The notes below the pieces were generated by a model, which searched no databases, was not told the origin of the DNA, and was given only the letters and a program-made list of their open reading frames with translations. A stretch of 64,000 bases of DNA, taken from Bdellovibrionales bacterium (GTDB lineage: Bacteria > Bdellovibrionota > Bdellovibrionia > Bdellovibrionales > DASUEL01). Within the stretch, counting starts at the first letter, position 1; every line of letters begins with the position of its first letter. The stretch is taken from contig JBFWOZ010000009.1 of assembly GCA_050250255.1 (NCBI GenBank), forward strand, positions 1 through 64,000. Reading direction: 5' to 3'. Below are positions 1 through 64,000 of this stretch, piece by piece. Both the position numbers and the translations under genes were made by a program.

Positions 1-3000
1 TCCGATCTTAAGAACGTCACGACGAAGAAGATCACTTCGAAGAGGACGAAGTCCTAAGAGCTTCACGATGGATTTTAATGCCTTCTTTACACTCTTGGCA
101 CCAGAGTCAGTCAAAGTTGTAGATGCTCTCGCAACGTAGTCTTCTTGAGCCTCAACAAAAGCATTCGTATATTCATGCGCGATGGCGAGAATACGCCGTA
201 ATTCAATTTGAGCCGGGATATCATTTCTCGCGAGCTCTATAGGGCGCTCCCAAATATCTGCTCCAGAGAAAACTTCGTTACAAATGTGAGGCATTAATTT
301 TTCGCTACTTGGAGTCGTAACGCGCTTTGCGATGCTGTCACAGACATCTTTCTTGCTAAGATTTTTACCAAGAATCTCACTCAAGGCTGCATTCGAAAGA
401 AAGATCTCCGAATCAAACTCTAAAGATCCCATGTCATAATTGGTGTCTTCGTTTTTAAATTTTGTCAGCATGGTGGGCATAAAAGAAAAGTGTTTTTCTT
501 TTAACTTAAAGAAGTCTGAGCTCGTCGCCCAAAGAGTATTGTAATCAACAATAAATCTCGCATGAATTTGTCCGTTGCTATCGGCGATGGCCTCACTCGT
601 TGTCTGATGACCCTTCGTGTACTTTCTAGTAAAAAAGGAAAACCCAGAACGGCCATTTGTCTTTTTAATGGAGAGGAAGCGCTCTCGTACTGCTTTTGTT
701 TCTGGATCTACAAAAGCCATCGTCTGGACATTGCTAAAACTTAGGAAGGACGGAATACCCAAAACAGAGAACTGATAAGATTTTGAATTGTTAGTATAGG
801 CGACTTCGTTGACGGCAAGAGGAAGTAGTTCTTTGGATAAAGCCTCTTCTTTCTTATCTTGAGGAGCTGCGCGCTTTAGGTTCTTCATCAGCATTTCACG
901 CTGCTCGGGTATACTCACATTGAAACGGTAGAGCTGATCGGTTCCTGAAAGATCAGTTAAGCGCGCTTTAGCGCTCAGAAGACTTAATATACTTGCCCTG
1001 ATCGCAGCGCTGCCTCCTAAATCCTCTTTTGTGACGTCGGACCAATTTGCGAGATAATTTTGTGCTTCTTCACGGATTAAAGTGAGTCGGTGGAAAGTTA
1101 ACGTGTTGAGACCTGCCTTTAAACTCAGATTAAGAAGAGGAATGCCTGTCGGAAGGTAATTCGCTCCACCGGTGGCCCCGGCTCCAATGTAAGAAGAAGA
1201 GATGAAGACATCGCCCGGTTGCATATTGGCTGCCATTTTTTCAGACAAGTCTTTAATGGATCGATAGTAATTTTTAGGATCTAAATAGACTTCTTCTAAC
1301 CCTTTAATAAATTCTTCAGGTCCTGCAACAGCGCGAACACGGATGAATTCCCATGTTTTGCTAGATTTGAACTTCCACTTCAATTGAAGAGATTTTGGTT
1401 CCACCTCTACGATTTCGTCAGCATTAAATCCTTCTCCGCTCAGACGTGTGATCACATCTGGAGTGACTCGTGCATCAAAACCGGTTCGGAAAACATCAAT
1501 GATCCAATAAGGTTTGTCGTTGAGGAGTTTTCCTTTGTTAAATGGGTTTTCAATAATGTAACGAGCTGGAATGAAAGAGTCTTGCCCTGCAGGAAAACCA
1601 CTTAAAAGAAGGTTTGTTGGCAGTTCAATGCGCTGAAGCTTTTTAATAAAAGGCTCGGCGAGCTTAGGGATTCCCGCATAATAAAGAGCATTATGAAGAG
1701 CTTCTTCGGTAGTACCCGCTTCAGGAGAATGGATAGAACCGGTTTGCGCCCATTTTGCATCGCACTTTCCTTCTTTGGCGATGTATTTTCCTTTATCGAA
1801 ACAATCTTCGTAACCAGAAACCGTAAACTTTGCGGGCTCTGTCATTTTACTCTCAAGTTGGATCGTACGACTCTCACCTGTGCCGTAGGCCTTCACAGTC
1901 GTACCGAGGAGACCTGTGCTTTGTACTAGCTGATCACGGCGACGAAGAAGAAGTTGAGTGTAAAACTCTGCGATAGGTGCTGGATAATCCAAGTGAAGAA
2001 AAAGCGGATAAATCTGATCATAGGTGAGCTGAGAGATAAGACGAGCCGCCCAACGAACATCATTAATTGTTACGGCTTCCCAAAGTTTGCTCTTAGAATA
2101 GTGAGTTAAATTAAGTGTGAGATGAGGAACGTTGACGCGAAATTGCGGCACGGTGGAAGTCCTATTAGGAACTACGAGCTCTGAAGGAAATAGGTTTGGA
2201 CGATTTTTAATCGTTATATCTCCCAATGAAGCTCCCATATCTGAAGCAACATGAGCCAAGTGATAACCACCCGAACCGTCTTCCTTCGGAATAAGCTTGA
2301 GTTCCGCATTGGCATATTTAGCGTCAACATCATTGATCCATGCGTAAAAAACCATGAGACCACGAAACTCACGACGCAAATGATGACCAAGATTTTCTTT
2401 AGAAAAACCGCCAATATCAAAGTCATGCCTCATGTCTTTTCGAGCTTCGAGACTGACTTCGTTCATTTCTACGTATTTACGACCCTTTTCTGGGCCATCT
2501 TGAATCTCCATAATGTTGGAGAAAGCGGAGCCGTAATCCCAACTACTCAAACCACCAGATCTCTTAGGACCCTTTTGGATAAGCTCATTAATGATCGCGT
2601 TTCTTGCGATATTAAAACGTGCGGCATAGACTTTGCGACCTTCTTCGGTCGATATTTCATTAGCATTAAATCCATCCTTTACGAAGAGACGTACTTTCTG
2701 CTTGTAGAATGTGGGATCGACTGAAAAACCAATGGCAGCGGCGAGCTGATTGACGACATTTTCGCTTTGGATTTCATTGCCGGACTGACGGTAGTAATCC
2801 AGCGCTTGTAAAGCTTTTCCGGCTTTAGAAGGGTGGGGAATTTTGGTTTGGAATTTAAGTTTGTAAGTACGGCCTTGAAAAAGCACATCGATTTTCGGAG
2901 TTGTTCCGCTATTTTTTGCACCTTTATACTCTATGTCCACTGAGGCTTTGGAATTGAGAAGCTCTTCTGGTAGTTGCGGTTGCGCCATTCCTGAGTACCT

Positions 3001-3786
3001 AAGTGTGTCGTATTTATGAATTGGAACTTGCGGGGCTCTCCATAGTCCAGAGTTCTGAGGATCACGAGCGGAAAGATCTGCCGTTCCGGTAAGAAGAAGG
3101 TTTGAGGCTTCAACCTGGCTTTTAATAACAATATAATTAAGGGCATTATCAACAGCTTCGTAAACACCGCTTAAATGAGCAAAGGTGTTATCATTGTTCC
3201 TGAGAGACGAAAGAATTTCTAAACCATTAAAGAGAGATTCATAGAACTGCTGAGCCTGGGGACTATTTAAAGCCTCTAAAGTTTTTAACGGAGGTAGTGA
3301 TTTTGAGAGCTCAAGAGCGCGACGAAGTTCTTTTTCTGCGAAAACTCGAGCGACGCTTAATTCGTCAGCATCAAAATCTTTTAGAAAATCTTGTGTCCGC
3401 TGATCTCTTTTTGAGCGAAAAACATCTAGGCTGTCGTTGCAATAAGCATCACCCATGAATGGTTTATTTTTTTCGCAGTAAACAGCAAAAGCCGCATTTT
3501 CATCGCGACGAGAGTGTTGTAAATCAGCAAAAATTGCTGACTCTAAAATGCGATGAGTTTTAGGATCAATGTAGGTTTCATGAAGTAGGGCGGATGGTGT
3601 GCGCCTTTCAACTTTATTTTTAGCCCTCGAGGCAAGGACGGAAACGCCCTGATAGATGGGAGACGTTTTATCGTTTGTAATAAAGCCCGGAAGATTTCGT
3701 ACACCGTCGTAGCGACCGAGAGTTCCTGCCTGAATTTGAAGAGTAAAAAAAAGAGAAAGAGTCGAAATGACGAAGTGTTGTCCCAC
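1..3786 (-). CDS. Large secreted protein with atypical (HipA/PI3-4K-like) kinase-fold N-terminal domain; 3' end outside the window
   Basis: Missing from the ORF track, apparently because no stop lies in the window. GTG at 3786 preceded by GAGG; signal-like MGQHFVISTLSLFFTLQIQA. Hand-translated stretches are open, including the last codons at position 1. Motifs SGTTPK..YKLKF, EIQSE, WINDVDAKYAN, SDMGASLG, DVRWAAR..LLLRRRDQL. Confidence 0.8.
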   Translation of the reverse strand, partial: MGQHFVISTLSLFFTLQIQAGTLGRYDGVRNLPGFITNDKTSPIYQGVSVLASRAKNKVERRTPSALLHETYIDPKTHRILESAIFADLQHSRRDENAAFAVYCEKNKPFMGDAYCNDSLDVFRSKRDQRTQDFLKDFDADELSVARVFAEKELRRALELSKSLPPLKTLEALNSPQAQQFYESLFNGLEILSSLRNNDNTFAHLSGVYEAVDNALNYIVIKSQVEASNLLLTGTADLSARDPQNSGLWRAPQVPIHKYDTLRYSGMAQPQLPEELLNSKASVDIEYKGAKNSGTTPKIDVLFQGRTYKLKFQTKIPHPSKAGKALQALDYYRQSGNEIQSENVVNQLAAAIGFSVDPTFYKQKVRLFVKDGFNANEISTEEGRKVYAARFNIARNAIINELIQKGPKRSGGLSSWDYGSAFSNIMEIQDGPEKGRKYVEMNEVSLEARKDMRHDFDIGGFSKENLGHHLRREFRGLMVFYAWINDVDAKYANAELKLIPKEDGSGGYHLAHVASDMGASLGDITIKNRPNLFPSELVVPNRTSTVPQFRVNVPHLTLNLTHYSKSKLWEAVTINDVRWAARLISQLTYDQIYPLFLHLDYPAPIAEFYTQLLLRRRDQLVQSTGLLGTTVKAYGTGESRTIQLESKMTEPAKFTVSGYEDCFDKGKYIAKEGKCDAKWAQTGSIHSPEAGTTEEALHNALYYAGIPKLAEPFIKKLQRIELPTNLLLSGFPAGQDSFIPARYIIENPFNKGKLLNDKPYWIIDVFRTGFDARVTPDVITRLSGEGFNADEIVEVEPKSLQLKWKFKSSKTWEFIRVRAVAGPEEFIKGLEEVYLDPKNYYRSIKDLSEKMAANMQPGDVFISSSYIGAGATGGANYLPTGIPLLNLSLKAGLNTLTFHRLTLIREEAQNYLANWSDVTKEDLGGSAAIRASILSLLSAKARLTDLSGTDQLYRFNVSIPEQREMLMKNLKRAAPQDKKEEALSKELLPLAVNEVAYTNNSKSYQFSVLGIPSFLSFSNVQTMAFVDPETKAVRERFLSIKKTNGRSGFSFFTRKYTKGHQTTSEAIADSNGQIHARFIVDYNTLWATSSDFFKLKEKHFSFMPTMLTKFKNEDTNYDMGSLEFDSEIFLSNAALSEILGKNLSKKDVCDSIAKRVTTPSSEKLMPHICNEVFSGADIWERPIELARNDIPAQIELRRILAIAHEYTNAFVEAQEDYVARASTTLTDSGAKSVKKALKSIVKLLGLRPLRSDLLRRDVLKIG

Positions 3787-3904
3787 TAGTACCTCTTGTT
3801 TAAGGATGGTCTTAAGAAGTATGTACAAGCTGTTGGCGCCATGCGCAATATGCGAATAAATGGTGTTCTACATTGAAGATCGCTTAAAAAAAAGTCGCGA
3901 CTGA

Positions 3905-5206
3905 CTAAGTGTTAAACAGAATTTTTTGTGCGAGTTTTTCCGATGCGCCGGTCTTTTCTAAAACTTTGTTTTTAAGGTGATGTTGAACAGACGCCAAATC
4001 CACTTTAATTAGGGTTTGAATATTTTTTGCTAATTCTTCACTGTTTTGGACAACAATGACTGCTGGTGAAATGTTTTGAATTAAAAGCTTTTGAAAAATG
4101 AGAGCTTCACGATTATTTCGATGTTTTGGTCCCACGAAAGTAATGCACCCAGCAGCCAACGGTTCCATTACGCTATGAATTTTATCTCGAAGAAAGGAAT
4201 TACCTACGAGAGCGAGTTGGGCCCAACTATACAGATCCGCAAGGATTCCCACTTGATTGATAATTAAAACCGAAGGTTCTAGATACCAATCCGACTTGGC
4301 CTCGGTGTAAAGATGCGTTTTGATAGAAAGATCTTGAAATAGCTTTTTAAGTTGCGCGAGGTGATCTGGAGTAGGTTCGTGAGGCGCGATAATAAAACGG
4401 ATGGGGAGTCCTTGAAGTTTTTGAAGCGTTTCTTTGAGCACTTCCTCATCTGGTAACCAAGTCGATCCAGCTAAAAATGTGACATATTTTTTTGGCGGGT
4501 GAAGCTCAGAGCGAAGCGCTCTCGGCTGCGCTAACCGGCGTAATACTTGATCATACCTTGTATCCCCAAAAACTTGAGTTCGGTCGCGAAGAGCTAGGCT
4601 TTCAAAAGTTTTTTTGTCTTCATCGTCGACGCAATAAATTTCGTCTACAAGTTGGAAACGCCATTTGGCATAGGATCGCTTCAATGGATTTTTAAATTTT
4701 GGAGCAGTTTCCGAAAGCGTTGCTGAAAAAAGGATCGTTTTTACCGAATACTTTTTTGCTTGAAGCAAAAGTTCGGGCCAAAGATCGGTGCGGGCGACTA
4801 GTAACATTCGAGGTTTTAGATGTCGAAACAGGGGGGCTAGAAAAAATGGATGATCAAAAGGAAGGGGAAAGTACCCATCGATTAGTGGATCATTAGCTAG
4901 CACTTTTTTTACACTCGGAGAGAAAAAACTCACCACAATTTTCAACTCTGGCGCATGAGATTTGAGAGAGGCTATAAGGGGTTTAGCGTATTCAAATTCT
5001 CCAGAAGAAACATGAATCCATAAGGCGTTCTTTAATGTGATTGTTTGCCATGGATAAAGCCCATTTTGTTTTTTTCGTAAATCAAGTCCTCGTTGTAATT
5101 TATCGTGAAAGGGCGCGACCACGTAGAGAAACAAAAGGGTGATTGGGAAAAAGACCCAGCGGTAAAAAATCCAATGAAACAGTAAATGAACGTACGACAA
5201 AATCAC
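3905..5206 (-). CDS. waaA: 3-deoxy-D-manno-octulosonic acid (Kdo) transferase
   Basis: WIHVSSGEF, YFPLPFD, DLWPELL, GDTRYD, AGSTW, APHEP, HSVMEP motifs of GT30. Confidence 0.9.
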   Translation of the reverse strand: MILSYVHLLFHWIFYRWVFFPITLLFLYVVAPFHDKLQRGLDLRKKQNGLYPWQTITLKNALWIHVSSGEFEYAKPLIASLKSHAPELKIVVSFFSPSVKKVLANDPLIDGYFPLPFDHPFFLAPLFRHLKPRMLLVARTDLWPELLLQAKKYSVKTILFSATLSETAPKFKNPLKRSYAKWRFQLVDEIYCVDDEDKKTFESLALRDRTQVFGDTRYDQVLRRLAQPRALRSELHPPKKYVTFLAGSTWLPDEEVLKETLQKLQGLPIRFIIAPHEPTPDHLAQLKKLFQDLSIKTHLYTEAKSDWYLEPSVLIINQVGILADLYSWAQLALVGNSFLRDKIHSVMEPLAAGCITFVGPKHRNNREALIFQKLLIQNISPAVIVVQNSEELAKNIQTLIKVDLASVQHHLKNKVLEKTGASEKLAQKILFNT

Positions 5207-5219
5207 CTCAAAATGAACA

Positions 5220-6239
5220 TCAAGAAAACGTTGGAATGTGCTTTAATACTTGCTCTGGTGTGATGTCACGTAGACATTTTTGATATACGGCCTGAATACA
5301 TGTGCCTCGACCATCTTTACTACAAGGTTTACAGGGAAGTGCGACTTCTAAGGGTAATGAGTTGGGAAAAAGGGGGTGGCCAAACGCTGTAGGCCCAATA
5401 AGAGCAAGGGTAGAAACACCCATTTGATCTGCCGCGTGCATAAGACCTGTATCGGCGGAGATCACCTGTCTGGCCTTTTGAATCACCGCGCAACTTTCTT
5501 CTAGCGTCAGTCGACCAGCAAGGTTCACGAGCCGAGTATTTGAGAACATCTCTGCAAGTTCAAAACACACAGCATCTCCTTTTCCTCCAAGAAGTACCAA
5601 AGGATGAGACGTTTTTAAAAGAGATTGGATGAGGCTTATCCAATAGTCTTTGGGCCATGTTTTCATAGGCCAAGCTGCGCTCGGCACCAGAACAATCGAA
5701 TGATGAGGGATTTGATGACTCTTTTGAGTGTTTTCTAAGAGTTGCGGAGAGACTTGAAAGGAGGGCTTGAGGTTTGAGATCGAAAGGCCCCACTTCTGAA
5801 GTGGTGTTACATAACTTTTTGCACCAACAAATGGTTTCGGAAAATAGTTTTTTCGAAACTGAAACAAGAAGAGTCGACGAATTCGAAACTTAGATCGAAC
5901 CAGATACAAGGGGGATTTCCACTTACAACGTAATAGAGGCTGCAAGAGAAGAGATCTCAAATTATTATGAGCGTCGTAAACGTGAGTAAAATTTTGTGCG
6001 CGCAGTTGCGTTCCTAAACGGAAGAGGCCCCAAAGACCCAAATTCCGTGAGAATGGCCAAATCTGATCGATTTTTGAATGTTCCTGAAGTACCGGCGCAT
6101 ACTCTTCGCGGGTCACCCAATGAATTTGCGCCTGGGGCCACTCCGTTTTAATGATGTCGGTGACCGGCAAGCCTTGCAAAATGTCGCCAAAGCTTGAAAA
6201 CCGAATGATTAAAATCTTCGCTGTAGTGTCATTGCTCAT
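5220..6239 (-). CDS. Glycosyltransferase family 9 (LPS heptosyltransferase-like)
   Basis: KILIIRFSSFGDI, KTWP, NLAGRLTL, SADTGLMHAA; start moved to ATG 6239. Confidence 0.88.
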   Translation of the reverse strand: MSNDTTAKILIIRFSSFGDILQGLPVTDIIKTEWPQAQIHWVTREEYAPVLQEHSKIDQIWPFSRNLGLWGLFRLGTQLRAQNFTHVYDAHNNLRSLLLQPLLRCKWKSPLYLVRSKFRIRRLFLFQFRKNYFPKPFVGAKSYVTPLQKWGLSISNLKPSFQVSPQLLENTQKSHQIPHHSIVLVPSAAWPMKTWPKDYWISLIQSLLKTSHPLVLLGGKGDAVCFELAEMFSNTRLVNLAGRLTLEESCAVIQKARQVISADTGLMHAADQMGVSTLALIGPTAFGHPLFPNSLPLEVALPCKPCSKDGRGTCIQAVYQKCLRDITPEQVLKHIPTFS

Positions 6240-6297
6240 GTACGAATAATATAACACTCCAATTGCTTTGTATCGAGAGGTTTGATATTTCATTGGC

Positions 6298-7290
6298 ATG
6301 CATCCCCAAAAAATCGATTACAAAAAATCTGGGGTCGATATCCACATCGGTGACCAGTTTGTCGATTGGATCAAAAAAAATAATAAAAATGTGCGTTCTA
6401 ATAAACAAGTTCTTGGCGGAATTGGTGGTTTTGCGGCCCTTTTTCGACCCAATTTACAAGGAATACGTCGCCCCATTTTAGTCAGCGCCACTGACGGCGT
6501 CGGTACAAAAGTAAAGATAGCAGCTGAGTTCAACGATCTGAAAGGGATCGGGCAAGATCTTGTTGCCATGTGCGTGAACGACCTCATCACTTGCGGAGCT
6601 GACCCTCTTTTCTTCCTTGATTATTATGCCACTGGAAAATTGAACTTAAAGCAGGCCAAACAATTTGTTTCCTCTGTTCAGCAAGCTTGTGAGAAATCTC
6701 ATTGTCTTTTGATTGGCGGCGAAACTGCGGAAATGCCAGGAGTTTATTCAAAAAAAGATTTTGATTGTGCAGGCTTTGCGGTGGGACTTGTCGATGAGGA
6801 GAAAATTTTAGGAACTCAACATGTCAAAGAAGGACATGTGATTATTGGTCTTGAAAGCAGTGGTTTTCATAGCAACGGTTATTCGCTTCTCCGCAAAGTT
6901 TTTGCACGCGACATGAAGAAATGGAGAAAAACTCTATTAGAGCCCACTCATCTGTATGTCGATTTTGTGAAAAAAACGCGAGATTTCGTTCACGCTTACG
7001 CCCATATTACTGGGAGTGGTGTAGAGAATATCCCGCGAGTGATTCCGGCCTCTTGTGCAGTAAAATTGAATGATTGGGAATGGCCAGAAATGTTCCATGT
7101 TGTTCAAAAACGATCAGGCATGTCGAAGAAAAAAATGCTGACCACTCTCAACTGTGGAATTGGATTTTGCGCGTTTGTACCGGAGAAGGCAGCCACTAAA
7201 ACCATAAAAGTGGCTTCTCAGTTAGGTTTTCAGGCGCAAGTCATTGGAGAAGTCGTCAAAAAAAGGGGAACCGCTGATGTCCTTTGGTAG
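6298..7290 (+). CDS. purM: Phosphoribosylformylglycinamidine cyclo-ligase
   Basis: YKKSGVD, TDGVGTK, DLVAMCVND, GGETAEMPG, SSGFHSNG. Confidence 0.97.
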   Translation: MHPQKIDYKKSGVDIHIGDQFVDWIKKNNKNVRSNKQVLGGIGGFAALFRPNLQGIRRPILVSATDGVGTKVKIAAEFNDLKGIGQDLVAMCVNDLITCGADPLFFLDYYATGKLNLKQAKQFVSSVQQACEKSHCLLIGGETAEMPGVYSKKDFDCAGFAVGLVDEEKILGTQHVKEGHVIIGLESSGFHSNGYSLLRKVFARDMKKWRKTLLEPTHLYVDFVKKTRDFVHAYAHITGSGVENIPRVIPASCAVKLNDWEWPEMFHVVQKRSGMSKKKMLTTLNCGIGFCAFVPEKAATKTIKVASQLGFQAQVIGEVVKKRGTADVLW

Positions 7291-7858
7291 ACAACGGTGG
7301 GCCATTTTTATTTCTGGTACAGGTTCAAACCTTCACGCGCTTCTTGATATGAGGGATCATGTCGATATTGCCCTCGTTGTAAGCTCTAAAGCTCAAGCGC
7401 CAGGCTTACTTAAAGCGCGCCGCGCAGGAATCCCTACTCTTGTTTTAGATAAGAAAGTCAATTGGATGAGCGTTTCTGAAAATCATAGACCGTCGCTTCA
7501 TCAAGAACTTGTTAGACATCGAGTTGATAAGATTTTTTTGCTTGGTTTTATGAAACTTCTGCCGCAAGATTTTGTCAATACATGGAAGGGTAAAATGCTC
7601 AATGTTCACCCTAGTCTCTTACCTCTTTATCCTGGCTTAAAAAGTATCGAAAAAGCCTACGAAAAAAAGGACGTCATTGGTGTGACGGTACATGAAGTGA
7701 TCGCCGAAATGGATGCGGGCACGCCGATTTCTCAGAGATTGGTTCTTAAAAAGGAAGAAACTCTTTCTTCCATTGAGCAGACAGAAAACTTAGTTCATCT
7801 CTCTGAGCATCGCTTAGTGAGAGAAAGTGTAAGGAAATGGAAAACCGCTCCGACATAG
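7277..7858 (+). CDS. purN: Phosphoribosylglycinamide formyltransferase
   Basis: ISGTGSNL, NVHPSLLP.YPG, GVTVH..EMDAG; ATG 7277 overlaps purM end. Confidence 0.92.
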   Translation: MSFGRQRWAIFISGTGSNLHALLDMRDHVDIALVVSSKAQAPGLLKARRAGIPTLVLDKKVNWMSVSENHRPSLHQELVRHRVDKIFLLGFMKLLPQDFVNTWKGKMLNVHPSLLPLYPGLKSIEKAYEKKDVIGVTVHEVIAEMDAGTPISQRLVLKKEETLSSIEQTENLVHLSEHRLVRESVRKWKTAPT

Positions 7859-9141
7859 TGATTGTTTCTGCTTATGGACGTGGAATCTGGTTGGCTCAAC
7901 AACTGGCTCGTCTTGGTCACTCTGTCGCCTATCTCGATACTTCAGATAAAATTGGAAAATGGAATGCAGAAGATTGGGAAGGCCCATTTGGACTTTTCAA
8001 GAAAGAAACGCTTGATGAAACACAGTGGGCTCACTGGTCCCTAATGGGAGAGGTTAAAGAAATTCCTCCAGGCTATACCTTTTGGCTTCCCTCAGGGCCA
8101 CTTGAATTTCGCGGGCCTTTGTTTGATTTTACGGCGTCACGCACGGGTTTAAAGCCTGAACTCATAGAATATTTAAAAAACTTTGATACTCTTGAACTTA
8201 GTCACCAACACGCATTGAAAAGATTTATAGAGAAAAGTCATACCGATGGAGTATGGCCAGCCCTTTTTGCTCACCAAATTGCTTCCTCCTATTACAATAT
8301 GGACCGTCATCGTTTGATCAGCGAAAAGCCTCTCTCATTATTTGCCCCTTTCTATGTTCGAAAAGTGGGCCAACAGCTCCCGCAAATTTCTCAACATCTT
8401 GGGAAAGATAAAAAGATTAAATATTTTCCAAAGGCCAGAATCGAAGATTTATCCCTTCAGGGACGTTCATTGGACGCCATTGAAGTGGCGAGTGAACAGT
8501 CAGGCGTTGTACGAGGCCGCTATTTTGTCTGGATGGTGACAAGTGAAGAAACCAAAAACTTTTCGGAACGAGTCCAAACGAAATTGTATCCTAAAGGTGT
8601 GCTAGCTTCTTCCTGGTGCTGGCTTCGCTACGAATTAGAATTTCCTGATGGTCCAGAGAGCGATGTCCTCCCAGATTATTTCGTCTTAGTAAAAGATATG
8701 CATTTACCTTGGACTCACGCCAATGTGTGTTTAGTGAAAAGATCCGAAAACAGAAAGAAATTTTTTGCATGGATTCGTGTTGCAGCGGCGAGACGTTTTC
8801 AAAGATCGTACTTACATGAAATGGGAGAACTCATCTTACAGCAATTGAAAGAGAGACTGCCTGCTCTCCAGGTAACGATCACGGGAATGCCGGCAGAACA
8901 CACACATACGCTTGAAGAGCTAGGTGCCCCTAAGTGGCCGGTTTACCAAACGTCCTCAAACGCTTTCCAAAAAACTCAAATTAAAAATTTGTACTACGGA
9001 AGCTTTGAAGACTCGTCGACCCTTCATCGAAATGAACAATACGATTTACAAAAGAAGCTTTTAGAAACCATCGTTCGAGCAGAGACTGAATTAAAAAAGA
9101 AAACAGAGGTAAAACGTGATAGCGAGATACACCCGAGCTGA
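7837..9141 (+). CDS. Hypothetical protein with degenerate Rossmann/FAD-oxidoreductase-like N-terminus
   Basis: DIVIVSAYGRGIWLAQQLARLGHSVAYLD resembles a beta-alpha-beta dinucleotide-binding start; overlaps purN and purB. Confidence 0.6.
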   Translation: MENRSDIVIVSAYGRGIWLAQQLARLGHSVAYLDTSDKIGKWNAEDWEGPFGLFKKETLDETQWAHWSLMGEVKEIPPGYTFWLPSGPLEFRGPLFDFTASRTGLKPELIEYLKNFDTLELSHQHALKRFIEKSHTDGVWPALFAHQIASSYYNMDRHRLISEKPLSLFAPFYVRKVGQQLPQISQHLGKDKKIKYFPKARIEDLSLQGRSLDAIEVASEQSGVVRGRYFVWMVTSEETKNFSERVQTKLYPKGVLASSWCWLRYELEFPDGPESDVLPDYFVLVKDMHLPWTHANVCLVKRSENRKKFFAWIRVAAARRFQRSYLHEMGELILQQLKERLPALQVTITGMPAEHTHTLEELGAPKWPVYQTSSNAFQKTQIKNLYYGSFEDSSTLHRNEQYDLQKKLLETIVRAETELKKKTEVKRDSEIHPS

Positions 9142-10405
9142 AATGGCTTCCGTATGGAGTCCAGAAAATAAATTTCAACGTCTGTTGGACGTTGAGCTCG
9201 CAGTTGCCAAAGTTCAGGCGGATCTTGGAATCATTCCACGTCAGGCTTTTCCAGAAATGAAGAAAAAAGCGAAGTTTCAAATTAAGCGTATCGATGAGTT
9301 AGAAAAAACGACCAAACATGACGTCATCGCTTTTGTGAGTAACGTTGCAGAAAATATCGGAGAAAAAGGGAAATATCTCCACTTTGGTCTTACGAGTTCC
9401 GATGTGCTCGATACGGCCACGAGTCTTCTCATCAAAGACGCTTCTGAGGTTTTATTTGAATCCATCAAGCGCCTAGAAAAAGAACTCACAGCAATCGTGA
9501 GTAGTCATATGAATACCCCTTGCGTAGGGCGCACTCATGGAATGCATGCGGAGCCCACCACCTTTGGTTATAAAATGTCAGGTTACCTTGCTGAATTAAA
9601 ACGCAATCAGATCCGTGTGATGAGAGCTGTTGAACAATGTTTAGTGGTGAAACTTTCTGGGCCGGTAGGGACTTATTCTACCACTCCAGAATCGGTAGAG
9701 AAAAAAGCGGGTGAGATTTTAAAACTTCAGCAAGAAACGGTCGCTACACAAGTGGTACCGCGTGATCGTCATGCAGAGCTGATGACTTCTCTTGCACTTT
9801 TAATGGCGGGAATTGAAAGATTAGCCGTTGAACTACGTCATCTCCAACGCACAGAGGTGGGGGAAGTGGAAGAGGGTTTTACGAAAGGGCAAAAGGGCTC
9901 AAGCGCCATGCCCCACAAGAAAAATCCTATTGGATCAGAAAATCTCACGGGACTTGCGCGTTTGGTTCGCTCCATGGTCCAACCAGCTCTCGAGAATATT
10001 GTGTTATGGCATGAAAGAGATATCTCTCACTCCTCTGTCGAGCGTGTGATTCTAGGGGATTCGTTGACGCTTACGGATTACGCCGTAGACCGCATGGCAG
10101 GTATTATTAAAAATTTAAAAGTGAATAAAAAACGCATGATTGAAAACCTTCAACTCACGCAAGGCCAAATTTATAGTGCGCGACTACTTCTTACGCTTGT
10201 CGAAAAAGGTTTTCGCAGGGAAGAGGCTTACGCGATTTTGCAAAGAGTGAGTCATGGTTTAGACAGTAACAAAACACTCTTGAGCGAAATATTAAAAGAT
10301 ACGGATGTTAAAAAAGTCCTGAAAAAAAATGACTTAAAACATATTGAACAAGCCTTGGGCCTTAAGAATAGAGTTAACCAAAAACAAAAACGGGTGAACT
10401 TATGA
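9116..10405 (+). CDS. purB: Adenylosuccinate lyase
   Basis: IARY, HDV.AF, HFGLTSSD, GRTHG, GSSAMPHKKNP. Confidence 0.97.
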   Translation: MIARYTRAEMASVWSPENKFQRLLDVELAVAKVQADLGIIPRQAFPEMKKKAKFQIKRIDELEKTTKHDVIAFVSNVAENIGEKGKYLHFGLTSSDVLDTATSLLIKDASEVLFESIKRLEKELTAIVSSHMNTPCVGRTHGMHAEPTTFGYKMSGYLAELKRNQIRVMRAVEQCLVVKLSGPVGTYSTTPESVEKKAGEILKLQQETVATQVVPRDRHAELMTSLALLMAGIERLAVELRHLQRTEVGEVEEGFTKGQKGSSAMPHKKNPIGSENLTGLARLVRSMVQPALENIVLWHERDISHSSVERVILGDSLTLTDYAVDRMAGIIKNLKVNKKRMIENLQLTQGQIYSARLLLTLVEKGFRREEAYAILQRVSHGLDSNKTLLSEILKDTDVKKVLKKNDLKHIEQALGLKNRVNQKQKRVNL

Positions 10406-11133
10406 GCGGACAGAAGCTGTACGAAGGCAAAGCTAAAATTTTGTACGCCGTTCCCGGCAACAGTCAGCTTGTTGTACACGACTTCAAAAATTCTCTGACC
10501 GCCTTTAACGGAGAGAAAAAAGGTCAGTTCGAAAACAAGGGGAAATTAAATCGGGATATCACCTCTCTCATTTTTCGCTACCTGAATTCACGCGGGGTGA
10601 GTTCCCATTGGGTAGAGGACCAGGGGGAAACAGGAATGGTCACAAAAAAACTTGAGATTATTCCGTTAGAGGTGGTTATTCGTAATGTTGCTGCTGGCAG
10701 TCTTGCGAAACGCTTAGGATGGCCAGAAGGTAAAGAACTCCCTCAACCTATCGTAGAGTTTTATTATAAAAGTGATCTGCTTGGTGATCCGCTCGTGAAC
10801 GAAGATCATATTCAAATTCTCAATTGCTGTAAGCCTGAAGAGCTCATTTATCTTCGTAAAATGGCTCAACTAATTAATGCAGAGCTCACAAAACTTTTTC
10901 AACAAGTAGAGTTTCGATTAATTGATTTTAAATTGGAATTTGGGCGAGATTCTTCGGGACAGATTCTTTTGGCGGATGAAGTCACTCCAGATACATGTCG
11001 TCTTTGGGATCTTAAAACAAATGAAAAGTTTGATAAAGATCGTTTTCGTCGCGATTTAGGTAACATTGAAGATGCATATAAAGAGGTTTATTGGAGGCTC
11101 ACACAGCTCAGTGAATCTCAAACAAGGAGCTAG
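10402..11133 (+). CDS. purC: SAICAR synthase
   Basis: LYEGKAK, PLEVVIRN..AGS, DFKLEFG, LADEVTPDTCRLWD, DKDRFR. Confidence 0.97.
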   Translation: MSGQKLYEGKAKILYAVPGNSQLVVHDFKNSLTAFNGEKKGQFENKGKLNRDITSLIFRYLNSRGVSSHWVEDQGETGMVTKKLEIIPLEVVIRNVAAGSLAKRLGWPEGKELPQPIVEFYYKSDLLGDPLVNEDHIQILNCCKPEELIYLRKMAQLINAELTKLFQQVEFRLIDFKLEFGRDSSGQILLADEVTPDTCRLWDLKTNEKFDKDRFRRDLGNIEDAYKEVYWRLTQLSESQTRS

Positions 11134-11135
11134 TC

Positions 11136-11381
11136 ATGAAAGTAGGCGTTCGCGTTCTCCTGAGACCCGAGGTTTTAGATATTCAGGGCCGTGCTGTTGC
11201 GGAGACACTTTCTCGCAGTGGATTGCTGCTGAAAGATTGTCGCGTTGGTCGATATATCATCGTAGATATTGATAAAAAAAATAAAACGGAAGCTTTTGAA
11301 GTCGCAAAAAAAATGGCGGAAACAGTTCTGGCGAATCCTTTGATTGAAACTTTTGAACTAGAGGAAGTGGAAGCAGAATGA
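11136..11381 (+). CDS. purS: FGAM synthase subunit PurS
   Basis: VLDIQG, RVGRYI, LANPLIE; lies between purC and purQ. Confidence 0.93.
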   Translation: MKVGVRVLLRPEVLDIQGRAVAETLSRSGLLLKDCRVGRYIIVDIDKKNKTEAFEVAKKMAETVLANPLIETFELEEVEAE

Positions 11382-12022
11382 CTACCAAAAAAGTAGGAGT
11401 TTTCAGATTTCCAGGAACTAATTGCGATCGTGATGTTTTCAAAGCCGTTGAGAATGTGGGAAAAACCCCCGTGTGGCTATGGCATAACGATCGATTTAAT
11501 CCTAAAGACTTTGATGCTTTTATGATTCCAGGTGGTTTTAGTTACGGAGATTATTTACGAGCGGGAGCTCTCGCCGCGAGAAGCCCTGCGATGTTAGATC
11601 TCAAAAAAGCGGCTGACTCTGGAAAACCTGTTTTAGGAATTTGTAATGGATTTCAAATTCTCTGTGAACTCACTCTTTTGCCAGGTGCCTTATTGAAGAA
11701 CGAAAACCAACGATTTATTGATCGCTGGGTCACTCTTATTTCGCGTAATCGCTCTCCTTATTTTGCCCAGAACTCTGCTCCAAAAGTAAAATTGCCAATT
11801 GCTCACGGACAAGGTCGTTTTTATTGCGATTCAGAAACACTTAAAAAACTTTACGATGAAGATCAAATTTGGTGGACCTACGAAGAGAATCCTAATGGAT
11901 CTCTTGAGAATATTGCCGGAGTTTTAAACCAACAAAAAAATGTTGCGGCACTCATGCCTCATCCTGAACGGGCTATGACAGATTGGATGGGTAGTGAAGA
12001 AGGGCAGGGATTTTTTCTATGA
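11378..12022 (+). CDS. purQ: FGAM synthase glutaminase subunit
   Basis: FPGTNCD, PGGFSYGDYLR, GICNGFQ, MPHPER. Confidence 0.96.
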   Translation: MTTKKVGVFRFPGTNCDRDVFKAVENVGKTPVWLWHNDRFNPKDFDAFMIPGGFSYGDYLRAGALAARSPAMLDLKKAADSGKPVLGICNGFQILCELTLLPGALLKNENQRFIDRWVTLISRNRSPYFAQNSAPKVKLPIAHGQGRFYCDSETLKKLYDEDQIWWTYEENPNGSLENIAGVLNQQKNVAALMPHPERAMTDWMGSEEGQGFFL

Positions 12023-14205
12023 CTTCTGAACAACTCCATCATCAATTAAAAACTTATAAACTAACTTCGGACGAATACGAGCGAATTTGCGAACTCCTTG
12101 GCAGGCCTCCCAAAGGAATTGAATGGGCACTTTTTAGTGCGCTCTGGAGCGAGCATTGTAGTTACAAAAGTTCTAAAATTTACCTTAAAAAATTATTTTC
12201 AAAATCTTCACGGGTTATGCAAAGTTTTGGAGAGAATGCCGGCGTTGTAGATTTAGGTCTTGGCGAAAAGGTCGCATTCAAAATTGAAAGTCATAATCAC
12301 CCAAGTTTTATTGAACCCTATCAAGGCGCTGCGACAGGCGTTGGCGGAATCATTCGCGATATTCTAACGATGGGTGCAAGGCCCATTGCACTTGCGAATT
12401 ACCTTTGTTTTGGTGAAGCTTCCAAAATGTCTCACTACGTAGACGGAGTTGTACGCGGAATTGCGGGATACGGAAATTGCGTGGGTGTTCCGATGGTGAC
12501 AGGACAAACGGAGTTTCATTCAAGTTACAATAAAAACATTCTCGTAAATGCCATGTGTGTTGGTTATTTTGGCCCAAATGATCCTATCGTTTCGGCACAA
12601 GCTAAGGGTCCTGGGAATTGGGTGGTCTATGTAGGAGCTAAAACCGGAAAAGATGGTGTGCACGGTGCACGTATGGCGAGTGAATCATTTAGTAAAAAAG
12701 ATCAGGACAAGCGGCCTAATATTCAAATTGGCGATCCGTTCTTTGAAAAACTGCTGATTGAGTCTTGTTTAGAAGTAATTGGCCAAGACCTTGTTGTGTG
12801 TATTCAGGACATGGGGGCCGCCGGTCTTATCAGCTCCAGCTTTGAAATGGCTTCTAAAGGTGACGTTGGGTTCACCATGCATTTAGATTTAGTTCCGCTG
12901 CGGAATTCTGATCTTACGCCAGAAGAAATTTTAGTTTCAGAAAGCCAAGAACGAATGCTTCTTGTTTGTGAGCCTTCAAAATTTGAAAAAATTCGCGAAA
13001 TTTTTTCTCGCTGGAACTTAGATGCAGTAAAAATCGGGGACGTCACCAAAGAACGTGAGATGAAGATTTATTGGAAAAGCGAACTCCTCACGAAAATTGA
13101 TCCTCATGCACTTGTTGAAAATGCCCCTCAATTTCAAAGACCTTTTCATGATCCTGCTTCGAAGATCAAAGATGATTTTAAACCACAGATTTCAGCACGT
13201 AATTCATTGAAGACAGATGCCCTTATGGAAGTTTTGCAAAGTCCTCAAGGCACGTCACGACGCTGGGTTTGGGAACAATACGATCAACGTGTAGGCACCC
13301 AAACAGTGAGAGACTGCAGCTCTTCTGTAGGAGTCATCAGACTACCAAGCGGCCGAGGCCTAGGCATTGTTCTCGGAGGCCGTCCCCATATGATGAGATT
13401 AGAGAGTCGTTTGGGTGGTTTCGACTCTGTCTTTGAACCAAGCCTTCAACTAGCCTCGCTAGGTTTTGAACCTATTGCCGCAACAGATTGTTTAAACTAC
13501 GGAAGCCCCGAAGACCCGCAGATTATGGGTGAATTTGTTCATTCTTTAAATGGTTTAAATGATGCTTGTAAGTCATTGAATATTCCCATTATCAGCGGGA
13601 ACGTCAGTTTTTATAATCAGACGGAAGGTCAGAATATTACCTCCACGCCCTCTGTAGGAATTGTTGGCCTCAAAGATGATATTCACATCCCAAAACAAAA
13701 CTTTGCGACAGAAGGTGCCTCCGTTTATGTCGTAAGCCTTCCTCAGGTAAAAACGACAGGACTGTGGTCGGATCTTCGGCACCAAGTGGAGAGCGGCTCT
13801 GGTCGTTCATGGGAAGTGCAGCCTTGGATTTCATTTCTAAATGAAGTACGAGAACTTTCCCAATCTTCTGGCGTTGAAGCCACACATGTTGTTGGAAAAT
13901 TAGGTCTCGCCTATACCTTAGCCAAAATGGTGAATAAAGACTTGGGATTTGAAGCCACATCTAACACTCAAGATTGGGAAGAGGAAGTGCTCTATCAAGT
14001 GATCTTTGTACTTGAAAAGGGAATTGATGAGAACGCCTGGCTCAAACAAGTGACTCAGGCAAAAGCTGAAAAAATTGGTCATACGGTGAGAGAAAAATTT
14101 AAAATTCTCAGCGAGAAAGATGCCATTGTTATTGATACAGACTGTAAGAGTATTCAAAACGCATACGAAAGTGGTTGGGAGAAATATTTTGAAGAGTTGG
14201 CGTGA
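12019..14205 (+). CDS. purL: FGAM synthase subunit PurL (small type)
   Basis: WSEHCSYK, ESHNHPS, GAATGVGG, QDMGAAG, SESQERM, GNVSFYN. Confidence 0.96.
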   Translation: MTSEQLHHQLKTYKLTSDEYERICELLGRPPKGIEWALFSALWSEHCSYKSSKIYLKKLFSKSSRVMQSFGENAGVVDLGLGEKVAFKIESHNHPSFIEPYQGAATGVGGIIRDILTMGARPIALANYLCFGEASKMSHYVDGVVRGIAGYGNCVGVPMVTGQTEFHSSYNKNILVNAMCVGYFGPNDPIVSAQAKGPGNWVVYVGAKTGKDGVHGARMASESFSKKDQDKRPNIQIGDPFFEKLLIESCLEVIGQDLVVCIQDMGAAGLISSSFEMASKGDVGFTMHLDLVPLRNSDLTPEEILVSESQERMLLVCEPSKFEKIREIFSRWNLDAVKIGDVTKEREMKIYWKSELLTKIDPHALVENAPQFQRPFHDPASKIKDDFKPQISARNSLKTDALMEVLQSPQGTSRRWVWEQYDQRVGTQTVRDCSSSVGVIRLPSGRGLGIVLGGRPHMMRLESRLGGFDSVFEPSLQLASLGFEPIAATDCLNYGSPEDPQIMGEFVHSLNGLNDACKSLNIPIISGNVSFYNQTEGQNITSTPSVGIVGLKDDIHIPKQNFATEGASVYVVSLPQVKTTGLWSDLRHQVESGSGRSWEVQPWISFLNEVRELSQSSGVEATHVVGKLGLAYTLAKMVNKDLGFEATSNTQDWEEEVLYQVIFVLEKGIDENAWLKQVTQAKAEKIGHTVREKFKILSEKDAIVIDTDCKSIQNAYESGWEKYFEELA

Positions 14206-15571
14206 TGAATGTGGAGTTTTTGGTGTTTGGGGTGTTCCCGAAGCCAGTCGTCTGACTTATTTAGGGCTCTACGCGCTTCAGCACCGAGGTCAAGAGTCCG
14301 CAGGTATTACCACGCTTCATGACGGACACCACCTTTTTCATAAAGGACTCGGGCACGTTGCTGACGTTTTTACCGAATCTGAATTAGACCAACTCCATGG
14401 CTCGGTCGCGATCGGACATAACCGCTATTCCACTCACGGCGGCAATCTTTTAGCTAATGCACAGCCACTTTCCGCAGAGTTAAAAAACGGTCCAGTTTCC
14501 ATTGCCCACAATGGCAATATTGTAAATGCGGCTCAGCTTCGTCATGAGTTGATTCAAGAAGGCGCTATATTTCAAGGTAGTAACGATACTGAATGCTTTC
14601 TTCACATGCTCGCGAAGTCCTCTGAAGACGATATCATCAAAGGAATTCAAAAAATTTATAATCGTGTTGTTGGGGCTTTTAGCCTTTTAGTTCTCACGCA
14701 AGATCGATTGATTGCGATGAGAGATCCGCAAGGCTTTCGCCCGCTTGTTTTAGGAAAATTAGGGGACGGCTACGTTCTTTCTTCTGAAACATGTGCCTTT
14801 GATTTAATTGGAGCCACTCTTATTCGTGAAATTGAGCCCGGAGAAATATTCTGGATTGATAAATCGGGGCAACGCTCCATAAAAGCCGAAGCGTCACCCG
14901 CAAAAATCAGCCCATGTATTTTTGAATACGTTTATTTTGCACGCCCTGACAGCATTGTTTTTGGACAAAGTGTTTATGAAGTAAGAAAAAAATGTGGACA
15001 AATTCTTGCTCAAGAGGCTGGCATAGATGCGGATATTGTCATTCCTGTGCCAGACAGTGGTGTTCCGGCTGCTATTGGGTACTCTAATGAAAGCGGCATT
15101 CCTTTTGATTTAGGAATTATTCGAAATCATTACGTTGGTCGCACTTTCATTGAACCTAAAAATGCGATTCGCCATTTTGGCGTTAAAGTAAAACTCAATC
15201 CCCAGACGGCTCTTTTAAAAAATAAAAGAGTAGTGGTGATTGATGACTCTCTTGTTCGGGGAACTACAAGTAAAAAAATCGTAGGCCTTATTCGACAGGC
15301 GGGAGCAAAAGAAGTGCACTTACGAATCGCCGCACCTCCAACAGTGGCTCCTTGCTACTATGGGGTTGATACACCAACGCGAGATGAATTGATTGCGTCT
15401 AAACGAAGTGTCGAAGCGATCGAAAAGTTCGTTGAAGCAGATACATTACGATACCTTTCACTTGAAGGCCTAAAAATAGCCTCCCGTGGAAGTCAGACAA
15501 AAAAAACATTCTGCAGCGCTTGTTTCGATAATCAGTATCCCACTCAACTTTTTGATGCACATAAAGGCTAA
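14189..15571 (+). CDS. purF: Amidophosphoribosyltransferase
   Basis: ECGVFG, LQHRGQE, GHNRYST, HNGN, VPDSG, DDSLVRGTT; TTG 14189 after GGGAG. Confidence 0.96.
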   Translation: MKSWRDECGVFGVWGVPEASRLTYLGLYALQHRGQESAGITTLHDGHHLFHKGLGHVADVFTESELDQLHGSVAIGHNRYSTHGGNLLANAQPLSAELKNGPVSIAHNGNIVNAAQLRHELIQEGAIFQGSNDTECFLHMLAKSSEDDIIKGIQKIYNRVVGAFSLLVLTQDRLIAMRDPQGFRPLVLGKLGDGYVLSSETCAFDLIGATLIREIEPGEIFWIDKSGQRSIKAEASPAKISPCIFEYVYFARPDSIVFGQSVYEVRKKCGQILAQEAGIDADIVIPVPDSGVPAAIGYSNESGIPFDLGIIRNHYVGRTFIEPKNAIRHFGVKVKLNPQTALLKNKRVVVIDDSLVRGTTSKKIVGLIRQAGAKEVHLRIAAPPTVAPCYYGVDTPTRDELIASKRSVEAIEKFVEADTLRYLSLEGLKIASRGSQTKKTFCSACFDNQYPTQLFDAHKG

Positions 15572-15575
15572 TTCC

Positions 15576-16511
15576 ATGGCAAAAAGCAATTCAAAATCTA
15601 AAGCCTGGTCCGCTCTCGTTCCTGGAGACATTGTTGACCTTGTGGCGCCGGCATCTTCTTGCAGCCAAGAAGAACTTGAGAGTGCTATGGAGTCGGTGAA
15701 ACAACTAGGTCTTATTCCACGTCTTCCTGAATCTATTTTTGATGATGACGAACCACTTTTTTCCACATCTGACAAAAAACGTTTTGAATACTTAAAACGA
15801 GCTCTTCTTGCGAGGGATTCAAAGGCGATTTGGTGTTTGCGGGGCGGTTACGGCAGTTTAAGAATTTTACCTGCTTTAAGTAAGCTCGCAAAACCTAAAA
15901 CTCAAAAACTTTTCATTGGCTTAAGCGACATCACGTCTTTACATATTTTTTTAAATCAAAAATGGAGATGGAAAACCATCCATGGTCCTATGCTTGGAAC
16001 TTTCAGCCAACGAATAAATACGGAACAGCATGAAATTGCCGATGTTGTTTTTGGCCGAATCGATGAAATTTCGTTTCTTCACCTTGAACCTCTCAATGCT
16101 GCAGCAAAAAAGAAAAAGAAAATCACCGGTGTTGTTCGTGGGGGTAATCTTCTCACCGTTCAAGGCGCACAAGGAACTCCGTGGAATCTTAATGCTAAGA
16201 ACTCCATTCTCTTTTTTGAAGAGGTAAATGAGCGGGGGTACCGCAATGACCGCATGTTTTCTTCTTTGATACAAAGTGGTCTGTTTAAGAACGCAAAAGC
16301 AGTTGTTTTAGGGGATTTTATTGGTGGCAATGAGCCTGACGGTCAAAATTATGTAAATCACGTCATTCAAGACTTCGCTTCGCAGTTAAAAATTCCAGTT
16401 CTCAGAGGTATTCGTTCGGGCCATGGGGATCTACGTCGGCCTGTTCCTTTTAATACAAATTCGGTATTGAAAACTGGTCTAGATGCGTCCTTAATCTGTG
16501 CTGTAAGATAA
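15576..16511 (+). CDS. ldcA: LD-carboxypeptidase (peptidase S66)
   Basis: APASS, RGGYG, GLSDIT, HGPM, GGNL, EEVNE, GHG; start moved to ATG 15576. Confidence 0.9.
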   Translation: MAKSNSKSKAWSALVPGDIVDLVAPASSCSQEELESAMESVKQLGLIPRLPESIFDDDEPLFSTSDKKRFEYLKRALLARDSKAIWCLRGGYGSLRILPALSKLAKPKTQKLFIGLSDITSLHIFLNQKWRWKTIHGPMLGTFSQRINTEQHEIADVVFGRIDEISFLHLEPLNAAAKKKKKITGVVRGGNLLTVQGAQGTPWNLNAKNSILFFEEVNERGYRNDRMFSSLIQSGLFKNAKAVVLGDFIGGNEPDGQNYVNHVIQDFASQLKIPVLRGIRSGHGDLRRPVPFNTNSVLKTGLDASLICAVR

Positions 16512-16515
16512 CAAA

Positions 16516-17562
16516 ATGCCTAACCTGCACGCACTTCATAAACAACTCCAGTCGCAAATTCAAGGCGTCACACCAGGGTTAGTCCTAAGAGCCTATAAAA
16601 AAGGGAAGTGTGTTGCGGACCTTCAAGTCGGTGAAGTGTTTCCTTATTATGACCTCGCTTCACTCACAAAAGTTGTTTTTACGATGTCTATTTTCATGCG
16701 GGCATTGACTCAAAAAAGAATAGATCTTCAACAGTTGCAAGAACCAGTTCAAAAAGTACTTCCTTGGTTTCAATTTCGTAACATAATAGTTCAAAATCTA
16801 CTAACACACACTTCCGGTTTAAATGCGTGGCTACCCTTCTACAAAAAAACTCCGCTTAAAAAAACAAGAACAGAACGATGGGAAAACCTTAAAATTCTCA
16901 TCAACGCTTCCAGCTACGAAAAAACTTCTCAGGCTGTATATTCCGACGTAGGTATACTTACTCTTGGTCACTGGCTGGAACGTGTTCTTCAAAAGCCACT
17001 TTTAGATTTATGGAGTGATTGGGCTACCGAAATGGGATTTCAAAACCTCCATTTTCACGAAAACAACGTTCCTATTTATAAAAAAACTCTCTATGCACCC
17101 ACAGAAGACTGCTCTTGGAGAAAAAAAATCCTTCAAGGAGAGGTTCATGACGACAACACCTGGGCTCTCGGTGGAGTTGCATCCCATGCGGGTCTCTTTG
17201 GTGGGCTTGATGATTTAGAAATATGGGCCCAACACCTACGAAAAAGTTTTTATGGGCAAGGCAAAACTCTCATTGATTCTAAAGTTACACGCCTATTTTG
17301 TTCCAGAGCTATTTCAAAAGAGGAAGGGGACTGGGGTTTAGGATTTATGATGCCGACGTCAGGCTCCGCTTCTTGCGGTCAGTATTTCCATGAGACTTCT
17401 TTTGGGCATACTGGTTTTACAGGGACTTCATTCTGGTTTGATCCTAAGGCAGATTTTATGGTGATTCTTTTAAGTAACCGAGTACATCCGACTCGAGCCA
17501 ATCGTAAATTTATTGAACTACGTCCTCAAATTCACAATCAGCTCTACGAACATCTTATCTAA
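16516..17562 (+). CDS. Serine hydrolase, beta-lactamase/AmpC-like family (possible muropeptide amidase)
   Basis: DLASLTK (SxxK), LLTHTSG, YSD, GEVHD.N, GHTGFTG. Confidence 0.85.
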   Translation: MPNLHALHKQLQSQIQGVTPGLVLRAYKKGKCVADLQVGEVFPYYDLASLTKVVFTMSIFMRALTQKRIDLQQLQEPVQKVLPWFQFRNIIVQNLLTHTSGLNAWLPFYKKTPLKKTRTERWENLKILINASSYEKTSQAVYSDVGILTLGHWLERVLQKPLLDLWSDWATEMGFQNLHFHENNVPIYKKTLYAPTEDCSWRKKILQGEVHDDNTWALGGVASHAGLFGGLDDLEIWAQHLRKSFYGQGKTLIDSKVTRLFCSRAISKEEGDWGLGFMMPTSGSASCGQYFHETSFGHTGFTGTSFWFDPKADFMVILLSNRVHPTRANRKFIELRPQIHNQLYEHLI

Positions 17563-17568
17563 AGTATT

Positions 17569-18039
17569 TTACAGAGCCTTCACGCATTCAATGTTGCCAG
17601 TATATTGCATTTCATTAGGACTACCGTCGTAAGAAATATAGATTTTGTAAGCTCGACGTACTGCATTTCTTTGTTCACGTACAGAGGCTAAAGAAACATA
17701 TCTTTCTTGATTAGCGCTGTAATAAGCGATGAATCCTTGCCAATCATCCTGGTTTCTCGGAGTAGAATCACGATCTTCTTGAGGATCTCTGTCACTTTTA
17801 CGGCTTGAACCAGAAAATACTTCTTGCTCATCTTGCACACGAATCGACACTGTGATTTCTGATCTCATTGCTGGCTCTCTGACATCTGCAATTGTAACAA
17901 GAACAGGTATATTATTAACTCGGCCAGAGCAGGAAAATTTTCGAAGGATTTCGCGGGCCATAACATTCGAATTATTTTGTGCTTGGGCAGTGGCAAATAA
18001 ACCAAGTGAACTGAGCAAAAGAACAAGAGCTAATTTCAT
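17569..18039 (-). CDS. Secreted hypothetical protein
   Basis: AAGGAG RBS, signal peptide MKLALVLLLSSLGLFATAQA, two Cys. Confidence 0.75.
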   Translation of the reverse strand: MKLALVLLLSSLGLFATAQAQNNSNVMAREILRKFSCSGRVNNIPVLVTIADVREPAMRSEITVSIRVQDEQEVFSGSSRKSDRDPQEDRDSTPRNQDDWQGFIAYYSANQERYVSLASVREQRNAVRRAYKIYISYDGSPNEMQYTGNIECVKAL

Positions 18040-18159
18040 TCAATACTCCTTAAAAAGAATGATGCCAAAATCAATGGGATGAATGCAAAAGTCAAATCCC
18101 TTAGGCCAGCCATGACACAATTACTTGATACAAAACTCACTTCCCTTTACGCTTAAAGA

Positions 18160-19569
18160 ATGGAAATGCCAAAAAAGGGAAGTCATATCTACATGATGGG
18201 AATTTGCGGAACCGCTATGGGCGGCCTGGCAGGCCTATTAAAGTCTTTAGGTTATAAAGTTACAGGGTCTGATCAAAACGTTTATCCCCCCATGTCGACT
18301 CAGCTAAAAGATATCGGAATTGAGATCGTAGAGGGCTACAAAAAGGAAAATCTGGCCTCCAAGCCCGATCTTGTCATTGTTGGTAACGTTATGACTCAAA
18401 AGAATGAAGAGGTGCAGGCACTCCTTGCTTCAGGGATTCCCTATACTCATCTACCCAATGCTATCGGCGAATTTATTATCGAAGGCCGCGACAGCATTGT
18501 GATTTCTGGAACCCATGGAAAAACTACGACAACGGCTATGGCCTCCTTCATTGCTGAGGGACAGGGGCTAAAACCCGGGTTTTTAATTGGTGGGAAGCCT
18601 ATCGATTTTCCTGTGTCTTTTCGTATTCCCCAAGGGAATACTTTTGTTATTGAAGGGGATGAATACGACACCGCTTTTTTTGCCAAAGTTCCCAAATTTT
18701 TATTCTACAAGCCGAGACACGCTATTCTCACCAGCGTAGAGTTTGATCATGCGGATATCTACAAAGATTTCGATGCCGTAAAAAAAGCATTTGATGGGCT
18801 CCTCGATATTTTACCTTCTCACGGAACACTGGTTGCGTGTGCCGATGATGATGGCGTTTTGCAAGTTTTAAAGCATGGAACAAAAGCTCGTGTTGTCACT
18901 TATGGAATGAAGAGAGGGGACTATCAGGCAAAAAGCATTGAGCTTTCGCCTCAATATGCCTCTTTTGATATTTATTTAAAAGGTGAAAAAATAGATCATT
19001 TACAAATTCAACTGTTTGGATCCCATAATATTAAAAATGCCCTAGCCGTCTATGCTTTAGGAAATGAATTAGAGTGGAATCTAGAAAAGTTAAAACATTC
19101 CTTCGCACAATTTCGCGGAGTCAAAAGACGACAAGAAATCATAGGGAAACCACGCGATATCACAGTCATTGAAGACTTCGCACATCATCCTACAGCCGTA
19201 AAAGTGACGGCTCAATCCATTCGGGATCGCTTTCCAGGACGACGTATCTACACGGTATTTGAGCCTCGATCCGCAACAAGCCGACGCAAAGTTTTTCAAA
19301 AAGATTATGTTGAAGCCTTTACGGGTGATTGGACGTGTTTGTTTGCTAAACCTTTCAATCAATCTAATATCCAAGAGGATGATCGATTTTCTTCTGAAGA
19401 TTTAGTGAACGATCTTAAGAAAAACAAGGTCAATACGGAACTCTTCAGTAATGTAAATGAGATTGTAGGCTATCTCAAAAAACATGCGCAATCTGGCGAT
19501 GTTATTCTTATCATGAGCAACGGTGGCTTCGATGGAATCTACCAGAAGCTCCTAACTTCTCTCGCTTAA
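18160..19569 (+). CDS. mpl: UDP-MurNAc:L-Ala-gamma-D-Glu-mDAP ligase
   Basis: GICGTAMGGLA, GSDQNVYPPMS, GTHGKTTT, EGDEYDTAFF, DFAHHPTA, EPRS, MSNGGF. Confidence 0.93.
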   Translation: MEMPKKGSHIYMMGICGTAMGGLAGLLKSLGYKVTGSDQNVYPPMSTQLKDIGIEIVEGYKKENLASKPDLVIVGNVMTQKNEEVQALLASGIPYTHLPNAIGEFIIEGRDSIVISGTHGKTTTTAMASFIAEGQGLKPGFLIGGKPIDFPVSFRIPQGNTFVIEGDEYDTAFFAKVPKFLFYKPRHAILTSVEFDHADIYKDFDAVKKAFDGLLDILPSHGTLVACADDDGVLQVLKHGTKARVVTYGMKRGDYQAKSIELSPQYASFDIYLKGEKIDHLQIQLFGSHNIKNALAVYALGNELEWNLEKLKHSFAQFRGVKRRQEIIGKPRDITVIEDFAHHPTAVKVTAQSIRDRFPGRRIYTVFEPRSATSRRKVFQKDYVEAFTGDWTCLFAKPFNQSNIQEDDRFSSEDLVNDLKKNKVNTELFSNVNEIVGYLKKHAQSGDVILIMSNGGFDGIYQKLLTSLA

Positions 19570-19708
19570 GCGGAGCTGTTCATTAAATAAAGGTGATTAA
19601 CTTTTAGACACGTCTGGGATCTTCTTCAGAGTGTCTTGCCTGCATTGCATAAACCTCTCTGATCATCTAAATTTCTCTCGTATATCGATTTTTTTAAAGG
19701 AGCTTGCT

Positions 19709-22051
19709 TTGAAAAAAACATCGTATTTTTTTGCGATTTTTTGTTTTGCTATTTCGTCCGTGGCTCACACACAGCAGACTCAATCTGTAGAAATGCAAGT
19801 CGCCAACGAACTTCTCGAGGCCTTTGGAGAAGGATGTTCTAATAACGGTGCGTTCAGCACAACCACACAACAGCATGGAACCACAATTGTAAGAGTACTT
19901 GAAACAATTAAAGATGCTCCTGAATGCTCCACACTTCCATACGCTGTGGCCGCTCTCAATAATGCTCAAGGCAATCTCAACGCGATTTTACAAGTCTCTC
20001 AAGAAGAGCGGGATCTCTTGGCCTCTCGTGAGCAAGAAAAAGCCATGCTTCTTGCACTCGCCGCCGCCAAAGAAGATCACACGACAACAGCGGATGATTT
20101 GTATCTCATCAAGCAAGAGCTCATCCGCGCAAAAAGTGAAGTGGCGCGCGCCCAAGAGTACGTTAATACCTATCAAAAAAATCGTGTATTGAGTTTACAA
20201 AACGAAGCTTACAACAGCCTTGTCTCCTCAACCAAATCGCTTTTTGGCCAAGGCGCTGCCAACCAACTTTGTTGGAGCGCACAGAGACAAGTACTGAGCG
20301 GCATCACGGCCGCAGCAGCCACCATTGTTTCCTCTGCGGTATCATCTTCCATATCACTTCCGCTATCTGCGGGAGCCGAGCTGGTTGGACAAATTATGGA
20401 AATCGTACGACAGTCCAGAATTAACAGACAAATTTCTAAAGTAGCAATGGGGTCGGCAACACGCGCCTATCAATGTACGATGGAGCAACTTTCTGGCCAC
20501 TGGTGTGCTGCCAGAGATGCAAAAACAATTTCCAACTTTATGCTCTCAGCTCTCTCAAATAAGCGACATAACAATGGGATTTTTGAAGCTTTAAAAGTTT
20601 TAGATCAGGAGCTTCCTGCCGTTGTGAAGTGGCTTGAGAGAGTCCGCATCGCCTCAGAACCAGCTAACGTGGCCGCGGCCAAGCAGCAAGCGTTAACGAT
20701 TTACCGTGATAGTCGTGTTAATACCTCTCTCGTGCTTGGCCTCGGAGTGGTGAAACAGCATAAACCTTTATTTGCTGCGAAACCTACCAAAGAACAAAAG
20801 TGGTTTGAAATTCGCAATACCATTGACGATATTCTGCAACAAACTGATGCGGCCTCTTACTTCAATATGCAGTACGGAAGTATCGTAAATCCCATTTATC
20901 AAATTTATAGTCCTAGTATCGCTCCCTACATTCTTCTTGGCCGAGCCAGCAACGATATTCCACGTGATCAAAATGGAAATCTTATCCCTTGGGCTTCGTT
21001 CAACGCCCTTGATCCAAAAGACTGGGGTAAACCTACCGTTTATGATCCTAATATTGATCAGCTAGAACAGCAGTTTCGTCAGTGGATGAAACTCGCTGCC
21101 GAATCTACAAAAGGCGAAATGCAGCAGGATCTTCAATCAAACCCTTTACTTATTATTCAAGAATTTTTTGATATTGATGTGGATGACAGCTCTGTTGCTT
21201 CTTCACTCAATGAAATTATTGTGTACCTGGAAACAAAAATGAGTCCCGACCAACGTAACTCCGTCAATAAAAGATACTACGGTCTTACACTTAATCAGTT
21301 GAAACAAATTAAAATGGCCATGGATGAAGCCAACAACGTACCTCCAGAAACCTGTATTCGTCGAAACAGTTCCGCAGGCAGTACAGTTTGTCAGAGTGAT
21401 ATCGATGCCATTGGACGTGTCGCCAACATTGCAAATCTCAATCTTGGCGTAACAGAATTCCAAGACGCCGTCACACGTCTTATGCGGGTGAACATTAACA
21501 AAATCATTCAAACAGGCATTCTCGATGACGATCTTGAAACGGTCCTCGTAGGTTCTTACGATGTTCTTCGAGAACTAGATAACCTCCGCGGTGCCGGTGG
21601 TCCGCAAGCGGTCATCAAAGATGCCAACGCCGCACAGAGTTCGACACAAGATACACTTAATGCCTTTGGTGATACTTTTGCTGACGGTATGAGAAAAGTC
21701 CTTGAGAACTATAATTCAAAAATCGCTCAAGCAAGGGAAGCAGGCGACAAAGAAGCTAACACACGCATGAAGGCTGATTTATGCTTTAAGCTTCTTGCTC
21801 TTCCTATTTGGCCCACTAAAAAAATTCCAACCAACCTCTGCGAAGGTGTGAAAATGGTATCTGACCTCACCGGCGGCCCGGATATGAAAGTTTGGAAGAA
21901 GGAACTTATTAACGAAAAGTTCCTCGAGCGCGCCTGTATTTATCATGACTTCGAACGAGATGAAGACATCTTTGCGAGAAATTGTGCTAGAAAAGGGCGT
22001 GGCTGCGAAGGCGGAAACCCCAAACTCAAATTCAACAAAAGTCTTCAATAA
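19709..22051 (+). CDS. Large secreted hypothetical protein (coiled coil plus internal hydrophobic segment)
   Basis: AAGGAG then TTG 19709; signal peptide MKKTSYFFAIFCFAISSVAHT; about 780 aa, several Cys. Confidence 0.8.
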   Translation: MKKTSYFFAIFCFAISSVAHTQQTQSVEMQVANELLEAFGEGCSNNGAFSTTTQQHGTTIVRVLETIKDAPECSTLPYAVAALNNAQGNLNAILQVSQEERDLLASREQEKAMLLALAAAKEDHTTTADDLYLIKQELIRAKSEVARAQEYVNTYQKNRVLSLQNEAYNSLVSSTKSLFGQGAANQLCWSAQRQVLSGITAAAATIVSSAVSSSISLPLSAGAELVGQIMEIVRQSRINRQISKVAMGSATRAYQCTMEQLSGHWCAARDAKTISNFMLSALSNKRHNNGIFEALKVLDQELPAVVKWLERVRIASEPANVAAAKQQALTIYRDSRVNTSLVLGLGVVKQHKPLFAAKPTKEQKWFEIRNTIDDILQQTDAASYFNMQYGSIVNPIYQIYSPSIAPYILLGRASNDIPRDQNGNLIPWASFNALDPKDWGKPTVYDPNIDQLEQQFRQWMKLAAESTKGEMQQDLQSNPLLIIQEFFDIDVDDSSVASSLNEIIVYLETKMSPDQRNSVNKRYYGLTLNQLKQIKMAMDEANNVPPETCIRRNSSAGSTVCQSDIDAIGRVANIANLNLGVTEFQDAVTRLMRVNINKIIQTGILDDDLETVLVGSYDVLRELDNLRGAGGPQAVIKDANAAQSSTQDTLNAFGDTFADGMRKVLENYNSKIAQAREAGDKEANTRMKADLCFKLLALPIWPTKKIPTNLCEGVKMVSDLTGGPDMKVWKKELINEKFLERACIYHDFERDEDIFARNCARKGRGCEGGNPKLKFNKSLQ

Positions 22052-24811
22052 TTAAACTGTCATCTGTCTTAATACGTAATTTAAGATGCCACCATTTTTG
22101 TAATATTCAAGTTCATTGGCGGTATCGATACGTGATTGTACCGTGATGTTTTTTATCGTTCCATCTCTCGCCGTGACTGTTACGTTCACTTTCTGTCCTG
22201 GCTTCATAGTCGCTAGATCTAAGATCTCAAAAGTTTCATCACCTGTTAAACGATTCGTGTAGAGAGATTCTCCAGACAAAAATTGTAGTGGGAGCACTCC
22301 CATTCCTACAAGATTCGAACGGTGAATACGTTCAAAGCTTTCCGCGATGACCGCCCGAACACCAAGAAGCTTTGTTCCTTTCGCCGCCCAGTCACGGGAA
22401 GAACCAGTTCCGTATTCTTTTCCTGCCAAAATAACGAGAGGCGTGTGAGTTTTTTCATACTCTTGGGCTGCATCGTAAATCGTCATCTGTTTGTTACTTG
22501 GTTTATGAGTGGTCACACCACCTTCAATTCCTGGAACCATCAAGTTCTTAAGACGAATGTTGGCAAACGTCCCGCGAATCATCACTTCGTGATTTCCGCG
22601 GCGTGCTCCGTAAGAGTTAAAGTCGACCGGTTTCACTCCATGAGCCATAAGATATTTCGCGGCAGGACTGTCTTTCGCAATAGAGCCGGCAGGACTGATG
22701 TGGTCCGTTGTGACCGAGTCTCCAAACATACAAAGAACTTTTGCTCCCGAGATGTCTTTTACAACTGCGGCTATCTTAGACATGTTATCAAAGAACGGCG
22801 GTTCTTTGATATAAGTAGATTTATTATCCCACTGGTACAATTCACCGCTAACCCCTTGAATCGCTTGCCACTCTTCAGCGCCGGCAAACACGTCGGTGTA
22901 ACCTGCTTTAAACTGTGTGGATGTCACAAATTTATTGACCGTGGCATTGACCTCTTCATGGGATGGCCAAATATCTTTTAAGAAAACATCTTTCCCATCT
23001 TTATCTTGGGCAATTGCGACTTTTGTTAAATCCATTTGTGCGTTTCCAGCAAGTGCGTACGCCACAACAAGTGGGGGAGAAGCTAAATAGTTGGCTCGTA
23101 CAAAAGGATTAATACGTCCTTCAAAATTACGGTTACCAGAGAGAACGCCGGCTACGGAAAGATTTCCTTTTACAACCGCATCGCTGATGTGTTGAGGAAG
23201 TGGACCGCTGTTTCCGATACAGGTTGTGCACCCATAACCAACAACGTGAAATCCTATTTTTTCCAAATAAGGCATTAAACCCGAATCAATAAGATATGAT
23301 GTCACGACTTTGGACCCCGGAGCCAAACTTGTCTTCACCCATGGCTTTACCGTAAGACCTTTTTCACAGGCTTTCTTAGCGAGAAGGCCTGCGGCCACCA
23401 TCACAGAAGGGTTCGAGGTATTAGTGCACGAAGTGATCGCAGCGATGGCCACCGAACCGTGCTCAAGATTGTAGGTCGCTCCCGAAGGATCTTTTACAGA
23501 AACTTGAACGTTTAAAGAACCAAGCTTCGAAGAAGGATCTTTGGCGTTCACACCTTCAATGATCCACTTTTTAATTTCAGGAGTAGTTACATCCAAATCT
23601 TTTTCAAAACGTGTGGCGACAGACTGACGAAGAGAAGCGCCAACAGCAGCAAGCACCACTCGATCCTGCGGACGAGCAGGACCTGCAAGAGAAGATTCCA
23701 CCTGAGAAAGATCTAATTCTAAAGTGTCCGTGTATTCTGGCTGCGGTTGAGAAGGGGAATACCAGAGACCTTGAGCCTTATAATATTCTTCTGCACGAGC
23801 GGCGTAGTCCTGACGGTTTGTCATACGAAGATAGTTAATAGTTTGTTCGTCAACAGGGAAAAGACCCACCGTTGCTCCGTATTCGGGAGCCATATTCGCA
23901 ATTGTGGCGCGATCCGCAAGAGAAAGCGCAGACAAACCTGGGCCAAAAAACTCTACGAACTTACCAACGACTCCTTTTTTACGAAGCATCTGGGTGACGG
24001 TTAGAACAAGATCGGTGGCCGTAGCTCCGGGAGCTAACTGACCTGTTAATTTAAATCCCACAACTTGCGGAATTAGCATCGTGATCGGTTGCCCTAACAT
24101 CACGGCTTCGGCTTCAATACCACCGACACCCCAACCTAAAACACCTAAACCATTGATCATCGTCGTATGAGAATCAGTTCCGACAAGTGTATCCGGGTAG
24201 AGCCATTCGCCATCTTCACGTTGGGCGGTCATCGCAAGATATGCGAGAAACTCTAAATTCACCTGATGTACGATACCTGTTCCTGGAGGAACAACTTGAA
24301 AATTTTGGAAAGCTGTTTGTCCCCATTTGAGGAACAAATAACGTTCCATATTTCGTTCAAATTCAAGTTTGGTATTTTCTTTGAGAGCCGAAGTTTTTCC
24401 ATAAACATCCACTTGCACCGAGTGATCAATAACAAGAGCAACAGGCTGTAGAGGATTAATTCGAGAAGCTTTTGCGCCCAATTTTTGAATCGCGCCTCTC
24501 ATCGCGGCAAGATCCGCCACTGCAGGCACACCCGTGAAATCTTGGAGAACAACGCGACCAGGAGTGAATTGAATTTCACGATCAGGCTCTTCTTTCGCAT
24601 TCCAATGCAAAACCGCATCTACATCTTCTTTTTTGATGGCGATACCGTCTTCAAAACGCAGAAGATTTTCGACAAGAATTTTTAACGAGAAGGGGAGTCG
24701 ATCGAGGTTGACCTTCTTGTTTTCCGCCAATTTTTTTAAGGAGTGGTATTGATAACTGTTGGCGCCAACCTTCAGTGTCGTTTTTGTGCCATAGCTATTG
24801 AGAAATGCCAT
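22052..24811 (-). CDS. acnA: Aconitate hydratase A
   Basis: QDFTGVP, DHSVQVD, TDSHTT, AITSCTNTSNP, GYGCTTCIGNSG, GSSRDWAAKG; ATG 24811 after GAGG. Confidence 0.98.
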   Translation of the reverse strand: MAFLNSYGTKTTLKVGANSYQYHSLKKLAENKKVNLDRLPFSLKILVENLLRFEDGIAIKKEDVDAVLHWNAKEEPDREIQFTPGRVVLQDFTGVPAVADLAAMRGAIQKLGAKASRINPLQPVALVIDHSVQVDVYGKTSALKENTKLEFERNMERYLFLKWGQTAFQNFQVVPPGTGIVHQVNLEFLAYLAMTAQREDGEWLYPDTLVGTDSHTTMINGLGVLGWGVGGIEAEAVMLGQPITMLIPQVVGFKLTGQLAPGATATDLVLTVTQMLRKKGVVGKFVEFFGPGLSALSLADRATIANMAPEYGATVGLFPVDEQTINYLRMTNRQDYAARAEEYYKAQGLWYSPSQPQPEYTDTLELDLSQVESSLAGPARPQDRVVLAAVGASLRQSVATRFEKDLDVTTPEIKKWIIEGVNAKDPSSKLGSLNVQVSVKDPSGATYNLEHGSVAIAAITSCTNTSNPSVMVAAGLLAKKACEKGLTVKPWVKTSLAPGSKVVTSYLIDSGLMPYLEKIGFHVVGYGCTTCIGNSGPLPQHISDAVVKGNLSVAGVLSGNRNFEGRINPFVRANYLASPPLVVAYALAGNAQMDLTKVAIAQDKDGKDVFLKDIWPSHEEVNATVNKFVTSTQFKAGYTDVFAGAEEWQAIQGVSGELYQWDNKSTYIKEPPFFDNMSKIAAVVKDISGAKVLCMFGDSVTTDHISPAGSIAKDSPAAKYLMAHGVKPVDFNSYGARRGNHEVMIRGTFANIRLKNLMVPGIEGGVTTHKPSNKQMTIYDAAQEYEKTHTPLVILAGKEYGTGSSRDWAAKGTKLLGVRAVIAESFERIHRSNLVGMGVLPLQFLSGESLYTNRLTGDETFEILDLATMKPGQKVNVTVTARDGTIKNITVQSRIDTANELEYYKNGGILNYVLRQMTV

Positions 24812-24884
24812 GTAGACCTCGTCTGTTAATCGTGATGTTGAACTTGTATCACTCAATGATTGCAGACGATCTACAGGTGGTCAA

Positions 24885-25010
24885 AAGAAAGTCGCTATAA
24901 AGGCCGGATCCTTCGTTGCTCGGTCGGGCCACTTGTGCAGCGTGCAGGCAGCACGCTTTCCGCGCGACCCTCGGTCGCGCCTCGGCTGCGGCCTTTATAG
25001 CGACTTTCTT
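24885..25010. repeat. GC-rich intergenic element with 22-bp perfect terminal inverted repeats (REP/MITE-like)
   Basis: aagaaagtcgctataaaggccg (24885-24906) and its reverse complement (24989-25010); internal hairpins at 24939-24957 and 24962-24980. Confidence 0.75.
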
Positions 25011-25013
25011 GCA

Positions 25014-25754
25014 TTAAAAATGCTCATCGGAGTCCATAAATCTCCAACACCCAATGGGAAGTGCACCTAACTTCACGCGGCCAATTCTTACACGCTTAAT
25101 CCGACTCACATGAAGATTAATGAGATCACACATACGTCGAATTTGACGTTTTTTACCCTCTTTGAGAACAAATCTCAAAAGCCCTACGTCGAGTTGATCA
25201 ATATGGGCGCGTCGAAGAGGCTGGCCATCCAATTCCAGGCCAAACCTTAAAAGTTCAAGGTCTTTCTCAGCAACCTCACCTCGAACGCGAACAAGATATT
25301 CTTTTTCAAGGTTTCCGTCTTCTCCCACCAGCTGTTTCGCAACACGGCCATCCTGAGTGAAAATCAAAAGACCTTGAGAGTCGATGTCCAAGCGACCCGC
25401 AGGGGCCAAACCTTCAAAATCAGACTTTTTTAGAGGGCGTGAAGGACTCGCAGGATCTCGGTTGGAATCGATGATCAGCTTTACCGCAGGCTCATAGTTA
25501 TCTTCAGGCTGTCCAGAGACAAAACCCACGGGCTTATTGAGCAAAATGGTGACACTTGACTCCATTTCCATCTGAGCTTTGAAGTCTAATTCGATTTTTT
25601 GAGAGCGGGTCACTTTATAGCCTAATTCGGAGATTCGCTGACCATCCACAAAGACCTGCCCTAGCCGGATGAAGTCGTCGGCTTCGCGTCGGGAACAGAG
25701 GCCGAGCTCCGACATGCGTTTGGAAAGGCGAATGAGTTCTTCTGAATTCGACAT
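25014..25754 (-). CDS. rRNA pseudouridine synthase (S4 + RsuA/RluB/RluF family)
   Basis: RLSKRMSELGLCSRREAD, LNKPVG, GRLDIDSQGL, EGKKRQIRRM. Confidence 0.92.
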   Translation of the reverse strand: MSNSEELIRLSKRMSELGLCSRREADDFIRLGQVFVDGQRISELGYKVTRSQKIELDFKAQMEMESSVTILLNKPVGFVSGQPEDNYEPAVKLIIDSNRDPASPSRPLKKSDFEGLAPAGRLDIDSQGLLIFTQDGRVAKQLVGEDGNLEKEYLVRVRGEVAEKDLELLRFGLELDGQPLRRAHIDQLDVGLLRFVLKEGKKRQIRRMCDLINLHVSRIKRVRIGRVKLGALPIGCWRFMDSDEHF

Positions 25755-25857
25755 GAATGAAAGATACACGATCTCTCATGGGGCGTCAAAATTTGACTAC
25801 AAACCGATGAACCAGTGAAATTAAGTGCTTAACCAAACAAGTAAAAGGAAGGTCTCA

Positions 25858-26598
25858 ATGAACGACCATAAAGAACGCAAATTGGATAAACAGGAAGTAA
25901 AAAAACCTGATGCCTTCCTCACCCTTGCGAATGAATTCATTCGCATTATCACAAAATATCGCGGTCCAGTGATGGCAGGCATTGCGGTTGTACTTTTGGG
26001 TTCCGTGGCAATAGGCGTTTATATCTTTTATCAAGAATCGGTGGAACAAAAAGCTCAAGATGCTCTTTTTGCAGCACGAAAAAAATTGCGACCCGAACTA
26101 TCGGCACCATTAGGCCAACAGCCAACCATCACCGCAAAGACACTGAACGAAGATTCTATTCAACAATTAGATTCTGTGATGAACCAATATCCTAAAAGCC
26201 GAGCGGCGATTGTTGCGGCCATTGAACTTTCTCAAGCGTATCTTGAAGAAAACAAGAGCACAGAGGCTGTAGGTGCAATTAAAAAAGTGACGCCTTCTCT
26301 CAACTCTCGTGATGTTCTCTACGGAATGTATCAATACCAACTAGGAAAAGCCCTTAGCAGTGCAGGCCAATGTCCAGAAGCACTCGCTCCTTTAAATGCC
26401 CTTGCGAATTCTTCTGGTGCCGCCACTATTTTTAAATCTGGCGCACTTTTGCAAACAGGCCTTTGTTACGAAGCGATGAAACAGCCAGAAAAAGCAATCG
26501 AAGTTTATGAACGCATTACAAAAGAATACACTGAAGGTGCTTCTTCTGAATCTGCTAAAAAATATCTTCGTCTATTAAAAAGAAATTCAAAGTCCTAA
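25858..26598 (+). CDS. yfgM: YfgM-like TPR membrane-anchored protein
   Basis: KKPDAF, single TM helix, TPR-like helices; directly upstream of bamB. Confidence 0.75.
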   Translation: MNDHKERKLDKQEVKKPDAFLTLANEFIRIITKYRGPVMAGIAVVLLGSVAIGVYIFYQESVEQKAQDALFAARKKLRPELSAPLGQQPTITAKTLNEDSIQQLDSVMNQYPKSRAAIVAAIELSQAYLEENKSTEAVGAIKKVTPSLNSRDVLYGMYQYQLGKALSSAGQCPEALAPLNALANSSGAATIFKSGALLQTGLCYEAMKQPEKAIEVYERITKEYTEGASSESAKKYLRLLKRNSKS

Positions 26599-26630
26599 TT
26601 TTTCTCAATGGTCCATGGAGGCTACTCAAG

Positions 26631-27767
26631 ATGAAATATTTCTCTCTTTTTCTTTCAGCCTTCCTTTTTATCGGTTGCAGTATGCTCCAACCGAAACCTC
26701 GCGTTTTGAAACTCGACAAACAGTGGATTCGCAGCACTTACGACACACCTTATAATGGATACCGTCGGGCTCACCAAATGAATCCCGTACTCATGGATGA
26801 TATGGTTCTTCAGGGAAATGCCATAGATGGATTGGCCGCTTTCCATAAAACAACAGGTCGACAACTTTGGCGAATCGATATTCAAAATGGAGTGGCTTCT
26901 GGCGCTCAGGCTTTTGATGACAAACTTTATTTTGGCGGAAGTGATGGTCAATTTTATTGTGTAGATGCCTATACTGGCCGACTGATTTGGACGCAACCCA
27001 CACGTATGGAAAACCTTTCTCCACCTCTTGTAGAAAACGGTGTTGTCTATTTTCTTAGCGGAAACGACCATCTCTTTGCTCTTGATGCAAAAACGGGAAA
27101 ACAAAAATGGGTGTACACACGCACGAATTCTACGGAGCTTTCTGTCCGTGGCGGATCACGTCCTGTACTCGTACAAAACACACTTTATATTGGGTTCAGT
27201 GATGGCTACTTGGTCGCCGTTCATATAAAAGACGGAAGTGTCGCTTGGGAAAGACAAATTAATACAAACCCGCGGTTCAAAGACATCGACTCAACTCCGG
27301 TCATTATCGGCAATACAATTTATGTCTCAGGATACGATAACGCTCTTTACGCTCTAAGCCGCGCAGACGGACAAGTTTTATGGAGACTCGAAGAGGGGAG
27401 TAGCTTTCCTGTCACCATCGCAGGCAATCGCCTCTACCAATCTACAAGTCAAAATACCCTCCGAGCTATCAATACAACAACAGGTCAGATCATTTGGTCG
27501 CGCGGAATATCTCATGGAATCTCAACTCAACCCATGCTTTACAAAGAGTACCTGATCTATGGTGAAAGCGACGGATCTCTTGTCATTGCAGATCCTACAA
27601 ATGGAAATCTTATAAAAAGTTATCAGCCCGGTCAGGGTGTCAGTTCTTCTCCAACAATTGATACAGGCACGGGCTATATCTATTTTATTTCTAACGAAGG
27701 TAATTTACACAGTTTAAAATTACACTGGGCTCGGGATGACCAAGTCCCTAATTATCGCATTCTATAG
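26631..27767 (+). CDS. bamB: PQQ-like beta-propeller lipoprotein (BamB-like)
   Basis: Lipobox FIGC; repeated ALD..TG...W blades; synteny with yfgM. Confidence 0.75.
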   Translation: MKYFSLFLSAFLFIGCSMLQPKPRVLKLDKQWIRSTYDTPYNGYRRAHQMNPVLMDDMVLQGNAIDGLAAFHKTTGRQLWRIDIQNGVASGAQAFDDKLYFGGSDGQFYCVDAYTGRLIWTQPTRMENLSPPLVENGVVYFLSGNDHLFALDAKTGKQKWVYTRTNSTELSVRGGSRPVLVQNTLYIGFSDGYLVAVHIKDGSVAWERQINTNPRFKDIDSTPVIIGNTIYVSGYDNALYALSRADGQVLWRLEEGSSFPVTIAGNRLYQSTSQNTLRAINTTTGQIIWSRGISHGISTQPMLYKEYLIYGESDGSLVIADPTNGNLIKSYQPGQGVSSSPTIDTGTGYIYFISNEGNLHSLKLHWARDDQVPNYRIL

Positions 27768-27770
27768 GAG

Positions 27771-28352
27771 ATGTTCATGACTCTTCGTCTCAGTTTTATT
27801 TTGTTTTTATCAGTCATTTTTTTAAACGGTTGCAGCATGAATCGCTGCAAGACGATCGTAGATCCTAACCCTCCGGCAGCGGCCGTTGAGGACACGAGCG
27901 AAAAAACAGAGGCGGCCGCTAAGAACAGTCCTTGGGCAACACCCTCTCATAATCCTTCTATGACTCAACTGCCAGGCCAGGTATCCTCCTCTACAGCTTT
28001 ACCACCTCCAGCGGATACGAAAGCAGTGGCGACACCTGTAACATCAACTCTGGGTCAACCCATTGCCGTCCCCGATGTCGAAAGCTCTGACAAAAACGGA
28101 CCTACCGTTAGAATCTTTAAATATGATGGCTCCAGGCAATGTGGACAGGGAAAACCACAAACTCTCGAGATTATGGCAAGAGATCTCAAAGGCATTACTA
28201 TCCTCTCACAAGAAAATAAAAATGATGGAATGATGCGCATTCAAATGTGTGGGGCGCCTACTGGAAATGCAAATATTTACGAAATCTATCAAAAGGATAT
28301 GAAAAAAGCCTTTAAGAAAGGCTTTCGTGAGTGGAAGGCCGAAGGTCAATAA
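27771..28352 (+). CDS. Lipoprotein with Pro/Thr-rich linker and small Cys-paired C-terminal domain
   Basis: Lipobox LNGC; YDGSRQCG..QMCGAPTG. Confidence 0.75.
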   Translation: MFMTLRLSFILFLSVIFLNGCSMNRCKTIVDPNPPAAAVEDTSEKTEAAAKNSPWATPSHNPSMTQLPGQVSSSTALPPPADTKAVATPVTSTLGQPIAVPDVESSDKNGPTVRIFKYDGSRQCGQGKPQTLEIMARDLKGITILSQENKNDGMMRIQMCGAPTGNANIYEIYQKDMKKAFKKGFREWKAEGQ

Positions 28353-29128
28353 AACCTTCTTGGAGTTTTCTATTGTTCTCACAATTTAAAAAAATCTTAT
28401 TGCGCTTCACTCAAGGAGAGAAAACTCAATCCGAGGTTTCTCTAGAAACTCCTCGCGCACCCCGCATTAAACCTACCGTTATCCATAACGTACATTTTCA
28501 TACTGAAAACAAACCTCTCGGCATTGCAGGTATTTTTAATATTTCTGTTACCGGAATTGGTCTGCTTAATGTCGGACTTCCTGAAGGGATGGATATTGGC
28601 AGTGCCTTTCACGGTCATTTAAATATTGCTGGGAAGTCATTTACTGTTCACTTGAGAGTTGCCCATATTAACGGACAAATTATTGGATGCGCCTTCGAAG
28701 GAGACTCTCATGATGTCAGCAAAGCGATCTATGACTATTTTGTTGCCGAAATTTCGGCCATGGAAGTCACTGAAGTCAATGCAAGTTTACTTAAAAAAGA
28801 TTCACGAGGTGATCCTCGTTGGTTTTTTGGCGCGAATAACTCAGAAGTATACATCACTGAAACCGACGGTCGCATTTCTTATTTTCACGTCACGCTTCTA
28901 GGAAATTATTTTGAATCATACGCCGATGGTGAACCTAAGTTTGGTTACATCGTAGGAAATGATTCTAATAATAATTTAAAGCCTGACCAAGCGGCATTGA
29001 TTCAATATACAAACCAGATGCCTCAAGAAACTTTAAATTTGATTGGTGCGTTTGTACGAAGCATGACGGCGCTTCCTCAAGAACACAAAGCCTTTATTCT
29101 CTCTGTGCTCTCGGAAGCTTTAGACTAA
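28331..29128 (+). CDS. PilZ-like domain protein (start uncertain)
   Basis: PRAPR followed by NISVTGIGL (NxSxxG) and IGCAF. Confidence 0.6.
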   Translation: MEGRRSIKPSWSFLLFSQFKKILLRFTQGEKTQSEVSLETPRAPRIKPTVIHNVHFHTENKPLGIAGIFNISVTGIGLLNVGLPEGMDIGSAFHGHLNIAGKSFTVHLRVAHINGQIIGCAFEGDSHDVSKAIYDYFVAEISAMEVTEVNASLLKKDSRGDPRWFFGANNSEVYITETDGRISYFHVTLLGNYFESYADGEPKFGYIVGNDSNNNLKPDQAALIQYTNQMPQETLNLIGAFVRSMTALPQEHKAFILSVLSEALD

Positions 29129-32050
29129 TTATTGAAGATCTAATTCTACGATTTTATCGTTACAAATAAAAACGGCCTGTGCGGGTGTCGTATCTGTTGC
29201 TCGTCGGAAGTTCTGCTCCTTACATCCATTTGAAACATAGATACGACTTTGCGCAGGTTTCACGAGTCCATTTTCGCCAGCCACTATAACCTCAACGGCA
29301 CCGTTGAGGTTATAGCTTGGTGCATAGGCAGCAAGTTTACCATCCACTTCGAGAGGAAAAAAGAATCCCTCATAGAGAAGTGAAGGAAGAAAACTAAAAC
29401 GGTTCGCGCTTAGCGCGTAGGTTTTTCCGGTGATTAGGTTTTTGTAAACCAGATCGTACTGTGAAAGAGCAAACACTTCTTTTTGCTGAGTTTCATACTT
29501 CGCACCAATAATTTTAAGCAAAGAATCCAACTTATTAATGGGGCTAAGCACAAAATCTTCAGATAATATGTCTGAGTTACGCGTATGAATGAAAGTGATT
29601 TTTTGCTGCCCAGGAAGAGCTGGGCCCGCAAAAGACTTTACGGATGGATTTTGAGTAAATAAATCTGGAGCCGTTAAACCTTCTAATAGACGGAACTGAC
29701 TTAGACCAATTTTGACTTCGTTTTTCTTACCTTCAATTAAATCCGTAATCTTTTGAGTGACATAATAAAAATTTTCAAAGCTACTGCCTTTTAAATACAA
29801 CACCAGATCATCAAAGGTTGTAAGCGCTAGTGTGTCCTTAGGATCTGGAATAACTCTTAATCCTTCTTCAGCAAGATAATAAATATGAAAAGTTCGTTTC
29901 TTATCAGGGTTTGGATCACGTGGCGTAGGCCTAGGCATATCTAAAGGAGGAATTTCTCCCATACCTTTAAAGAAAATACGTTCAAAACCTTTAAGAAGAA
30001 CCCATGAATATTGATCGGGGAGTGCCGTAATCTTTTGATCCAAGAGAACGTAGGATTTATCGCCAAATGCGACAAGTGGTTTTAAGAAACGATCACGGTA
30101 ATGAATTTCAGTACCGTTAAACGAATCGGTTCCACCACTACTTACAGTAAAGAAAAACACGAGATCCGCAATACCATCTCGGTTTAAATCTCTTTGCTCT
30201 ACCTTAATTAGAGTGCTTTCAAAATCACCCTCTTTAACTGATTCGCCAACGCCCAAAGTTTCTTCCGTCACGACACGGTAGACGTTCATATCTCGGCGGA
30301 GCAATCGATAAGACCATTTTCTATTTTCTAATTTCTTTACTAGAAGAAAATCTGTTGATCCGTCGATAGAACGATACTCTTCACCTTCCTGAAGCGACAC
30401 GCCTTGGATTTGGAAAACGCTGACACCTTTTTGTTCTGGCTGTAAAAGAGCCAAAGTTGGGACCATGATTTGCAATTGAAGTTTATAAGTCGAGATCACT
30501 TTCCCGTCAGATAACACGTCTAATTTTAATTGATCTTCGCCGCTTTGTGACTCATTTACTGGGTATCTGAAGAGAATTGTTTTTTGAACACCCTTTGGCC
30601 AAAGATCAATTTTCTCTGTTGAAACCTGCAGTTCCGTACCATCGCTCGTTCGTGACGCGCGGAAAGAAATATTTTTTCCGTCAAGCCATAGATTTTTTAA
30701 AAGAACCTGACCCATAACGAAAGGATTTTTACGATCCCAGAGGAGACGAATATCTTCCTGTTTCACAGGATAAATGAGAGCTTGTGGTGTTAGTTGAAAA
30801 CTTTTTTCCATGTCCAGATTACCAGACAACAGAGTTTTATTTTGCCATGTTTGGAACTGAGAAGCTCTTGGCTCACGAGCACCCAAAATAAGTCGCGCGA
30901 AGGCCTCTTGCGGCGAAATCTCTTGAGAGAGCATCATTGCGAGAGCTCCTGCTACAAACGGAGCAGCCATACTCGTACCGTTTTTATATTCATAACCGTA
31001 GCGGATATAATATTTTTTAGGTCTAATCGTAGTAGGGTAAGTGCTTAAAATACTAAAACCTGGTGCCGCAATATCCGCGAGGCTACCAAAATTTGAAAAA
31101 TGGCTAACAGCTCCATCAGGTCCATAAGAAGCGACGCAAATCACTTGAGCGTAAGCACATGGAAGAATTGGCTGATTCGCCGAATCGTTTCCAGCTGCGG
31201 AAACAATCATCACTCCATTTTTTTGAGCATAATCAAGGATCTCACGAATTGTTTTTTGGTTAGGGTCAATAATCGCAGGCCAGCCGATAGAGATGTTAAT
31301 GACCTTTGCGCCAGATCGAATGGCGTAAACAATCCCACGAGAAATAGCTGTGACAAAACCTCTTTGCTTTGAAAGCTCCGAGTCCAATGGTAATCCATCA
31401 CTCGTTTGTTCAAGAGTGCCCATGGGGCCCGTGGGAGTTTGACCCGAACCAATCACTTTTACAGGAAGAATCTTAACAAATCCCGTAGCAAGACCTTTAG
31501 TCACACCACCGGCACCAGATGCAGAAATAATCCCGGCGATGTGAGTGCCGTGACCCGCTTGATCTTGAACGTTAAAACTACCACGAGTTCCATCACCTTC
31601 TTTTGCTGTAAAATTAAATCCATTACAATCAAGAGGGTAACCATTCTTATCAGTGTCAACTACACCCGTTGTTTTTTCACATTGGATGATCTTTGGTTTA
31701 TCTAATTTTGCCTCTTTTAAACAAGCAAGATGAGCTTTTAACGCCTCACACTCAGTAGGTTTAGTGGCGATGTAAGGAGCCAATTCTGGATGATCTACTT
31801 GCACACCCGTATCGACAACAGCAACAATAATTTCCTTCTTTGGAGTGGCCGGAAGATTTCGTAAACGAAGATCTTCGCCCACCACCGCCGGGAATTCAAT
31901 GGTTTTTAAATCTTCTAAATCCACAGGTACAGAAGCACCTTGATTATTGAAGTACCACAGAGAGTCAGGTCCATTTGCATTTACGATGCTGATTCCACTT
32001 AGAATCACAATTAGGGAGGCCAGGAGAATTTTGATTTTTACATGTTTCAT
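29129..32050 (-). CDS. Secreted subtilisin-like S8 protease with long C-terminal extension
   Basis: VAVVDTG, GHGTHIAG, AAGND, GTSMAAP; signal peptide. Confidence 0.92.
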   Translation of the reverse strand: MKHVKIKILLASLIVILSGISIVNANGPDSLWYFNNQGASVPVDLEDLKTIEFPAVVGEDLRLRNLPATPKKEIIVAVVDTGVQVDHPELAPYIATKPTECEALKAHLACLKEAKLDKPKIIQCEKTTGVVDTDKNGYPLDCNGFNFTAKEGDGTRGSFNVQDQAGHGTHIAGIISASGAGGVTKGLATGFVKILPVKVIGSGQTPTGPMGTLEQTSDGLPLDSELSKQRGFVTAISRGIVYAIRSGAKVINISIGWPAIIDPNQKTIREILDYAQKNGVMIVSAAGNDSANQPILPCAYAQVICVASYGPDGAVSHFSNFGSLADIAAPGFSILSTYPTTIRPKKYYIRYGYEYKNGTSMAAPFVAGALAMMLSQEISPQEAFARLILGAREPRASQFQTWQNKTLLSGNLDMEKSFQLTPQALIYPVKQEDIRLLWDRKNPFVMGQVLLKNLWLDGKNISFRASRTSDGTELQVSTEKIDLWPKGVQKTILFRYPVNESQSGEDQLKLDVLSDGKVISTYKLQLQIMVPTLALLQPEQKGVSVFQIQGVSLQEGEEYRSIDGSTDFLLVKKLENRKWSYRLLRRDMNVYRVVTEETLGVGESVKEGDFESTLIKVEQRDLNRDGIADLVFFFTVSSGGTDSFNGTEIHYRDRFLKPLVAFGDKSYVLLDQKITALPDQYSWVLLKGFERIFFKGMGEIPPLDMPRPTPRDPNPDKKRTFHIYYLAEEGLRVIPDPKDTLALTTFDDLVLYLKGSSFENFYYVTQKITDLIEGKKNEVKIGLSQFRLLEGLTAPDLFTQNPSVKSFAGPALPGQQKITFIHTRNSDILSEDFVLSPINKLDSLLKIIGAKYETQQKEVFALSQYDLVYKNLITGKTYALSANRFSFLPSLLYEGFFFPLEVDGKLAAYAPSYNLNGAVEVIVAGENGLVKPAQSRIYVSNGCKEQNFRRATDTTPAQAVFICNDKIVELDLQ

Positions 32051-32059
32051 AATTACTCC

Positions 32060-35000
32060 TTAAAATCCATCGCCTAAATAACGACCAAATAACTCGTAAG
32101 CGAGAATTTTATATTTTTTGACAAATTGTCCAAAGATCCCTTGTTCCAGTTCCGTGCTGTAGGTTCCTAAAGAATCAGAGAAGTACTCTTGTCCGCCTTC
32201 TAAATTCATGCGCTCATCATTTTTTCTAAAACCATTCACTCGAACCTGAAAGAAATAATTCTCATAACCTAAAATTTTTAGCACTTCGTAGAGTGGAAGC
32301 TGGCCTTGCAAAAGATCAACGATTTGATTTTGGATCTTAATAATATCTTTTTTCTCCACAGGAGGCGCATTCCTAAACTCAAGGAGTCTCTGCATCCAAG
32401 GGAGAAGGCAAGGGTACTGCTGTTCAGCATTGATACTCGCCAAAAAACTTCTGTAGGCTGGATTCGCTAACGTGAATACCTTTGCGTTCTTACATTGCGT
32501 TTCATAAGCATGTCGACCGCCGATTTCAATCAACCGAGACACGACTTGCGCCTCTTGTCCTCTTTGACCCGCCTTTAAAAACTCTCTGCGAATTTTTTCC
32601 AAGCCCGACGGATAAACAACTAACTGAGACTTGATTTCATAAAGCTGAAAATCCGTTACTTCGTTAAAAACTTCTTTTCTCATGAAAGGATGCCCAAGGT
32701 TGAGGCCCGATACACTTCTTTCAATAGAATCAATAATTTTATAAAAGTCTTTTTTCTTTAAGTTCCAACCGGTCCAGTAGTTTTCGCTAATGGTGACGGG
32801 GTGAAAACTTTGACCGTCTGTCACTTCCGCTTCTGTAGAAATCGTCGACCACTTGGCTTTACCTGCAACAGATGTAAGATTATTTCCACCGACTCCTCCT
32901 GGCCCAAACCCTGGGGCCGCAGCATTCACGATGTCGGAGAGAAGAGAGTAATAATTAACACCGCTTCGGCGTACTTTTCTGACAGAGAAAAGATGCGCAT
33001 CGTATTTTTCTTCTGTGACGTTTTCTTGTTCGCTTTTAGGTGCTCCATCTAAGGGACGAAATTTTAAAGAAACCGTATGTGCTTCATCGAGAGTATCTTT
33101 CTTTAAAAAGAGAAAGGAGAAACGACTCGACCTTGAAGAGTAATCGTGACCTAATCGGTAGGGAAGGTAGTTACTCTCTAAAAGTTCTGGGCTATTTCCG
33201 CGAATAAGACCTCTTAACGCTAAACCAATTTTCACATTTCGCTTGTAACCTTCAGAATCGAATTTTCCTGTTGGTTTTTCATCCCCTTCTTTAAAGTCGA
33301 TGATGTAGGCACGAGTTTTAGCCACTGCTTTTTTCGGACTGCTTGCGAAGTTTATAATATCAATCCAGAATGAAAGACCAAAATCATGGCTTACGGCACC
33401 AGAAGCAGCGTCTGTAAGATAGATGTGAAAACCGTCGGCCGTACGAGTGATATAGGTCTTTCGAAGCATAATGAGGTTTCCAGATACCCCATAACGAGCT
33501 ACAAATTCTTGTCCGAGCATGACTGGGATACCCAAAATAGCTGAGATGGGAATTGCAGCCGAGGCTCCGGCACCACCGCCGATAGAGTCAGTAACTATGA
33601 AAGTTTCTCCCACTTTCATAGCTTTCGCGAAAGCATCAAAAGACTTTTCGTATTCTTCATCTTTTAAGTCCGCTTTAATCAAATCGCCAAGCCCCAACAT
33701 AAAATTCAAAACATGAATGTCGTCGCGCGGTTCATTTTCCACCGCAGCTAAACTCGGAAGCGCTCGAACGTGAGCGAAGTCCCGCCGATAAAATACGTTC
33801 GCTGAAGCGGTAGGGAGAACATTTTCTTGAGATGTGTTTGTTAAAAAATAACCAAGAGACGCCTGGACAGCTAAAGAGTCGACGAGTTGAATCTTTGAAT
33901 CCACACCATAATAAGTTCCAGAAGAAACGGAACGACCAGCTTGGATGCTTGCACCCGCCAGCATCCCGCCCCAGGTATCTAACGGAAAACTGCCTGGAGC
34001 TTCAGGATTTTCGATGTAGCGTTGAATGAACTCTTCAATATCTTTACCCCGACCAGCCGTGATGTCTTCGATCGTTTTCGCCGGAAATTTCTTTGTAATC
34101 GCCTCGAGAACTTTTGAAAGCCCAATACCTTGAGCCTCAAGTCTCATAAATTTCGCAATTTCACCAAGACGAATAGGCGACTCTACATCACCAAAGGTAA
34201 AACGCACGCTGATTCCAGGATAAAATTCTTGGGTCGCTTTACCATTCACTACTTTACCGACGTTCACTTGTGTTTCAAATGGCATTTGCGGAAACTCTGC
34301 TCCAAGTCCTGCTAAATGAATGAGATGGTTACGTCTTGAAATAAGTTTTTCAAGAAAAAGAGCGGCAATATCTGATGGATAGGCACCAGCCGTTACGATT
34401 TCTTCAAAATCTTTGCGAGTGAGTTTTGCAATTTTTCGAGCGACCCAACGAATGTCTTGGTAATCCGTATCTGTAAATTCATTGGCGAATACCTGGTTCA
34501 TGACAAGAAGGTTATTCACGACCTTACCCATTTCCCAACCAAACATATTCACGTTTTCTGGCATATCCGCCAAAACAAAGAGAGTAATCAAAGCTCGTGT
34601 AGAGCGCTTGCTACCTACGAAACTTTTCTGCGCAACGCCCCAATGAAATTGCGGAACGGTGAGATCAGCAGGCTCCAAGATGACATCTTGCAAAGTAACT
34701 TCTGAGTTTTCAGTATTTTTGCGATCGGTCTCAGGAATCCAGCGTAGACCGTCACTGAGTGTATCTGCAGAAAGTTTGTTAATGAACCGTTGGCGACATT
34801 CTTCTTTCGTTGTGCCACAGAAATTCTTTTCTAATTTTACCTTAAGAAGCGGGTAGTGTTTAATTGCGCTTGTGTTGTAGCCCACTTTTCTCATGAGAGC
34901 ACTGCGCACTAAAGCGCCATGTCCCTGAGGGCTTACCCAAAGGATGAAGTTTCGTCCCTGACTATCGATGACCGTCATGCGCGAAACGCTCAGAAGGTCT

Positions 35001-35323
35001 CCGACCTTCACCGCACCTAAACTAGAATCGTACTCGACCTCAGATTTTTCTGGAAAAGATATTGCGACACGCTTAGGGTCTGTTGGCCAAAGGTTGTTAG
35101 GCTCAGGATCGAGTTGGCTAAGATCTACTTTGTTTTTTAAAAGTTCTGCTGCTTGATCTGAATCAATCGTTTTTCCTTGGTACTGAAGATCATTAGCGGG
35201 GCGCTTTGCGCGGTTGACGGGGATTGCGACCGAAGCAGCAAACACCCAATTTGGCAACGCAAGGATTAAAAACACTCCTGCAAGAAAACGAGTCAAAAAT
35301 TTATTCGTCGAATTCTTCGCCAT
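32060..35323 (-). CDS. Large secreted protein, catalytically degenerate paralogue of the 1..3786 kinase-fold protein
   Basis: Signal peptide; DLSQLDP..LW, DIRWVAR..YP..LISRRNHL and MKVGETFI..IGGGAG blocks match the 1..3786 ORF. Confidence 0.8.
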   Translation of the reverse strand: MAKNSTNKFLTRFLAGVFLILALPNWVFAASVAIPVNRAKRPANDLQYQGKTIDSDQAAELLKNKVDLSQLDPEPNNLWPTDPKRVAISFPEKSEVEYDSSLGAVKVGDLLSVSRMTVIDSQGRNFILWVSPQGHGALVRSALMRKVGYNTSAIKHYPLLKVKLEKNFCGTTKEECRQRFINKLSADTLSDGLRWIPETDRKNTENSEVTLQDVILEPADLTVPQFHWGVAQKSFVGSKRSTRALITLFVLADMPENVNMFGWEMGKVVNNLLVMNQVFANEFTDTDYQDIRWVARKIAKLTRKDFEEIVTAGAYPSDIAALFLEKLISRRNHLIHLAGLGAEFPQMPFETQVNVGKVVNGKATQEFYPGISVRFTFGDVESPIRLGEIAKFMRLEAQGIGLSKVLEAITKKFPAKTIEDITAGRGKDIEEFIQRYIENPEAPGSFPLDTWGGMLAGASIQAGRSVSSGTYYGVDSKIQLVDSLAVQASLGYFLTNTSQENVLPTASANVFYRRDFAHVRALPSLAAVENEPRDDIHVLNFMLGLGDLIKADLKDEEYEKSFDAFAKAMKVGETFIVTDSIGGGAGASAAIPISAILGIPVMLGQEFVARYGVSGNLIMLRKTYITRTADGFHIYLTDAASGAVSHDFGLSFWIDIINFASSPKKAVAKTRAYIIDFKEGDEKPTGKFDSEGYKRNVKIGLALRGLIRGNSPELLESNYLPYRLGHDYSSRSSRFSFLFLKKDTLDEAHTVSLKFRPLDGAPKSEQENVTEEKYDAHLFSVRKVRRSGVNYYSLLSDIVNAAAPGFGPGGVGGNNLTSVAGKAKWSTISTEAEVTDGQSFHPVTISENYWTGWNLKKKDFYKIIDSIERSVSGLNLGHPFMRKEVFNEVTDFQLYEIKSQLVVYPSGLEKIRREFLKAGQRGQEAQVVSRLIEIGGRHAYETQCKNAKVFTLANPAYRSFLASINAEQQYPCLLPWMQRLLEFRNAPPVEKKDIIKIQNQIVDLLQGQLPLYEVLKILGYENYFFQVRVNGFRKNDERMNLEGGQEYFSDSLGTYSTELEQGIFGQFVKKYKILAYELFGRYLGDGF

Positions 35324-35452
35324 TCAAACTCCATCGAAAAAGTCTCAATTAAAGGGGGAACATACCATACACTGTAAAAGGGGAGCGAGGTACGATCTGG
35401 TGATTGTATTTTCGATCTGTCGAGGGAGTAGACAAAATTTGAGGCACGTCTG

Positions 35453-35484
35453 AAAAAAAGAAAAGGCCTCTAGAAGAGACCTTT
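35453..35484 (-). terminator. Rho-independent terminator after lipoprotein A
   Basis: Minus strand aaaggtctc-ttcta-gaggccttt followed by a U tract. Confidence 0.75.
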
Positions 35485-35510
35485 CAAAAGTGTTTAATAT
35501 TTAAACAATA

Positions 35511-36530
35511 TTAGTTCATAAGGCTGCCGTAAAAGAAGCCGAGAACTTCTCTCATTGTCTCTGGACTTGTTCTCCAGTTTTGAGCAGCTTCACCAACAAG
35601 GGAATCCATCTCCTTCAAAGCAAGCTCCGTCTTTCCATCACGAGCCATGAGGGCTACGTCTTCAATACGACCGAGCTCAATTCCATAAACACGCTTAGAA
35701 AAAGCAGCCATGTCAGCATGCGTACGAGCGCGCTTAGAACCGATCTCTGACCAATCAACGAGTGAAGCAGCAGCTTGTTCGCTGACATCTGCATCTAAAG
35801 AGAACTTTGCCTGAAGAACTTCAGAGATACCCTTTACTTGATCGGCACGTTGTTCAGCAATTGTGCCCATGACATCTTGACCTTGTTGTCCACCCGTAGC
35901 GCGAGCAAGGTTTAGTGCTGTTCCATTATAACCATATTCAACGCCAGAAGGGCTACGCATGAACATATCATTAAGCGTATTTACATTTCCTGGCTGCGTT
36001 GTTCTCCATCCGAAATTCCACCCACCTAATTGATTCTCGTAAAACGTTTTTGAAAGATGCCAATCTCTAACATTAATTTCTCGTCCATCTGGCGTTTTCA
36101 CATAATGTTCGTAATTCGTAAATGTTTCGATGTATTCATGAACACGTTCCACAAAACCACCCTCACAAACGCTTTGCACAACTCTCGCGCAAGGATCCCA
36201 TTCATTTTGGATCTCAGTCTTTAATCTTGTGTCCTGAAAGGTTTTAAAACTAAAAGAAAAACCATTTAATTTAGAATAATGAGGATCTGTTTGAAGGTTG
36301 ATTTTAGAACCGTCGTATTTAAAGTTACAACCCGGTCGAGGTTCACCCTCGCTACAGATCTGCGCCATAGAGTTAAACCAAGCATTTTTATTCACATCGG
36401 GATTGTTACGAAGCACATCAAATGGATCTACTTTTGGAGCTGAACCGCCACCGCTGCCTCCTCCTCCGTTACAAGCTGACATTATTAATGCCAAGACGAA
36501 AACTAAAGTGCAATTAAAAACAAACTTCAT
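35511..36530 (-). CDS. Tandem variable lipoprotein, copy A
   Basis: Lipobox MSAC, poly-Gly tether, CSEGEPRPGC, invariant C-terminal block. Confidence 0.9.
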   Translation of the reverse strand: MKFVFNCTLVFVLALIMSACNGGGGSGGGSAPKVDPFDVLRNNPDVNKNAWFNSMAQICSEGEPRPGCNFKYDGSKINLQTDPHYSKLNGFSFSFKTFQDTRLKTEIQNEWDPCARVVQSVCEGGFVERVHEYIETFTNYEHYVKTPDGREINVRDWHLSKTFYENQLGGWNFGWRTTQPGNVNTLNDMFMRSPSGVEYGYNGTALNLARATGGQQGQDVMGTIAEQRADQVKGISEVLQAKFSLDADVSEQAAASLVDWSEIGSKRARTHADMAAFSKRVYGIELGRIEDVALMARDGKTELALKEMDSLVGEAAQNWRTSPETMREVLGFFYGSLMN

Positions 36531-36559
36531 TTATTACCCCCTAAAACAAGGTCTATGAG

Positions 36560-36576
36560 TTGCCCTACCTATGCCA
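36560..36576 (-). promoter_or_regulatory. Putative sigma54 (-24/-12) promoter of copy A
   Basis: TGGCATAGGTAGGGCAA, GG-N10-GC spacing. Confidence 0.55.
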
Positions 36577-36679
36577 CTGGATACTACTTAATGAGAAGGA
36601 AAATCGTCGGTCCACCGTACGGTTCTGTGTACAGGTGACGTACACATCTGCGCGAACAAAGCTAAGAAAGAGTAAAGGT

Positions 36680-36708
36680 TGATCACAAGCAATATACGCT
36701 TGTGATCA
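36680..36708. promoter_or_regulatory. 11-7-11 palindrome (candidate operator/UAS, or terminator of copy B)
   Basis: tgatcacaagc-aatatac-gcttgtgatca; same geometry as 47469-47497. Confidence 0.55.
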
Positions 36709-36735
36709 GAAGATTTTGCAATGCTAAATAATTTT

Positions 36736-37689
36736 TTATTGGGCCAGATTGCCGTAGAAGTAGTTTAGAACTTCTCTCATGGTCTCAGGACTTGTTCTCC
36801 AGTTTTGAGCAGCCTCACCAACAAGGGAGTCCATTTCTTTTAAAGCAAGTTCTGTTTTTCCGTCACGAGCAAGAAGAGCCACATCTTCTATGCGACCGAG
36901 CTCAATTCCATAAACACGCTTAGAAAAAGCAGCCATGTCGGCGTGCGTACGGGCGCGCTTAGAACCAATTTCAGACCAATCCACTAAAGAAGCGGCCGCT
37001 TGTTCACTGACATCTGCATCTAAAGAAAACTTCGCTTGAAGGACTTCAGAGATGCCTTTCACTTGATCGGCACGAACCTCAGCAATTGTACCCATGACGT
37101 CTTGACCTTGCTGACCACCGGCTGTGCGAGCTGCATTGATCGCAACACCGTCATAACCGTACTTCATACCAGATGGGCTTGTGATAGTTACATCACTCAC
37201 ATCAAAATGTACGCCGGTTGTTCTCCCAGCAAAAATCCAGCCGCCCAACTCTTTAGCGAAGTTTTGTTGTTGGTATCGAGTCCAATCTGCCATTGTATAA
37301 CGACCACCGCCAGGAATATGAACGAAGTAACGATAGTTTGTATAGGTTTCGCTGGTGTCTGTACAGTAACCATCGAAATCACAGCTTTCATTCCAACGTG
37401 TGGCTGTGTAAGGTTCGCGTTCAATTAAAAATCCACCATTGAGCCGGTCAATGAAAGGGTCTTCGCCTTTTGTAACCTTTGAACCATCATATTTAAAATT
37501 ACAACCTGGACGAGGTTCACCTTCGCTACAGATTTGTGCCATGGAGTTATACCAAGCATTTTTATTTACATCGGGACTATTACGGATCGTCGAAAAATAG
37601 TCTGGCGTTGAGCCTCCGCCACCACCATTACAAGCGGTCATTGCAAAAGCTGTTGCCGTCATTAAACTTATTCTTAGAAGTGTTTTCAT
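36736..37689 (-). CDS. Tandem variable lipoprotein, copy B
   Basis: Lipobox MTAC, GAGG RBS, same architecture as copy A. Confidence 0.9.
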   Translation of the reverse strand: MKTLLRISLMTATAFAMTACNGGGGGSTPDYFSTIRNSPDVNKNAWYNSMAQICSEGEPRPGCNFKYDGSKVTKGEDPFIDRLNGGFLIEREPYTATRWNESCDFDGYCTDTSETYTNYRYFVHIPGGGRYTMADWTRYQQQNFAKELGGWIFAGRTTGVHFDVSDVTITSPSGMKYGYDGVAINAARTAGGQQGQDVMGTIAEVRADQVKGISEVLQAKFSLDADVSEQAAASLVDWSEIGSKRARTHADMAAFSKRVYGIELGRIEDVALLARDGKTELALKEMDSLVGEAAQNWRTSPETMREVLNYFYGNLAQ

Positions 37690-37709
37690 ATTTCCTCTTT
37701 GTTTTAGGC

Positions 37710-37737
37710 AAAAAAAGAGCCTCTAAAAGAGGCTCTT
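37710..37737 (-). terminator. Rho-independent terminator between copies C and B
   Basis: aagagcctc-tttta-gaggctctt followed by a U tract on the minus strand. Confidence 0.8.
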
Positions 37738-37746
37738 GGTGTTTCG

Positions 37747-38763
37747 TTATTGCATTACGTTTCCATAAAAGAAGTTTAAAACTTCTCTCATCGTCTCTGG
37801 ACTTGTTCTCCAGTTTTGAGCGGCTTCACCAACGAGGGAATCCATCTCTTTAAGAGCGAGTTCCATCTTTCCATCACGAGCCATGAGAGCTACGTCTTCA
37901 ATACGTCCTAATTCAATTCCATAAACACGCTTAGAAAACGCGGCCATATCGGCGTGCGTACGAGCGCGCTTAGAACCAATCTCTGACCAATCAACGAGTG
38001 AAGCAGCCGCTTGTTCGCTCACATCTGCATCTAAAGAGAACTTCGCTTGCAGAACTTCAGAGATACCTTTTACTTGGTCTGCACGCTGTTCAGCGATAGA
38101 ACCCATGACGTCTTTACCTGTTGTTCCACCTGCTACTTGAGCGGCGTTTAAAGCATTTCCTGCGTAAGAGTACTTCACGCCAGTAGGGCTGAGGATTGCG
38201 ATATCATTGATATCTCCACTTGAACGATGTTCGAACGACCATCCATTCAATTTATCAGCATAAAAGCGAGAGTTAAGACCCCAATCTTTTACATTATAAA
38301 TACGATTGTCAGGAGTGTTCACATAAACCATGTAGTTTGTGAAAGTTTCTACATCTGTGTAATACTCTGTATCGTAGCCACCTACACAGTAACCATCCCA
38401 ATCAACATAATCACAGGAATCCCAAACTTGTCGAGAACGTTGAACCGTTTTTGAATCTGTATAAGCAACACGCGAGAATGTGAAACCATCTAACTTAGAA
38501 TAGTGTGGATCTGCCTGTAGAGTGATTCTTGAACCATCATAACGGAAGTTACAACCTGGACGAGGTTCACCTTCGCTACAGATTTGCGCCATAGAGTTAA
38601 ACCATGCGTTTTTATTCACATCTGGATTGTTACGAAGTGCATCGAATGGATCCACTTTTGGAGGTGTACTTCCTCCGCCACCGCCGCCTTCACAAGCGAC
38701 TGCGAGCATTGCTAGAGCAACGAACGAACTGACTCTTAAAACTTTTGAAAAACCGGACTTCAT
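37747..38763 (-). CDS. Tandem variable lipoprotein, copy C
   Basis: Lipobox AVAC, same architecture as copy A. Confidence 0.9.
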   Translation of the reverse strand: MKSGFSKVLRVSSFVALAMLAVACEGGGGGGSTPPKVDPFDALRNNPDVNKNAWFNSMAQICSEGEPRPGCNFRYDGSRITLQADPHYSKLDGFTFSRVAYTDSKTVQRSRQVWDSCDYVDWDGYCVGGYDTEYYTDVETFTNYMVYVNTPDNRIYNVKDWGLNSRFYADKLNGWSFEHRSSGDINDIAILSPTGVKYSYAGNALNAAQVAGGTTGKDVMGSIAEQRADQVKGISEVLQAKFSLDADVSEQAAASLVDWSEIGSKRARTHADMAAFSKRVYGIELGRIEDVALMARDGKMELALKEMDSLVGEAAQNWRTSPETMREVLNFFYGNVMQ

Positions 38764-38809
38764 TTCATTCCCCCTTATAGGATTTATTTTTAGTTCCGTA
38801 GGCCCCTAG

Positions 38810-38825
38810 AGCAACCTACGTGCCA
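38810..38825 (-). promoter_or_regulatory. Sigma54 (-24/-12) promoter of copy C
   Basis: TGGCACGTAGGTTGCT matches the consensus TGGCACG-N4-TTGCW. Confidence 0.8.
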
Positions 38826-38951
38826 TATCACTTTTTTTGTTTACTTGTTTAATGTGAGTTAAAGCTTTCTTTTCGGTGACAATTAGATACCAGAGCTCTA
38901 ACGCATCGCTCTATGTCACCAGTTACAAAAGCTTGATCAGACTCACTAGCT

Positions 38952-38986
38952 AAAAAAAAAGCCTGAGAATTTCTCAGGCTTTTTTT
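38952..38986. terminator. Bidirectional intrinsic terminator after copy D
   Basis: A9-gcctgagaa-t-ttctcaggc-T7. Confidence 0.85.
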
Positions 38987-39006
38987 GTAAGTTGTGTTTA
39001 CTATTT

Positions 39007-40008
39007 TTACTTCGCAAGATTCCCGTAAAAGAAGTTTAGAACTTCTCTCATGGTCTCAGGACTTGTTCTCCAGTTTTGAGCAGCTTCACCAACAAGTGAA
39101 TCCATCTCTTTCAAAGCAAGCTCTGTTTTTCCATCACGAGCAAGAAGAGCGACGTCTTCGATACGTCCTAATTCAATTCCATAAACACGCTTAGAAAAAG
39201 CAGCCATGTCAGCATGCGTACGAGCGCGCTTAGAACCGATCTCTGACCAATCAACGAGTGAAGCAGCAGCTTGTTCGCTGACATCTGCATCTAAAGAGAA
39301 CTTTGCCTGAAGAACTTCAGAGATACCCTTTACTTGATCGGCACGTTGTTCAGCAACCGTGCCCATGACGTCTTTACCATTAGTGCTACCAACCGCTTGA
39401 GCTGCGTTGAGAGCAGAACCGTCGTAGGCATACTTCACGCCAGATGGGCTCAAAATAGTAATATCGTTCACATCAGTGAACGATCCCGCCAAACGATGTT
39501 GGAAACTCCAGCCGTTGAGTGAGTAGCTTCCGCTCACAAGACCCCAGTCCTTTACGTTGAATTGTCTTCCGTCTGGAGTGTTCACAAACACATTATAATT
39601 CGTGAAGGTTTCTGTGTAAGCATATTCACGTCTCACGTAACCAGCCTGGCAAACGCCGTCTATGTCACGATATGCACAATGATCCCATTCTTCAGTTTCG
39701 CCAACACGGTAACGCTTATCGGTGAATGACGAACGTACGAATGTAAAGCCATTCAAAGTTGTATAAGCAGGATCTTCACCTAAAGAGATTTTTGATCCGT
39801 CATATTTAAAGTTACAGCCAGGACGCGCTGGTTCACCTTCGCTACACATCTGCGCCATAGAATTGTAAAATGCAGTTTTGTTTGCATCTGGATTATTTCG
39901 GAGAGCTGCAAAATAATCAGGAGTGGAACTACCGCCACCACCGCCGTTACAAGCTGTCATCACAAACGCTAACATGAGAAACAAAGAACAATTAAAAACA
40001 GATTTCAT
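39007..40008 (-). CDS. Tandem variable lipoprotein, copy D
   Basis: Lipobox MTAC, same architecture as copy A. Confidence 0.9.
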   Translation of the reverse strand: MKSVFNCSLFLMLAFVMTACNGGGGGSSTPDYFAALRNNPDANKTAFYNSMAQMCSEGEPARPGCNFKYDGSKISLGEDPAYTTLNGFTFVRSSFTDKRYRVGETEEWDHCAYRDIDGVCQAGYVRREYAYTETFTNYNVFVNTPDGRQFNVKDWGLVSGSYSLNGWSFQHRLAGSFTDVNDITILSPSGVKYAYDGSALNAAQAVGSTNGKDVMGTVAEQRADQVKGISEVLQAKFSLDADVSEQAAASLVDWSEIGSKRARTHADMAAFSKRVYGIELGRIEDVALLARDGKTELALKEMDSLVGEAAQNWRTSPETMREVLNFFYGNLAK

Positions 40009-40041
40009 TTAGAACCCCTTTAAAAAACAAGGCATGATTAG

Positions 40042-40059
40042 TTGCCAAGCTTATGCCAG
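40042..40059 (-). promoter_or_regulatory. Putative sigma54 promoter of copy D
   Basis: CTGGCATAAGCTTGGCAA, GG-N10-GC spacing. Confidence 0.6.
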
Positions 40060-40086
40060 TGATGCTCCCCGTTGAGAAGCAGAACC

Positions 40087-41448
40087 TTAGGGAATGCGCT
40101 GCATTATCTTCGAGATCTGTTCATCCTGCTGTTCAGTGAGGATTTTAAACGTGAGTTCATTTAAAACGGTCTTCCAGACATTATGAAACTCCTGCAGGTG
40201 TTTGGGATTTACGGCCTGATACACGCGTTCATCTTTAAGAATTAAAACCGTGAGCTGCGCTAGGCGATCTAAAAGACTTATTTCTTTTGTAAATTGGACT
40301 TTGTCACCAAAGGAGAGACGAAGTTCCGATATGGCCGGTACAAGTAACTCAAGAGAAGGAGTTTTGTCTTGTTTATCCTCAGAAATGACCAAAAATTGAT
40401 CTATCACGCAGCTGGAACAAGACCCCAGGATTCTCAGCAAAGAAAGAATATTCGGAGTCGAAAGGCCTTCTACGGAGCGAATGAGGATTTGACGAGCTCC
40501 ACTGGCTTTCACGATGCGACCAAGTTCTAGTTGGGTACTCATGAGTTTTTCAAGATCTGTCACGCGCGCTATAACATAAGCGTTTTGTTCCTCGCTTGAA
40601 GAAATTGCGGTGCTACTACCACTTCCATATATATCTTGAGACGGTTTTGGCCACTGTATGCGACCATTATGAGGGTTACCTGCGATGAGCTCATCTGGTT
40701 TTGTCGCTTTACCATTATGCGGATTACCAGCGATTTGGGTCACAGCTTTTTGATCAGCCATCGAAATGGTTAAACCAGAAAAATGGAAAGTGTTGGTCGC
40801 ACGATCATAGCTATAAGAACGGGTAGGCATACCTTTACGTGCATTCTCAATAAAACGAAGAATGGTTGAAGCAGGAATAGAAAGAGCCGTACCTTCTTTG
40901 GATTTTTGAGAAACCATTCCTACGACTTTATCTCCAGCAAGAACGACAGAACCACTCAATGAACCACGAAGGGGTAATTCTACTCCTTGAACATTCTGAA
41001 TTTCCTGGGCTCGGGGAACGCCGGGCACCATTAATTTCCCGCTGGCAAGATCCATGAATCGCCCCGCGATAGTTGTTAATCCTTTAGATTGAAAATCCCA
41101 ACCCATGATGGAAACAAGTTGCATCTGTTTTAAAGGCGTCAGGGTTTCAAAAGAACAGGCCGAAAAATTCGCGTTTGGCACTTCAAGAAGAGCCAAATCC
41201 GTATGAAAATCACGCGCCATAATTTGGGCAGAAAGCTGAGAAACTTTTTCCTTTTCTACAACAAGACGAGTGGGCTGGAGCGGCAAAGTGTGTTCATTAA
41301 CAACTAACTCCGTTGCAGAAATCGCAAAGGCTGTTCCGGAATACTTTATTCCGTCCTCCTCAGAGGTGACTCGCGCGAGAGTACAAGGAGCGTTCGCCAG
41401 CAAGGGTTGAGCGACGCTGAAAAGTAAAAAACTCATAAGCATTTTCAT
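40087..41448 (-). CDS. Secreted trypsin-like (S1) serine protease with C-terminal extension
   Basis: SGTAF, VNEH, TDLALL, GSLSGS..VVGM; signal peptide. Confidence 0.75.
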   Translation of the reverse strand: MKMLMSFLLFSVAQPLLANAPCTLARVTSEEDGIKYSGTAFAISATELVVNEHTLPLQPTRLVVEKEKVSQLSAQIMARDFHTDLALLEVPNANFSACSFETLTPLKQMQLVSIMGWDFQSKGLTTIAGRFMDLASGKLMVPGVPRAQEIQNVQGVELPLRGSLSGSVVLAGDKVVGMVSQKSKEGTALSIPASTILRFIENARKGMPTRSYSYDRATNTFHFSGLTISMADQKAVTQIAGNPHNGKATKPDELIAGNPHNGRIQWPKPSQDIYGSGSSTAISSSEEQNAYVIARVTDLEKLMSTQLELGRIVKASGARQILIRSVEGLSTPNILSLLRILGSCSSCVIDQFLVISEDKQDKTPSLELLVPAISELRLSFGDKVQFTKEISLLDRLAQLTVLILKDERVYQAVNPKHLQEFHNVWKTVLNELTFKILTEQQDEQISKIMQRIP

Positions 41449-41449
41449 T

Positions 41450-43741
41450 TTAAGCTCCTTTATTCACAACGTAACCGGCGCTACGACCAGCCCCGATAGG
41501 GGAGAGAAGACGCATTTCTACAAGCAAAGTTAATTCACGAACCGCGGTTCGTGGGCTTAGACCTAAATTTCTCACTACGTCCTGACGACGAAGAATTCGC
41601 TGAGGTCCAGAAACAAGCGAAAGTATATCTCTTTGTCTTTTGGTTAATGGTTCGGTATCTGTCCAAGCATTTCGAATCTTTGCTTTTTGCAAAGGCGACA
41701 CACGATATTTTCCTATATGTAATTCAATCATCACCGACTTACGAAGTCGTCGAATGTGGCTATAGATAATAGGATCATCTTGAAAAGGGCTGTATTCCCG
41801 ACCCCATATCAATTGGATAAGTTGTTCTTTAGAAAGACCACTCAGCCCACTCTCAACTAAATGTTTTAAGATTAAAAATAAAATGGATTGGCTTTTGATA
41901 TCAAGCTTCGTTCCTTTTAGAAGAACGACCCCATCCATTTCATCAACAAGTAAACCTTCAGAATATTCCTGCTCATTTTTTGAAAGCTTTGAACGTTTTA
42001 AAATCCAATGAGTCGAAGTGAGATCTTCTCCAAAACAAAGCGTAAAAAAAGCGGATAAATCTTCTTTAACGGAAGGAGAGCATTTGTTCATTGTGTGAAG
42101 CCATTCCACTTCGTGATGTGAGTCTTGATAGACGAGTCCTCCACGCGCAAGACACGCCAGAAGCATGAGCCCTTGAGCTTGAGCCACCATTAAGGCCTCA
42201 TTAAAACATCTCATCATTTTTTCGCGATCTCCCATTGAGAACGCATAAAAACCACGACCTAAACTCTTTAAACATTCTGACCATGGTGAAGAAGGAAAAG
42301 ACTCCATTTTTTGAAGAATGGCGTGTACCACTGACCAATTTTTCTGTGCTACCGCAGAAATCATTTGCACTTCAAGAATAGAAAGTTTGTCTGCCGGCAC
42401 ATGAGGAGACGAGACAAAATCCATCCACTCACTAAGACCAATTCTTTTTTGTAGAACAATAGGGACCCGTGCGACGAGATCTGAAACATCGGTTTTTAAT
42501 TGGCCCATGGAACGGGCCTGAAAAGCCACTCGTCGTAATTTCCAGGCGAGTAAGTAAAGTGACGACTGAGCATCTGCTCTTGGGTCCTGAACATTTTCTT
42601 TACCCGCATATTCCATACCTTGTAAACCAAAGCCGGCTTCAAAAATTTCTAAAGCAGTCTGGGCTTGAGAAAATTGAGTGAAACCCTTCTCTGCAATATG
42701 TCTGCGCGACATACCTAGGGAAATTTGCGCTTGAAACACTTGTCCCAACTCTAAGTGCGCTTGACCTTGAGCTTGTCGAGCGAGCACTTTTTGCACTTCG
42801 CTTAAGTTTTGGAAGGTAAATACTTCTTCTGTTTTTGCTAAAGCACGGAGTGGCTGATTTTGTACGATTTCTCTTTGCGCTTCAAAAAGCGAAAGACTTT
42901 TTGAAAGGCAGGGAAGTTGAAAGGTCTTGAGTTTTTGATTCACCATCTTGAGCCAAAATTGTACGTCTTTTTCTTGATCTAAAACATGGTGAGTCGCCGC
43001 GAGATTAAAAGCGGCAATCGCACTGGAAGCTGTTTCTTCTTCTAAATCGAAAATCTCAAAAGCTTGTCGATAAAGTGCAAGGGCTTTTGAATAATGAGCT
43101 AAATTAAAGTAGGGGGAACCGCAAATTAAAAGAATTTGACCACGATCCCAAGAAGACAACTGAGAGATGTTTTGAAGAATATAACTTCTTTCAATCAATT
43201 CAACCGCTTGTTCTTGGTCACCTGTAATCCGCAAATTGAGAATTTCAGCCGCTAAAATCTTAGGATCGGTCTTTGCATTCATGACCTGTCGAAGACTCTC
43301 GCAGTCACGTTTTAAATAAAGTTGTGCTTGAAATGTGGCGAGCGATTTTAACTCTTTAAACTTGAGAACTAATTCCCATTGGTTGGACTCGAGAGCTCGT
43401 TTCACGATCCATTCCTTCAATACCAACGGAACCTGATTAGAGCCGAGTTGCTGATCCATCAGTTGTCCTACGAAACTCCACTCTTTTTCTCCAAACCCAG
43501 AAAAGGATTCTTGTACCGCTTGCAGACATTCGATGAGTCTTCTTTGAAGCGAAATTTCAAACTTCTTTTCTTCTGATATTGAGAGTCTGCCAAACTGATT
43601 TTCCTGACTCATGTTAAACAAAAGCCAGTCGGACATTTCTTTTTGCAGTTCCACTCCAAAAAGCAAGTTGGCACCTACGCCTCCATATTTGTGGAGGCAG
43701 TAGAGAAATTCTTTTTTCTGGTGCGCCAATTTGAGGCTCAT
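41450..43741 (-). CDS. TPR + OmpR-type winged HTH + C-terminal HTH transcriptional regulator
   Basis: TPR-like helices (YSKALALYRQAF, AAFNLA); LSKEQLIQLIWG..IYSHIRRLRK; LTKRQRDIL..LGLSPRTAVRELTLLV..GAGRSAGY. Confidence 0.75.
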   Translation of the reverse strand: MSLKLAHQKKEFLYCLHKYGGVGANLLFGVELQKEMSDWLLFNMSQENQFGRLSISEEKKFEISLQRRLIECLQAVQESFSGFGEKEWSFVGQLMDQQLGSNQVPLVLKEWIVKRALESNQWELVLKFKELKSLATFQAQLYLKRDCESLRQVMNAKTDPKILAAEILNLRITGDQEQAVELIERSYILQNISQLSSWDRGQILLICGSPYFNLAHYSKALALYRQAFEIFDLEEETASSAIAAFNLAATHHVLDQEKDVQFWLKMVNQKLKTFQLPCLSKSLSLFEAQREIVQNQPLRALAKTEEVFTFQNLSEVQKVLARQAQGQAHLELGQVFQAQISLGMSRRHIAEKGFTQFSQAQTALEIFEAGFGLQGMEYAGKENVQDPRADAQSSLYLLAWKLRRVAFQARSMGQLKTDVSDLVARVPIVLQKRIGLSEWMDFVSSPHVPADKLSILEVQMISAVAQKNWSVVHAILQKMESFPSSPWSECLKSLGRGFYAFSMGDREKMMRCFNEALMVAQAQGLMLLACLARGGLVYQDSHHEVEWLHTMNKCSPSVKEDLSAFFTLCFGEDLTSTHWILKRSKLSKNEQEYSEGLLVDEMDGVVLLKGTKLDIKSQSILFLILKHLVESGLSGLSKEQLIQLIWGREYSPFQDDPIIYSHIRRLRKSVMIELHIGKYRVSPLQKAKIRNAWTDTEPLTKRQRDILSLVSGPQRILRRQDVVRNLGLSPRTAVRELTLLVEMRLLSPIGAGRSAGYVVNKGA

Positions 43742-43754
43742 GAATTAAAATACC

Positions 43755-45101
43755 TTATGGTTTTTTCACAGGGACAATTGAAGTTGCTGGCTTCGCTGTA
43801 GGTTTTGAGCTTTCGGGAGCAGACTTGGTTTCAGGTGTGTAACGTAGGCCTTCCTCAAACTGCACGCCTGTAAGGTCATTTAAAGAACCCACTCCCATCA
43901 AAAGTAATTTTACTTTTGTTTGGACGTTGTTTTCAGTGTCTTTCCCAGCATTAATGAGAGAGTACAGCTCATTCTGCCAAGCTTGAGAGTTCCAATCATT
44001 CGCAAAGGCCTGAACTTCCTTAGCCACTGACGCATCTCCACCAGCGCGACCTTTTACCGCTGCTTTCAAAGCCATCGCTTTAAAACGAAGTTGTGTATAA
44101 ATCGTGCGGTTCATATTGGAATCCAATGCGTCTTTATTGATAAGAAGCTCCCTCAGCGTGGTCTCCAGTACAACACCAATCGCCGACATCGCTTTCGAAG
44201 GGGCTCCTGCAAGTCCATTCGTCCATCCATAGCTCATGCGTAGTTGGCTCACAAGTTCACGAATATTTTCAATAATGAGTTGAGTCGTAGCAACATCATC
44301 ATATTCACTAAAAATTTCTTCCATCACTGTACCCATGGCCACAACCATACGGGCGGACTCTTGAACGTTTTGGTGTGTTACAGGCACCGTGATGACTTCC
44401 TTTTGTAAAACAAATGCATCCATCGCAGATTGGATAGAAGCCTTAAGTCGATCCATGTGTGGTCGGTCGGAACGTCTTAAGGAACCAGTCAGTTGGTTGA
44501 GTTGATTGAGCGTGTTCTGATAGATCGTATAAAGGCCTTGACCGGCATGACTTAGCCCAAGCGCGAGACTCTTGGGACTACCAAGAAACGCGAGGGAAAC
44601 AATAGAAAGGTATGGATTTCCATTCCTCGATAGCGTCTCCTGACAATCATATGCAAACTTTGTTACCGGTTTTTCAAATTCAAACTTGGCAGGGCCAATC
44701 GCATTCCAATGTACTACTGGAAAAGTATTAAGATCTACACTAAACGTATCTGGGCGACTTTGCCTGTAAGATCGCACCAATACAGCCGTGATTGGTAAAG
44801 TAGATTCCACGCACACACAAGTTGCTAGAGCGGCTTGACGAACAGCGGTGGAACTCGTCCCGGCCAAACCAATAGGAGCCGAATAAGTTAAGTCTCCTTT
44901 CACTACAGCATTACCAGTAATTTTAACCACACCAATACCAAAATTAATTATGCATTGTTTTTTTCCTTCACACGCACTGACAACATCGAGAACGATTTCG
45001 CCTTCTGGACTGTGAACAATCCTCTCAACTTTGCCTAGTTGTGCTTGTGAAAAAATTGGTAGCATTGAAAAAATAAATGTAAGTAGAGAAAAAATCTTCA
45101 T
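43755..45101 (-). CDS. Secreted protein E (variable N-terminal domain, conserved helical C-terminal domain)
   Basis: Signal peptide; paralogue of 45112..46407. Confidence 0.85.
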   Translation of the reverse strand: MKIFSLLTFIFSMLPIFSQAQLGKVERIVHSPEGEIVLDVVSACEGKKQCIINFGIGVVKITGNAVVKGDLTYSAPIGLAGTSSTAVRQAALATCVCVESTLPITAVLVRSYRQSRPDTFSVDLNTFPVVHWNAIGPAKFEFEKPVTKFAYDCQETLSRNGNPYLSIVSLAFLGSPKSLALGLSHAGQGLYTIYQNTLNQLNQLTGSLRRSDRPHMDRLKASIQSAMDAFVLQKEVITVPVTHQNVQESARMVVAMGTVMEEIFSEYDDVATTQLIIENIRELVSQLRMSYGWTNGLAGAPSKAMSAIGVVLETTLRELLINKDALDSNMNRTIYTQLRFKAMALKAAVKGRAGGDASVAKEVQAFANDWNSQAWQNELYSLINAGKDTENNVQTKVKLLLMGVGSLNDLTGVQFEEGLRYTPETKSAPESSKPTAKPATSIVPVKKP

Positions 45102-45111
45102 AAATAGTCCT

Positions 45112-46407
45112 TTATAGTTTTTTTACGGGGACAAGAGGGGTTACAGGTTTTGTTTCAGGTGTGTAGCGGAGGCCTTCTTCGAACTGTACGCCCGTGAGAT
45201 CATTGAGCGAAGCTACAGCCATTAAAAGTAACTTCACTTTTGTTTGAATGTTGTTTTCAGTGTCTTTACCAGCATTAATTAAGGTGTGCAGTTCGTTCTG
45301 CCACGCCTGTGAATTCCAATCCGCAGCAAACGCTTGTACTTCTTTAGATGCCGAAGCATCTCCGCCTGCACGACCTCTGACTGCCGCTTTCAGCGCCATC
45401 GCCTTAAAGCGAAGTTGAGTATAGATGACACGATTCACATTCGAGTCTGTTGCATCTTTAACCATGAGAGTCTCTCGAAGAACAGTTTCTAATACCACAC
45501 TAATTGCCGCCATTGCTTTTGATGGAGCACCCACCAAACCATTTGTCCAACCAAAACTCACTCGCAATTGATTCACTAGTTCGCGAATATTCGTTATGAT
45601 TTGTTGTGTACTCTCTATATCGTCATATTCATTAAAAATTTCTTCCATCACTGTACCCATAGCGACAGTCATGCGTGCTGATTCTAAAATATTTTGATGA
45701 GTTACAGGAACCGTTGGCACATTATTCTGCATCACAAAAGCATCCATTGCAGACTGAATCGAACTTTTCAAGCGATCCATATGAGGACGATCTGAACGCT
45801 TTAAAGAACCTGTGAGTTGATTAAGATCGACAAGAGCTTGTTCATAAACGGCAAAAAGTGATGTACTCGACGACGTAAGCGCATGAGATAAGTACTTTGG
45901 GTTATTAGAAGCGAATGCGATTGAAACAATAGAAACGCCACTTTTAACCAGACCACAATCGAATTTAAATTGTTTCACCGGAGATGGGAAATAAAACTCT
46001 GGCGAAGCATTTTCGACATAATTTGTTAAAACAGACAAATTTGAGTTGTAGGTCGTTGGAAGTGCTCCTATAGATCGAATTAAAATTCCAATAATCGGTA
46101 TATCTGAGATGACTGTTGGGCAATATGGAACTGACACATCAGAGGGTGTGCCGGCCCAACCAAGTGGAGAACGCCAAAAACCTCCAGTTGTAGTAGTACC
46201 AGTCCGACCTGTCTGTAAAAAACCGGTTATTGTTATAGAACCCTGCTCTGTTTTTATGTTGCATATTCTCTGATTTGCACAAGCTGTCGTTATGTCTATA
46301 ACGCGATAACCTTTGTTGTTGATCTTTCCTACTACCACAGATGTTTGAGCTGTCGATAAACTAGGCAGAACTGAAAATAGAATAATTATGACGAAACCAA
46401 ATCGCAT
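45112..46407 (-). CDS. Secreted protein F, paralogue of E
   Basis: GAGGAG then ATG 46407; signal peptide MRFGFVIIILFSVLPSLSTA. Confidence 0.85.
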   Translation of the reverse strand: MRFGFVIIILFSVLPSLSTAQTSVVVGKINNKGYRVIDITTACANQRICNIKTEQGSITITGFLQTGRTGTTTTGGFWRSPLGWAGTPSDVSVPYCPTVISDIPIIGILIRSIGALPTTYNSNLSVLTNYVENASPEFYFPSPVKQFKFDCGLVKSGVSIVSIAFASNNPKYLSHALTSSSTSLFAVYEQALVDLNQLTGSLKRSDRPHMDRLKSSIQSAMDAFVMQNNVPTVPVTHQNILESARMTVAMGTVMEEIFNEYDDIESTQQIITNIRELVNQLRVSFGWTNGLVGAPSKAMAAISVVLETVLRETLMVKDATDSNVNRVIYTQLRFKAMALKAAVRGRAGGDASASKEVQAFAADWNSQAWQNELHTLINAGKDTENNIQTKVKLLLMAVASLNDLTGVQFEEGLRYTPETKPVTPLVPVKKL

Positions 46408-46450
46408 ACAAAACTCCTCAAAAACATTTTCGTGGCGCGATTCTGTAGTA

Positions 46451-46467
46451 ACCAATAATCGTGCCAG
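46451..46467 (-). promoter_or_regulatory. Possible sigma54 promoter of the F-E-regulator-protease operon
   Basis: CTGGCACGATTATTGGT: perfect -24 box, -12 is TTGG instead of TTGC. Confidence 0.5.
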
Positions 46468-46475
46468 TTAGGGAC

Positions 46476-46510
46476 TCGTGCGCTCGACACATCCAAAGTC
46501 GAGCGCACGA
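46476..46510. terminator. 13-bp hairpin after gene G
   Basis: tcgtgcgctcgac / gtcgagcgcacga; no clear U tract. Confidence 0.5.
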
Positions 46511-46551
46511 TTGGGGGACATAAACAAATTCTTCGTGAATTAGTTTTCTAA

Positions 46552-47274
46552 TTAGTAGTTCGATTCAATACGCTCTTTCACTTCGAGAAGAAGCTCGATC
46601 GCATTCACGTATATCGGGTTACCTTCTAATTTTTGTAAGAAAGGTTCTGCCGCCGTGATCGCTGCCTTCAATACGGACGCTTTTGACTGTGTACGATTTG
46701 AAAGAGGCGAACGTGCACCCGCAGAAGCCGAGAGACGAATCGCTGCACTTCGTAAGGGCAAGAGATACATTCTAAAATCACCATCTGGGATGTTGATTTG
46801 AAGTTGAGCAACAACCGCAAGTACAGCACCGGCAATTTGTTCATTGGTATTTAAGGGTCGAGGAGAGCGATAATAATCCAATCCAAAACCAGGAGTAGGC
46901 TGATAACCACCAGCATCCACCCAGGCGCGGGCATCATTGATTTTTGCACTTCCGTTGAATCGAAAATGGATATTGGAAACCATTTTGCGAATGACGATGG
47001 GAAAATCGGGATCACGACCTGGAACACCAAGAACCGCTACGCGATCGCTATCGGCATAAACGTCAATCGTCGTGTAATTCCGATATCCTTCGGCACTCAC
47101 GAGAAGACGCTCTACGTAAGTAGGGCGATCAAAGGAATGAGTGGCAGTAGACCCTTCGCTCTGCCAAGAACGGCTCACACGTAACTGAATTTCATTTTGC
47201 ATAGGATTCGCTCGCACGACTTCATTTGAGACCAAAGCGGCAACTACGGCCAACATTCCAAATAGGGACTTCAT
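46552..47274 (-). CDS. Secreted protein G (beta-rich N-terminus, helical C-terminus)
   Basis: GGAGG RBS, signal peptide MKSLFGMLAVVAALVSNEVVRA. Confidence 0.85.
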   Translation of the reverse strand: MKSLFGMLAVVAALVSNEVVRANPMQNEIQLRVSRSWQSEGSTATHSFDRPTYVERLLVSAEGYRNYTTIDVYADSDRVAVLGVPGRDPDFPIVIRKMVSNIHFRFNGSAKINDARAWVDAGGYQPTPGFGLDYYRSPRPLNTNEQIAGAVLAVVAQLQINIPDGDFRMYLLPLRSAAIRLSASAGARSPLSNRTQSKASVLKAAITAAEPFLQKLEGNPIYVNAIELLLEVKERIESNY

Positions 47275-47467
47275 AAAACCTCCATAAACTAATTTACGTT
47301 CGAACTCATTTTCGAACTTGTTTGTTATGAAGGCGTTTTAAAGAAAGTAAGCAAAAGACTCCACGTACAAAATCAAAGGAGTTTAGCAATTGTAACTTGT
47401 TGAATTTATTAGAATCAGAGAAGACACTGAAAAAGATTGGCACGAAATGTCTTGTTTAAATAAAGGA

Positions 47468-47498
47468 TTGGTCACAAACGTGGCACGTTTGTGACCAA
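47468..47498. promoter_or_regulatory. Perfect 15-bp inverted repeat (candidate operator)
   Basis: ttggtcacaaacgtg-g-cacgtttgtgaccaa. Confidence 0.6.
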
Positions 47499-47580
47499 AA
47501 GTATCTAAGTACTAGCGAATTTTTTTCATCAACTGATAACAGAACAGCTCAGCGGTTTTGCTTCATAAGAAAGTGAGGGA

Positions 47581-48657
47581 TCAATTGGACTTAATTTTTG
47601 TCCAAGTATCATCCCAGGCTTCCGAGTCATTCCCGAGATCTTTTAAAAGTTCCACTTTAGAGAGCTTTACTTTTTTAATCTGACTTGCTCTCAACGTTTC
47701 ATCTTTGATCAAAGAGTCGGCGGCTGAGTTAGGGGTACTGAAAAGAAGTGACTCCGCCATCTCTTGAGCAATTGTAGGCTCTAAGATGAAATTAATAAAT
47801 TCAAAAGCTAAATCCTTCTGAGAAGCACCTACCGGTACGGCCATGTTATCGATCCAAAGTGTGGAGCCTTCTTTTGGAACAAAGTACTTCAATTCTGGTT
47901 TTGTCTTTGCTGTGATCTTGGCATCACCGCTGTAAGCTTGCGCAATCCAAATGTCCTCAGAGTAAAGATGCTGCTTGGGATCACTGGTGAAGAGACGCAC
48001 TTTAGACTTGAGTTGTTTCATGACTTTCTCAGCTTCTAACAACTCTTTCTTGCTTGTCGAGTTTCCAGAGTAGCCAAGCTTTCTCATCGCGATTCCAATG
48101 GCTTCGCGGCTGTCCTCAAGAAGAGCAATTTTATTTGCGTATTCCGCCTTAAAGAGAAGCTCAACCGACTCAGTGGGGTTCTTTACAAACTTTGAGTTGT
48201 AAACAAGTCCGGTGGTGCCCCACATGTAGGGGACTGAGTATTCTCCCTTTGGATCATAGACGAGATTCTTAAAATCAGAACCTAAGTTCTTTAAATTAGG
48301 AATTTTGCTCTGATCTAGGGGCTCAACTAATTTGTTTTCGATAAGGGCGGTCACCATATAGTCCGATGGAATAATCACATCATAACCTTTGGCTCCAGAC
48401 TGAAGTTTCGCGAGCAACTCTTCGTTATTTGAAAAATTATTGTAGTTGATTTTCGCGTTAAATCTTTTCTCAAATTTTTCGATTACACTGGCAGGCAGGT
48501 AGTCAGACATCGCATAGAGGTTTAAAACCTTCGCTTGAGCAGGGGCAACAGTTCCAGAAGTTGCAGCCTCTTCTTTTTTTGTACAACCAACAGCTAAGGC
48601 GAGGCAAAAAAACATCTTAAGAGGTAGGGACGTGAGCACCTTCTGAGATTTGTTCAT
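47581..48657 (-). CDS. potD: Spermidine/putrescine ABC transporter substrate-binding lipoprotein
   Basis: NEELLAKL, YDVIIPSDY, VPYMWGTTG, PKEG..WID. Confidence 0.92.
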   Translation of the reverse strand: MNKSQKVLTSLPLKMFFCLALAVGCTKKEEAATSGTVAPAQAKVLNLYAMSDYLPASVIEKFEKRFNAKINYNNFSNNEELLAKLQSGAKGYDVIIPSDYMVTALIENKLVEPLDQSKIPNLKNLGSDFKNLVYDPKGEYSVPYMWGTTGLVYNSKFVKNPTESVELLFKAEYANKIALLEDSREAIGIAMRKLGYSGNSTSKKELLEAEKVMKQLKSKVRLFTSDPKQHLYSEDIWIAQAYSGDAKITAKTKPELKYFVPKEGSTLWIDNMAVPVGASQKDLAFEFINFILEPTIAQEMAESLLFSTPNSAADSLIKDETLRASQIKKVKLSKVELLKDLGNDSEAWDDTWTKIKSN

Positions 48658-49429
48658 GTTTTTGGAGCCTCCTGTTTTGAAATAAAAATGATGAGAAGAC
48701 TAATACGATACTCAAACATAAAATGAAAGCGCAAAGTGCGTTGATCTCCGGAGTAACGCCAAACTTTAACATGGAGTAAACTTTCAAGGGAAGCGTCGTA
48801 ACACCCACTCCTGCCGTGAAAAAAGAGATGATGAAGTCGTCAAAACTGAGGGTAAAAACCATCAAAAAGCCCGAAATCAAAGTCGTCCACATCTGTGGGA
48901 CCAATATGCGGAAAAAAACTTTTGATTGAGAAGCCCCTAGATCGCGAGCCGCATCTTCCACTAGAGGGTCCATGGCAAGTAGGCGAGTACGTACGAGAGT
49001 TGAAACGTAGGCCGTTCCAAATGCGGTATGAGCCAAAACGACCGTGAGCTCGCCTAATGGGAGACTTAAAAGCACAAAGAAACTTAAGAGTGAAAGTCCA
49101 ATCACCACATCTGGTAACATAATTGGAAGGTACACAAAGAAGCCAAGAGCTTGGCGAAAGAACTTTGGCCCCCTCGCCCAAGAAATCGCCACACTCGTTC
49201 CAAATATAAGACTTAAAGCACCTGCCGAAAAAGCCACGCGAACCGACGTGGCAAACGCCATTAATATATCTTCATTAGAAAAGAGTTTTTCGTACCAATG
49301 CGTAGTAAATGACAACCAAGCAGCCCCGCGCTCTGCCGAGTTAAAAGAGAGAATCACCAGCACAATCATGGGTGAGAATAAAAAGAGATAGACCAGAAAA
49401 ACTCCAAGAGTTACGGGTAGCTTCTTCAT
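48617..49429 (-). CDS. potC: Spermidine/putrescine ABC permease
   Basis: EDAARDLGA, SFDDF, PEINAL. Confidence 0.92.
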   Translation of the reverse strand: MKKLPVTLGVFLVYLFLFSPMIVLVILSFNSAERGAAWLSFTTHWYEKLFSNEDILMAFATSVRVAFSAGALSLIFGTSVAISWARGPKFFRQALGFFVYLPIMLPDVVIGLSLLSFFVLLSLPLGELTVVLAHTAFGTAYVSTLVRTRLLAMDPLVEDAARDLGASQSKVFFRILVPQMWTTLISGFLMVFTLSFDDFIISFFTAGVGVTTLPLKVYSMLKFGVTPEINALCAFILCLSIVLVFSSFLFQNRRLQKHEQISEGAHVPTS

Positions 49430-50319
49430 AAGATCAGCTCCACATTTTTAGACTTCTGGTATTTTTGAAGTCCCCACATTATCCCTAAAATGAGAACGAG
49501 AAGAATCACGCTCACGGCAGAGCCGAGAGGCCAGTTACGCGAGGTGAGGAACTGTTGAGTCAGTAGGTTCCCGATGTAGACTTCACGACCCCCGCCCAGA
49601 ATATCGGGAATCACAAATTCTCCAAGTGCTGGAATAAAAACGAGAATACTTCCAGCCACAATTCCTGGATAAGAAAGAGGGAGGAGAACTTTTAAAAAAG
49701 TAATATAGCGACCTGCACCCAAATCATGTGCCGCCTCTAAAAGACGGCCATCAATTTTTTCAAGATTCAAATAGAGCGTCATCGCCATAAAAGGAAGATA
49801 GTTATAGAGCATCCCTAAGTAGACGGCCGTCGGTGTAAATAAAATTCCTAAGCTTTCTAAATCGGGTGAAAACCATCGTGCCAGTGTGATGAGCCAACCG
49901 TTATCGGAAAGTAGCGCAAACCAGGCATAGGTACGAATTAAAAAATTCGTCCAAAAGGGAATCACTAAAAGAACAAAAAAGAGAGCCTTCCAGCGGCCCG
50001 CTCGAAAAACGAGAAAGAGGGCAAAAGGATATCCCACAAGCAAACAAAGCACTGTGGTAATCCCAGCTAAGAGAAAGGATCGCAGAAAAACAAGGGAGAA
50101 GAGGCTTGCGTACTCGGGATCCAAAAGTTTTCCGTAGGAGGTGAGACTTGGAGCCCAGACCACACCGCCATACGTGCCCTTGGTTAAAAAACTTAAGACT
50201 AAAACGTAAACCAAAGGAATAAGGACTAAAATCACGAGCCAAAAAGAAGCAAGCGATTGAAAGAGGAATTGGCTCCGACTTCTGTATTTCATCGCTGACA
50301 TATCATTGCGGCTTTTCAA
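49426..50319 (-). CDS. potB: Spermidine/putrescine ABC permease
   Basis: PFWTNFLIRTYAW, EAAHDLGA, NWPLGSA; start uncertain. Confidence 0.92.
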   Translation of the reverse strand: MKSRNDMSAMKYRSRSQFLFQSLASFWLVILVLIPLVYVLVLSFLTKGTYGGVVWAPSLTSYGKLLDPEYASLFSLVFLRSFLLAGITTVLCLLVGYPFALFLVFRAGRWKALFFVLLVIPFWTNFLIRTYAWFALLSDNGWLITLARWFSPDLESLGILFTPTAVYLGMLYNYLPFMAMTLYLNLEKIDGRLLEAAHDLGAGRYITFLKVLLPLSYPGIVAGSILVFIPALGEFVIPDILGGGREVYIGNLLTQQFLTSRNWPLGSAVSVILLVLILGIMWGLQKYQKSKNVELIL

Positions 50320-51385
50320 AAAAATGGCAGTGTTGAGAAGACCAACTTACAAAGACAGAATCACCTACATGCATCTCACGTTTGATTTTTCTTTCCAGAT
50401 TTTGTTGAAAAACCGAAAGAGAAACCCCACGTGCCGTTATGACTTCTGCCACCGTATGGGTGCCTAAGTAGGTGAGATGTTTTACTTTTGCTGCCAAAAT
50501 GTTTTCACTACTCGGTTTTCTTTTCGTGAGTACCAGTTTTTCAGGCCTGACACACAGTAACCCCTGAGTACCCACAGGTGCGGTGGTATTCTCGCAAAAG
50601 AAAACCCCTTCACCAGCCACTTCAACGCTTCGATTTTTTTCTGTTTGCCCTTGGATGACACCGCTTAAGCTATGGATTGTTCCAATAAACTGCGCCACAA
50701 AATAATTCTTAGGAGTTTCGTAGACCTCAAGGGGAGTGCCCACCTGTTCAATATGACCACGATTCATGATGGCGATGCGATCACTCATATTGAGCGCTTC
50801 TTGCTGGTCGTGAGTGACGTACACAAAGGTGATTCCAAAACGCTTCTGGATAGAAACAAGCTCGCCCTGAAGTTGAATGCGAAGTTTCGCATCTAGCGCG
50901 GCCATTGGTTCATCTAAAAGAACAAGTTTTGGTTTATTAATTAGTGCACGGATCAATGCCACTCGCTGTTGTTCGCCACCGCTCAAAGTATTGATGGAGC
51001 GATTTCCGTAATCTTTTAACCCCACCATCTCTAAAAGCTCAGTGACTTCTTTTTGGATTTGGCTCTCAGGCATCTTTTGGCAGCGTGGACCAAAAGCTAC
51101 GTTGTCGAACACATTTAAATGAGGAAAAAGCGCATACCTTTGAAAAACCGTATGCACATCTCGCTGGTGCGAAGCATGTTTAGTGACATCTACGTTATCG
51201 AGATCGATCCGACCGGAATCGGTCATTTCAAGACCTGCAATCAGGCGAAGAAGAGTGGTCTTGCCGCAACCGCTAGGACCTAGCAAAGAAATGAATTCAC
51301 CCTTGGCGGCCAGTAACTCGGTAGGTTTTAAAACCTGACGACCATTAAAACTTTTCGACACGCCGGAGAGTTGCAACATTGGCAC
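50303..51385 (-). CDS. potA: Spermidine/putrescine ABC ATPase
   Basis: GPSGCGKTT, VFQRYALFPH, LSGGEQQR, LLDEP, TOBE-like tail. Confidence 0.93.
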   Translation of the reverse strand: MPMLQLSGVSKSFNGRQVLKPTELLAAKGEFISLLGPSGCGKTTLLRLIAGLEMTDSGRIDLDNVDVTKHASHQRDVHTVFQRYALFPHLNVFDNVAFGPRCQKMPESQIQKEVTELLEMVGLKDYGNRSINTLSGGEQQRVALIRALINKPKLVLLDEPMAALDAKLRIQLQGELVSIQKRFGITFVYVTHDQQEALNMSDRIAIMNRGHIEQVGTPLEVYETPKNYFVAQFIGTIHSLSGVIQGQTEKNRSVEVAGEGVFFCENTTAPVGTQGLLCVRPEKLVLTKRKPSSENILAAKVKHLTYLGTHTVAEVITARGVSLSVFQQNLERKIKREMHVGDSVFVSWSSQHCHFFEKPQ

Positions 51386-51583
51386 TGCTTATCGCAGAGA
51401 CCTGCGTGAGATTCAAACAATTTTATACGCTCCGACAAAACCCATTTTCAACGCCGAGTTTAGTGATATTCTAAAAGGGAAGATGAAGATGAAAACCCCT
51501 GATTACTTCGGTGATTTTTTGAAGAAGTTTGGAGCCTGTTTGAAGTTTTCTTTTAAAACTCGCCTTTTCTGATAAGTTATATT

Positions 51584-52780
51584 ATGTTACATAAAACATT
51601 AAACGAAAGAACCCTCTGTCCTCATGAACAAATCTGTTCTGGGTGCAGCCAATTGCACGTTCCCTATTCGCAGCAGATCCAAGTAAAACAGGAGCTTCTT
51701 CTCTCAAAGCTACGATTATTGGGCTTTTCTGAAAAGACACTTTCCAAGCTCCAAATTTTAACCCCTGGAAGCTCTGGTCTTCGTGACCGCGTTGATTACA
51801 TCCTGGACCAATCTCAAGGAGCTCGAAAACTAGGTCTCTTGAACAAACCTCAGCCAGGGTCTTTTGAACGTGAAATTGTAGATCTCGAAACCTGCCCTCA
51901 GCTCTCTCCCCAGCTCCAATCATGGATGCAGGATTTTAGGGCTGTTTCATGGGATATCCAAAAGGGATCCTTAAGATTACGTGTAGGACCTCAAGGGCAA
52001 CGGGGAGTTTGGCTAGATTTTTCCAATGTCGATATCAAAAAACTTTTAGAAGAACCGAATGGATCTCTTAATCAACTCCTCAAGCAAGCTAAAGTGGAGA
52101 TGGGGCAAAAACGAAAAAGCGTTCGTTGGGTCGTCCAAGATTCAGGAGAGAAAAAACTCAAACTGACAGACCCTGAACCTGAAGTGTGGTTTGAAACTTA
52201 CAATTCACAAGGGGAGCCTCTCCCCTTGTTTTCTTATATTGGCAGCTTCACACAGCCGGGATTTGAAGCGAATCGAACCATGCTGACGTGGCTCCACCAA
52301 GAATTGGCGCAAATTCAACCTACAGGCACACTTGAACTCGGTGCAGGAATTGGTAATTTCACTTTTGCATTGGCAGAATATGGAAACGTTTTCGCTATTG
52401 AGTCCGAGGGACTCGCCCTTGAATGTTTGCAAAAAACCCTCTCTCACCTGCCCGCTCTCTATAAAGAACGAATCCACACACAAAAACTACAATTCCACCA
52501 AATACCTAAAGAAAGCCTACAAAGCTTTGATCTTTGGCTCGCAGATCCGCCTCGCTCAGGCCTTCAAAGCCTTCTGGGAGAGTTACCACAGGCGATTTTG
52601 CCAAGAAACTTTATTTATATTTCTTGTTACTTAGAGAGTTTCGCCCATGACCTAAAAAAATTAAAAGATATGGGTTATGAATTAAGCTCCATCGCTCTGC
52701 TCGATCAATTCCCGCAAAGCGATCATTTTGAGATTTTAGCTTCTTTGAAGCTTAATACGTCCAACTGTTCCAACGGTTGA
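51584..52780 (+). CDS. RNA m5U methyltransferase (RlmC/RlmD/TrmA family, no TRAM domain)
   Basis: CPH..CSGC Fe-S motif, FTQ, LELGAGIGNF, DPPRSG, YISC, DQFPQSDHFE. Confidence 0.88.
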   Translation: MLHKTLNERTLCPHEQICSGCSQLHVPYSQQIQVKQELLLSKLRLLGFSEKTLSKLQILTPGSSGLRDRVDYILDQSQGARKLGLLNKPQPGSFEREIVDLETCPQLSPQLQSWMQDFRAVSWDIQKGSLRLRVGPQGQRGVWLDFSNVDIKKLLEEPNGSLNQLLKQAKVEMGQKRKSVRWVVQDSGEKKLKLTDPEPEVWFETYNSQGEPLPLFSYIGSFTQPGFEANRTMLTWLHQELAQIQPTGTLELGAGIGNFTFALAEYGNVFAIESEGLALECLQKTLSHLPALYKERIHTQKLQFHQIPKESLQSFDLWLADPPRSGLQSLLGELPQAILPRNFIYISCYLESFAHDLKKLKDMGYELSSIALLDQFPQSDHFEILASLKLNTSNCSNG

Positions 52781-53045
52781 GTTCCGCAATTTCACTTTGA
52801 ACTTTATAGATCAATTGAAAGGTAGGATCCTCTCCTACGTCGATGGACGGTACCAAAACTTTTGGTTCAGGAATATGAGATAAGTTTTCTCGACTCAAAA
52901 AAGGATAATGTGTTTCAAACCGTTGAACCCGCATAACACCCACAGGGATGTGACTGTGAACATCCAGTTTGTTGACGGCCGCTTGACTAATCGAAACGAA
53001 AAAAAATAAACTAAAGTTCAAAATAACTTTTACAAAAAAAACCAT
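52752..53045 (-). CDS. Small hypothetical protein, possibly secreted
   Basis: Hydrophobic N-terminus ending SQA; fills the intergenic gap. Confidence 0.45.
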   Translation of the reverse strand: MVFFVKVILNFSLFFFVSISQAAVNKLDVHSHIPVGVMRVQRFETHYPFLSRENLSHIPEPKVLVPSIDVGEDPTFQLIYKVQSEIAELNRWNSWTY

Positions 53046-53112
53046 GGAATCCCTCACTTATGACTTCAGGTGATAGACTTAAAAAAAACAAACTGCAACA
53101 AAAAGGTATCGC

Positions 53113-54456
53113 TTGAAGCTCCCGTTTGCTGTCTTGTTCAAGTTATTGATTCTATTTTTGGGAACCTCTACTTTATTGAGTGGCGGCTGTACAAATATAC
53201 ACACCCCTACGACAGAAGTTTCGGCTCGCTCTCCGATCGCTACTAAAAGATTACTTATCGCTTTAGATGGCGTGGGATATAGCCAATTCAAAAAGTTACA
53301 AGAAGGCGGCTACTTTCGACAGTTTAAGCCTGTTGCTCCAATGGTCAGCAGCTTCCCTTCTATTTCAGATCCCAACTGGGCCCTGATCATGAACACAGAA
53401 GTGGAAACCTCTTACACAAAAGAGTACATCGACATTGAATACCGGGACGGTAAAAAAATTGGGCGCAAGGTAGGCAGCCTTTTAAACCATCTGAGTCAGC
53501 CTCCTCTCTACGAGACTCTTTTTGATTTTAAACCAGAGGGCGTATTACAACATCTTGCAAGCCTGACATGGTCAGAAACTACGGGGCTCTATTGGCTGGA
53601 CGTGATCGAGAAAGATCTTTTTAACAACTCTTCAAAAGAGTTGTACCAAGCTTTTATTTTTAACACCGACGTTATTTCTCACACCAAAGGGGAACAGGAT
53701 ATCTTGCGATATTTGAGCGAAGTCGATTCAAAACTTATTGGCCTTGAAAAACGCTATCAAGAAAAATTTAAACAAAACTTAGAAATTATACTGCTCAGTG
53801 ACCATGGAAATATTTTTTTAAAACCTAAAGCCATTCTTCCCGATGAGCGTTTGGCAAAAAAGAAATGGAACCTCAAGGACTATCTCGAAAACGAACGTGA
53901 CGTCGTCTACGTAATTCCCGAGATTCTTTCATTTGCTGCCTTCTATACGCTAGACAAATCAAAGGCGGCTTTAGCGACAGACTTAGCTGAGATTGAGGGC
54001 GTCCATGTCACTCTTACCTACCAAGAACCAAATCGAATCATGGTCTACTCTAAAAACACGATCGCTCAAATCGACGTCGATCCAAAACGAAAAACCGTTG
54101 GTTACCGCATCGTTAAAGGTCAAGACCCTTTTTCGCATTCGCATCTCTTCAAAAAAGGACCGCTCTCATGGCCTACGTATTTTCATGAAACACTCGCTAC
54201 GAAATATCCCTACGCCCTCGTTAGAGCGTGGGAAGCCTTTACGACAAATTCAAAACAAAAGCCCTCTGTTCTTGTGAGCACAAAATCAGGTTATGTTTTT
54301 GCGAATAAAGCTCTCGAATGGATTACCATGGTTATGGGATTAGAGAGTGTTCATGGATCCTTTGAAAGAGAAGAAAGTTTAGGGATTCTTGTTTCCAACA
54401 AGCGAGAGTTTCCTGCCCTCCCCGTACGAGAAATACATAAGCTTGTAATACAATAA
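53113..54456 (+). CDS. Alkaline phosphatase/nucleotide pyrophosphatase superfamily lipoprotein
   Basis: IALDG, FPSIS, D..SH, LSDHG, HGS; lipobox-like SGGC. Confidence 0.8.
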   Translation: MKLPFAVLFKLLILFLGTSTLLSGGCTNIHTPTTEVSARSPIATKRLLIALDGVGYSQFKKLQEGGYFRQFKPVAPMVSSFPSISDPNWALIMNTEVETSYTKEYIDIEYRDGKKIGRKVGSLLNHLSQPPLYETLFDFKPEGVLQHLASLTWSETTGLYWLDVIEKDLFNNSSKELYQAFIFNTDVISHTKGEQDILRYLSEVDSKLIGLEKRYQEKFKQNLEIILLSDHGNIFLKPKAILPDERLAKKKWNLKDYLENERDVVYVIPEILSFAAFYTLDKSKAALATDLAEIEGVHVTLTYQEPNRIMVYSKNTIAQIDVDPKRKTVGYRIVKGQDPFSHSHLFKKGPLSWPTYFHETLATKYPYALVRAWEAFTTNSKQKPSVLVSTKSGYVFANKALEWITMVMGLESVHGSFEREESLGILVSNKREFPALPVREIHKLVIQ

Positions 54457-54465
54457 CCTTAATTT

Positions 54466-55290
54466 TTAAAATACAGTATTGTCTTTACCGCGCCCAATAA
54501 TTTGGGAAACACAAAGTTCGTTTAAACCCTGAGGCATGGCGAGCGGCTCGAAGGTGTTGGGCACACATACTCTGATTGTTATACACTCAGTCACACAATC
54601 AAACATTGTATCAGCTTGAATAACACTGGAAGCTGTCGGATTATAATTCCCAGCATTACTACCCATCGCACGCAACGTTAATACCCCTACTGTGGCCGCC
54701 GTTGCTTTTTCTAAAAACAATTGCCGATACAAATCTGGGAAATGATGTTGTGGTTTTTTTAAAATACGATCTATTGCAGAAGCAACAACGTCTTCTGATT
54801 CTAATTGACGATCTCTAAGCCACGTTTGAATTTTTTGAAAACGACTAGGTATTGCCTCAACCCTTGCAATATTTGAAAAATCTTTGTCTAAAGAAGCATT
54901 CGCGGAGTTGGCACATTGTGTATCTGTTTGGCCAGTCATGCAAACACAAGCATCACGTCCCAGGGTGTCTCTTATACAGCGATCACCCGCAGTATTACCT
55001 AAACATATTTGTTTCCCACCAGGCAAAATCCGCGCCACACTGGGCGCTGGGCAAACACCCGCAGTCGCTAACCATGCGAGACGTGCGTTCACTATCATTT
55101 TAGCGGCATCTTCCATAATGAATGTGTATTTATAGGCAAGTCGAATTCGTGCATGTACACGCGCACGCGACGTCACATACATTTGTGCTGTACCTAACGC
55201 GACAAGAATTACCATTGCAATTCCAAAAACAATCACGATGGTTGACATTCCTTTTTGATTTTTAAACATCTGAATGCACTTTAAACGCAT
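54466..55290 (-). CDS. Type IV minor pilin-like protein (PilX-like, no Glu5), Cys-rich
   Basis: NQKG/MSTIVIVFGIAMVIL prepilin-like N-terminus. Confidence 0.65.
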   Translation of the reverse strand: MRLKCIQMFKNQKGMSTIVIVFGIAMVILVALGTAQMYVTSRARVHARIRLAYKYTFIMEDAAKMIVNARLAWLATAGVCPAPSVARILPGGKQICLGNTAGDRCIRDTLGRDACVCMTGQTDTQCANSANASLDKDFSNIARVEAIPSRFQKIQTWLRDRQLESEDVVASAIDRILKKPQHHFPDLYRQLFLEKATAATVGVLTLRAMGSNAGNYNPTASSVIQADTMFDCVTECITIRVCVPNTFEPLAMPQGLNELCVSQIIGRGKDNTVF

Positions 55291-55297
55291 ATAACTC

Positions 55298-56239
55298 TCA
55301 CATCCTGTGCAAGCGTGGGATTTGAAATGGGAAATAATAAAGACTGCCATGCAATCTTTCTGGATCTCCAGTTGCAAGTTGAGAAGGCCCTAAATAATTA
55401 TTACGAAATCCAATGAAAACTTCCATCGACTTGTCTTTATAGTTTTGTGTTCCCGCTGGGGGATTTGGCAAAAATATGTATTGAGATCGATTGCCACTTA
55501 AAAAATAGCGAACCGTTAAAGTAAAAGTTGCTTCTCTTGCATAGGAAGGATTGCCGTTTGCCACCGAAGTAGTCCGAACCAGAAGGCTCACGAAATTTTC
55601 ATATCTTAATGTCGGCCCATCATCAACCGTCGCAGGAATTGTTGCATTCGCGTTTCCGGCTTCCGTTCCGAGGGTAATGATCAAATTTCCTGAACAGGCC
55701 CGAAAGTCATCAGCCTGTCCAATACAATTTGCTCTTGGAGTTTTAAAAAAAATGCCAGTTTCTCGAAAATTATTGGCAATTGTAAACGCAGCTCCACCAA
55801 TTTCATAAGGAGGTATACCTTGAGCAACCGCCTGCCGTTTAAAAGCGGCAATATTAAATGTGTCGTCAGCGGCAAGACCCACTGAATTAAAATCACTTGC
55901 GGAACTTGTAGGATCGGCTTGGGGATTTAAAATTTGCCCACCTTGCGCGCCCATCGTGATGGCATTCACTCCGTAGAGATCTACGGCTTGAGTGGCTACG
56001 GTTCTCAGCGCGTAAGCCGCAGTAAGAAGACTTTCTTCGGCAGCGTTTTGATCGATAATACGAACAAAACTTCCCATCGCAAATGTGAGAAGAGCGCCGG
56101 CTCCCACAATAACGAAGGAACTGATCGCGACTCCCACCATGAGTTCAATGAGGCTCATCCCTTTTGATGTGAACTTGAACTTAACTGGGACTTTGTATTT
56201 TTTTGAGACGCTCTTGTCTTCGGACTTTGGCCCTGTCAT
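55298..56239 (-). CDS. Type IV minor pilin (PilW-like)
   Basis: SKG/MSLIELMVGVAI class III signal with Glu5. Confidence 0.8.
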   Translation of the reverse strand: MTGPKSEDKSVSKKYKVPVKFKFTSKGMSLIELMVGVAISSFVIVGAGALLTFAMGSFVRIIDQNAAEESLLTAAYALRTVATQAVDLYGVNAITMGAQGGQILNPQADPTSSASDFNSVGLAADDTFNIAAFKRQAVAQGIPPYEIGGAAFTIANNFRETGIFFKTPRANCIGQADDFRACSGNLIITLGTEAGNANATIPATVDDGPTLRYENFVSLLVRTTSVANGNPSYAREATFTLTVRYFLSGNRSQYIFLPNPPAGTQNYKDKSMEVFIGFRNNYLGPSQLATGDPERLHGSLYYFPFQIPRLHRM

Positions 56240-56654
56240 ACCTTCTCTTCTGTTCGGCCGATTCGGGCATAACTTGAGGAATCTTATGGGGTTTCCCCTC
56301 GCTGTCTACAGCAACAAACGTGAGGTAGGCTGTCGAAGTATGATACTTTTTCCCAGTTTGTGGATTTTCGGCTTCTACCCGAACACCCACTTCCATAGAG
56401 GTGTTTGAAACATAATTAACGGCAGCACGAAGATTTACAATCCATCCCGTATAAATGGGCGCTACAAAGTAAAGGGCATCCACACTTGCCGTTACTACAT
56501 TAGATCGAGAATGTCTTTGAGCAGCGATGGCCGCAGCAATATCAATCCACGACATCACGACTCCCCCGAATATACTTCCAAGGGCATTCGTGTGCGAAGG
56601 GAGTACAAGTTCTGTCATTGTCACTTCTGAAATCGAAACTGGTCGTGCTTCCAT
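56181..56654 (-). CDS. Acyl-CoA thioesterase (hotdog fold, YciA-like)
   Basis: PSHTNALGSIFGG..WID, VTASVD, TSMEVGV; GGAGG RBS. Confidence 0.9.
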   Translation of the reverse strand: MEARPVSISEVTMTELVLPSHTNALGSIFGGVVMSWIDIAAAIAAQRHSRSNVVTASVDALYFVAPIYTGWIVNLRAAVNYVSNTSMEVGVRVEAENPQTGKKYHTSTAYLTFVAVDSEGKPHKIPQVMPESAEQKRRYDRAKVRRQERLKKIQSPS

Positions 56655-56670
56655 GACTCCTCCAAGAGAC

Positions 56671-56705
56671 AAAAAAAAGAGCTATCTTTTTTCAAAGATA
56701 GCTCT
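56671..56705 (-). terminator. Intrinsic terminator after the LuxR gene
   Basis: agagctatcttt / aaagatagctct with a U tract on the minus strand. Confidence 0.75.
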
Positions 56706-56733
56706 GCTTTTACATTCTTTATGAGCTTTAGTA

Positions 56734-57084
56734 TTAAACGCCAAAGCCTGAACCTGAACCAATTCCACGGCCACCGATGCCACCAATTGGTGCGCTACCA
56801 GCAGGAATTGTATTCGGGCTTGTTTGAGCATTTACAGCCTGAGGAGCTTGAGCGGCTGGAGCTTCTTCTGTGAAGCTTAAATGTGGCATGCACCATACGA
56901 TCAACTGTGCACGTGATTTCACATTCATTTTCTTATATATGTTTGTAAGATGAAATTTAACTGTCTTTTCAGTTACAAAGAGTTGGCTCGCCACTTCCTT
57001 ATTTGACAACCCTTTTGTTACAAGTTCAGCCACTTCGGCCTCACGATTAGATAGACCCTTTTGGGTTAATACGTCTCTGAGCAT
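56734..57084 (-). CDS. Solo LuxR-family HTH regulator with low-complexity tail
   Basis: LSNREAEV..GLSNKEVA.QLFVTEKTVKFHLTNIYKK. Confidence 0.92.
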   Translation of the reverse strand: MLRDVLTQKGLSNREAEVAELVTKGLSNKEVASQLFVTEKTVKFHLTNIYKKMNVKSRAQLIVWCMPHLSFTEEAPAAQAPQAVNAQTSPNTIPAGSAPIGGIGGRGIGSGSGFGV

Positions 57085-57380
57085 CCTTGCTCCCTCCGTT
57101 ATTATATTGTTTTTTGGTATCCCCTAATTTTTACTACTTCTTAATTTCCAATTCAAAAGTACGTAAAACGCTCATCACCTATATCAAAGTCTGACAGCAT
57201 TTGATCCAACCTGCAATAGGGCAAAAAATCTTTTTTAGCAAAACTAGACCGACCAAAGACCTCAAGCGTCCCTTGATATAATAATTTTTAAGTGCCCGTA
57301 TCAATTTGTCTATTTTAAAATTAACCGATTTTTATTTTTTCTAGTCTCCGACAGAAGTCGGCCTAGGTAGCAAAAAACTT

Positions 57381-59867
57381 TTAAAGCTCGACGAGCTTTT
57401 CCTGCCAATGAGAAATTTTAACGAGAGCTTCTAAAGGCGTAAGTCGAGAGATATCCATCTCCTTCAACTCCCCAAGCATCGCCGACTCTTGCCTAGTCTC
57501 TTCACTCTTTGTCTCTTGAGAAAAGAGATTCATTTGCGATGTGAGCTCTTGCGGCTCGGATTCAAATTGATGGAGAATTTGCTCCGCCCGACGAATCACA
57601 CTTGTGGGTAATCCCGCAAGTGCTCCCACCTGAATTCCGTAAGATTGTCCTGCAGGGCCTGGCTTCAATTGATAGAGAAATTCCATCTGTCCTTTATGAT
57701 CACGAATCTCCATATGCGCATTTGTTAAGTGAGGAAGTTTCTCAGCAAGAATTGTCAGTTCATGGTAGTGGGTCGCAAAAAGTAAAGTTGCGCGCTTTTC
57801 TGAAATCAAATGCTCTAGGATCGCTTGCGCCAAACTCATTCCATCAAACGTGCTTGTGCCCCGACCAATTTCATCAAGAATCACAAGCGCGGTCGGCCCC
57901 GCTTCTTTAAGAATCTCTGCCGTCTCTTTCATCTCCACCATAAAGGTGGAAAGACCTTGAGAGAGTGCATCGTTGGCTCCAATACGCGTCCAAAGGCTTT
58001 CAAAAATTGGCAGCTTCGCGGTGGCTGCCGGGATAAAACTTCCAATCTGAGCCATTAAAACGGCGCAAGCGACCTGTCTCATAACTGTGCTCTTCCCTGC
58101 CATATTCGGACCCGTTAGAAGTATCCCGTGACCTACAGAAAGATCGACGTCGTTCGCAACAAAAGTTTTTTGCATTTGAGCCAAGAGCTGCTCAACGACG
58201 GGGTGCCTCAATCCCTGAACTCTTATGTTACGTTCAACTTTTTCGTCATGAAAGTTCGTAAGTTCTGGGCGTACATATTTTTGCTCATTCGAAAGCCAGG
58301 CGAGAGAACTAAATACGTCGAGCTCCGCAATCACCCCAGCGAGCACAAGATAATCACGAATTCTCTCTAGAACACGCTTCTTAAAATCAACAAAAAGTTC
58401 AAATTCAAAATCCAGCCGCTGAGTGCGAGCGGAAAGGATTTTTTGCTCGAGGAGATTGAGCTCCTCAGTGGTAAAACGCTCACCGGTGCTTAAGGTTTGC
58501 TTACGCATATAATAAGAAGGAGCTTTTTCGGCATGGGTTTTTGTCAGCTCAATGAAGAAGCCAAAGACGTTATTGTATTTGACCTTTAGCGATGAAATTT
58601 TCGTTGATTCGCGCTCACGCGCTTCAATTTGCAAAAGTTTTTCTTGAAGATTTGAAGTTAAGTCTATGTATTCATCAAGCTTTTCATTGTAGCCTTTTTT
58701 AAAAATTCCGCCTTCTTTAGGGGACAGCGGCAAATCTTCGGCGAGAGCCTTCAGCGCCTCTTGCGAATCTTCATATATTTTCTGGAATTCTTTAGAGGAA
58801 ATTCGCTTATGTTCATGAAGGAGCTCGACGGCGGCCGCAGTAGATTGCATGAGACTGAGCAAATCTCTTCCGCCACAGGCTGGGAGATAGAATTTGCAAA
58901 CACGTCGTTCGATATCTCCAATGGCCATAAGCTGTTCACGAAGCCTTTGAAGCTTGGTGTGCTCCGACGCCCAATGAGCAATTTGATTTTGACGATATTG
59001 AATTTGTTCTTCGTTCACTAACGGAAAGGCGAGCCAGTTTCTTAGCTTTCGAGCGCCAAGAGATGTGCGAGTACGATCGATCGCCCAAAAAAGAGAACCC
59101 TTTTTTTCGCCGTGGTAAGTTTCAAAAATCTCGAGATGTCGCAAAACCTGAGGGCTGAGCCGCATACGCTCGTAAAATTCTCGCTGCTCAAAAACTAAAG
59201 ATTGAGTTTCAAAGCTTGGGAGTGCTTGTTGAATGTACTCAGTCAGTCGCTCTTGAGAGGACCTCTCATCTGTCACAACGCTGAAACAAAATGGAATTTC
59301 AAGTTTCCAGCTTTCGATCAAAACCTTTTGCTTTTCGGTACAGACAATTTCTTTAGGGCTGATTAATTCTAAAATGCGCCCCTTCTCTGATGGCTTCACC
59401 AAAAAGAAAAAGGCCTCACCAGTACTGCTATCGACAAAACTCACTTCCTGGTCGTCAAAGGCCGCAATGTAGTTTGGTCGGTCATTGGCTAAGGCGTCTG
59501 GATCGTAAGCCATTCCGGGAGTTAAAATGCGAGTGATGCCTCTTTTCACAATGCCCTTGGCTTGTTTTGGATCCTCGAGCTGATCACAAATGGCGACTTT
59601 ATGGCCCGCATTTAAGAGTTTATTGATCGGGCCCGCAACGCTGTGATGAGGCATCCCACACATGGGCGTCTCATCTTGTGCTTTTTTATTTCGACTCGTT
59701 AAGGCGATGGAAAGAATAGGTGCCGCAGTTATGGCATCATCATGAAACATTTCATAGAAATCCCCCATGCGGAAAAGGACGATTTTATCAGGATGGGCCG
59801 ACTTGATTTCCCAGTACTGTTTCATAAGTGGAGTCATAGGCCGAAGATCCCCTTCCTCATGGCTCAA
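57381..59867 (-). CDS. mutS: DNA mismatch repair protein MutS
   Basis: TPLMKQY, FRMGDFYE, TGPNMAGKST, STFMVEM, DEIGRGTST, FATHYHEL. Confidence 0.97.
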   Translation of the reverse strand: MSHEEGDLRPMTPLMKQYWEIKSAHPDKIVLFRMGDFYEMFHDDAITAAPILSIALTSRNKKAQDETPMCGMPHHSVAGPINKLLNAGHKVAICDQLEDPKQAKGIVKRGITRILTPGMAYDPDALANDRPNYIAAFDDQEVSFVDSSTGEAFFFLVKPSEKGRILELISPKEIVCTEKQKVLIESWKLEIPFCFSVVTDERSSQERLTEYIQQALPSFETQSLVFEQREFYERMRLSPQVLRHLEIFETYHGEKKGSLFWAIDRTRTSLGARKLRNWLAFPLVNEEQIQYRQNQIAHWASEHTKLQRLREQLMAIGDIERRVCKFYLPACGGRDLLSLMQSTAAAVELLHEHKRISSKEFQKIYEDSQEALKALAEDLPLSPKEGGIFKKGYNEKLDEYIDLTSNLQEKLLQIEARERESTKISSLKVKYNNVFGFFIELTKTHAEKAPSYYMRKQTLSTGERFTTEELNLLEQKILSARTQRLDFEFELFVDFKKRVLERIRDYLVLAGVIAELDVFSSLAWLSNEQKYVRPELTNFHDEKVERNIRVQGLRHPVVEQLLAQMQKTFVANDVDLSVGHGILLTGPNMAGKSTVMRQVACAVLMAQIGSFIPAATAKLPIFESLWTRIGANDALSQGLSTFMVEMKETAEILKEAGPTALVILDEIGRGTSTFDGMSLAQAILEHLISEKRATLLFATHYHELTILAEKLPHLTNAHMEIRDHKGQMEFLYQLKPGPAGQSYGIQVGALAGLPTSVIRRAEQILHQFESEPQELTSQMNLFSQETKSEETRQESAMLGELKEMDISRLTPLEALVKISHWQEKLVEL

Positions 59868-59950
59868 GTCGACACATGATACGGTGAGTTGAAGGTAAAT
59901 TTCTCGACCATCGTTGAGTTTTTAAAACGAGCCGCCGAACAACTACCTGC

Positions 59951-61099
59951 ATGATTTTACGTTGGATGGTTTTTGTTACAATTGGAATACTTTTGGGTTT
60001 GAACGACATCGCACTAGCGAATAACTGCGCGTGTGAAGAGATCGTCTGCACTCCCTGTCAGCAAGAAATTGATGTCAAGTTTTATACGGAAAATTGCGGA
60101 AACAAAGGACAAGTCAAATCCTGTAAAAAACCTGTCTGCCAAGATATAAGTCCACTTCCAAAGCATTGCCAAGCAACTCTCCCAAAAACTCAAGAGCCTC
60201 CTAAATCAGTAACAGCTGTAAAACCAGAAGTTCCCGCTGTTAAAAAATCTGTTGGAACTGTGCTCTCGTCTTTAGGGCAAGTGACTGTGTTTCGAGAAAA
60301 AATTGAAAACCCTCTCAAACTCGGTCAAGGCGTATTCAATGAAGATATCATCAGAACAGGTGAAGATGGCAAAATAAAAATTATGTTTCTCGACAAAACA
60401 ACTGTAAGTCTTATTCCAAAATCAAAAACGCAAATTCAATACGAAGGCAAACCTGGCGAATCCAAAACTCTCCTAGATCTGATGTATGGAACGATTCGTA
60501 GCACTGTCACTTCTAACCAAGAGCACAGCGAGCATTTTCAAATTCGTACACCTTCTGCCGTTGCGGGAGTTCGAGGCACCGACTTCATTACAACTTATTA
60601 CGAAACTTCAAAGATCACTAAAGTTCAAACTCTTGAGGGCAGCGTTGAGCTCAAGTCTCTTGCGGGAAAAAATAAGGTTCTTGTCTCTGGTGGTTACTAC
60701 GCGAGTTACGTCATCGATAAGGAACATCAGGGTTCAGACTCGAGCTCAATGAAGTATTTAGATGCTGGTTTTTTAACCCCACTTGAAAAACTCACCCCTG
60801 ATCAAAAAAATGAGATTCTTTCTAAAACCCAGATTCATACCGAACGCACCATTGCCGCTCATAAAACGATAGAAAAAACGATCATCTGCCGTGCACCCGC
60901 CGCAAAATTCAATGAATGTTCGTGGACTTGTAAGAACAATCCTCAAGGTGCAAAAACTTGTCGCACAGACTTGCCTCGAGTCTCTTGTGTGAGAAAACGT
61001 TGTGATGCCAACGGGAACTGGTCCGATGATCAGCGCCTCCCGGCGAGCGACGCCCATAAGTGCGAAGCCACCATCACCACCTCCCCTTGCGACTACTAA
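59951..61099 (+). CDS. Secreted FecR-like domain protein with Cys-rich termini
   Basis: IRTGEDG, TPSAVAGVRGTDF, LEGSV; signal peptide. Confidence 0.8.
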   Translation: MILRWMVFVTIGILLGLNDIALANNCACEEIVCTPCQQEIDVKFYTENCGNKGQVKSCKKPVCQDISPLPKHCQATLPKTQEPPKSVTAVKPEVPAVKKSVGTVLSSLGQVTVFREKIENPLKLGQGVFNEDIIRTGEDGKIKIMFLDKTTVSLIPKSKTQIQYEGKPGESKTLLDLMYGTIRSTVTSNQEHSEHFQIRTPSAVAGVRGTDFITTYYETSKITKVQTLEGSVELKSLAGKNKVLVSGGYYASYVIDKEHQGSDSSSMKYLDAGFLTPLEKLTPDQKNEILSKTQIHTERTIAAHKTIEKTIICRAPAAKFNECSWTCKNNPQGAKTCRTDLPRVSCVRKRCDANGNWSDDQRLPASDAHKCEATITTSPCDY

Positions 61100-61184
61100 A
61101 AGGTGCGCCGCTCCTTTTGGTAGCAATGGTGCGTCAACGCTTTTCAATTCAAAGATTTAACGCGAATATCACTTTTTTCCCTAA

Positions 61185-61276
61185 GCTCGAGTGGCGAAAC
61201 TGGTAGACGCACAGGACTTAAAATCCTGGGGTTCGGTTAAACGGCCGTGCCGGTTCAAGTCCGGCCTCGAGCACCA
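61185..61276 (+). tRNA. tRNA-Leu (anticodon UAA), CCA encoded
   Basis: GCTCGAG acceptor stem, D-arm TGGCGAAACTGGTAGACGC, CAGGA-CTTAAAA-TCCTG anticodon arm, long variable arm, GGTTCAAGT, ACCA end. Confidence 0.96.
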
Positions 61277-61490
61277 ACATTTTATTTCAAAAATGAGTTC
61301 ACAAAAGATTTGTGTTTCAAATCGGTAAAAGAAATCTGGCAGGTTACGGTCATAGTCGCATGTAGAAATTTATAGCTACAACCCACTGATAAAAAATTTC
61401 AGTACTCGTGAAAAACCTTATTCTTTAATAGAGATATCTAAAACAAATTTGAAGCTGCATTAAAAGGAGAAATCAAATAACATTTCTGGA

Positions 61491-62423
61491 ATGTTAGATC
61501 CGACTTGTGCCTCCAAAACTTCCGCAGATACGGCCCAAATCATTGGGCAAAATGCGGCTCAACTGGCTCTCATTGAAGTGAGTCTTGGAAGTCTCGTACA
61601 TGCATTTAAAATTCCTTTTGGTGGAACACTTCTCTCGCTGAACCAAACTTATTTTCTTGTTCGAGTAGGGCAGCAGACCAAAAACCACCCCTCTGCTTCG
61701 ACGCTACCCTTCTCTGTCTCCTGTATTGTCGCGATGCTCAAAAGCCTTGCTCCAGCGGGAAATAAACTTGCGCCTATGGTGAGTATTAGCATGCAGGGCT
61801 TTCTTTTTTCGCTGCCCCTTATGGTTTTTGGAGTCAGTTCCCCTGCCCTTATCTTTGGCGCCGCTCTATCAAGTGTCTGGTCTGTCCTCCAGCCTCTTCT
61901 TTCTTACTATGTTCTCTTCGGACCAGATTTGTTTCTTGCCGCAGAGTCTCTCGCAAAGAAGACTTTTCCTTTTTGGAATTTATCTGTCACTCATCTTCTC
62001 CAAGCTCTTTTCGCACTTATTCTCGTAAAAGCGTTTGTAGCCGTAGCTCTTGCACTTCTTGCTCTCAAAAAAGAGGATTCATTATTCCCGGTGACTCCAA
62101 CAATAATAAAGACTTCGACAAAAAAACAAAGCTTTTCTCAAAGCCCACTCCTTTTGGCGCTTAAAGACCTTCTTCGACCGCTTTTTATATTTTCTTTTTT
62201 AATGACAGGTGTGTTCCTGTATCACGTTGAAAGCGACTCTTCTCAACTCATATGGAAGCTGCTCAGACCTATCGCCATAGCATTTCTATTCTTTTATATC
62301 TCGCGAACTTTTCTGATTTCAAAATTATTAGGTAAGCTAAAAGACACCCGATGGGATTTTCTCCATCGGGCCTATGAAATTGCGCTTCAGCAAATGAATA
62401 AACTGAGCCGGAAGGCGATTTAG
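61491..62423 (+). CDS. Multi-pass membrane protein of unknown function
   Basis: Several hydrophobic helices; EVSLGS..HAFKIPFGG. Confidence 0.7.
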   Translation: MLDPTCASKTSADTAQIIGQNAAQLALIEVSLGSLVHAFKIPFGGTLLSLNQTYFLVRVGQQTKNHPSASTLPFSVSCIVAMLKSLAPAGNKLAPMVSISMQGFLFSLPLMVFGVSSPALIFGAALSSVWSVLQPLLSYYVLFGPDLFLAAESLAKKTFPFWNLSVTHLLQALFALILVKAFVAVALALLALKKEDSLFPVTPTIIKTSTKKQSFSQSPLLLALKDLLRPLFIFSFLMTGVFLYHVESDSSQLIWKLLRPIAIAFLFFYISRTFLISKLLGKLKDTRWDFLHRAYEIALQQMNKLSRKAI

Positions 62424-62935
62424 AGCGCTCGTACTGTTGCAATAATTGCGGGAGCTCGTCGTAAATTTAATTTAGCATCACGGATATAAATCAACGCTTG
62501 CTTTTGACTTAGGCGACCAGCTGCCATTTTATTACAAACTTCTGGTTCAAGGGGATCGGTGATTGTGTAAACCGATACGTGTTGAGGCCAAAGATTATCT
62601 ACATTGTTACTTCCACCTGCGCAAAGAGGGAAAAAGTGATCAATTTTATATTGAGATCTTTTGCTCTCTTCAATGTGGTAGCCAAGCTTCGTATTATACA
62701 TTCGAATGATCTGCCACTTCAGCGAAGTTTCTACGCTTCGAGTACAATAAGCAATCTGCTCTGGGTAGCGGTAGGTATTAGGATTCGAACAGAGAGAACC
62801 CCTCGTGAGAGTCTGATCAGGACTCACCGGATAGACCGTATTTTTTTGTGGAATTTCGTAAGCGAAAGAAAAACTGCTTACAAAAGTTATGACACTTAGA
62901 ACACTCGCAACGTAGCGAACGAAAGAACCCCTCAT
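62420..62935 (-). CDS. Secreted HNH/His-Me finger-like protein
   Basis: Signal peptide; IDHFFPLCAGGSNNVDNLWPQH; GGAGG RBS. Confidence 0.7.
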   Translation of the reverse strand: MRGSFVRYVASVLSVITFVSSFSFAYEIPQKNTVYPVSPDQTLTRGSLCSNPNTYRYPEQIAYCTRSVETSLKWQIIRMYNTKLGYHIEESKRSQYKIDHFFPLCAGGSNNVDNLWPQHVSVYTITDPLEPEVCNKMAAGRLSQKQALIYIRDAKLNLRRAPAIIATVRAL

Positions 62936-63070
62936 TTTGCCTCCAAATAGTGATGCATTTACGGTGCATCGTAGAAACGCCAGACCTTATAACTGACTTA
63001 TACTTGTAGTAACTAAATCCAACCTGCATCAGCCTGGAAAGAGTGGCAACTAGAAAAAGAAGGCATAACG

Positions 63071-63985
63071 CTATGCCATGGAATTAAATAACCATGCAGC
63101 TCCACGCACCCCGCTCGAATCTCCGTACTTTGCTTGTAGGAGACGAGTGGAAATTCCATCTGAAAAAGCATACTGCTGAAGTCGTGCTGGAACCTCGGAA
63201 TAAATTTCCTGCATGTTCGAAACACCTCCGCCCAGAACAATCGCTTCTGGATCGAAAACGTTAATCACTTGTGAAAGGGCGCGTGCGATGCGATCGAAAA
63301 AAAGTTCCAAAGTTTGCATCGCCGCCGCATCCTTTTGATGAAAAGCTTCATGAATTTCTTGGACTGTTTTTTTCTTTTGAGACTTTAAAAAATATTCTTT
63401 TTCTATGCCCGTACCGGAGAGATAAAGTTCGTTACACAGCCGCTTTCCGCAATAGCAAGCTTCACGCTTCCACTCTTCTTCTGTGGGCCACGCAAGGGCG
63501 CAATGCCCCCATTCTCCAGCGATCGCATTTCCCCCGACGATAATTTTTTTCTCAAATACGAGACCGCCACCACACCCCGTTCCAAGAATCACACCAAAAA
63601 CCGAATTAAAAATTTGTGCAACCCCATCGGTTGCTTCAGAAAGAGCAAAACAGTTTGCGTCGTTGGCTAAACGCACCGGCCGATGCAAAAGTAATTCTAG
63701 ATCTTTTGCGAGGGGTTTACCGATGAGGCAAAGAGTATTGGAGTTTTTAATAAGTCCTGTGCGAGGAGAGACGGCACCAGGGATACCAATCCCCACCCCT
63801 ATCTTCTCGTCAAACCCAATCAAGCTTTGAGCAGTATTCACTAGATCTTTAAGTGCATTTAGGATACGGGCGTAGTCATTTTTTGGAGTCGGAACTCTTT
63901 CACGATAGAGAATGTTTCCCGACATATCGAGCACACATATCTCTATTTTCGTTCCGCCTAAATCCACACCCACACGATGCTTCAT
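63071..63985 (-). CDS. ROK family sugar kinase (fructokinase Mak-like)
   Basis: GVDLGGTKIE, NDANCFALSEA, GTGCGGG, AGEWGH, CYCG..C, GDSSGVRGAA. Confidence 0.9.
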   Translation of the reverse strand: MKHRVGVDLGGTKIEICVLDMSGNILYRERVPTPKNDYARILNALKDLVNTAQSLIGFDEKIGVGIGIPGAVSPRTGLIKNSNTLCLIGKPLAKDLELLLHRPVRLANDANCFALSEATDGVAQIFNSVFGVILGTGCGGGLVFEKKIIVGGNAIAGEWGHCALAWPTEEEWKREACYCGKRLCNELYLSGTGIEKEYFLKSQKKKTVQEIHEAFHQKDAAAMQTLELFFDRIARALSQVINVFDPEAIVLGGGVSNMQEIYSEVPARLQQYAFSDGISTRLLQAKYGDSSGVRGAAWLFNSMA

Positions 63986-64000
63986 GTTACCCCTATTCAA

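Follow-up and report, generated by a model that had tools for sequence, protein, structure and literature searches.

The question raised by this locus is where an exported protein with a kinase-like active site is held and on what it acts. The window (the whole stretch of 64,000 nucleotides that was analysed) begins at a contig end, and from a GTG at 3786 on the reverse strand an open reading frame runs to position 1 through 1,262 codons with zero stops. Extension of the contig, which had been called for, completed the gene on a second contig, C40, which overlaps the window by 126 nt and carries the 3' end of the gene, and the joined sequence encodes an intact protein of 1,347 aa from a probable Bdellovibrio-type bacterium. 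The junction was bridged with 0 differences by a 20,213-nt contig of run X1, which may be the source of this DNA, and by one of 554 nt from run X2 of that study, both of which diverge from the window at base 9 and then run on as C40, and the C40-encoded tail aligned to the C-termini of relatives. A split gene was discarded because the junction is spanned by these contigs, and a TTG start at 3828 was discarded because the GTG has a ribosome-binding site. The gene is intact, and the six motifs named in the original prediction all lie where they had been placed, both coordinate ranges given being exact (Table 1). The neighbouring genes encode a Kdo transferase and an SH3 protein, and no promoter or terminator pattern was found between the Kdo transferase gene and the kinase-barrel gene.

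Table 1. Coordinates of the kinase-barrel gene, its parts and its paralog in the window.
Feature	Residues	Position	Strand	Basis
Assembly tip outside the gene		1..8	.	X1 and X2 contigs depart from the window at base 9
Ribosome-binding site AAGAGG, 5 nt upstream of GTG start		3792..3797	-	sequence
Kinase-barrel gene; remaining 88 residues and stop on C40 (locus L001, stop 390-392)	1-1259 of 1,347	9..3786	-	overlap, spanning contigs, tail alignment
Predicted Sec signal peptide, cleavage likely after IQA	1-20	3727..3786	-	hydrophobic window 2.24; relatives align from mature start; hydropathy scan
N-terminal helical domain, Cys104/Cys116 pair	21-225	3112..3726	-	structure model
Atypical kinase domain: GxxPK loop, K311, E338, D488-x-K490-x-x-N493, S-D516-M-G	about 262-632	1891..3003	-	conservation, model, fold matches
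SGTTPK	293-298	2910-2893	-	translation
YKLKF	308-312	2865-2851	-	translation
EIQSENVVNQLAAAIGF	338-354	2775-2725	-	translation
WINDVDAKYAN	483-493	2340-2308	-	translation
SDMG	515-518	2244-2233	-	translation
LLLRRRDQL	612-620	1953-1927	-	translation
Linker helix, precedes strand 1	693-718	1633..1710	-	model secondary structure, pLDDT 48-68
Predicted beta-barrel, 13 strands of 13-23 residues	731-1130	397..1596	-	model, fold matches, alternation test
Helical insertion, Cys1149/Cys1169 pair	1132-1259	9..393	-	model; both Cys in 51/59 relatives
Paralog of 1,087 aa: pseudokinase (dead kinase) and same barrel, flanked by GGGG-lipoprotein genes and a subtilase gene		32060..35323	-	

Sec is the likely export route of the protein. 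A signal-like N-terminus, as originally proposed, was observed in 88 of the 98 long relatives, and Cys104 and Cys116 are kept in 49/57 and 47/57 relatives, respectively. No transmembrane helix was found after the signal peptide (best 19-residue window 1.30), so that by hydropathy scan the protein combines a Sec signal with the lack of an inner-membrane helix, as in outer-membrane barrels. The N-terminal helical domain gave generic helical-bundle matches only (VIA Z <= 8.2).

Residues 262-632 are predicted to adopt the kinase fold of the CtkA/PI4K-II/Fam20/CotH/HipA clade. The region was modelled with a pLDDT of 92.5, and a bilobed atypical kinase fold was recognized both by VIA, where 12 of the 13 top rows name a kinase or a HipA/HipT toxin, and by Foldseek, the comparison that had been suggested for this region. 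The VIA matches were CtkA (Z 12.6, rmsd 3.9, 213 aligned residues), PI4KII-alpha (11.8), Fam20 (11.5) and CotH (10.4); across CtkA (Helicobacter pylori, PDB 3akj), PI4K type II-alpha, Fam20, actin-fragmin kinase and MavQ, Z was 10-12.6 over 213-271 residues at 11-16% identity. Among 123 aligned relatives, K311 was retained in 118, E338 in 114, D488 in 117, N493 in 116 and D516 in 117, the catalytic roles being assigned from motif order. Because the motifs are conserved in these relatives and the model matches kinase folds, they are more than chance, and the proposed HipA/PI3-4K-like fold with an intact active site holds in the form of a HipA/PI4K-like fold. The catalytic Lys, Glu, Asp, Asn and Asp are shared with the CtkA/PI4K-II/Fam20 group, but the protein has no Pfam or PDB sequence match, its catalytic loop reads DxDxKxxN, and it adds a signal peptide and a helical domain at the N-terminus and a barrel at the C-terminus. 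The neighbours of the kinase fold span protein, glycan and lipid substrates.

HipA and HipT toxins share the fold (Z 8.0-9.7), and HipA_2 is among the nearest named Atlas clusters (0.84, a lead only). Unlike these toxins, which are cytoplasmic and adjoin an antitoxin, the protein has a signal peptide, no antitoxin-like neighbour and no Pfam or PADLOC profile match. The SEAE1 family of bacterial kinases (10.64898/2026.09.18.752743) has a PIK-like fold with an intact core, like the present protein, but is reported to be non-secreted and mostly from Bacteroidota, with no barrel described there. In the accessible literature neither a fusion of kinase and barrel nor this family was found to be described; published kinase lists (e.g. 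the KINtaro tables) could already include the kinase domain.

The C-terminal half had been described as partly beta and Gly-rich; it is a folded, barrel-like domain rather than a Gly-rich stalk. In the model it forms 13 or more long antiparallel strands, and since the model ends before the last 88 residues, which hold two further candidate strands (1271-1279 and 1289-1295, on C40), closure of the barrel is putative. All of the best 50 VIA rows are membrane beta-barrels, which agrees with the anchoring role that had been suggested for this half: CymA was matched with Z 13.7 (rmsd 7.6, 255 aligned), OmpG with 11.2 and BpsOmp38 over 185 residues at rmsd 3.3, the rmsd of barrel matches being high throughout (3.3-11 A). 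Foldseek returned one match at E <= 0.001 (TM-score 0.15). Together with the 4y25 polysaccharide secretin, PopA, FhaC, TamA and PelB, CymA and OmpG share a curved antiparallel sheet (Z 9.8-13.7) and amphipathic strands with the protein, which differs from them in its low identity (4-8%), longer strands, helical insertions and helical C-terminus.

Hydrophobic-face alternation over a membrane-spanning length was found in strands 2, 4, 5, 6 and 13 (reached by 0-34 of 1,000 shuffles) and similarly, if more weakly, in strands 1, 3 and 12; strands 7-11 failed the test (214-724 of 1,000 shuffles), and strands 9-10 are polar, so that the hydrophobic belt looks incomplete. Coevolution (135 sequences, Meff 125, 428 columns) gave a few neighbour pairs (R742-D764, W761-I817, R818-D859) and mostly noise, in which barrel closure was not visible. 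The C-terminus has a helical pattern with K as its last residue; there is no terminal strand and no beta-signal ending in F/W, an ending found in only 20 of 100 long relatives. No significant match in Pfam, NCBIfam, PADLOC or PDB sequences was obtained for the protein, its profiles or the barrel-only forms. To Omp85/TpsB, which are marked by POTRA domains and an Omp85 barrel profile, it shows similarity in fold only (Z about 10). Matches to transthyretin (E 0.3) and DUF3935 (E 0.04-0.2) were discarded as chance.

Since the facing of the hydrophobic side was deduced from sequence, the sheet could instead curl with that side inward, forming a lipid-binding cup that feeds a PI4K-like lipid kinase in a soluble enzyme. 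The lipid kinases PI4KII-alpha and MavQ tie for the best kinase matches, and LPS-core transferase genes lie upstream, but these LPS neighbours are not common to relatives' loci, the best 50 VIA rows include no soluble lipid carrier, and conserved Gly and small residues are abundant on the opposite face, a feature of pore lumens. Such an enzyme is improbable.

The family occurs in three architectures, kinase with barrel, dead kinase with barrel and barrel alone, in addition to exported kinase-only forms, and the barrel is present in 61 of 151 genomes of the phylum. The distribution is patchy and concentrated in this phylum of predators, and look-alikes of both halves fall in clusters mostly of Acidobacteriota (leads only); homolog searches by word index had low sensitivity (6, 6 and 1 matches). 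Order of signal, enzyme, helix and barrel recalls an autotransporter, and NalP, EspP, Hbp and EstA were among the VIA matches (Z 7.5-9.7), so the barrel might sit in the producer's outer membrane with helix 693-718 through the pore and the kinase outside, using ATP leaked from prey or surroundings. Exported kinase-only forms would fit such an ecto-kinase. Against it, the barrel has at least 13 strands rather than the 12 of classical (type Va) autotransporters, no PF03797 match, a helical C-terminus and large helical insertions that bear disulfides, and barrel-only forms lack a passenger; we consider this arrangement rather unlikely.

The dead-kinase form, also represented in the window (Table 1), occurs in most genomes of the sampled predator families, adjoining a subtilase gene in 17/17 loci and GGGG-lipoprotein genes in 13/17; in one genus with closed chromosomes, its operon was found by barrel match in 9/9 sampled genomes. 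Some intact relatives lie beside VTC/DUF4956 genes, in the slot of exported CotH kinases. VTC was found within 5 kb of 6/24 intact-kinase loci (one of the six retrieved via its VTC match), and CotH occupies the same slot at 4/14 VTC loci. Genomes with a strong intact-kinase match had VTC in 12/18 cases compared to 14/133 of the others, a difference confounded by kinship. In the query's own clade VTC was nearby in only 1/11 loci tested, and beside the kinase-barrel gene itself no VTC, DUF4956 or shared neighbour was found; the relatives' tree, a quick version of 58 rows whose length filter removed some dead-kinase and short proteins, serves for grouping only. CotH (PF08757) is likewise an exported atypical kinase, but the protein has no PF08757 match at E <= 1, whereas genuine CotH genes beside VTC do match it and carry a beta-helix or no extra Pfam domain, not this barrel. 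In a Streptococcus pel operon, a trio of VTC, 4-TM/ACT and secreted CotH-like proteins has been described (10.1101/2024.04.20.589940).

The original prediction had argued that an exported kinase needs ATP and so may act inside prey or host cells. Such a prey-directed effector would enter the prey membrane by its amphipathic hairpin tips (strands 1-8), which might assemble into an oligomeric pore, and would bring the kinase to prey ATP and targets; it is less supported than a role at the producer's own envelope, and we regard it as unlikely. The strongest alternation lies at one end of strands 1-8, that of 9-10 being weak, the terminal beta-signal is absent, the gene is stand-alone and patchily distributed, and the toxins or effectors CtkA, MavQ, HipA and HipT have related folds. 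The subtilase adjoining the dead-kinase form also recalls protease-activated pore formers. In addition, PopA, a barrel of Bdellovibrio, reportedly enters the prey inner membrane (PMC12228718). However, the same barrel carries a conserved dead kinase in many genomes, swapped toxin cargo was not seen on barrels, and gasdermin, MACPF and CsgG family profiles matched none of 32 barrel sequences. Relatives in VTC/DUF4956 context and in the CotH slot, the Acidobacteriota look-alikes and the putative nature of predation by the source organism also speak against it, and the premise on ATP is weakened by periplasmic ATP of about 24 uM reported for E. coli (PMC7432876). The best 50 VIA rows, filled by barrels, include no gasdermin, MACPF or CsgG; one gasdermin-containing Foldseek entry (E 0.08) was not counted.

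The best explanation is an outer-membrane-anchored kinase acting on its own cell envelope or export cargo, to which we give roughly an even chance of being right. After export by Sec, the predicted C-terminal barrel would anchor the protein in the producer's own outer membrane, with the kinase domain probably on the periplasmic side, modestly favoured over surface display, where it may act by phosphorylating a substrate in the envelope or export cargo that the barrel holds. POTRA or TPR domains handle the substrates of other export barrels; in this family a kinase or dead kinase stands in their place and could be the corresponding substrate-handling domain. The phosphate donor may be envelope ATP or, in some relatives, the product of the adjacent VTC/DUF4956 pair. 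A self-directed role is favoured because a dead kinase is kept beside subtilase and GGGG-lipoproteins, no other enzyme domain was seen on the barrel in 7 barrel-only proteins, and some relatives share the VTC/CotH context. Counted against it are the lack of VTC, DUF4956 or a shared neighbour at the query locus, the concentration of the family in a predator phylum, and the incomplete-looking belt, helical C-terminal end and weak Foldseek support of the barrel. A more specific proposal, doubtful but conceivable, is that the protein is the founding member of a translocon class, so far undescribed, in the outer membrane of Bdellovibrionota, with an uncatalogued barrel and a kinase-fold periplasmic cargo domain; active forms, some of them supplied by a polyphosphate module of VTC/DUF4956, would phosphorylate cargo crossing the outer membrane, and the dead-kinase form would export the subtilase and GGGG surface lipoproteins of its operon.

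If true, one chain would join two new families, one of exported atypical kinases and one of outer-membrane barrels, likely pointing to an undescribed route of phosphate addition at the cell envelope. Because relatives alternate with CotH beside VTC/DUF4956, the family would offer a handle on how kinases outside the cytoplasm obtain their phosphate donor. The export routes of prey-attacking proteases in predators are poorly known, and with the dead-kinase operon in every sampled genome of the closed-chromosome genus, knockouts and structures are therefore feasible in cultured predators.

On the minus strand, the kinase-barrel frame runs from a GTG at 3786, with AAGAGG 5 nt 5' of it, and is free of stops over the 1,262 codons that reach the edge of the window, and its translation gave all six motifs of the original prediction at the positions named there. 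The genome (3.09 Mb) lies in 95 contigs, and the window start is the start of contig C9. The 5' end of contig C40 is window 9-134 reverse-complemented; read from residue 1219 on, it supplies 129 codons before the stop, which brings the protein to 1,347 aa. The contig extension asked for by the original prediction thus completed the gene, unsplit, and the tail on C40 is alignable to the C-termini of relatives. A 20,213-nt contig of sequencing run X1 spans window 9-4200 and C40 1-1500 with 0 differences. The junction is bridged as well by a 554-nt contig from run X2; the two runs are one study, and X1 is possibly the source of the window DNA. The gene is real and intact with an uncatalogued predicted barrel, and the protein had 0 sequence matches in Pfam, NCBIfam, PADLOC or PDB.

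Coordinates of features in the window and elsewhere in the same genome
Feature	Location	Strand	Remarks
Dead-kinase operon	window 29129-40008	-	lipoproteins, dead-kinase barrel and subtilase
Four paralogous GGGG-lipoprotein genes	35511-40008	-	
Dead-kinase barrel gene	32060-35323	-	
Subtilase gene	29129-32050	-	973 aa
VTC and DUF4956-like gene	L065:1-1395, L066:6589-6930		split over ends of contigs C11 and C30
Stand-alone signal-bearing kinase-like genes	L002:738-1868, L067:4147-5469, L068:2191-3528		376-445 aa
Assembly tip	window 1-8		basis: bridging contigs of X1 and X2

At E <= 0.001 the kinase region matched 383 representatives, of which 150 were listed, and 123 relatives were aligned, with short and fragmentary matches left out. 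The catalytic residues K311, E338, D488, N493 and D516 were kept in 118, 114, 117, 116 and 117 of them, respectively, and position 490 held K in 83 relatives and R in another 25. When the predicted structure of residues 21-660 (pLDDT 92.5, pTM 0.93) was compared with 48,161 chains, the best match was CtkA (Z 12.6, rmsd 3.9, 213 aligned), followed by PI4KII-alpha (11.8), Fam20 (11.5), CotH (10.4), actin-fragmin kinase (10.2), MavQ (10.1), HipT (9.7) and HipA (9.6), and Foldseek gave the same set of kinase folds. The kinase fold originally predicted is supported by these matches and the retained residues; since the leading matches are near ties, the substrate class is unreadable from them. The N-terminal helical domain matched only generic bundles. 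In a kinase-barrel sub-clade (L027, L070, L072) Arg replaces the beta3 Lys and Gln the catalytic Asn, which may reflect either variant chemistry or partial decay.

A hydrophobic N-terminal stretch was found in 88 of 98 proteins of at least 1,000 aa, a set that includes the query twice and four paralog-type matches, in agreement with the signal-like N-terminus first proposed, and a hydropathy scan of the query found no transmembrane helix beyond it. Cys104 and Cys116 were kept in 49/57 and 47/57, and the Cys1149/Cys1169 pair in 51/59; such conserved pairs would fit disulfides outside the cytoplasm.

The C-terminal half is predicted to be barrel-like. In the model of residues 606-1262 (pLDDT 85.2, pTM 0.78), residues 731-1130 form 13 antiparallel strands of 13-23 residues each, with helical insertions. 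All 50 structure matches listed (VIA) were membrane barrels, the best being CymA (Z 13.7, rmsd 7.6, 255 aligned), and OmpG (11.2), a polysaccharide secretin (10.9), PopA (10.4), FhaC (10.2) and TamA (9.9-10.1) were also matched; Foldseek was weak, with one match at E <= 0.001 (TM 0.15). Strand alternation was scored in 136 sequences as a 9-residue alternating hydrophobic face against 1,000 shuffles, which equalled it in 0-34 cases for strands 2, 4, 5, 6 and 13, 67-119 for strands 12, 1 and 3, and 214-724 for strands 7-11; strands 9-10 are polar. Two extra candidate strands in the C40-encoded tail, outside the modelled residues, could together with a short strand at 726-728 bring the total to 14-16. 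The C-terminus has a hydrophobic helix pattern without a beta-signal. A shallow coevolution analysis recovered a few neighbouring pairs and was otherwise mostly noise. We infer a closed barrel in the outer membrane.

Titled relatives come from Bdellovibrionales, Bacteriovoracaceae and Oligoflexales, which suggests a Bdellovibrionota host; one further record bears the label Myxococcota. The barrel profile matched 90/98 long kinase relatives and 61/151 phylum genomes, unevenly spread (12/15 and 26/29 in two families; 0/28, 0/10 and 0/10 in three others). Four architectures were observed: intact kinase with barrel, including the query's clade (12 tree rows, support 100) and other rows; dead kinase with barrel (16 tree rows, support 100), for which the alignment shows no row with the five catalytic residues; barrel alone (7 proteins, 605-801 aa, signal-like start); and kinase alone (310-730 aa), with three more members in the query's own genome that had no Pfam match. 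The barrel-only exported proteins (L058-L064), without a match in the sequence libraries, are the simplest targets for a structure. The stand-alone gene at L068 is followed by a metallophosphoesterase gene, and C1:28320-29077 holds a further degenerate match. One relative (L057:5977-9955) is broken into three ORFs, by either frameshift or mis-assembly. Atlas look-alikes were found for each half separately (scores 0.95 and 0.92, leads only), in unnamed clusters, mostly of Acidobacteriota where the phylum is known.

LPS-core transferase genes flank the gene on one side and an SH3-domain gene on the other, an arrangement that relatives do not share. At dead-kinase barrel loci, a subtilase lies within 5 kb in 17/17 and GGGG-lipoproteins in 13/17, and this operon is a candidate dedicated export system. 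VTC lies within 5 kb of 6/24 intact-kinase loci, one of the six having been fetched via its VTC match and several loci having flanks below 5 kb; in the query's own clade it is near only 1/11. At 4/14 VTC loci a CotH kinase takes the neighbouring place instead (16 selected proteins scanned). VTC is present in 12/18 genomes with a strong intact-kinase match vs 14/133 others, a difference confounded by kinship; in the query's genome, VTC and a DUF4956-like gene lie away from the kinase-barrel locus. A conserved operon of DUF4956, an HlyD-like adaptor with DUF3616/phytase-like domain, an outer-membrane efflux-like protein and VTC occurs at L078, L079, L081, L084, L054 and L073, with or without a kinase-barrel gene, and looks like a polyphosphate-linked export module. 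At L047:427-8086, L011 and L090, a 528-555-aa kinase of the query's family shares an operon with UbiA prenyltransferases, CYTH, MMPL and DUF4956, company that suggests a lipid-linked pathway. In the Streptococcus intermedius pel operon, a secreted CotH-like kinase accompanies VTC and a 4-TM/ACT protein, with the function left open (10.1101/2024.04.20.589940).

In its working the protein would resemble both CotH/Fam20/CtkA-type kinases and those export barrels that have a partner domain in the periplasm, and by membership tests the protein falls outside HipA, CotH, autotransporters and Omp85. Some Bacteroidota phosphoesterase-Omp85 proteins have a kinase-like segment, which, if true, would be an earlier case of a kinase joined to a barrel, but of another barrel family. 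Literature searches found no kinase-barrel fusion in the passages covered (including PMC12419801, PMC9758233, 10.1101/2023.11.21.568195 and 10.64898/2026.09.18.752743), and supplementary tables might already list the kinase domain.

It had been argued that an exported kinase needs ATP and so may act inside prey or host cells. CotH-type kinases act outside the cytoplasm, and this argument is not forcing, because such extracytoplasmic kinases exist and periplasmic ATP has been reported in E. coli. The value given in that report is about 24 uM (PMC7432876). Neither the retention of a dead catalytic domain in dozens of genomes nor the lack of swapped cargo is what one would expect of a toxin, and this pattern would rather fit a substrate-handling domain of the barrel. 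Against a self-directed, outer-membrane-anchored kinase stand the incomplete hydrophobic belt, the missing beta-signal, the query gene's orphan position and the Bdellovibrio barrel PopA, which is reported to enter prey membranes (PMC12228718). For these reasons a prey-directed effector is retained as unlikely, a surface-displayed kinase as only marginally less likely than that, and a soluble lipid enzyme as quite improbable. The favoured reading, given about an even chance, is an outer-membrane-anchored kinase, in which the barrel half would hold the kinase at the outer membrane and the substrate would belong to the envelope of the producing cell or else be export cargo.

Follow-up and report, generated by a model that had tools for sequence, protein, structure and literature searches.

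CtkA, Fam20, actin-fragmin kinase, PI4KIIa, CotH and HipA/HipT are atypical kinases with a common fold, and Fam20A is a secretory pseudokinase of the Fam20 class, for which the Fam20A/Fam20C pair sets the precedent of a dead copy that binds and activates an active one. In Treponema, the three genes of dentilisin (PrcB-PrcA-PrtP) make up an envelope subtilase module whose accessories are lipoproteins. The report on Aeromonas ASP/ORF2 (PMC5638518) describes a prodomain-less subtilase that requires a chaperone encoded by the adjacent gene.

The window, the whole 64,000-nucleotide stretch of DNA analysed here, encodes on its minus strand, where all of the features below lie, the pseudokinase–β-sheet protein P0001 (1087 aa; 32060..35323) and the S8 subtilase P0003 (973 aa; 29129..32050). 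P0001 shares the atypical kinase fold, as does its paralogue P0002, but P0001 has lost the catalytic loop and the Mg-binding segment en bloc, instead of carrying substitutions there. Its kinase-like domain is fused to a β domain of about 600 aa, and the protein has no sequence match in Pfam, NCBIfam or the PDB. Like Fam20A, P0001 is a predicted secreted dead member of its fold class, whereas its conserved partner is a protease and not an active kinase. The resemblance to dentilisin lies in the three-gene subtilase module with a lipoprotein; P0003 itself falls short of the PrtP family (NF033595 score 64 bits, cut-off 300), and P0001 matched none of the dentilisin accessory families in Pfam and NCBIfam. 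The resemblance to ASP/ORF2 lies in a subtilase without a prodomain and a partner encoded next to it. However, the partner here is a pseudokinase of 1000–1200 aa, usually encoded upstream, the tail inserted into the active site is a feature of ORF2, and one third of the partner S8 proteins here retain a prodomain. The literature that we searched yielded no description of a pseudokinase–S8–lipoprotein module.

The kinase-like domain of P0001 and its missing segment

The structure model of P0001 (pLDDT 90) comprises an atypical Fam20/PI4K2/CtkA-type kinase-like domain and a large β-sheet domain. Following a likely Sec signal peptide (aa 1–29; 35237..35323), judged by eye and from a hydrophobic window, the kinase-like domain (aa 46–343; 34295..35188) is predicted to adopt the bilobal atypical protein-kinase-like fold of the Fam20/PI4K2/CtkA class. 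Its own structural matches (Fam20C, Z 7.6; PI4KIIa, 7.5; CtkA, 7.4 over 168 aligned residues) are weak alone, and the assignment is firm because P0001 is homologous to P0002, which matches CtkA with Z 12.2 (215 aligned residues), Fam20 with 11.2, PI4KIIa with 11.0 and CotH with 10.6. P0002 is a distant paralogue with intact kinase motifs (K311, E338, D488 and D516), encoded outside the conserved module at 1..3786; this ORF is incomplete at the contig end, and its match runs on into G000:C40:3-389(+).

The first-pass annotation had aligned P0001 with P0002 by eye and called it a pseudokinase paralogue. Plain BLASTP gives a single 51-aa HSP (E 9e-7), and profile–profile alignment of the two families with hhalign (88 versus 24 sequences) gives a probability of 100% with E 9.6e-58 over 848 columns. 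Another profile comparison gives E 9e-51 over 828 columns, at residues 53–1037. The four motif pairs that had been picked out by eye are all in register, and so the proposed paralogy stands.

How was the catalytic segment lost? The spacing between a conserved Arg and a conserved Asn is 19 aa in P0001 (R240–N259), as compared to 59 aa in P0002 (R472–N531). Exactly 40 residues are therefore missing at the junction (aa 253–256; 34556..34567), including D488-x-K490-x-x-N493 and D516-M-G, in agreement with the earlier estimate of about 40. The spacing is 18–22 aa in 88/88 relatives of P0001 and 19–22 aa in 149/149 further ones, versus 43–68 aa in the 24 kinase-type rows. With all 237 aligned relatives short, the deletion is ancestral. 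The β3 Lys column (K311) holds K or R in 24/24 kinase-type rows and the αC Glu column (E338) holds E in 21 of them; among the 237 pseudokinase rows, neither K nor E is among the six commonest residues of these columns, consistent with the earlier remark that P0001 has no evident β3 Lys or αC Glu. Thus, in the sequence alignment, P0001 lacks the β3 Lys, the αC Glu, the catalytic Asp loop and the Mg-binding DxG. As regards alternative catalytic residues that might have migrated, the mappable invariant polar residues of its family (R240, D290, W293 and R330) align with conserved counterparts in the kinase-type rows. With 1302 clusters matched at 50% identity (E<=0.001, kinase-type relatives and fragments included), the secreted pseudokinases that arose by the clean loss of a whole catalytic segment would form a large family in bacteria.

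Beyond the kinase-like domain, the chain forms a β-meander of about 14 strands with helical inserts (aa 450–1033; 32225..33976), which has no clear structural match, and carries a conserved C-terminal motif, GFRxGDE...SNxxG...GP (aa 1031–1063; 32135..32233), outside the alignment with the kinase-type paralogue. The β domain also occurs in stand-alone proteins of about 620 aa elsewhere, and with an intact kinase in the paralogues. Foldseek gave no match to P0001 at E<=0.001, sequence searches of Pfam, NCBIfam and the PDB gave nothing for either protein, a plasmid search gave no relatives, and a word-indexed search with the kinase domain of P0002 found none. The Atlas returned solely unnamed Bdellovibrionota clusters, with nothing above 0.85 for the β domain.

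The subtilase and lipoprotein genes

P0003, the orthologue of Bdellovibrio bacteriovorus Bd2428, matches PF00082 (E 4e-38) and is intact at D80, H167, S360 and N288; its C-terminal region of about 550 aa has no Pfam match. The Asp/His/Ser triad is invariant in 55/55 S8 proteins, and the oxyanion Asn is also present, as in S8 peptidases. The 9-nt spacer to the P0001 gene (32051..32059) contains a ribosome site, AGGAG, that overlaps the P0001 stop codon, making translational coupling likely and bearing out the apparent operon of the first-pass annotation. The pairing is widely conserved: an intact S8 gene adjoins the pseudokinase gene in 165/171 informative loci. Over 179 pseudokinase loci, some of them redundant, it lies directly downstream in 162 and upstream in three, is absent from six, and eight are uninformative; a locus with a small S8 gene on the opposite strand was not scored as a pair. 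The gaps are mostly overlaps or <=15 nt. Moreover, 71 of the 87 well-supported splits in the pseudokinase tree recur in the S8 tree.

P0003 has no prodomain, and neither have 96 of the 144 partner S8 proteins, so that the ASP/ORF2 combination of a missing propeptide and an adjacent partner gene is found in the window and at those 96 loci. Among the other S8 proteins of this genome, 10 of the 13 scorable ones have at least 135 residues before the catalytic Asp. Prodomain presence changes state at least 15 times on the tree, and the module offers a natural experiment in prodomain loss by subtilases. The partner is not merely a prodomain substitute, because the remaining 48 S8 proteins keep both prodomain and partner.

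A third conserved gene, absent from the first-pass annotation, encodes a lipoprotein of the Bd2427 family. The window has four tandem copies upstream of the pseudokinase gene (35511..36530, 36736..37689, 37747..38763 and 39007..40008), and a homologue lies within the examined locus for 113 of 143 pseudokinase–S8 pairs, on the same strand in 110. Its C-terminal helical part is conserved and its middle is variable. Across predatory Bdellovibrio-type bacteria, a signal-bearing pseudokinase is encoded beside an S8 protein, usually together with the lipoprotein.

Our home-made covariation analysis of 144 pseudokinase–S8 gene pairs recovered plausible intra-chain contacts and gave no credible pseudokinase–S8 signal; the top pair, K43–S283, came largely from one clade. 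Between the lipoprotein and the pseudokinase, 7 of the top 40 pairs fell in residues 337–376, which is not above the neighbour-swap controls (best windows of 5–19 pairs in nine runs, one with 16 in the same residues).

Orthologues in B. bacteriovorus

The orthologues of the module are Bd2429 (Q6MKG4; pseudokinase), Bd2428 and Bd2427. In a published proteome time course of predation, Bd2429 and Bd2428 peak at 1–2 h and are down by 5 h, their abundance difference stays at 1.3–1.8 units over 11 time points, and Bd2427 peaks later, at 3 h (PMC12546842 supplement). The Bd2427–Bd2429 transcripts rise 2- to 14-fold at prey entry (PMC2797640 supplement). The kiss-of-death dataset contains Bd2428 and Bd2427, with two peptides each, and Bd2429 is not among its proteins. 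In pooled Tn-seq, the probable orthologues, whose mapping is inferred, had no predation defect (W 1.1–1.9). The present analysis gives the ‘uncharacterized’ Bd2429 and Bd2427 a predicted structural identity and a testable partnership. Between them lies Bd2428, a protease that has been reported from a screen for predation mutants, and the species is a model predator amenable to genetics.

Role of the pseudokinase

With moderate confidence, we regard P0001 as the likely non-catalytic partner subunit of a secreted protease module of pseudokinase, S8 and lipoprotein, likely used during growth inside prey. After Sec export, the large pseudokinase subunit would bind the S8 protein at about 1:1, and escort, restrain or position it. 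This action would allow the repeated loss of the S8 prodomain, and the lipoprotein would tether the pair to the predator envelope, or aim it. The near-obligate S8 adjacency, the tree agreement, the invariant S8 triad, the prodomain loss, the lipoprotein gene, the parallel abundance, the transcript rise at prey entry and the ASP/ORF2 precedent speak for this partnership. The scaffold or chaperone role suggested in the first-pass annotation is retained as the most likely one; the protease-activated translocator suggested there as well would be a further candidate. Against the partnership stand the 48 partner S8 proteins that keep a prodomain, the six loci without an S8 neighbour, the later peak of Bd2427, the absence of Bd2429 from the kiss-of-death dataset and the Tn-seq result; moreover, any operon would be expected to give agreeing trees and abundances that run in parallel, and the C-terminus of the model, with pLDDT about 83, is ordered, as a free inhibitory tail would not be. 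More speculatively, and doubtful as a whole, the module may be a secreted machine specific to predators and built on a gutted kinase with a new β-sheet fold. The gutted kinase would be the obligate partner, and possibly a cleavage-activated membrane-attacking substrate, of the subtilase; swappable lipoproteins with variable middles would direct the machine to prey, and in the paralogues the same β module would deliver live atypical kinases.

Could P0001 instead be the dedicated substrate of the S8 protein? We consider this unlikely, although it survives best among the alternatives. Cleavage of such a pro-effector would free amphipathic β-hairpins to bind or enter prey membranes, the dead kinase being the vestige of a kinase payload. 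Strands 474–496, 574–592, 607–627 and 631–652 do alternate hydrophobic with small or polar residues, some with hydrophobic tips, the low-confidence loops 681–690, 801–820 and 941–970 could serve as cut sites, and the occurrence of the β domain with intact kinases and alone is like that of a delivery module. However, no S8 gene lies next to the kinase-type form (0/20 loci) or the stand-alone form, and weak covariation within the β domain (484–867, 490/511–907 and 577/581–798/799) suggests that helices cover the hydrophobic face. The Foldseek search also gave no clear pore-former match, which is not an exclusion.

Operon conservation and parallel abundance could also be explained by co-regulated genes that act separately on a common prey target, with no direct contact. 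This is rather improbable, since adjacency is kept at about 20–30% identity over many families, with overlapping stop and start codons and the order flipped in three loci. Such a pattern is more typical of interacting subunits.

Still less probable is a β domain that forms an outer-membrane barrel for export or display of the S8 protein, as in a split autotransporter or two-partner secretion. The top structural rows are indeed outer-membrane barrels, with autotransporter domains in the lead (Z 10.9; Foldseek ranks 1–2), but the fits are poor (rmsd 5–8 Å; Foldseek TM about 0.3, E>=0.018) and unrelated barrels score equally well by the dozen. In addition, the chain end is helical with no terminal β strand, and both faces of the later strands are polar.

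Finally, a Fam20A-like activator of the active paralogue, the active/dead pair of the first-pass annotation, is very improbable and as a general role largely refuted: the fold class, the Fam20 precedent and the presence of both genes on one contig favour it, but the genes lie 28 kb apart, none of 20 kinase-type loci adjoins the module, and when every candidate was scored in 10 chosen near-complete genomes, all 10 carried the dead form and no long active paralogue. The kinase-type loci also have no homologue of the lipoprotein family. The P0001 family is present in 132 of 301 genomes of the phylum, versus at least 21 of 301 for the long kinase-type paralogue, a lower bound as two candidates were scored per genome. 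In the tree, the dead form makes up an ancient clade of its own, and its separation from the kinase-type clade has support 1.0.

Homology and loss of the catalytic segment

The pseudokinase-beta-sheet protein P0001 (ORF of 1087 aa, 32060..35323, minus strand) and its distant paralogue P0002, in which the kinase motifs are intact (ORF 1..3786, minus strand), share only a single 51-aa segment by BLASTP (E 9e-7), and family profiles were therefore needed. The profiles (88 and 24 sequences, respectively) align colinearly over 830-850 columns with a probability of 100%, so the by-eye alignment in the first-pass annotation was correct. P0002 carries K311 (beta3), E338 (alphaC), D488xK490xxN493, and D516MG, and K, D, and D are jointly retained in 14 of the 24 kinase-type sequences. 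The invariant Arg lies 59 residues from the downstream Asn in P0002 vs 19 in P0001, confirming the claim that the catalytic segment is skipped in the latter. This spacing is 19 in 84 of the 88 aligned pseudokinase relatives (18 in one, 22 in three) and in 143 of 149 further cluster representatives (20 in two, 22 in four). Since it is short throughout the relatives, the deletion is ancestral. In a tree of 30 of the 88 pseudokinases and all 24 kinase-type proteins, the pseudokinases form a single, separate clade (support 1.0). The pseudokinase family has very probably lost catalysis.

In the confident P0001 model (pLDDT 90.1, pTM 0.88), a kinase-like region is followed by helices (386-438), by roughly 14 long strands with inserted helices (450-1033), and by a helical end. 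Over residues 46-343, the model matches Fam20C, PI4KIIa, and CtkA with Z 7.4-7.6, which is weak by itself. The P0002 model (pLDDT 68.7) matches CtkA with Z 12.2, and Fam20, actin-fragmin kinase, PI4KIIa, and CotH with Z 10.6-11.2. With the same targets, about 40 more residues align for P0002 than for P0001 (215 vs 168 for CtkA), as expected from the P0001 deletion.

Matches to P0001 occur in 132 of 301 phylum genomes and matches to P0002 in 37; by Atlas matches and named records, the P0001 family belongs to Bdellovibrionota. In a profile search, 1302 clusters scored E<=0.001, of which 580 reached 1e-30; both counts take in kinase-type relatives and fragments. The pseudokinase gene is broken in a few genomes (L172; G049:C2:117091-119079) by split ORFs or an in-frame stop, possibly through sequencing error. 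Within one clade of long kinase-type paralogues (L131, L135, L136, L138, L140), Arg replaces the beta3 Lys and the catalytic loop is altered, with tandem pairs in some; this is possibly a second drift to pseudokinase, by substitution. The source genome (3.1 Mb, 99% complete) also encodes small stand-alone members of this atypical kinase clan: an intact protein of 376 aa that probably carries a signal peptide (G000:C58:738-1865, plus strand) and one split across two frames (G000:C1:28320-29077, minus strand). The window opens contig C9, whose end the P0002 ORF overruns. The match resumes in G000:C40:3-389 (plus strand), with agreement at 126 of 134 overlapping bases, which makes it probable that C9 and C40 are adjacent.

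Conserved gene neighbours of the pseudokinase

The gene of the S8 subtilase P0003 (973 aa, 29129..32050, minus strand) starts 9 nt past the end of the P0001 ORF, as first described. S8 is immediately downstream at all 30 top pseudokinase loci. Among 179 longer-flank loci, partly redundant with one another and with the initial 30, it is downstream in 162, upstream in 3, and absent in 6, and 8 loci stop short. Conservation of the pair, one of the checks proposed at the outset, is thus observed, and the two genes are genetic partners. None of 20 kinase-type loci has an S8 neighbour. The S8 triad is invariant (55/55). A prodomain-sized segment is missing from 96 of 144 partner S8s, P0003 and the B. 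bacteriovorus enzymes among them, and present in 48; this state changed at least 15 times across the tree.

The third gene of the module is a lipoprotein family with no meaningful Pfam match, represented by four tandem paralogues upstream of the pseudokinase gene (35511-40008, minus strand). Of 143 complete pairs, 113 have a family member alongside, on the downstream side in 76 and on the upstream side in 37; flanks are short at many of the 30 without one. No member occurs at a kinase-type locus. Over residues 215-339 the window copies share 94% identity with copy 1, against 29-47% over 70-190, a difference that points to a constant portion for docking and another that varies.

Orthologues in Bdellovibrio bacteriovorus

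The named B. bacteriovorus loci cluster with Q6MKG4/CAE80243 and CAE80242. From the available parts of PMC3898049, PMC11003981, and PMC12546842, Q6MKG4 is Bd2429 (pseudokinase), Q6MKG5 is Bd2428 (S8), and Q6MKG6 is Bd2427 (301 aa); the 301-aa lipoprotein homologue is equated with Bd2427 by position and length. Bd2429 and Bd2428 overlap by 4 nt (PMC3627812). In the accessible data of PMC2797640, Bd2429 is up 2.3/2.0-fold and listed in the predation-specific sheet, Bd2428 is up 2.6/2.3, and Bd2427 14/11; that article also cites a Bd2428 transposon predation mutant (Tudor et al.). PMC11003981 lists two peptides each for Bd2428 and Bd2427, with Bd2429 undetected in the tables available. Bd2428 is present in the supernatant, presumed cleaved (PMC3898049, available part). 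In the accessible data of PMC12546842, Bd2429 (43 peptides) and Bd2428 (25) run parallel, rising from 30 min, peaking at 1-2 h, and falling by 5 h; Bd2427 peaks at 3 h. The module seems to be active early during growth within prey. It is probably dispensable in pooled laboratory predation: the 109J genes EP01_RS08230 ('serin protease') and RS08235, probable orthologues by name and position, have W of 1.1-1.9 in the accessible data of PMC6561027, and therefore no predation defect. Reads are scarce for Bd2428 and Bd2429 in PMC3627812, in a table with incomplete column heads.

The module is real, widespread, and apparently undescribed. In literature searches outside subscription papers and bioRxiv supplements, Bd2429/Q6MKG4 and Bd2427 have no main-text occurrences. 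The three proteins are unnamed in the available main text of PMC12546842 and unmentioned in the accessible portions of PMC12034629 and PMC3526173. The module is likewise undescribed in the literature searched on Bdellovibrio pseudokinases and subtilisin operons or invasion, and in the best 15 of 194 records on atypical or secreted kinases.

Possible role of the dead kinase

We give an even chance to a secreted three-part protease module (pseudokinase, S8, and lipoprotein) in which the dead kinase-beta protein would bind S8; that binding, its site, and a prey target are what we infer. A gutted atypical kinase would then be a building block of a new protease-plus-dedicated-partner variant, with a precedent, ASP/ORF2, in the available part of PMC5638518.

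A rather doubtful alternative is that the dead kinase-beta protein is a substrate activated by cleavage. It is unlikely that the module proteins act without direct contact, and a barrel translocator is improbable. The P0001 beta region matches many membrane barrels only loosely, with Z no higher than 10.9 and an rmsd of 5-8 A, and Foldseek gave this region no match at E<=0.001. The beta domain also occurs without any kinase, as proteins of about 620 aa. At L260-L264 (about 605-640 aa) it stands alone, with neither kinase nor S8; lexA and imuB/dinB-type polymerase genes lie next to it at L262, and the neighbours at L263-L264 are of similar size.

That the dead protein activates a kinase is very improbable, and the active/dead kinase pair of the first-pass annotation was not borne out: long kinase-type genes occur in at least 21 of 301 genomes (26 matches, 5 of these beta-domain-only), and the dead form stands alone in all 10 near-complete genomes in which every candidate was scored, picked for their earlier lack of a long kinase-type match. 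The conserved partner of the pseudokinase is the protease rather than an active kinase.

Elsewhere in the window, an 806-aa protein (19631-22051, plus strand) has neither a Pfam nor an NCBIfam match and a likely signal peptide. A tandem paralogue pair of 448 and 447 aa (43755-46455, minus strand), without a match in Pfam, is mutually similar at E 1e-145, with likely signal peptides. The source genome contains at least 16 further S8-like ORFs.

Follow-up and report, generated by a model that had tools for sequence, protein, structure and literature searches.

In the type 9 secretion system, a conserved terminal domain is carried by diverse cargos and a protease is part of the machinery; this domain is beta-sandwich-like and the machine has many subunits. 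The dentilisin locus of Treponema denticola (PrcB-PrcA-PrtP) combines lipoprotein genes with the gene for a subtilase whose site of action is the outer membrane. Type 11 secretion (Slam/DUF560), whose cargos include TbpB, LbpB and fHbp, has been described as a combination of variable N-terminal effector domains, a shared C-terminal domain and a gene for a dedicated outer-membrane barrel located nearby (PMC12282271). In Bdellovibrio bacteriovorus, the mosaic adhesive trimer (MAT) fibres have been proposed to provide a variable-tip repertoire for prey recognition (PMC13689555). The locus analysed here, in a window of 64,000 nucleotides from a Bdellovibrionales bacterium, contains four tandem lipoprotein genes that are the most extreme case seen of a constant tail joined to a variable probe. 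As judged by homology, the array makes up the third component of a conserved Bdellovibrionota module comprising a lipoprotein, a 1087-aa barrel-like protein and a subtilase.

The four genes lie on the minus strand and their open reading frames encode lipoproteins A (35511..36530, 339 aa), B (36736..37689, 317 aa), C (37747..38763, 338 aa) and D (39007..40008, 333 aa). An earlier note, made from the letters alone, had described a lipobox, a poly-Gly tether and a conserved motif in all of them, and this layout was recovered: a signal peptide is followed by the lipobox cysteine, the glycine tether and NSMAQ.CSEGEP(A)RPGCNF.YDGS, where the extra residue (A) is present, among the four copies, in D only. 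The final block of 103 aa (RADQVKG..MREVL; 35541-35849 in A, 37777-38085 in C and 39037-39345 in D) varies in two alignment columns, 295 (M/L) and 301 (T/M) in A numbering, exactly the two differences previously counted. The variable hairpin (~36111-36263 in A, ~37333-37434 in B, where it is shortest, ~38332-38487 in C as modelled and ~39595-39750 in D) carries a pair of cysteines whose spacing was also as described: residues 114-122 in A (x7), 103-109 in B (x5), 117-126 in C (x8) and 111-120 in D (x8). The richness in W, Y and D that had been pointed out is located in the upper hairpin, where W, Y, D and E account for 4, 10, 11 and 12% of the residues versus 2, 4, 7 and 6% in the whole proteins. 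Pairwise identity among the copies is 68-89% in the N-terminal base, 30-65% in the lower hairpin, 14-37% in the upper hairpin, 37-65% in the second base and 95-97% in the helical tail. Thus, the upper hairpin is the least similar part, in line with the proposal that variation is centred on the loop, but the region past the hairpin is also strongly divergent, so that variation extends beyond the loop. A tblastn search detected only these four copies in the genome (G000), whose assembly is 99% complete in 95 contigs. Homologs of its proteins place the organism in Bdellovibrionota.

Sigma-54-like -24/-12 motifs were located by pattern scan on the minus strand upstream of A (36562..36576), C (38811..38825) and D (40044..40058), while B starts 57 nt behind C and is devoid of a promoter-like motif of its own. 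These three are all the matches in the 64 kb, versus 1.2 expected, a count that 10 of 100 shuffles reach and that refers to a pattern defined after the sites had been seen. The same pattern precedes 11 of 85 other genes encoding the C-terminal domain (CTD), versus 0.24 expected, and a sigma-70 scan returned chance-level counts (8 versus 7.3). Terminator-like hairpins follow A (35461..35485, minus strand) and C (37715..37737, minus strand) in a terminator scan; a program-listed, terminator-like inverted repeat follows D (38944..38996) and an 11-bp stem-loop, read directly from the sequence, follows B (36680..36708).

Modelled by AlphaFold (mean pLDDT 90), copy C has its variable segment in an exposed, long beta-hairpin (residues 95-120/126-149, ~26 residues per strand), with C117 and C126 on either side of the turn. 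This prediction agrees with the disulfide-tipped hairpin that the earlier note had proposed, and the segment is not buried in the model. The helical tail is separate and consists of six helices (residues 219-337, pLDDT ~88-98), directly preceded by a low-confidence flexible linker (~207-216). The family had not been recognised in the earlier note, and no match to a family or fold was obtained in Pfam, NCBIfam, PDB sequences, Foldseek (PDB and viral), VIA-align or Atlas: the best Z was 4.9, Atlas scores stayed under 0.8, and the PDB sequence matches 7bqq and 7bqs, which we take to be designed proteins, are helical and cover only 43-47 columns. Two metagenome scans contained no related loci. The C-x7-C spacing, presumably that of a Bowman-Birk-like inhibitor loop, led to no assignment, such a loop being ruled out because both cysteine spacing and sequence vary among the copies.

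The description of the loops as hypervariable was not supported if the word is taken to mean that they are still diversifying. At the tip, pN is 0.37-0.55, no higher than pS (0.46-0.83), and no hairpin variants were seen in two sequencing runs of the same study (X2 and X3; depth 2-3, partial cover), which are additional to X1, the possible source run. Searching the genome with the four hairpins by blastn-short returned self matches and matches of at most 20 nt, so that the template or silent copy expected with a diversity-generating retroelement or cassette switching was not found in this assembly; none of the six flanking ORFs scanned encodes a reverse transcriptase or recombinase. Counterparts of loop types C and D occur among the proteins of another organism (P0002, 51%, and P0003, 54%, which may be neighbours, as their contigs are equally long), the flanking W..C and C..G[YF] are retained in six of seven related proteins, and the N-part tree rejects A-D as a single clade (p-AU 0.025). 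On these comparisons, the loops are divergent and the hairpins are older, paralog-specific variants, of types that predate the genome.

The constant block has a different history. Among the four copies, pS is 0.20-0.56 and pN 0.008-0.025, and therefore its constancy is not merely the result of recent duplication. A and D share an identical run of 173 nt, the first 173 nt of the constant block of A. The near-identity of the tails in this genome is due to purifying selection, probably with a contribution of gene conversion between tandem copies. Concerted evolution of the CTDs is only suggested, because CTD trees that pair copies across genomes are not rejected (p-AU 0.28-0.34).

Downstream of the array, on the same strand, lie the genes for the 1087-aa exported protein (32060..35323) and for a 973-aa S8 subtilase with a long C-terminal extension (29129..32050), so that a CTD lipoprotein adjoins the barrel-like protein and the subtilase comes next. 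The homologous module in B. bacteriovorus HD100 is Bd2427/Bd2428/Bd2429 (UniProt Q6MKG6, Q6MKG5 and Q6MKG4), in which the subtilase corresponds to Bd2428 and the 1087-aa protein to Bd2429. The N-domain of the array is homologous to the Bd2427 type (hhalign probability 96.5%, E 8e-10, 33 columns), and at another locus, L103, the barrel protein and S8 protease cluster with CAE80243/Q6MKG4 and CAE80242; a Bd2427 peptide is found inside the L103 lipoprotein and inside P0221. Unlike the array, Bd2427 is in Bdellovibrio a single-copy gene downstream of the protease, and its product lacks the long hairpin with the Cys tip. Both Bd2427 and Bd2429 carry the annotation 'uncharacterised', and the main texts of the literature that was searched mention Bd2428 alone.

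The 1087-aa protein is predicted to be an outer-membrane barrel with a dead kinase domain. It contains an atypical-kinase-like domain (~46-352) without a catalytic loop, followed by 14 long predicted strands. The kinase-like part resembles Fam20C (Z 8.0) and PI4KIIa (Z 7.7), and the barrel-like part CymA (Z 12.3, rmsd 6.1, 241 aligned) and EspP (Z 11.3); Foldseek produced no match at E <= 0.001. The kinase-like domain has R/T/I in column 127, H in column 135 and a D-x-P-E-S-x-N loop, and an active atypical kinase was rejected because the beta-3 lysine, the catalytic D..N loop and the DFG-like Asp are missing. A paralog at positions 1-3828 of the window retains the kinase motifs. The subtilase scores 131.7 bits with Pfam S8 (cut-off 21.8) and has the D, H and S motifs; the strict three-motif pattern is present in 87 of 118 homologs.

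What the earlier note missed is that the tail, as sequence comparison across the phylum indicates, is a phylum-wide module found on unrelated cargos and tied to the two downstream genes. Among the fetched loci, the CTD lies at most 15 residues from the C-terminus in all 147 distinct proteins of 150-600 aa, and no CTD match occurs in ORFs of at least 600 aa. A lipobox pattern is present in 140 of the 147; four of the rest have a visible variant and three are fragments. By motif, the N-termini fall into window/CxnPGC (26), Bd2427-type (31), type 2 (43), GYxDG repeats (10), metzincin motif (6, with Pfam matches below cut-off), TGG low-complexity (3) and other (28); some consist of Gly/Thr repeats alone or a 30-residue Cys hairpin, and most family members are without the long hairpin. 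Only the window/CxnPGC class, the Bd2427-type class and the window set are joined by hhalign (probability 96-99%), the remaining pairs reaching at most 1.3%. By these profile comparisons, at least five unrelated kinds of lipoprotein N-terminus carry the CTD, metzincin-motif domains among them. Lipoprotein and S8 genes are both present in 32 of the 40 barrel loci of at least 15 kb, and the S8 gene directly follows the barrel gene in 112 of 128. Among 201 Bdellovibrionota genomes, which are kin and not independent, 80 have the CTD and a full barrel, two the CTD only, nine the barrel only (though in six of these a weakly matching CTD lipoprotein is encoded close to the barrel) and 110 neither. 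Several genomes contain 8-9 CTD genes, many of them remote from the three-gene module. This range applies within the phylum, wider homolog searches being crowded by Bdellovibrio sequences or candidate-limited.

Because the tail also ends unrelated proteins, and nearly always in genomes that have the predicted barrel and the protease, it is likely to be a tag for an undescribed route to the surface. The reading that we favour, tentatively, is that the CTD serves as an export or docking tag for the barrel and the protease and that the hairpins are surface binding probes. According to it, the four genes would be an enlarged set of predicted lipoprotein cargos for a Bd2427-Bd2429-type module; the constant helical tail would be recognised by the neighbouring predicted barrel and subtilase through a putative tail-barrel contact, and this recognition would bring the lipoprotein to the cell surface. 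Cleavage may occur at the flexible linker ahead of the tail, and the predicted disulfide-tipped hairpins, different in every copy, would be presented at the surface as putative ligand-binding probes. In favour of this reading, all three HD100 proteins were detected in the predatory proteome and Bd2428 in the culture supernatant. Several findings weigh against the export-tag reading. Most Bdellovibrio have one cargo gene, which is little work for an export machine, and the N-part of this cargo is conserved (71-90%) like the barrel (67-88%) and the S8 protease (67-82%). Among 20 tandem pairs from other genomes, the CTDs are more alike than the N-parts in just 13, and the barrel matches of the 1087-aa protein are generic (rmsd 5-9). 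In HD100, Bd2427 peaks at 3 h versus 1-2 h for Bd2428 and Bd2429, and pooled Tn-seq, with loci matched by gene order, gave fitness values of 1.1-1.9 for the three loci and thus no predation defect. Inter-protein coupling between barrel and CTD (5.6 versus 6.1 +/- 0.16 for permuted pairings) was null in a low-power set of 100 pairs, and a complex prediction for barrel residues 215-1087 with the CTD returned 'no answer' (score 0.00), which is evidence neither way. The bolder version, a lipoprotein secretion route of Bdellovibrionota's own with a pseudokinase-barrel (Bd2429), a subtilase (Bd2428) and an alpha-helical C-terminal signal, in which four antibody-like, disulfide-tipped stalks would sample prey or surfaces, is doubtful.

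It is unlikely that the tail instead self-assembles, the copies co-polymerising into rings or a patchy envelope lattice that barrel and protease would nucleate or mature. A near-invariant tail among co-encoded copies would suit hetero-assembly, in Bdellovibrio with one copy no other part of the module is as conserved as the CTD (80-96%) and the Bd2427 signal exceeds those of Bd2428 and Bd2429 at 3 h; however, tandem pairs elsewhere can have CTDs that are no more than 29-66% alike and, in one table of relative intensities that are not copy numbers, Bd2427 (5.4-7.2) is far under the major outer-membrane protein Bd0427 (~10.4). This idea is close to the scaffold suggested in the earlier note. Also unlikely, and slightly more so, is a feeding machine resembling SusD/RagB on SusC/RagA, in which the lipoprotein would be a stable, exchangeable subunit that captures substrate for the subtilase to cut and the barrel to import, four copies widening the range. 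The fixed linkage of the three genes, the rise of Bd2428 and Bd2429 during growth inside prey and the metzincin motifs of some cargos are consistent with it, but neither a plug nor a TonB-box architecture was detected, the N-terminal domain of the 1087-aa protein is kinase-like, N-termini made of Gly/Thr repeats or a short Cys hairpin are unlikely lids and the timing of Bd2427 differs from that of its partners. That the hairpins have no specific ligands and serve as decoys or drift as a surface loop (for instance, masking against phages), with a tail kept constant by gene conversion only, is improbable: the A/D tip pN/pS that nears 1 (0.45/0.46), the 173-nt identity and the absence of the long hairpin from most family members fit such a view, but the conserved tip flanks, the persistence of loop types in another organism, the rejected A-D clade, the promoter-like motifs retained by three copies and a tail pN far under pS oppose it.

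The export-tag reading bears on how predatory bacteria locate lipoproteins and prey-binding proteins at their surface. The candidate three-gene module is present in ~40% of the 201 sampled genomes and has its counterpart in the genetically tractable HD100 (bd2427-bd2429), and the array offers a natural series of loop swaps and might serve as a display scaffold. Compared with the MAT fibres, which are trimeric and phage-fibre-like, often with an S74 chaperone, the array proteins are lipoproteins of 317-339 aa without a match to viral or solved folds, and MAT-type folds had no Pfam match and were not listed in the fold searches. Compared with dentilisin, the S8 core alone matches NF033595 (64 bits versus a cut-off of 300), with no PrcA or PrcB matches. 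Unlike type 9 cargos, those of the array are N-terminally lipidated, with a CTD that is helical in the model and has no Por sorting-domain match in Pfam or NCBIfam. The module resembles type 11 secretion in its variable N-termini, shared C-terminal domain and nearby predicted barrel; however, the type 11 cargo domain is an eight-stranded barrel whereas the array CTD is modelled as six helices, and the 1087-aa partner, like its L103 homolog, has no DUF560/Slam match (Pfam, NCBIfam); its N-domain is kinase-like and a subtilase accompanies it. By analogy, the putative combination of a terminal tag, a dedicated barrel and a protease follows, with unrelated parts, a principle that type 9 and type 11 secretion already exemplify. 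However, neither the fold of the tag nor the fusion of pseudokinase and barrel corresponded to a described family in the searches carried out, and therefore export, if confirmed, would represent a new secretion type.

The tandem lipoproteins belong to a real, undescribed family, encoded within an undescribed conserved module that combines a lipoprotein with a constant helical C-terminal domain (CTD), a barrel-like protein (1087 aa, window 32060-35323) and an S8 subtilase (973 aa). Distant homologs of the lipoprotein, which are 230-330 aa long and lack the long insert, adjoin homologs of both partners. The CTD lipoprotein was found inside the fetched DNA at 42 of 65 named barrel loci, lipoprotein and S8 were both present at 32 of the 40 barrel loci of 15 kb or more, and S8 came directly after the barrel in 112 of the 128 that were full-length, sequence ends apparently cutting many of the others. 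Profile matches across 201 genomes of the phylum were obtained for the CTD in 82 and for the barrel in 94, or 89 once five genomes with short kinase-lobe matches alone (G216, G081, G117, G164 and G203) were left out. Both occurred in 80 genomes, the CTD alone in two, the barrel alone in nine and neither in 110; at a looser threshold, six of the nine showed a weakly matching CTD lipoprotein close to the barrel gene. These counts carry no statistical test because the genomes are kin and not independent. Directly upstream of the array, window 40087-43741 (minus strand) encodes a 763-aa TPR/winged-helix regulator and a trypsin-like protein in which the motif IAGNPHNG is repeated; in the relatives compared, neither was seen to adjoin the module. 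A second tandem pair on the minus strand (43755-45101 and 45112-46455) encodes exported proteins of 448 and 447 aa with C-terminal halves that are alike (77% DNA identity across 300 nt) and N-terminal halves that diverge, for which family searches gave nothing above cut-off.

Comparison of the four minus-strand copies (A to D, window 35511-40008) recovered the open reading frames, lipoboxes, Gly tethers, common N-terminal motif and Cys spacings described in an earlier note, together with its 103-aa C-terminal block and two variable positions. Synonymous differences in this block are 20-56% against 1-2.5% for non-synonymous ones, so purifying selection maintains it. Copies A and D also share an unbroken 173-nt identity, which suggests gene conversion in addition. 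This identity is long enough for an assembler to mis-pair the tails; in contigs of sequencing run X1, however, the four N-terminal parts are distinct and no alternative bases appear. Depth of the X1 contig over copy A (window 35831-36791) was 5.75 against about 11 on its flanks and 8-18 in other contigs. This dip could be noise, or some of the population may have lost copy A; no junction indicating such a loss was among those listed. A sigma-54-like motif precedes A, C and D, and a stem-loop follows each copy. Sigma-54 is encoded in this 3.09-Mb genome, where the pattern has 84 matches as a raw count.

The loop had been proposed to be hypervariable. The upper hairpin is indeed the most divergent region (14-37% identity among A-D), but ongoing diversification was not borne out: pN was 0.37-0.55, not above the pS of 0.46-0.83, both near saturation. 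No template copy of the hairpins was found in the genome, and two runs at low depth from the same study showed no variants. Just three close relatives were present among 8 matches, and hairpins paired across organisms, C with the related protein P0002 (51%) and D with P0003 (54%). The N-part tree rejected a single clade for A-D (p-AU 0.025) and for P0002 plus P0003 (p-AU 0.03); pairing across genomes was not rejected by the tail tree. Taken together, these observations argue that A-D are an old four-member repertoire, hypermutation being without support in these data.

The CTD was terminal in all 147 distinct proteins from the fetched loci, of which 140 have a lipobox pattern and none reaches 600 aa. 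Their N-termini form at least five motif-defined classes (28 proteins unclassified) with no homology detected between them: the window/Bd2427 type, a second type of helix plus sheet, GYxDG repeats, HExxHxxGxxH domains with weak M10/M12 Pfam matches below cut-off, and Gly/Thr low-complexity stalks. Hairpins with a Cys tip or rich in Tyr turn up again in other classes (loci L105, L107 and L055). Tandem pairs are a common arrangement, with 20 seen, and 8-9 copies are present in each of two genomes. A modular tail of this kind is typical of sorting or docking domains. The metzincin-motif lipoproteins (L110, L111, L116 and L118, in genomes G142 and G126) end in the same CTD, some of them in tandem pairs distant from the module. 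The long N-terminal GYxDG repeat (Pfam Yae1_N) of the CTD lipoproteins L106, L108, L109, L121, L124, L138 and L141 is likely a helical stalk. In minimal members of 188-189 aa (L055 13422-13988; L079 13323-13892), the N-part ahead of the CTD consists entirely of a Tyr-rich stretch bounded by two Cys.

AlphaFold modelling, proposed earlier, was run on residues 33 onward of copy C, using an alignment of 118 rows, just 8 of them with the long insert. The model (mean pLDDT 90, pTM 0.58) agreed with the predicted Cys-flanked hairpin: a small base rich in beta structure, two hairpin strands of 24-26 residues each (95-120 and 126-149), a low-confidence linker (~207-216) and six helices. From the placement of C117 and C126 around the turn, we infer a disulfide. 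Fold searches found no solved or viral fold matching the lipoprotein (best Z 4.9). The model of the 1087-aa partner (pLDDT 80, pTM 0.76) contains an atypical-kinase-like domain (Fam20C, Z 8.0, rmsd 4.4), with catalytic kinase motifs absent, and 14 long strands resembling an outer-membrane barrel (CymA, Z 12.3, rmsd 6.1; autotransporters, Z 10-11); Foldseek gave no match at E <= 0.001. A paralog of at least 1276 aa (window 1-3828, minus strand), running off the contig start, aligns with it by hhalign (probability 96.6%, 563 columns) and, unlike it, keeps kinase-like catalytic motifs; with no match in Pfam, it is possibly an exported kinase-barrel fusion. Short kinase-lobe matches, in frames of 550-1380 aa, were found in many relatives.

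In B. bacteriovorus HD100 the module corresponds to Bd2427, Bd2429 and Bd2428. At locus L103, the barrel clusters at 90% with Q6MKG4 (Bd2429) and the protease with CAE80242, whose 1033 aa match the stated length of Bd2428; a Bd2427 peptide from a supplement (PMC11003981) is found in the L103 lipoprotein and in the related protein P0221. In a published proteome (PMC12546842), Bd2428 and Bd2429 are maximal at 1-2 h, and Bd2427 peaks later, at 3 h, staying far under Bd0427. Bd2428 is up-regulated at 30 min (PMC2797640) and is named in supernatant data (PMC3898049) and in empty-bdelloplast data, where two overlapping N-domain peptides of Bd2427 also appear, in a sample that contains proteins of broken predators too (PMC11003981). 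The reported recovery of Bd2428 among predation mutants (PMC2797640, citing Tudor et al. 2008) is opposed by pooled Tn-seq data (PMC6561027), in which EP01_RS08225/30/35, matched to Bd2427/8/9 by gene order beside a rhomboid gene, have fitness of 1.1-1.9 and defective genes lie near 0. The literature searched, mostly open-access papers, contained no account of Bd2427, Bd2429, the CTD or the module. The accessible parts of PMC12034629, PMC7174725 and PMC13689555 do not mention the module genes, and module terms do not occur in the text of PMC11656739, which lists lineage-specific families in its supplements.

Tentatively, the CTD is read as a tag that directs export or docking. Beyond the gene-level facts, we infer that the lipoprotein would be lipidated and then moved to the outer membrane, the barrel-protease pair would recognise the CTD, the linker before it might be cleaved and the hairpin would be displayed. 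Coupling analysis of barrel and CTD (100 paired rows) gave no signal above permutations. The CTD could instead mediate self-assembly, which seems unlikely, and a SusCD-like feeding complex appears more doubtful still. That the hairpins are decoys or products of drift is improbable. T9SS, dentilisin, SusCD and Bowman-Birk served as background for comparison. The T11SS features were taken from one paper (PMC12282271). The module is analogous to known C-terminal-signal systems and belongs to none of those tested.
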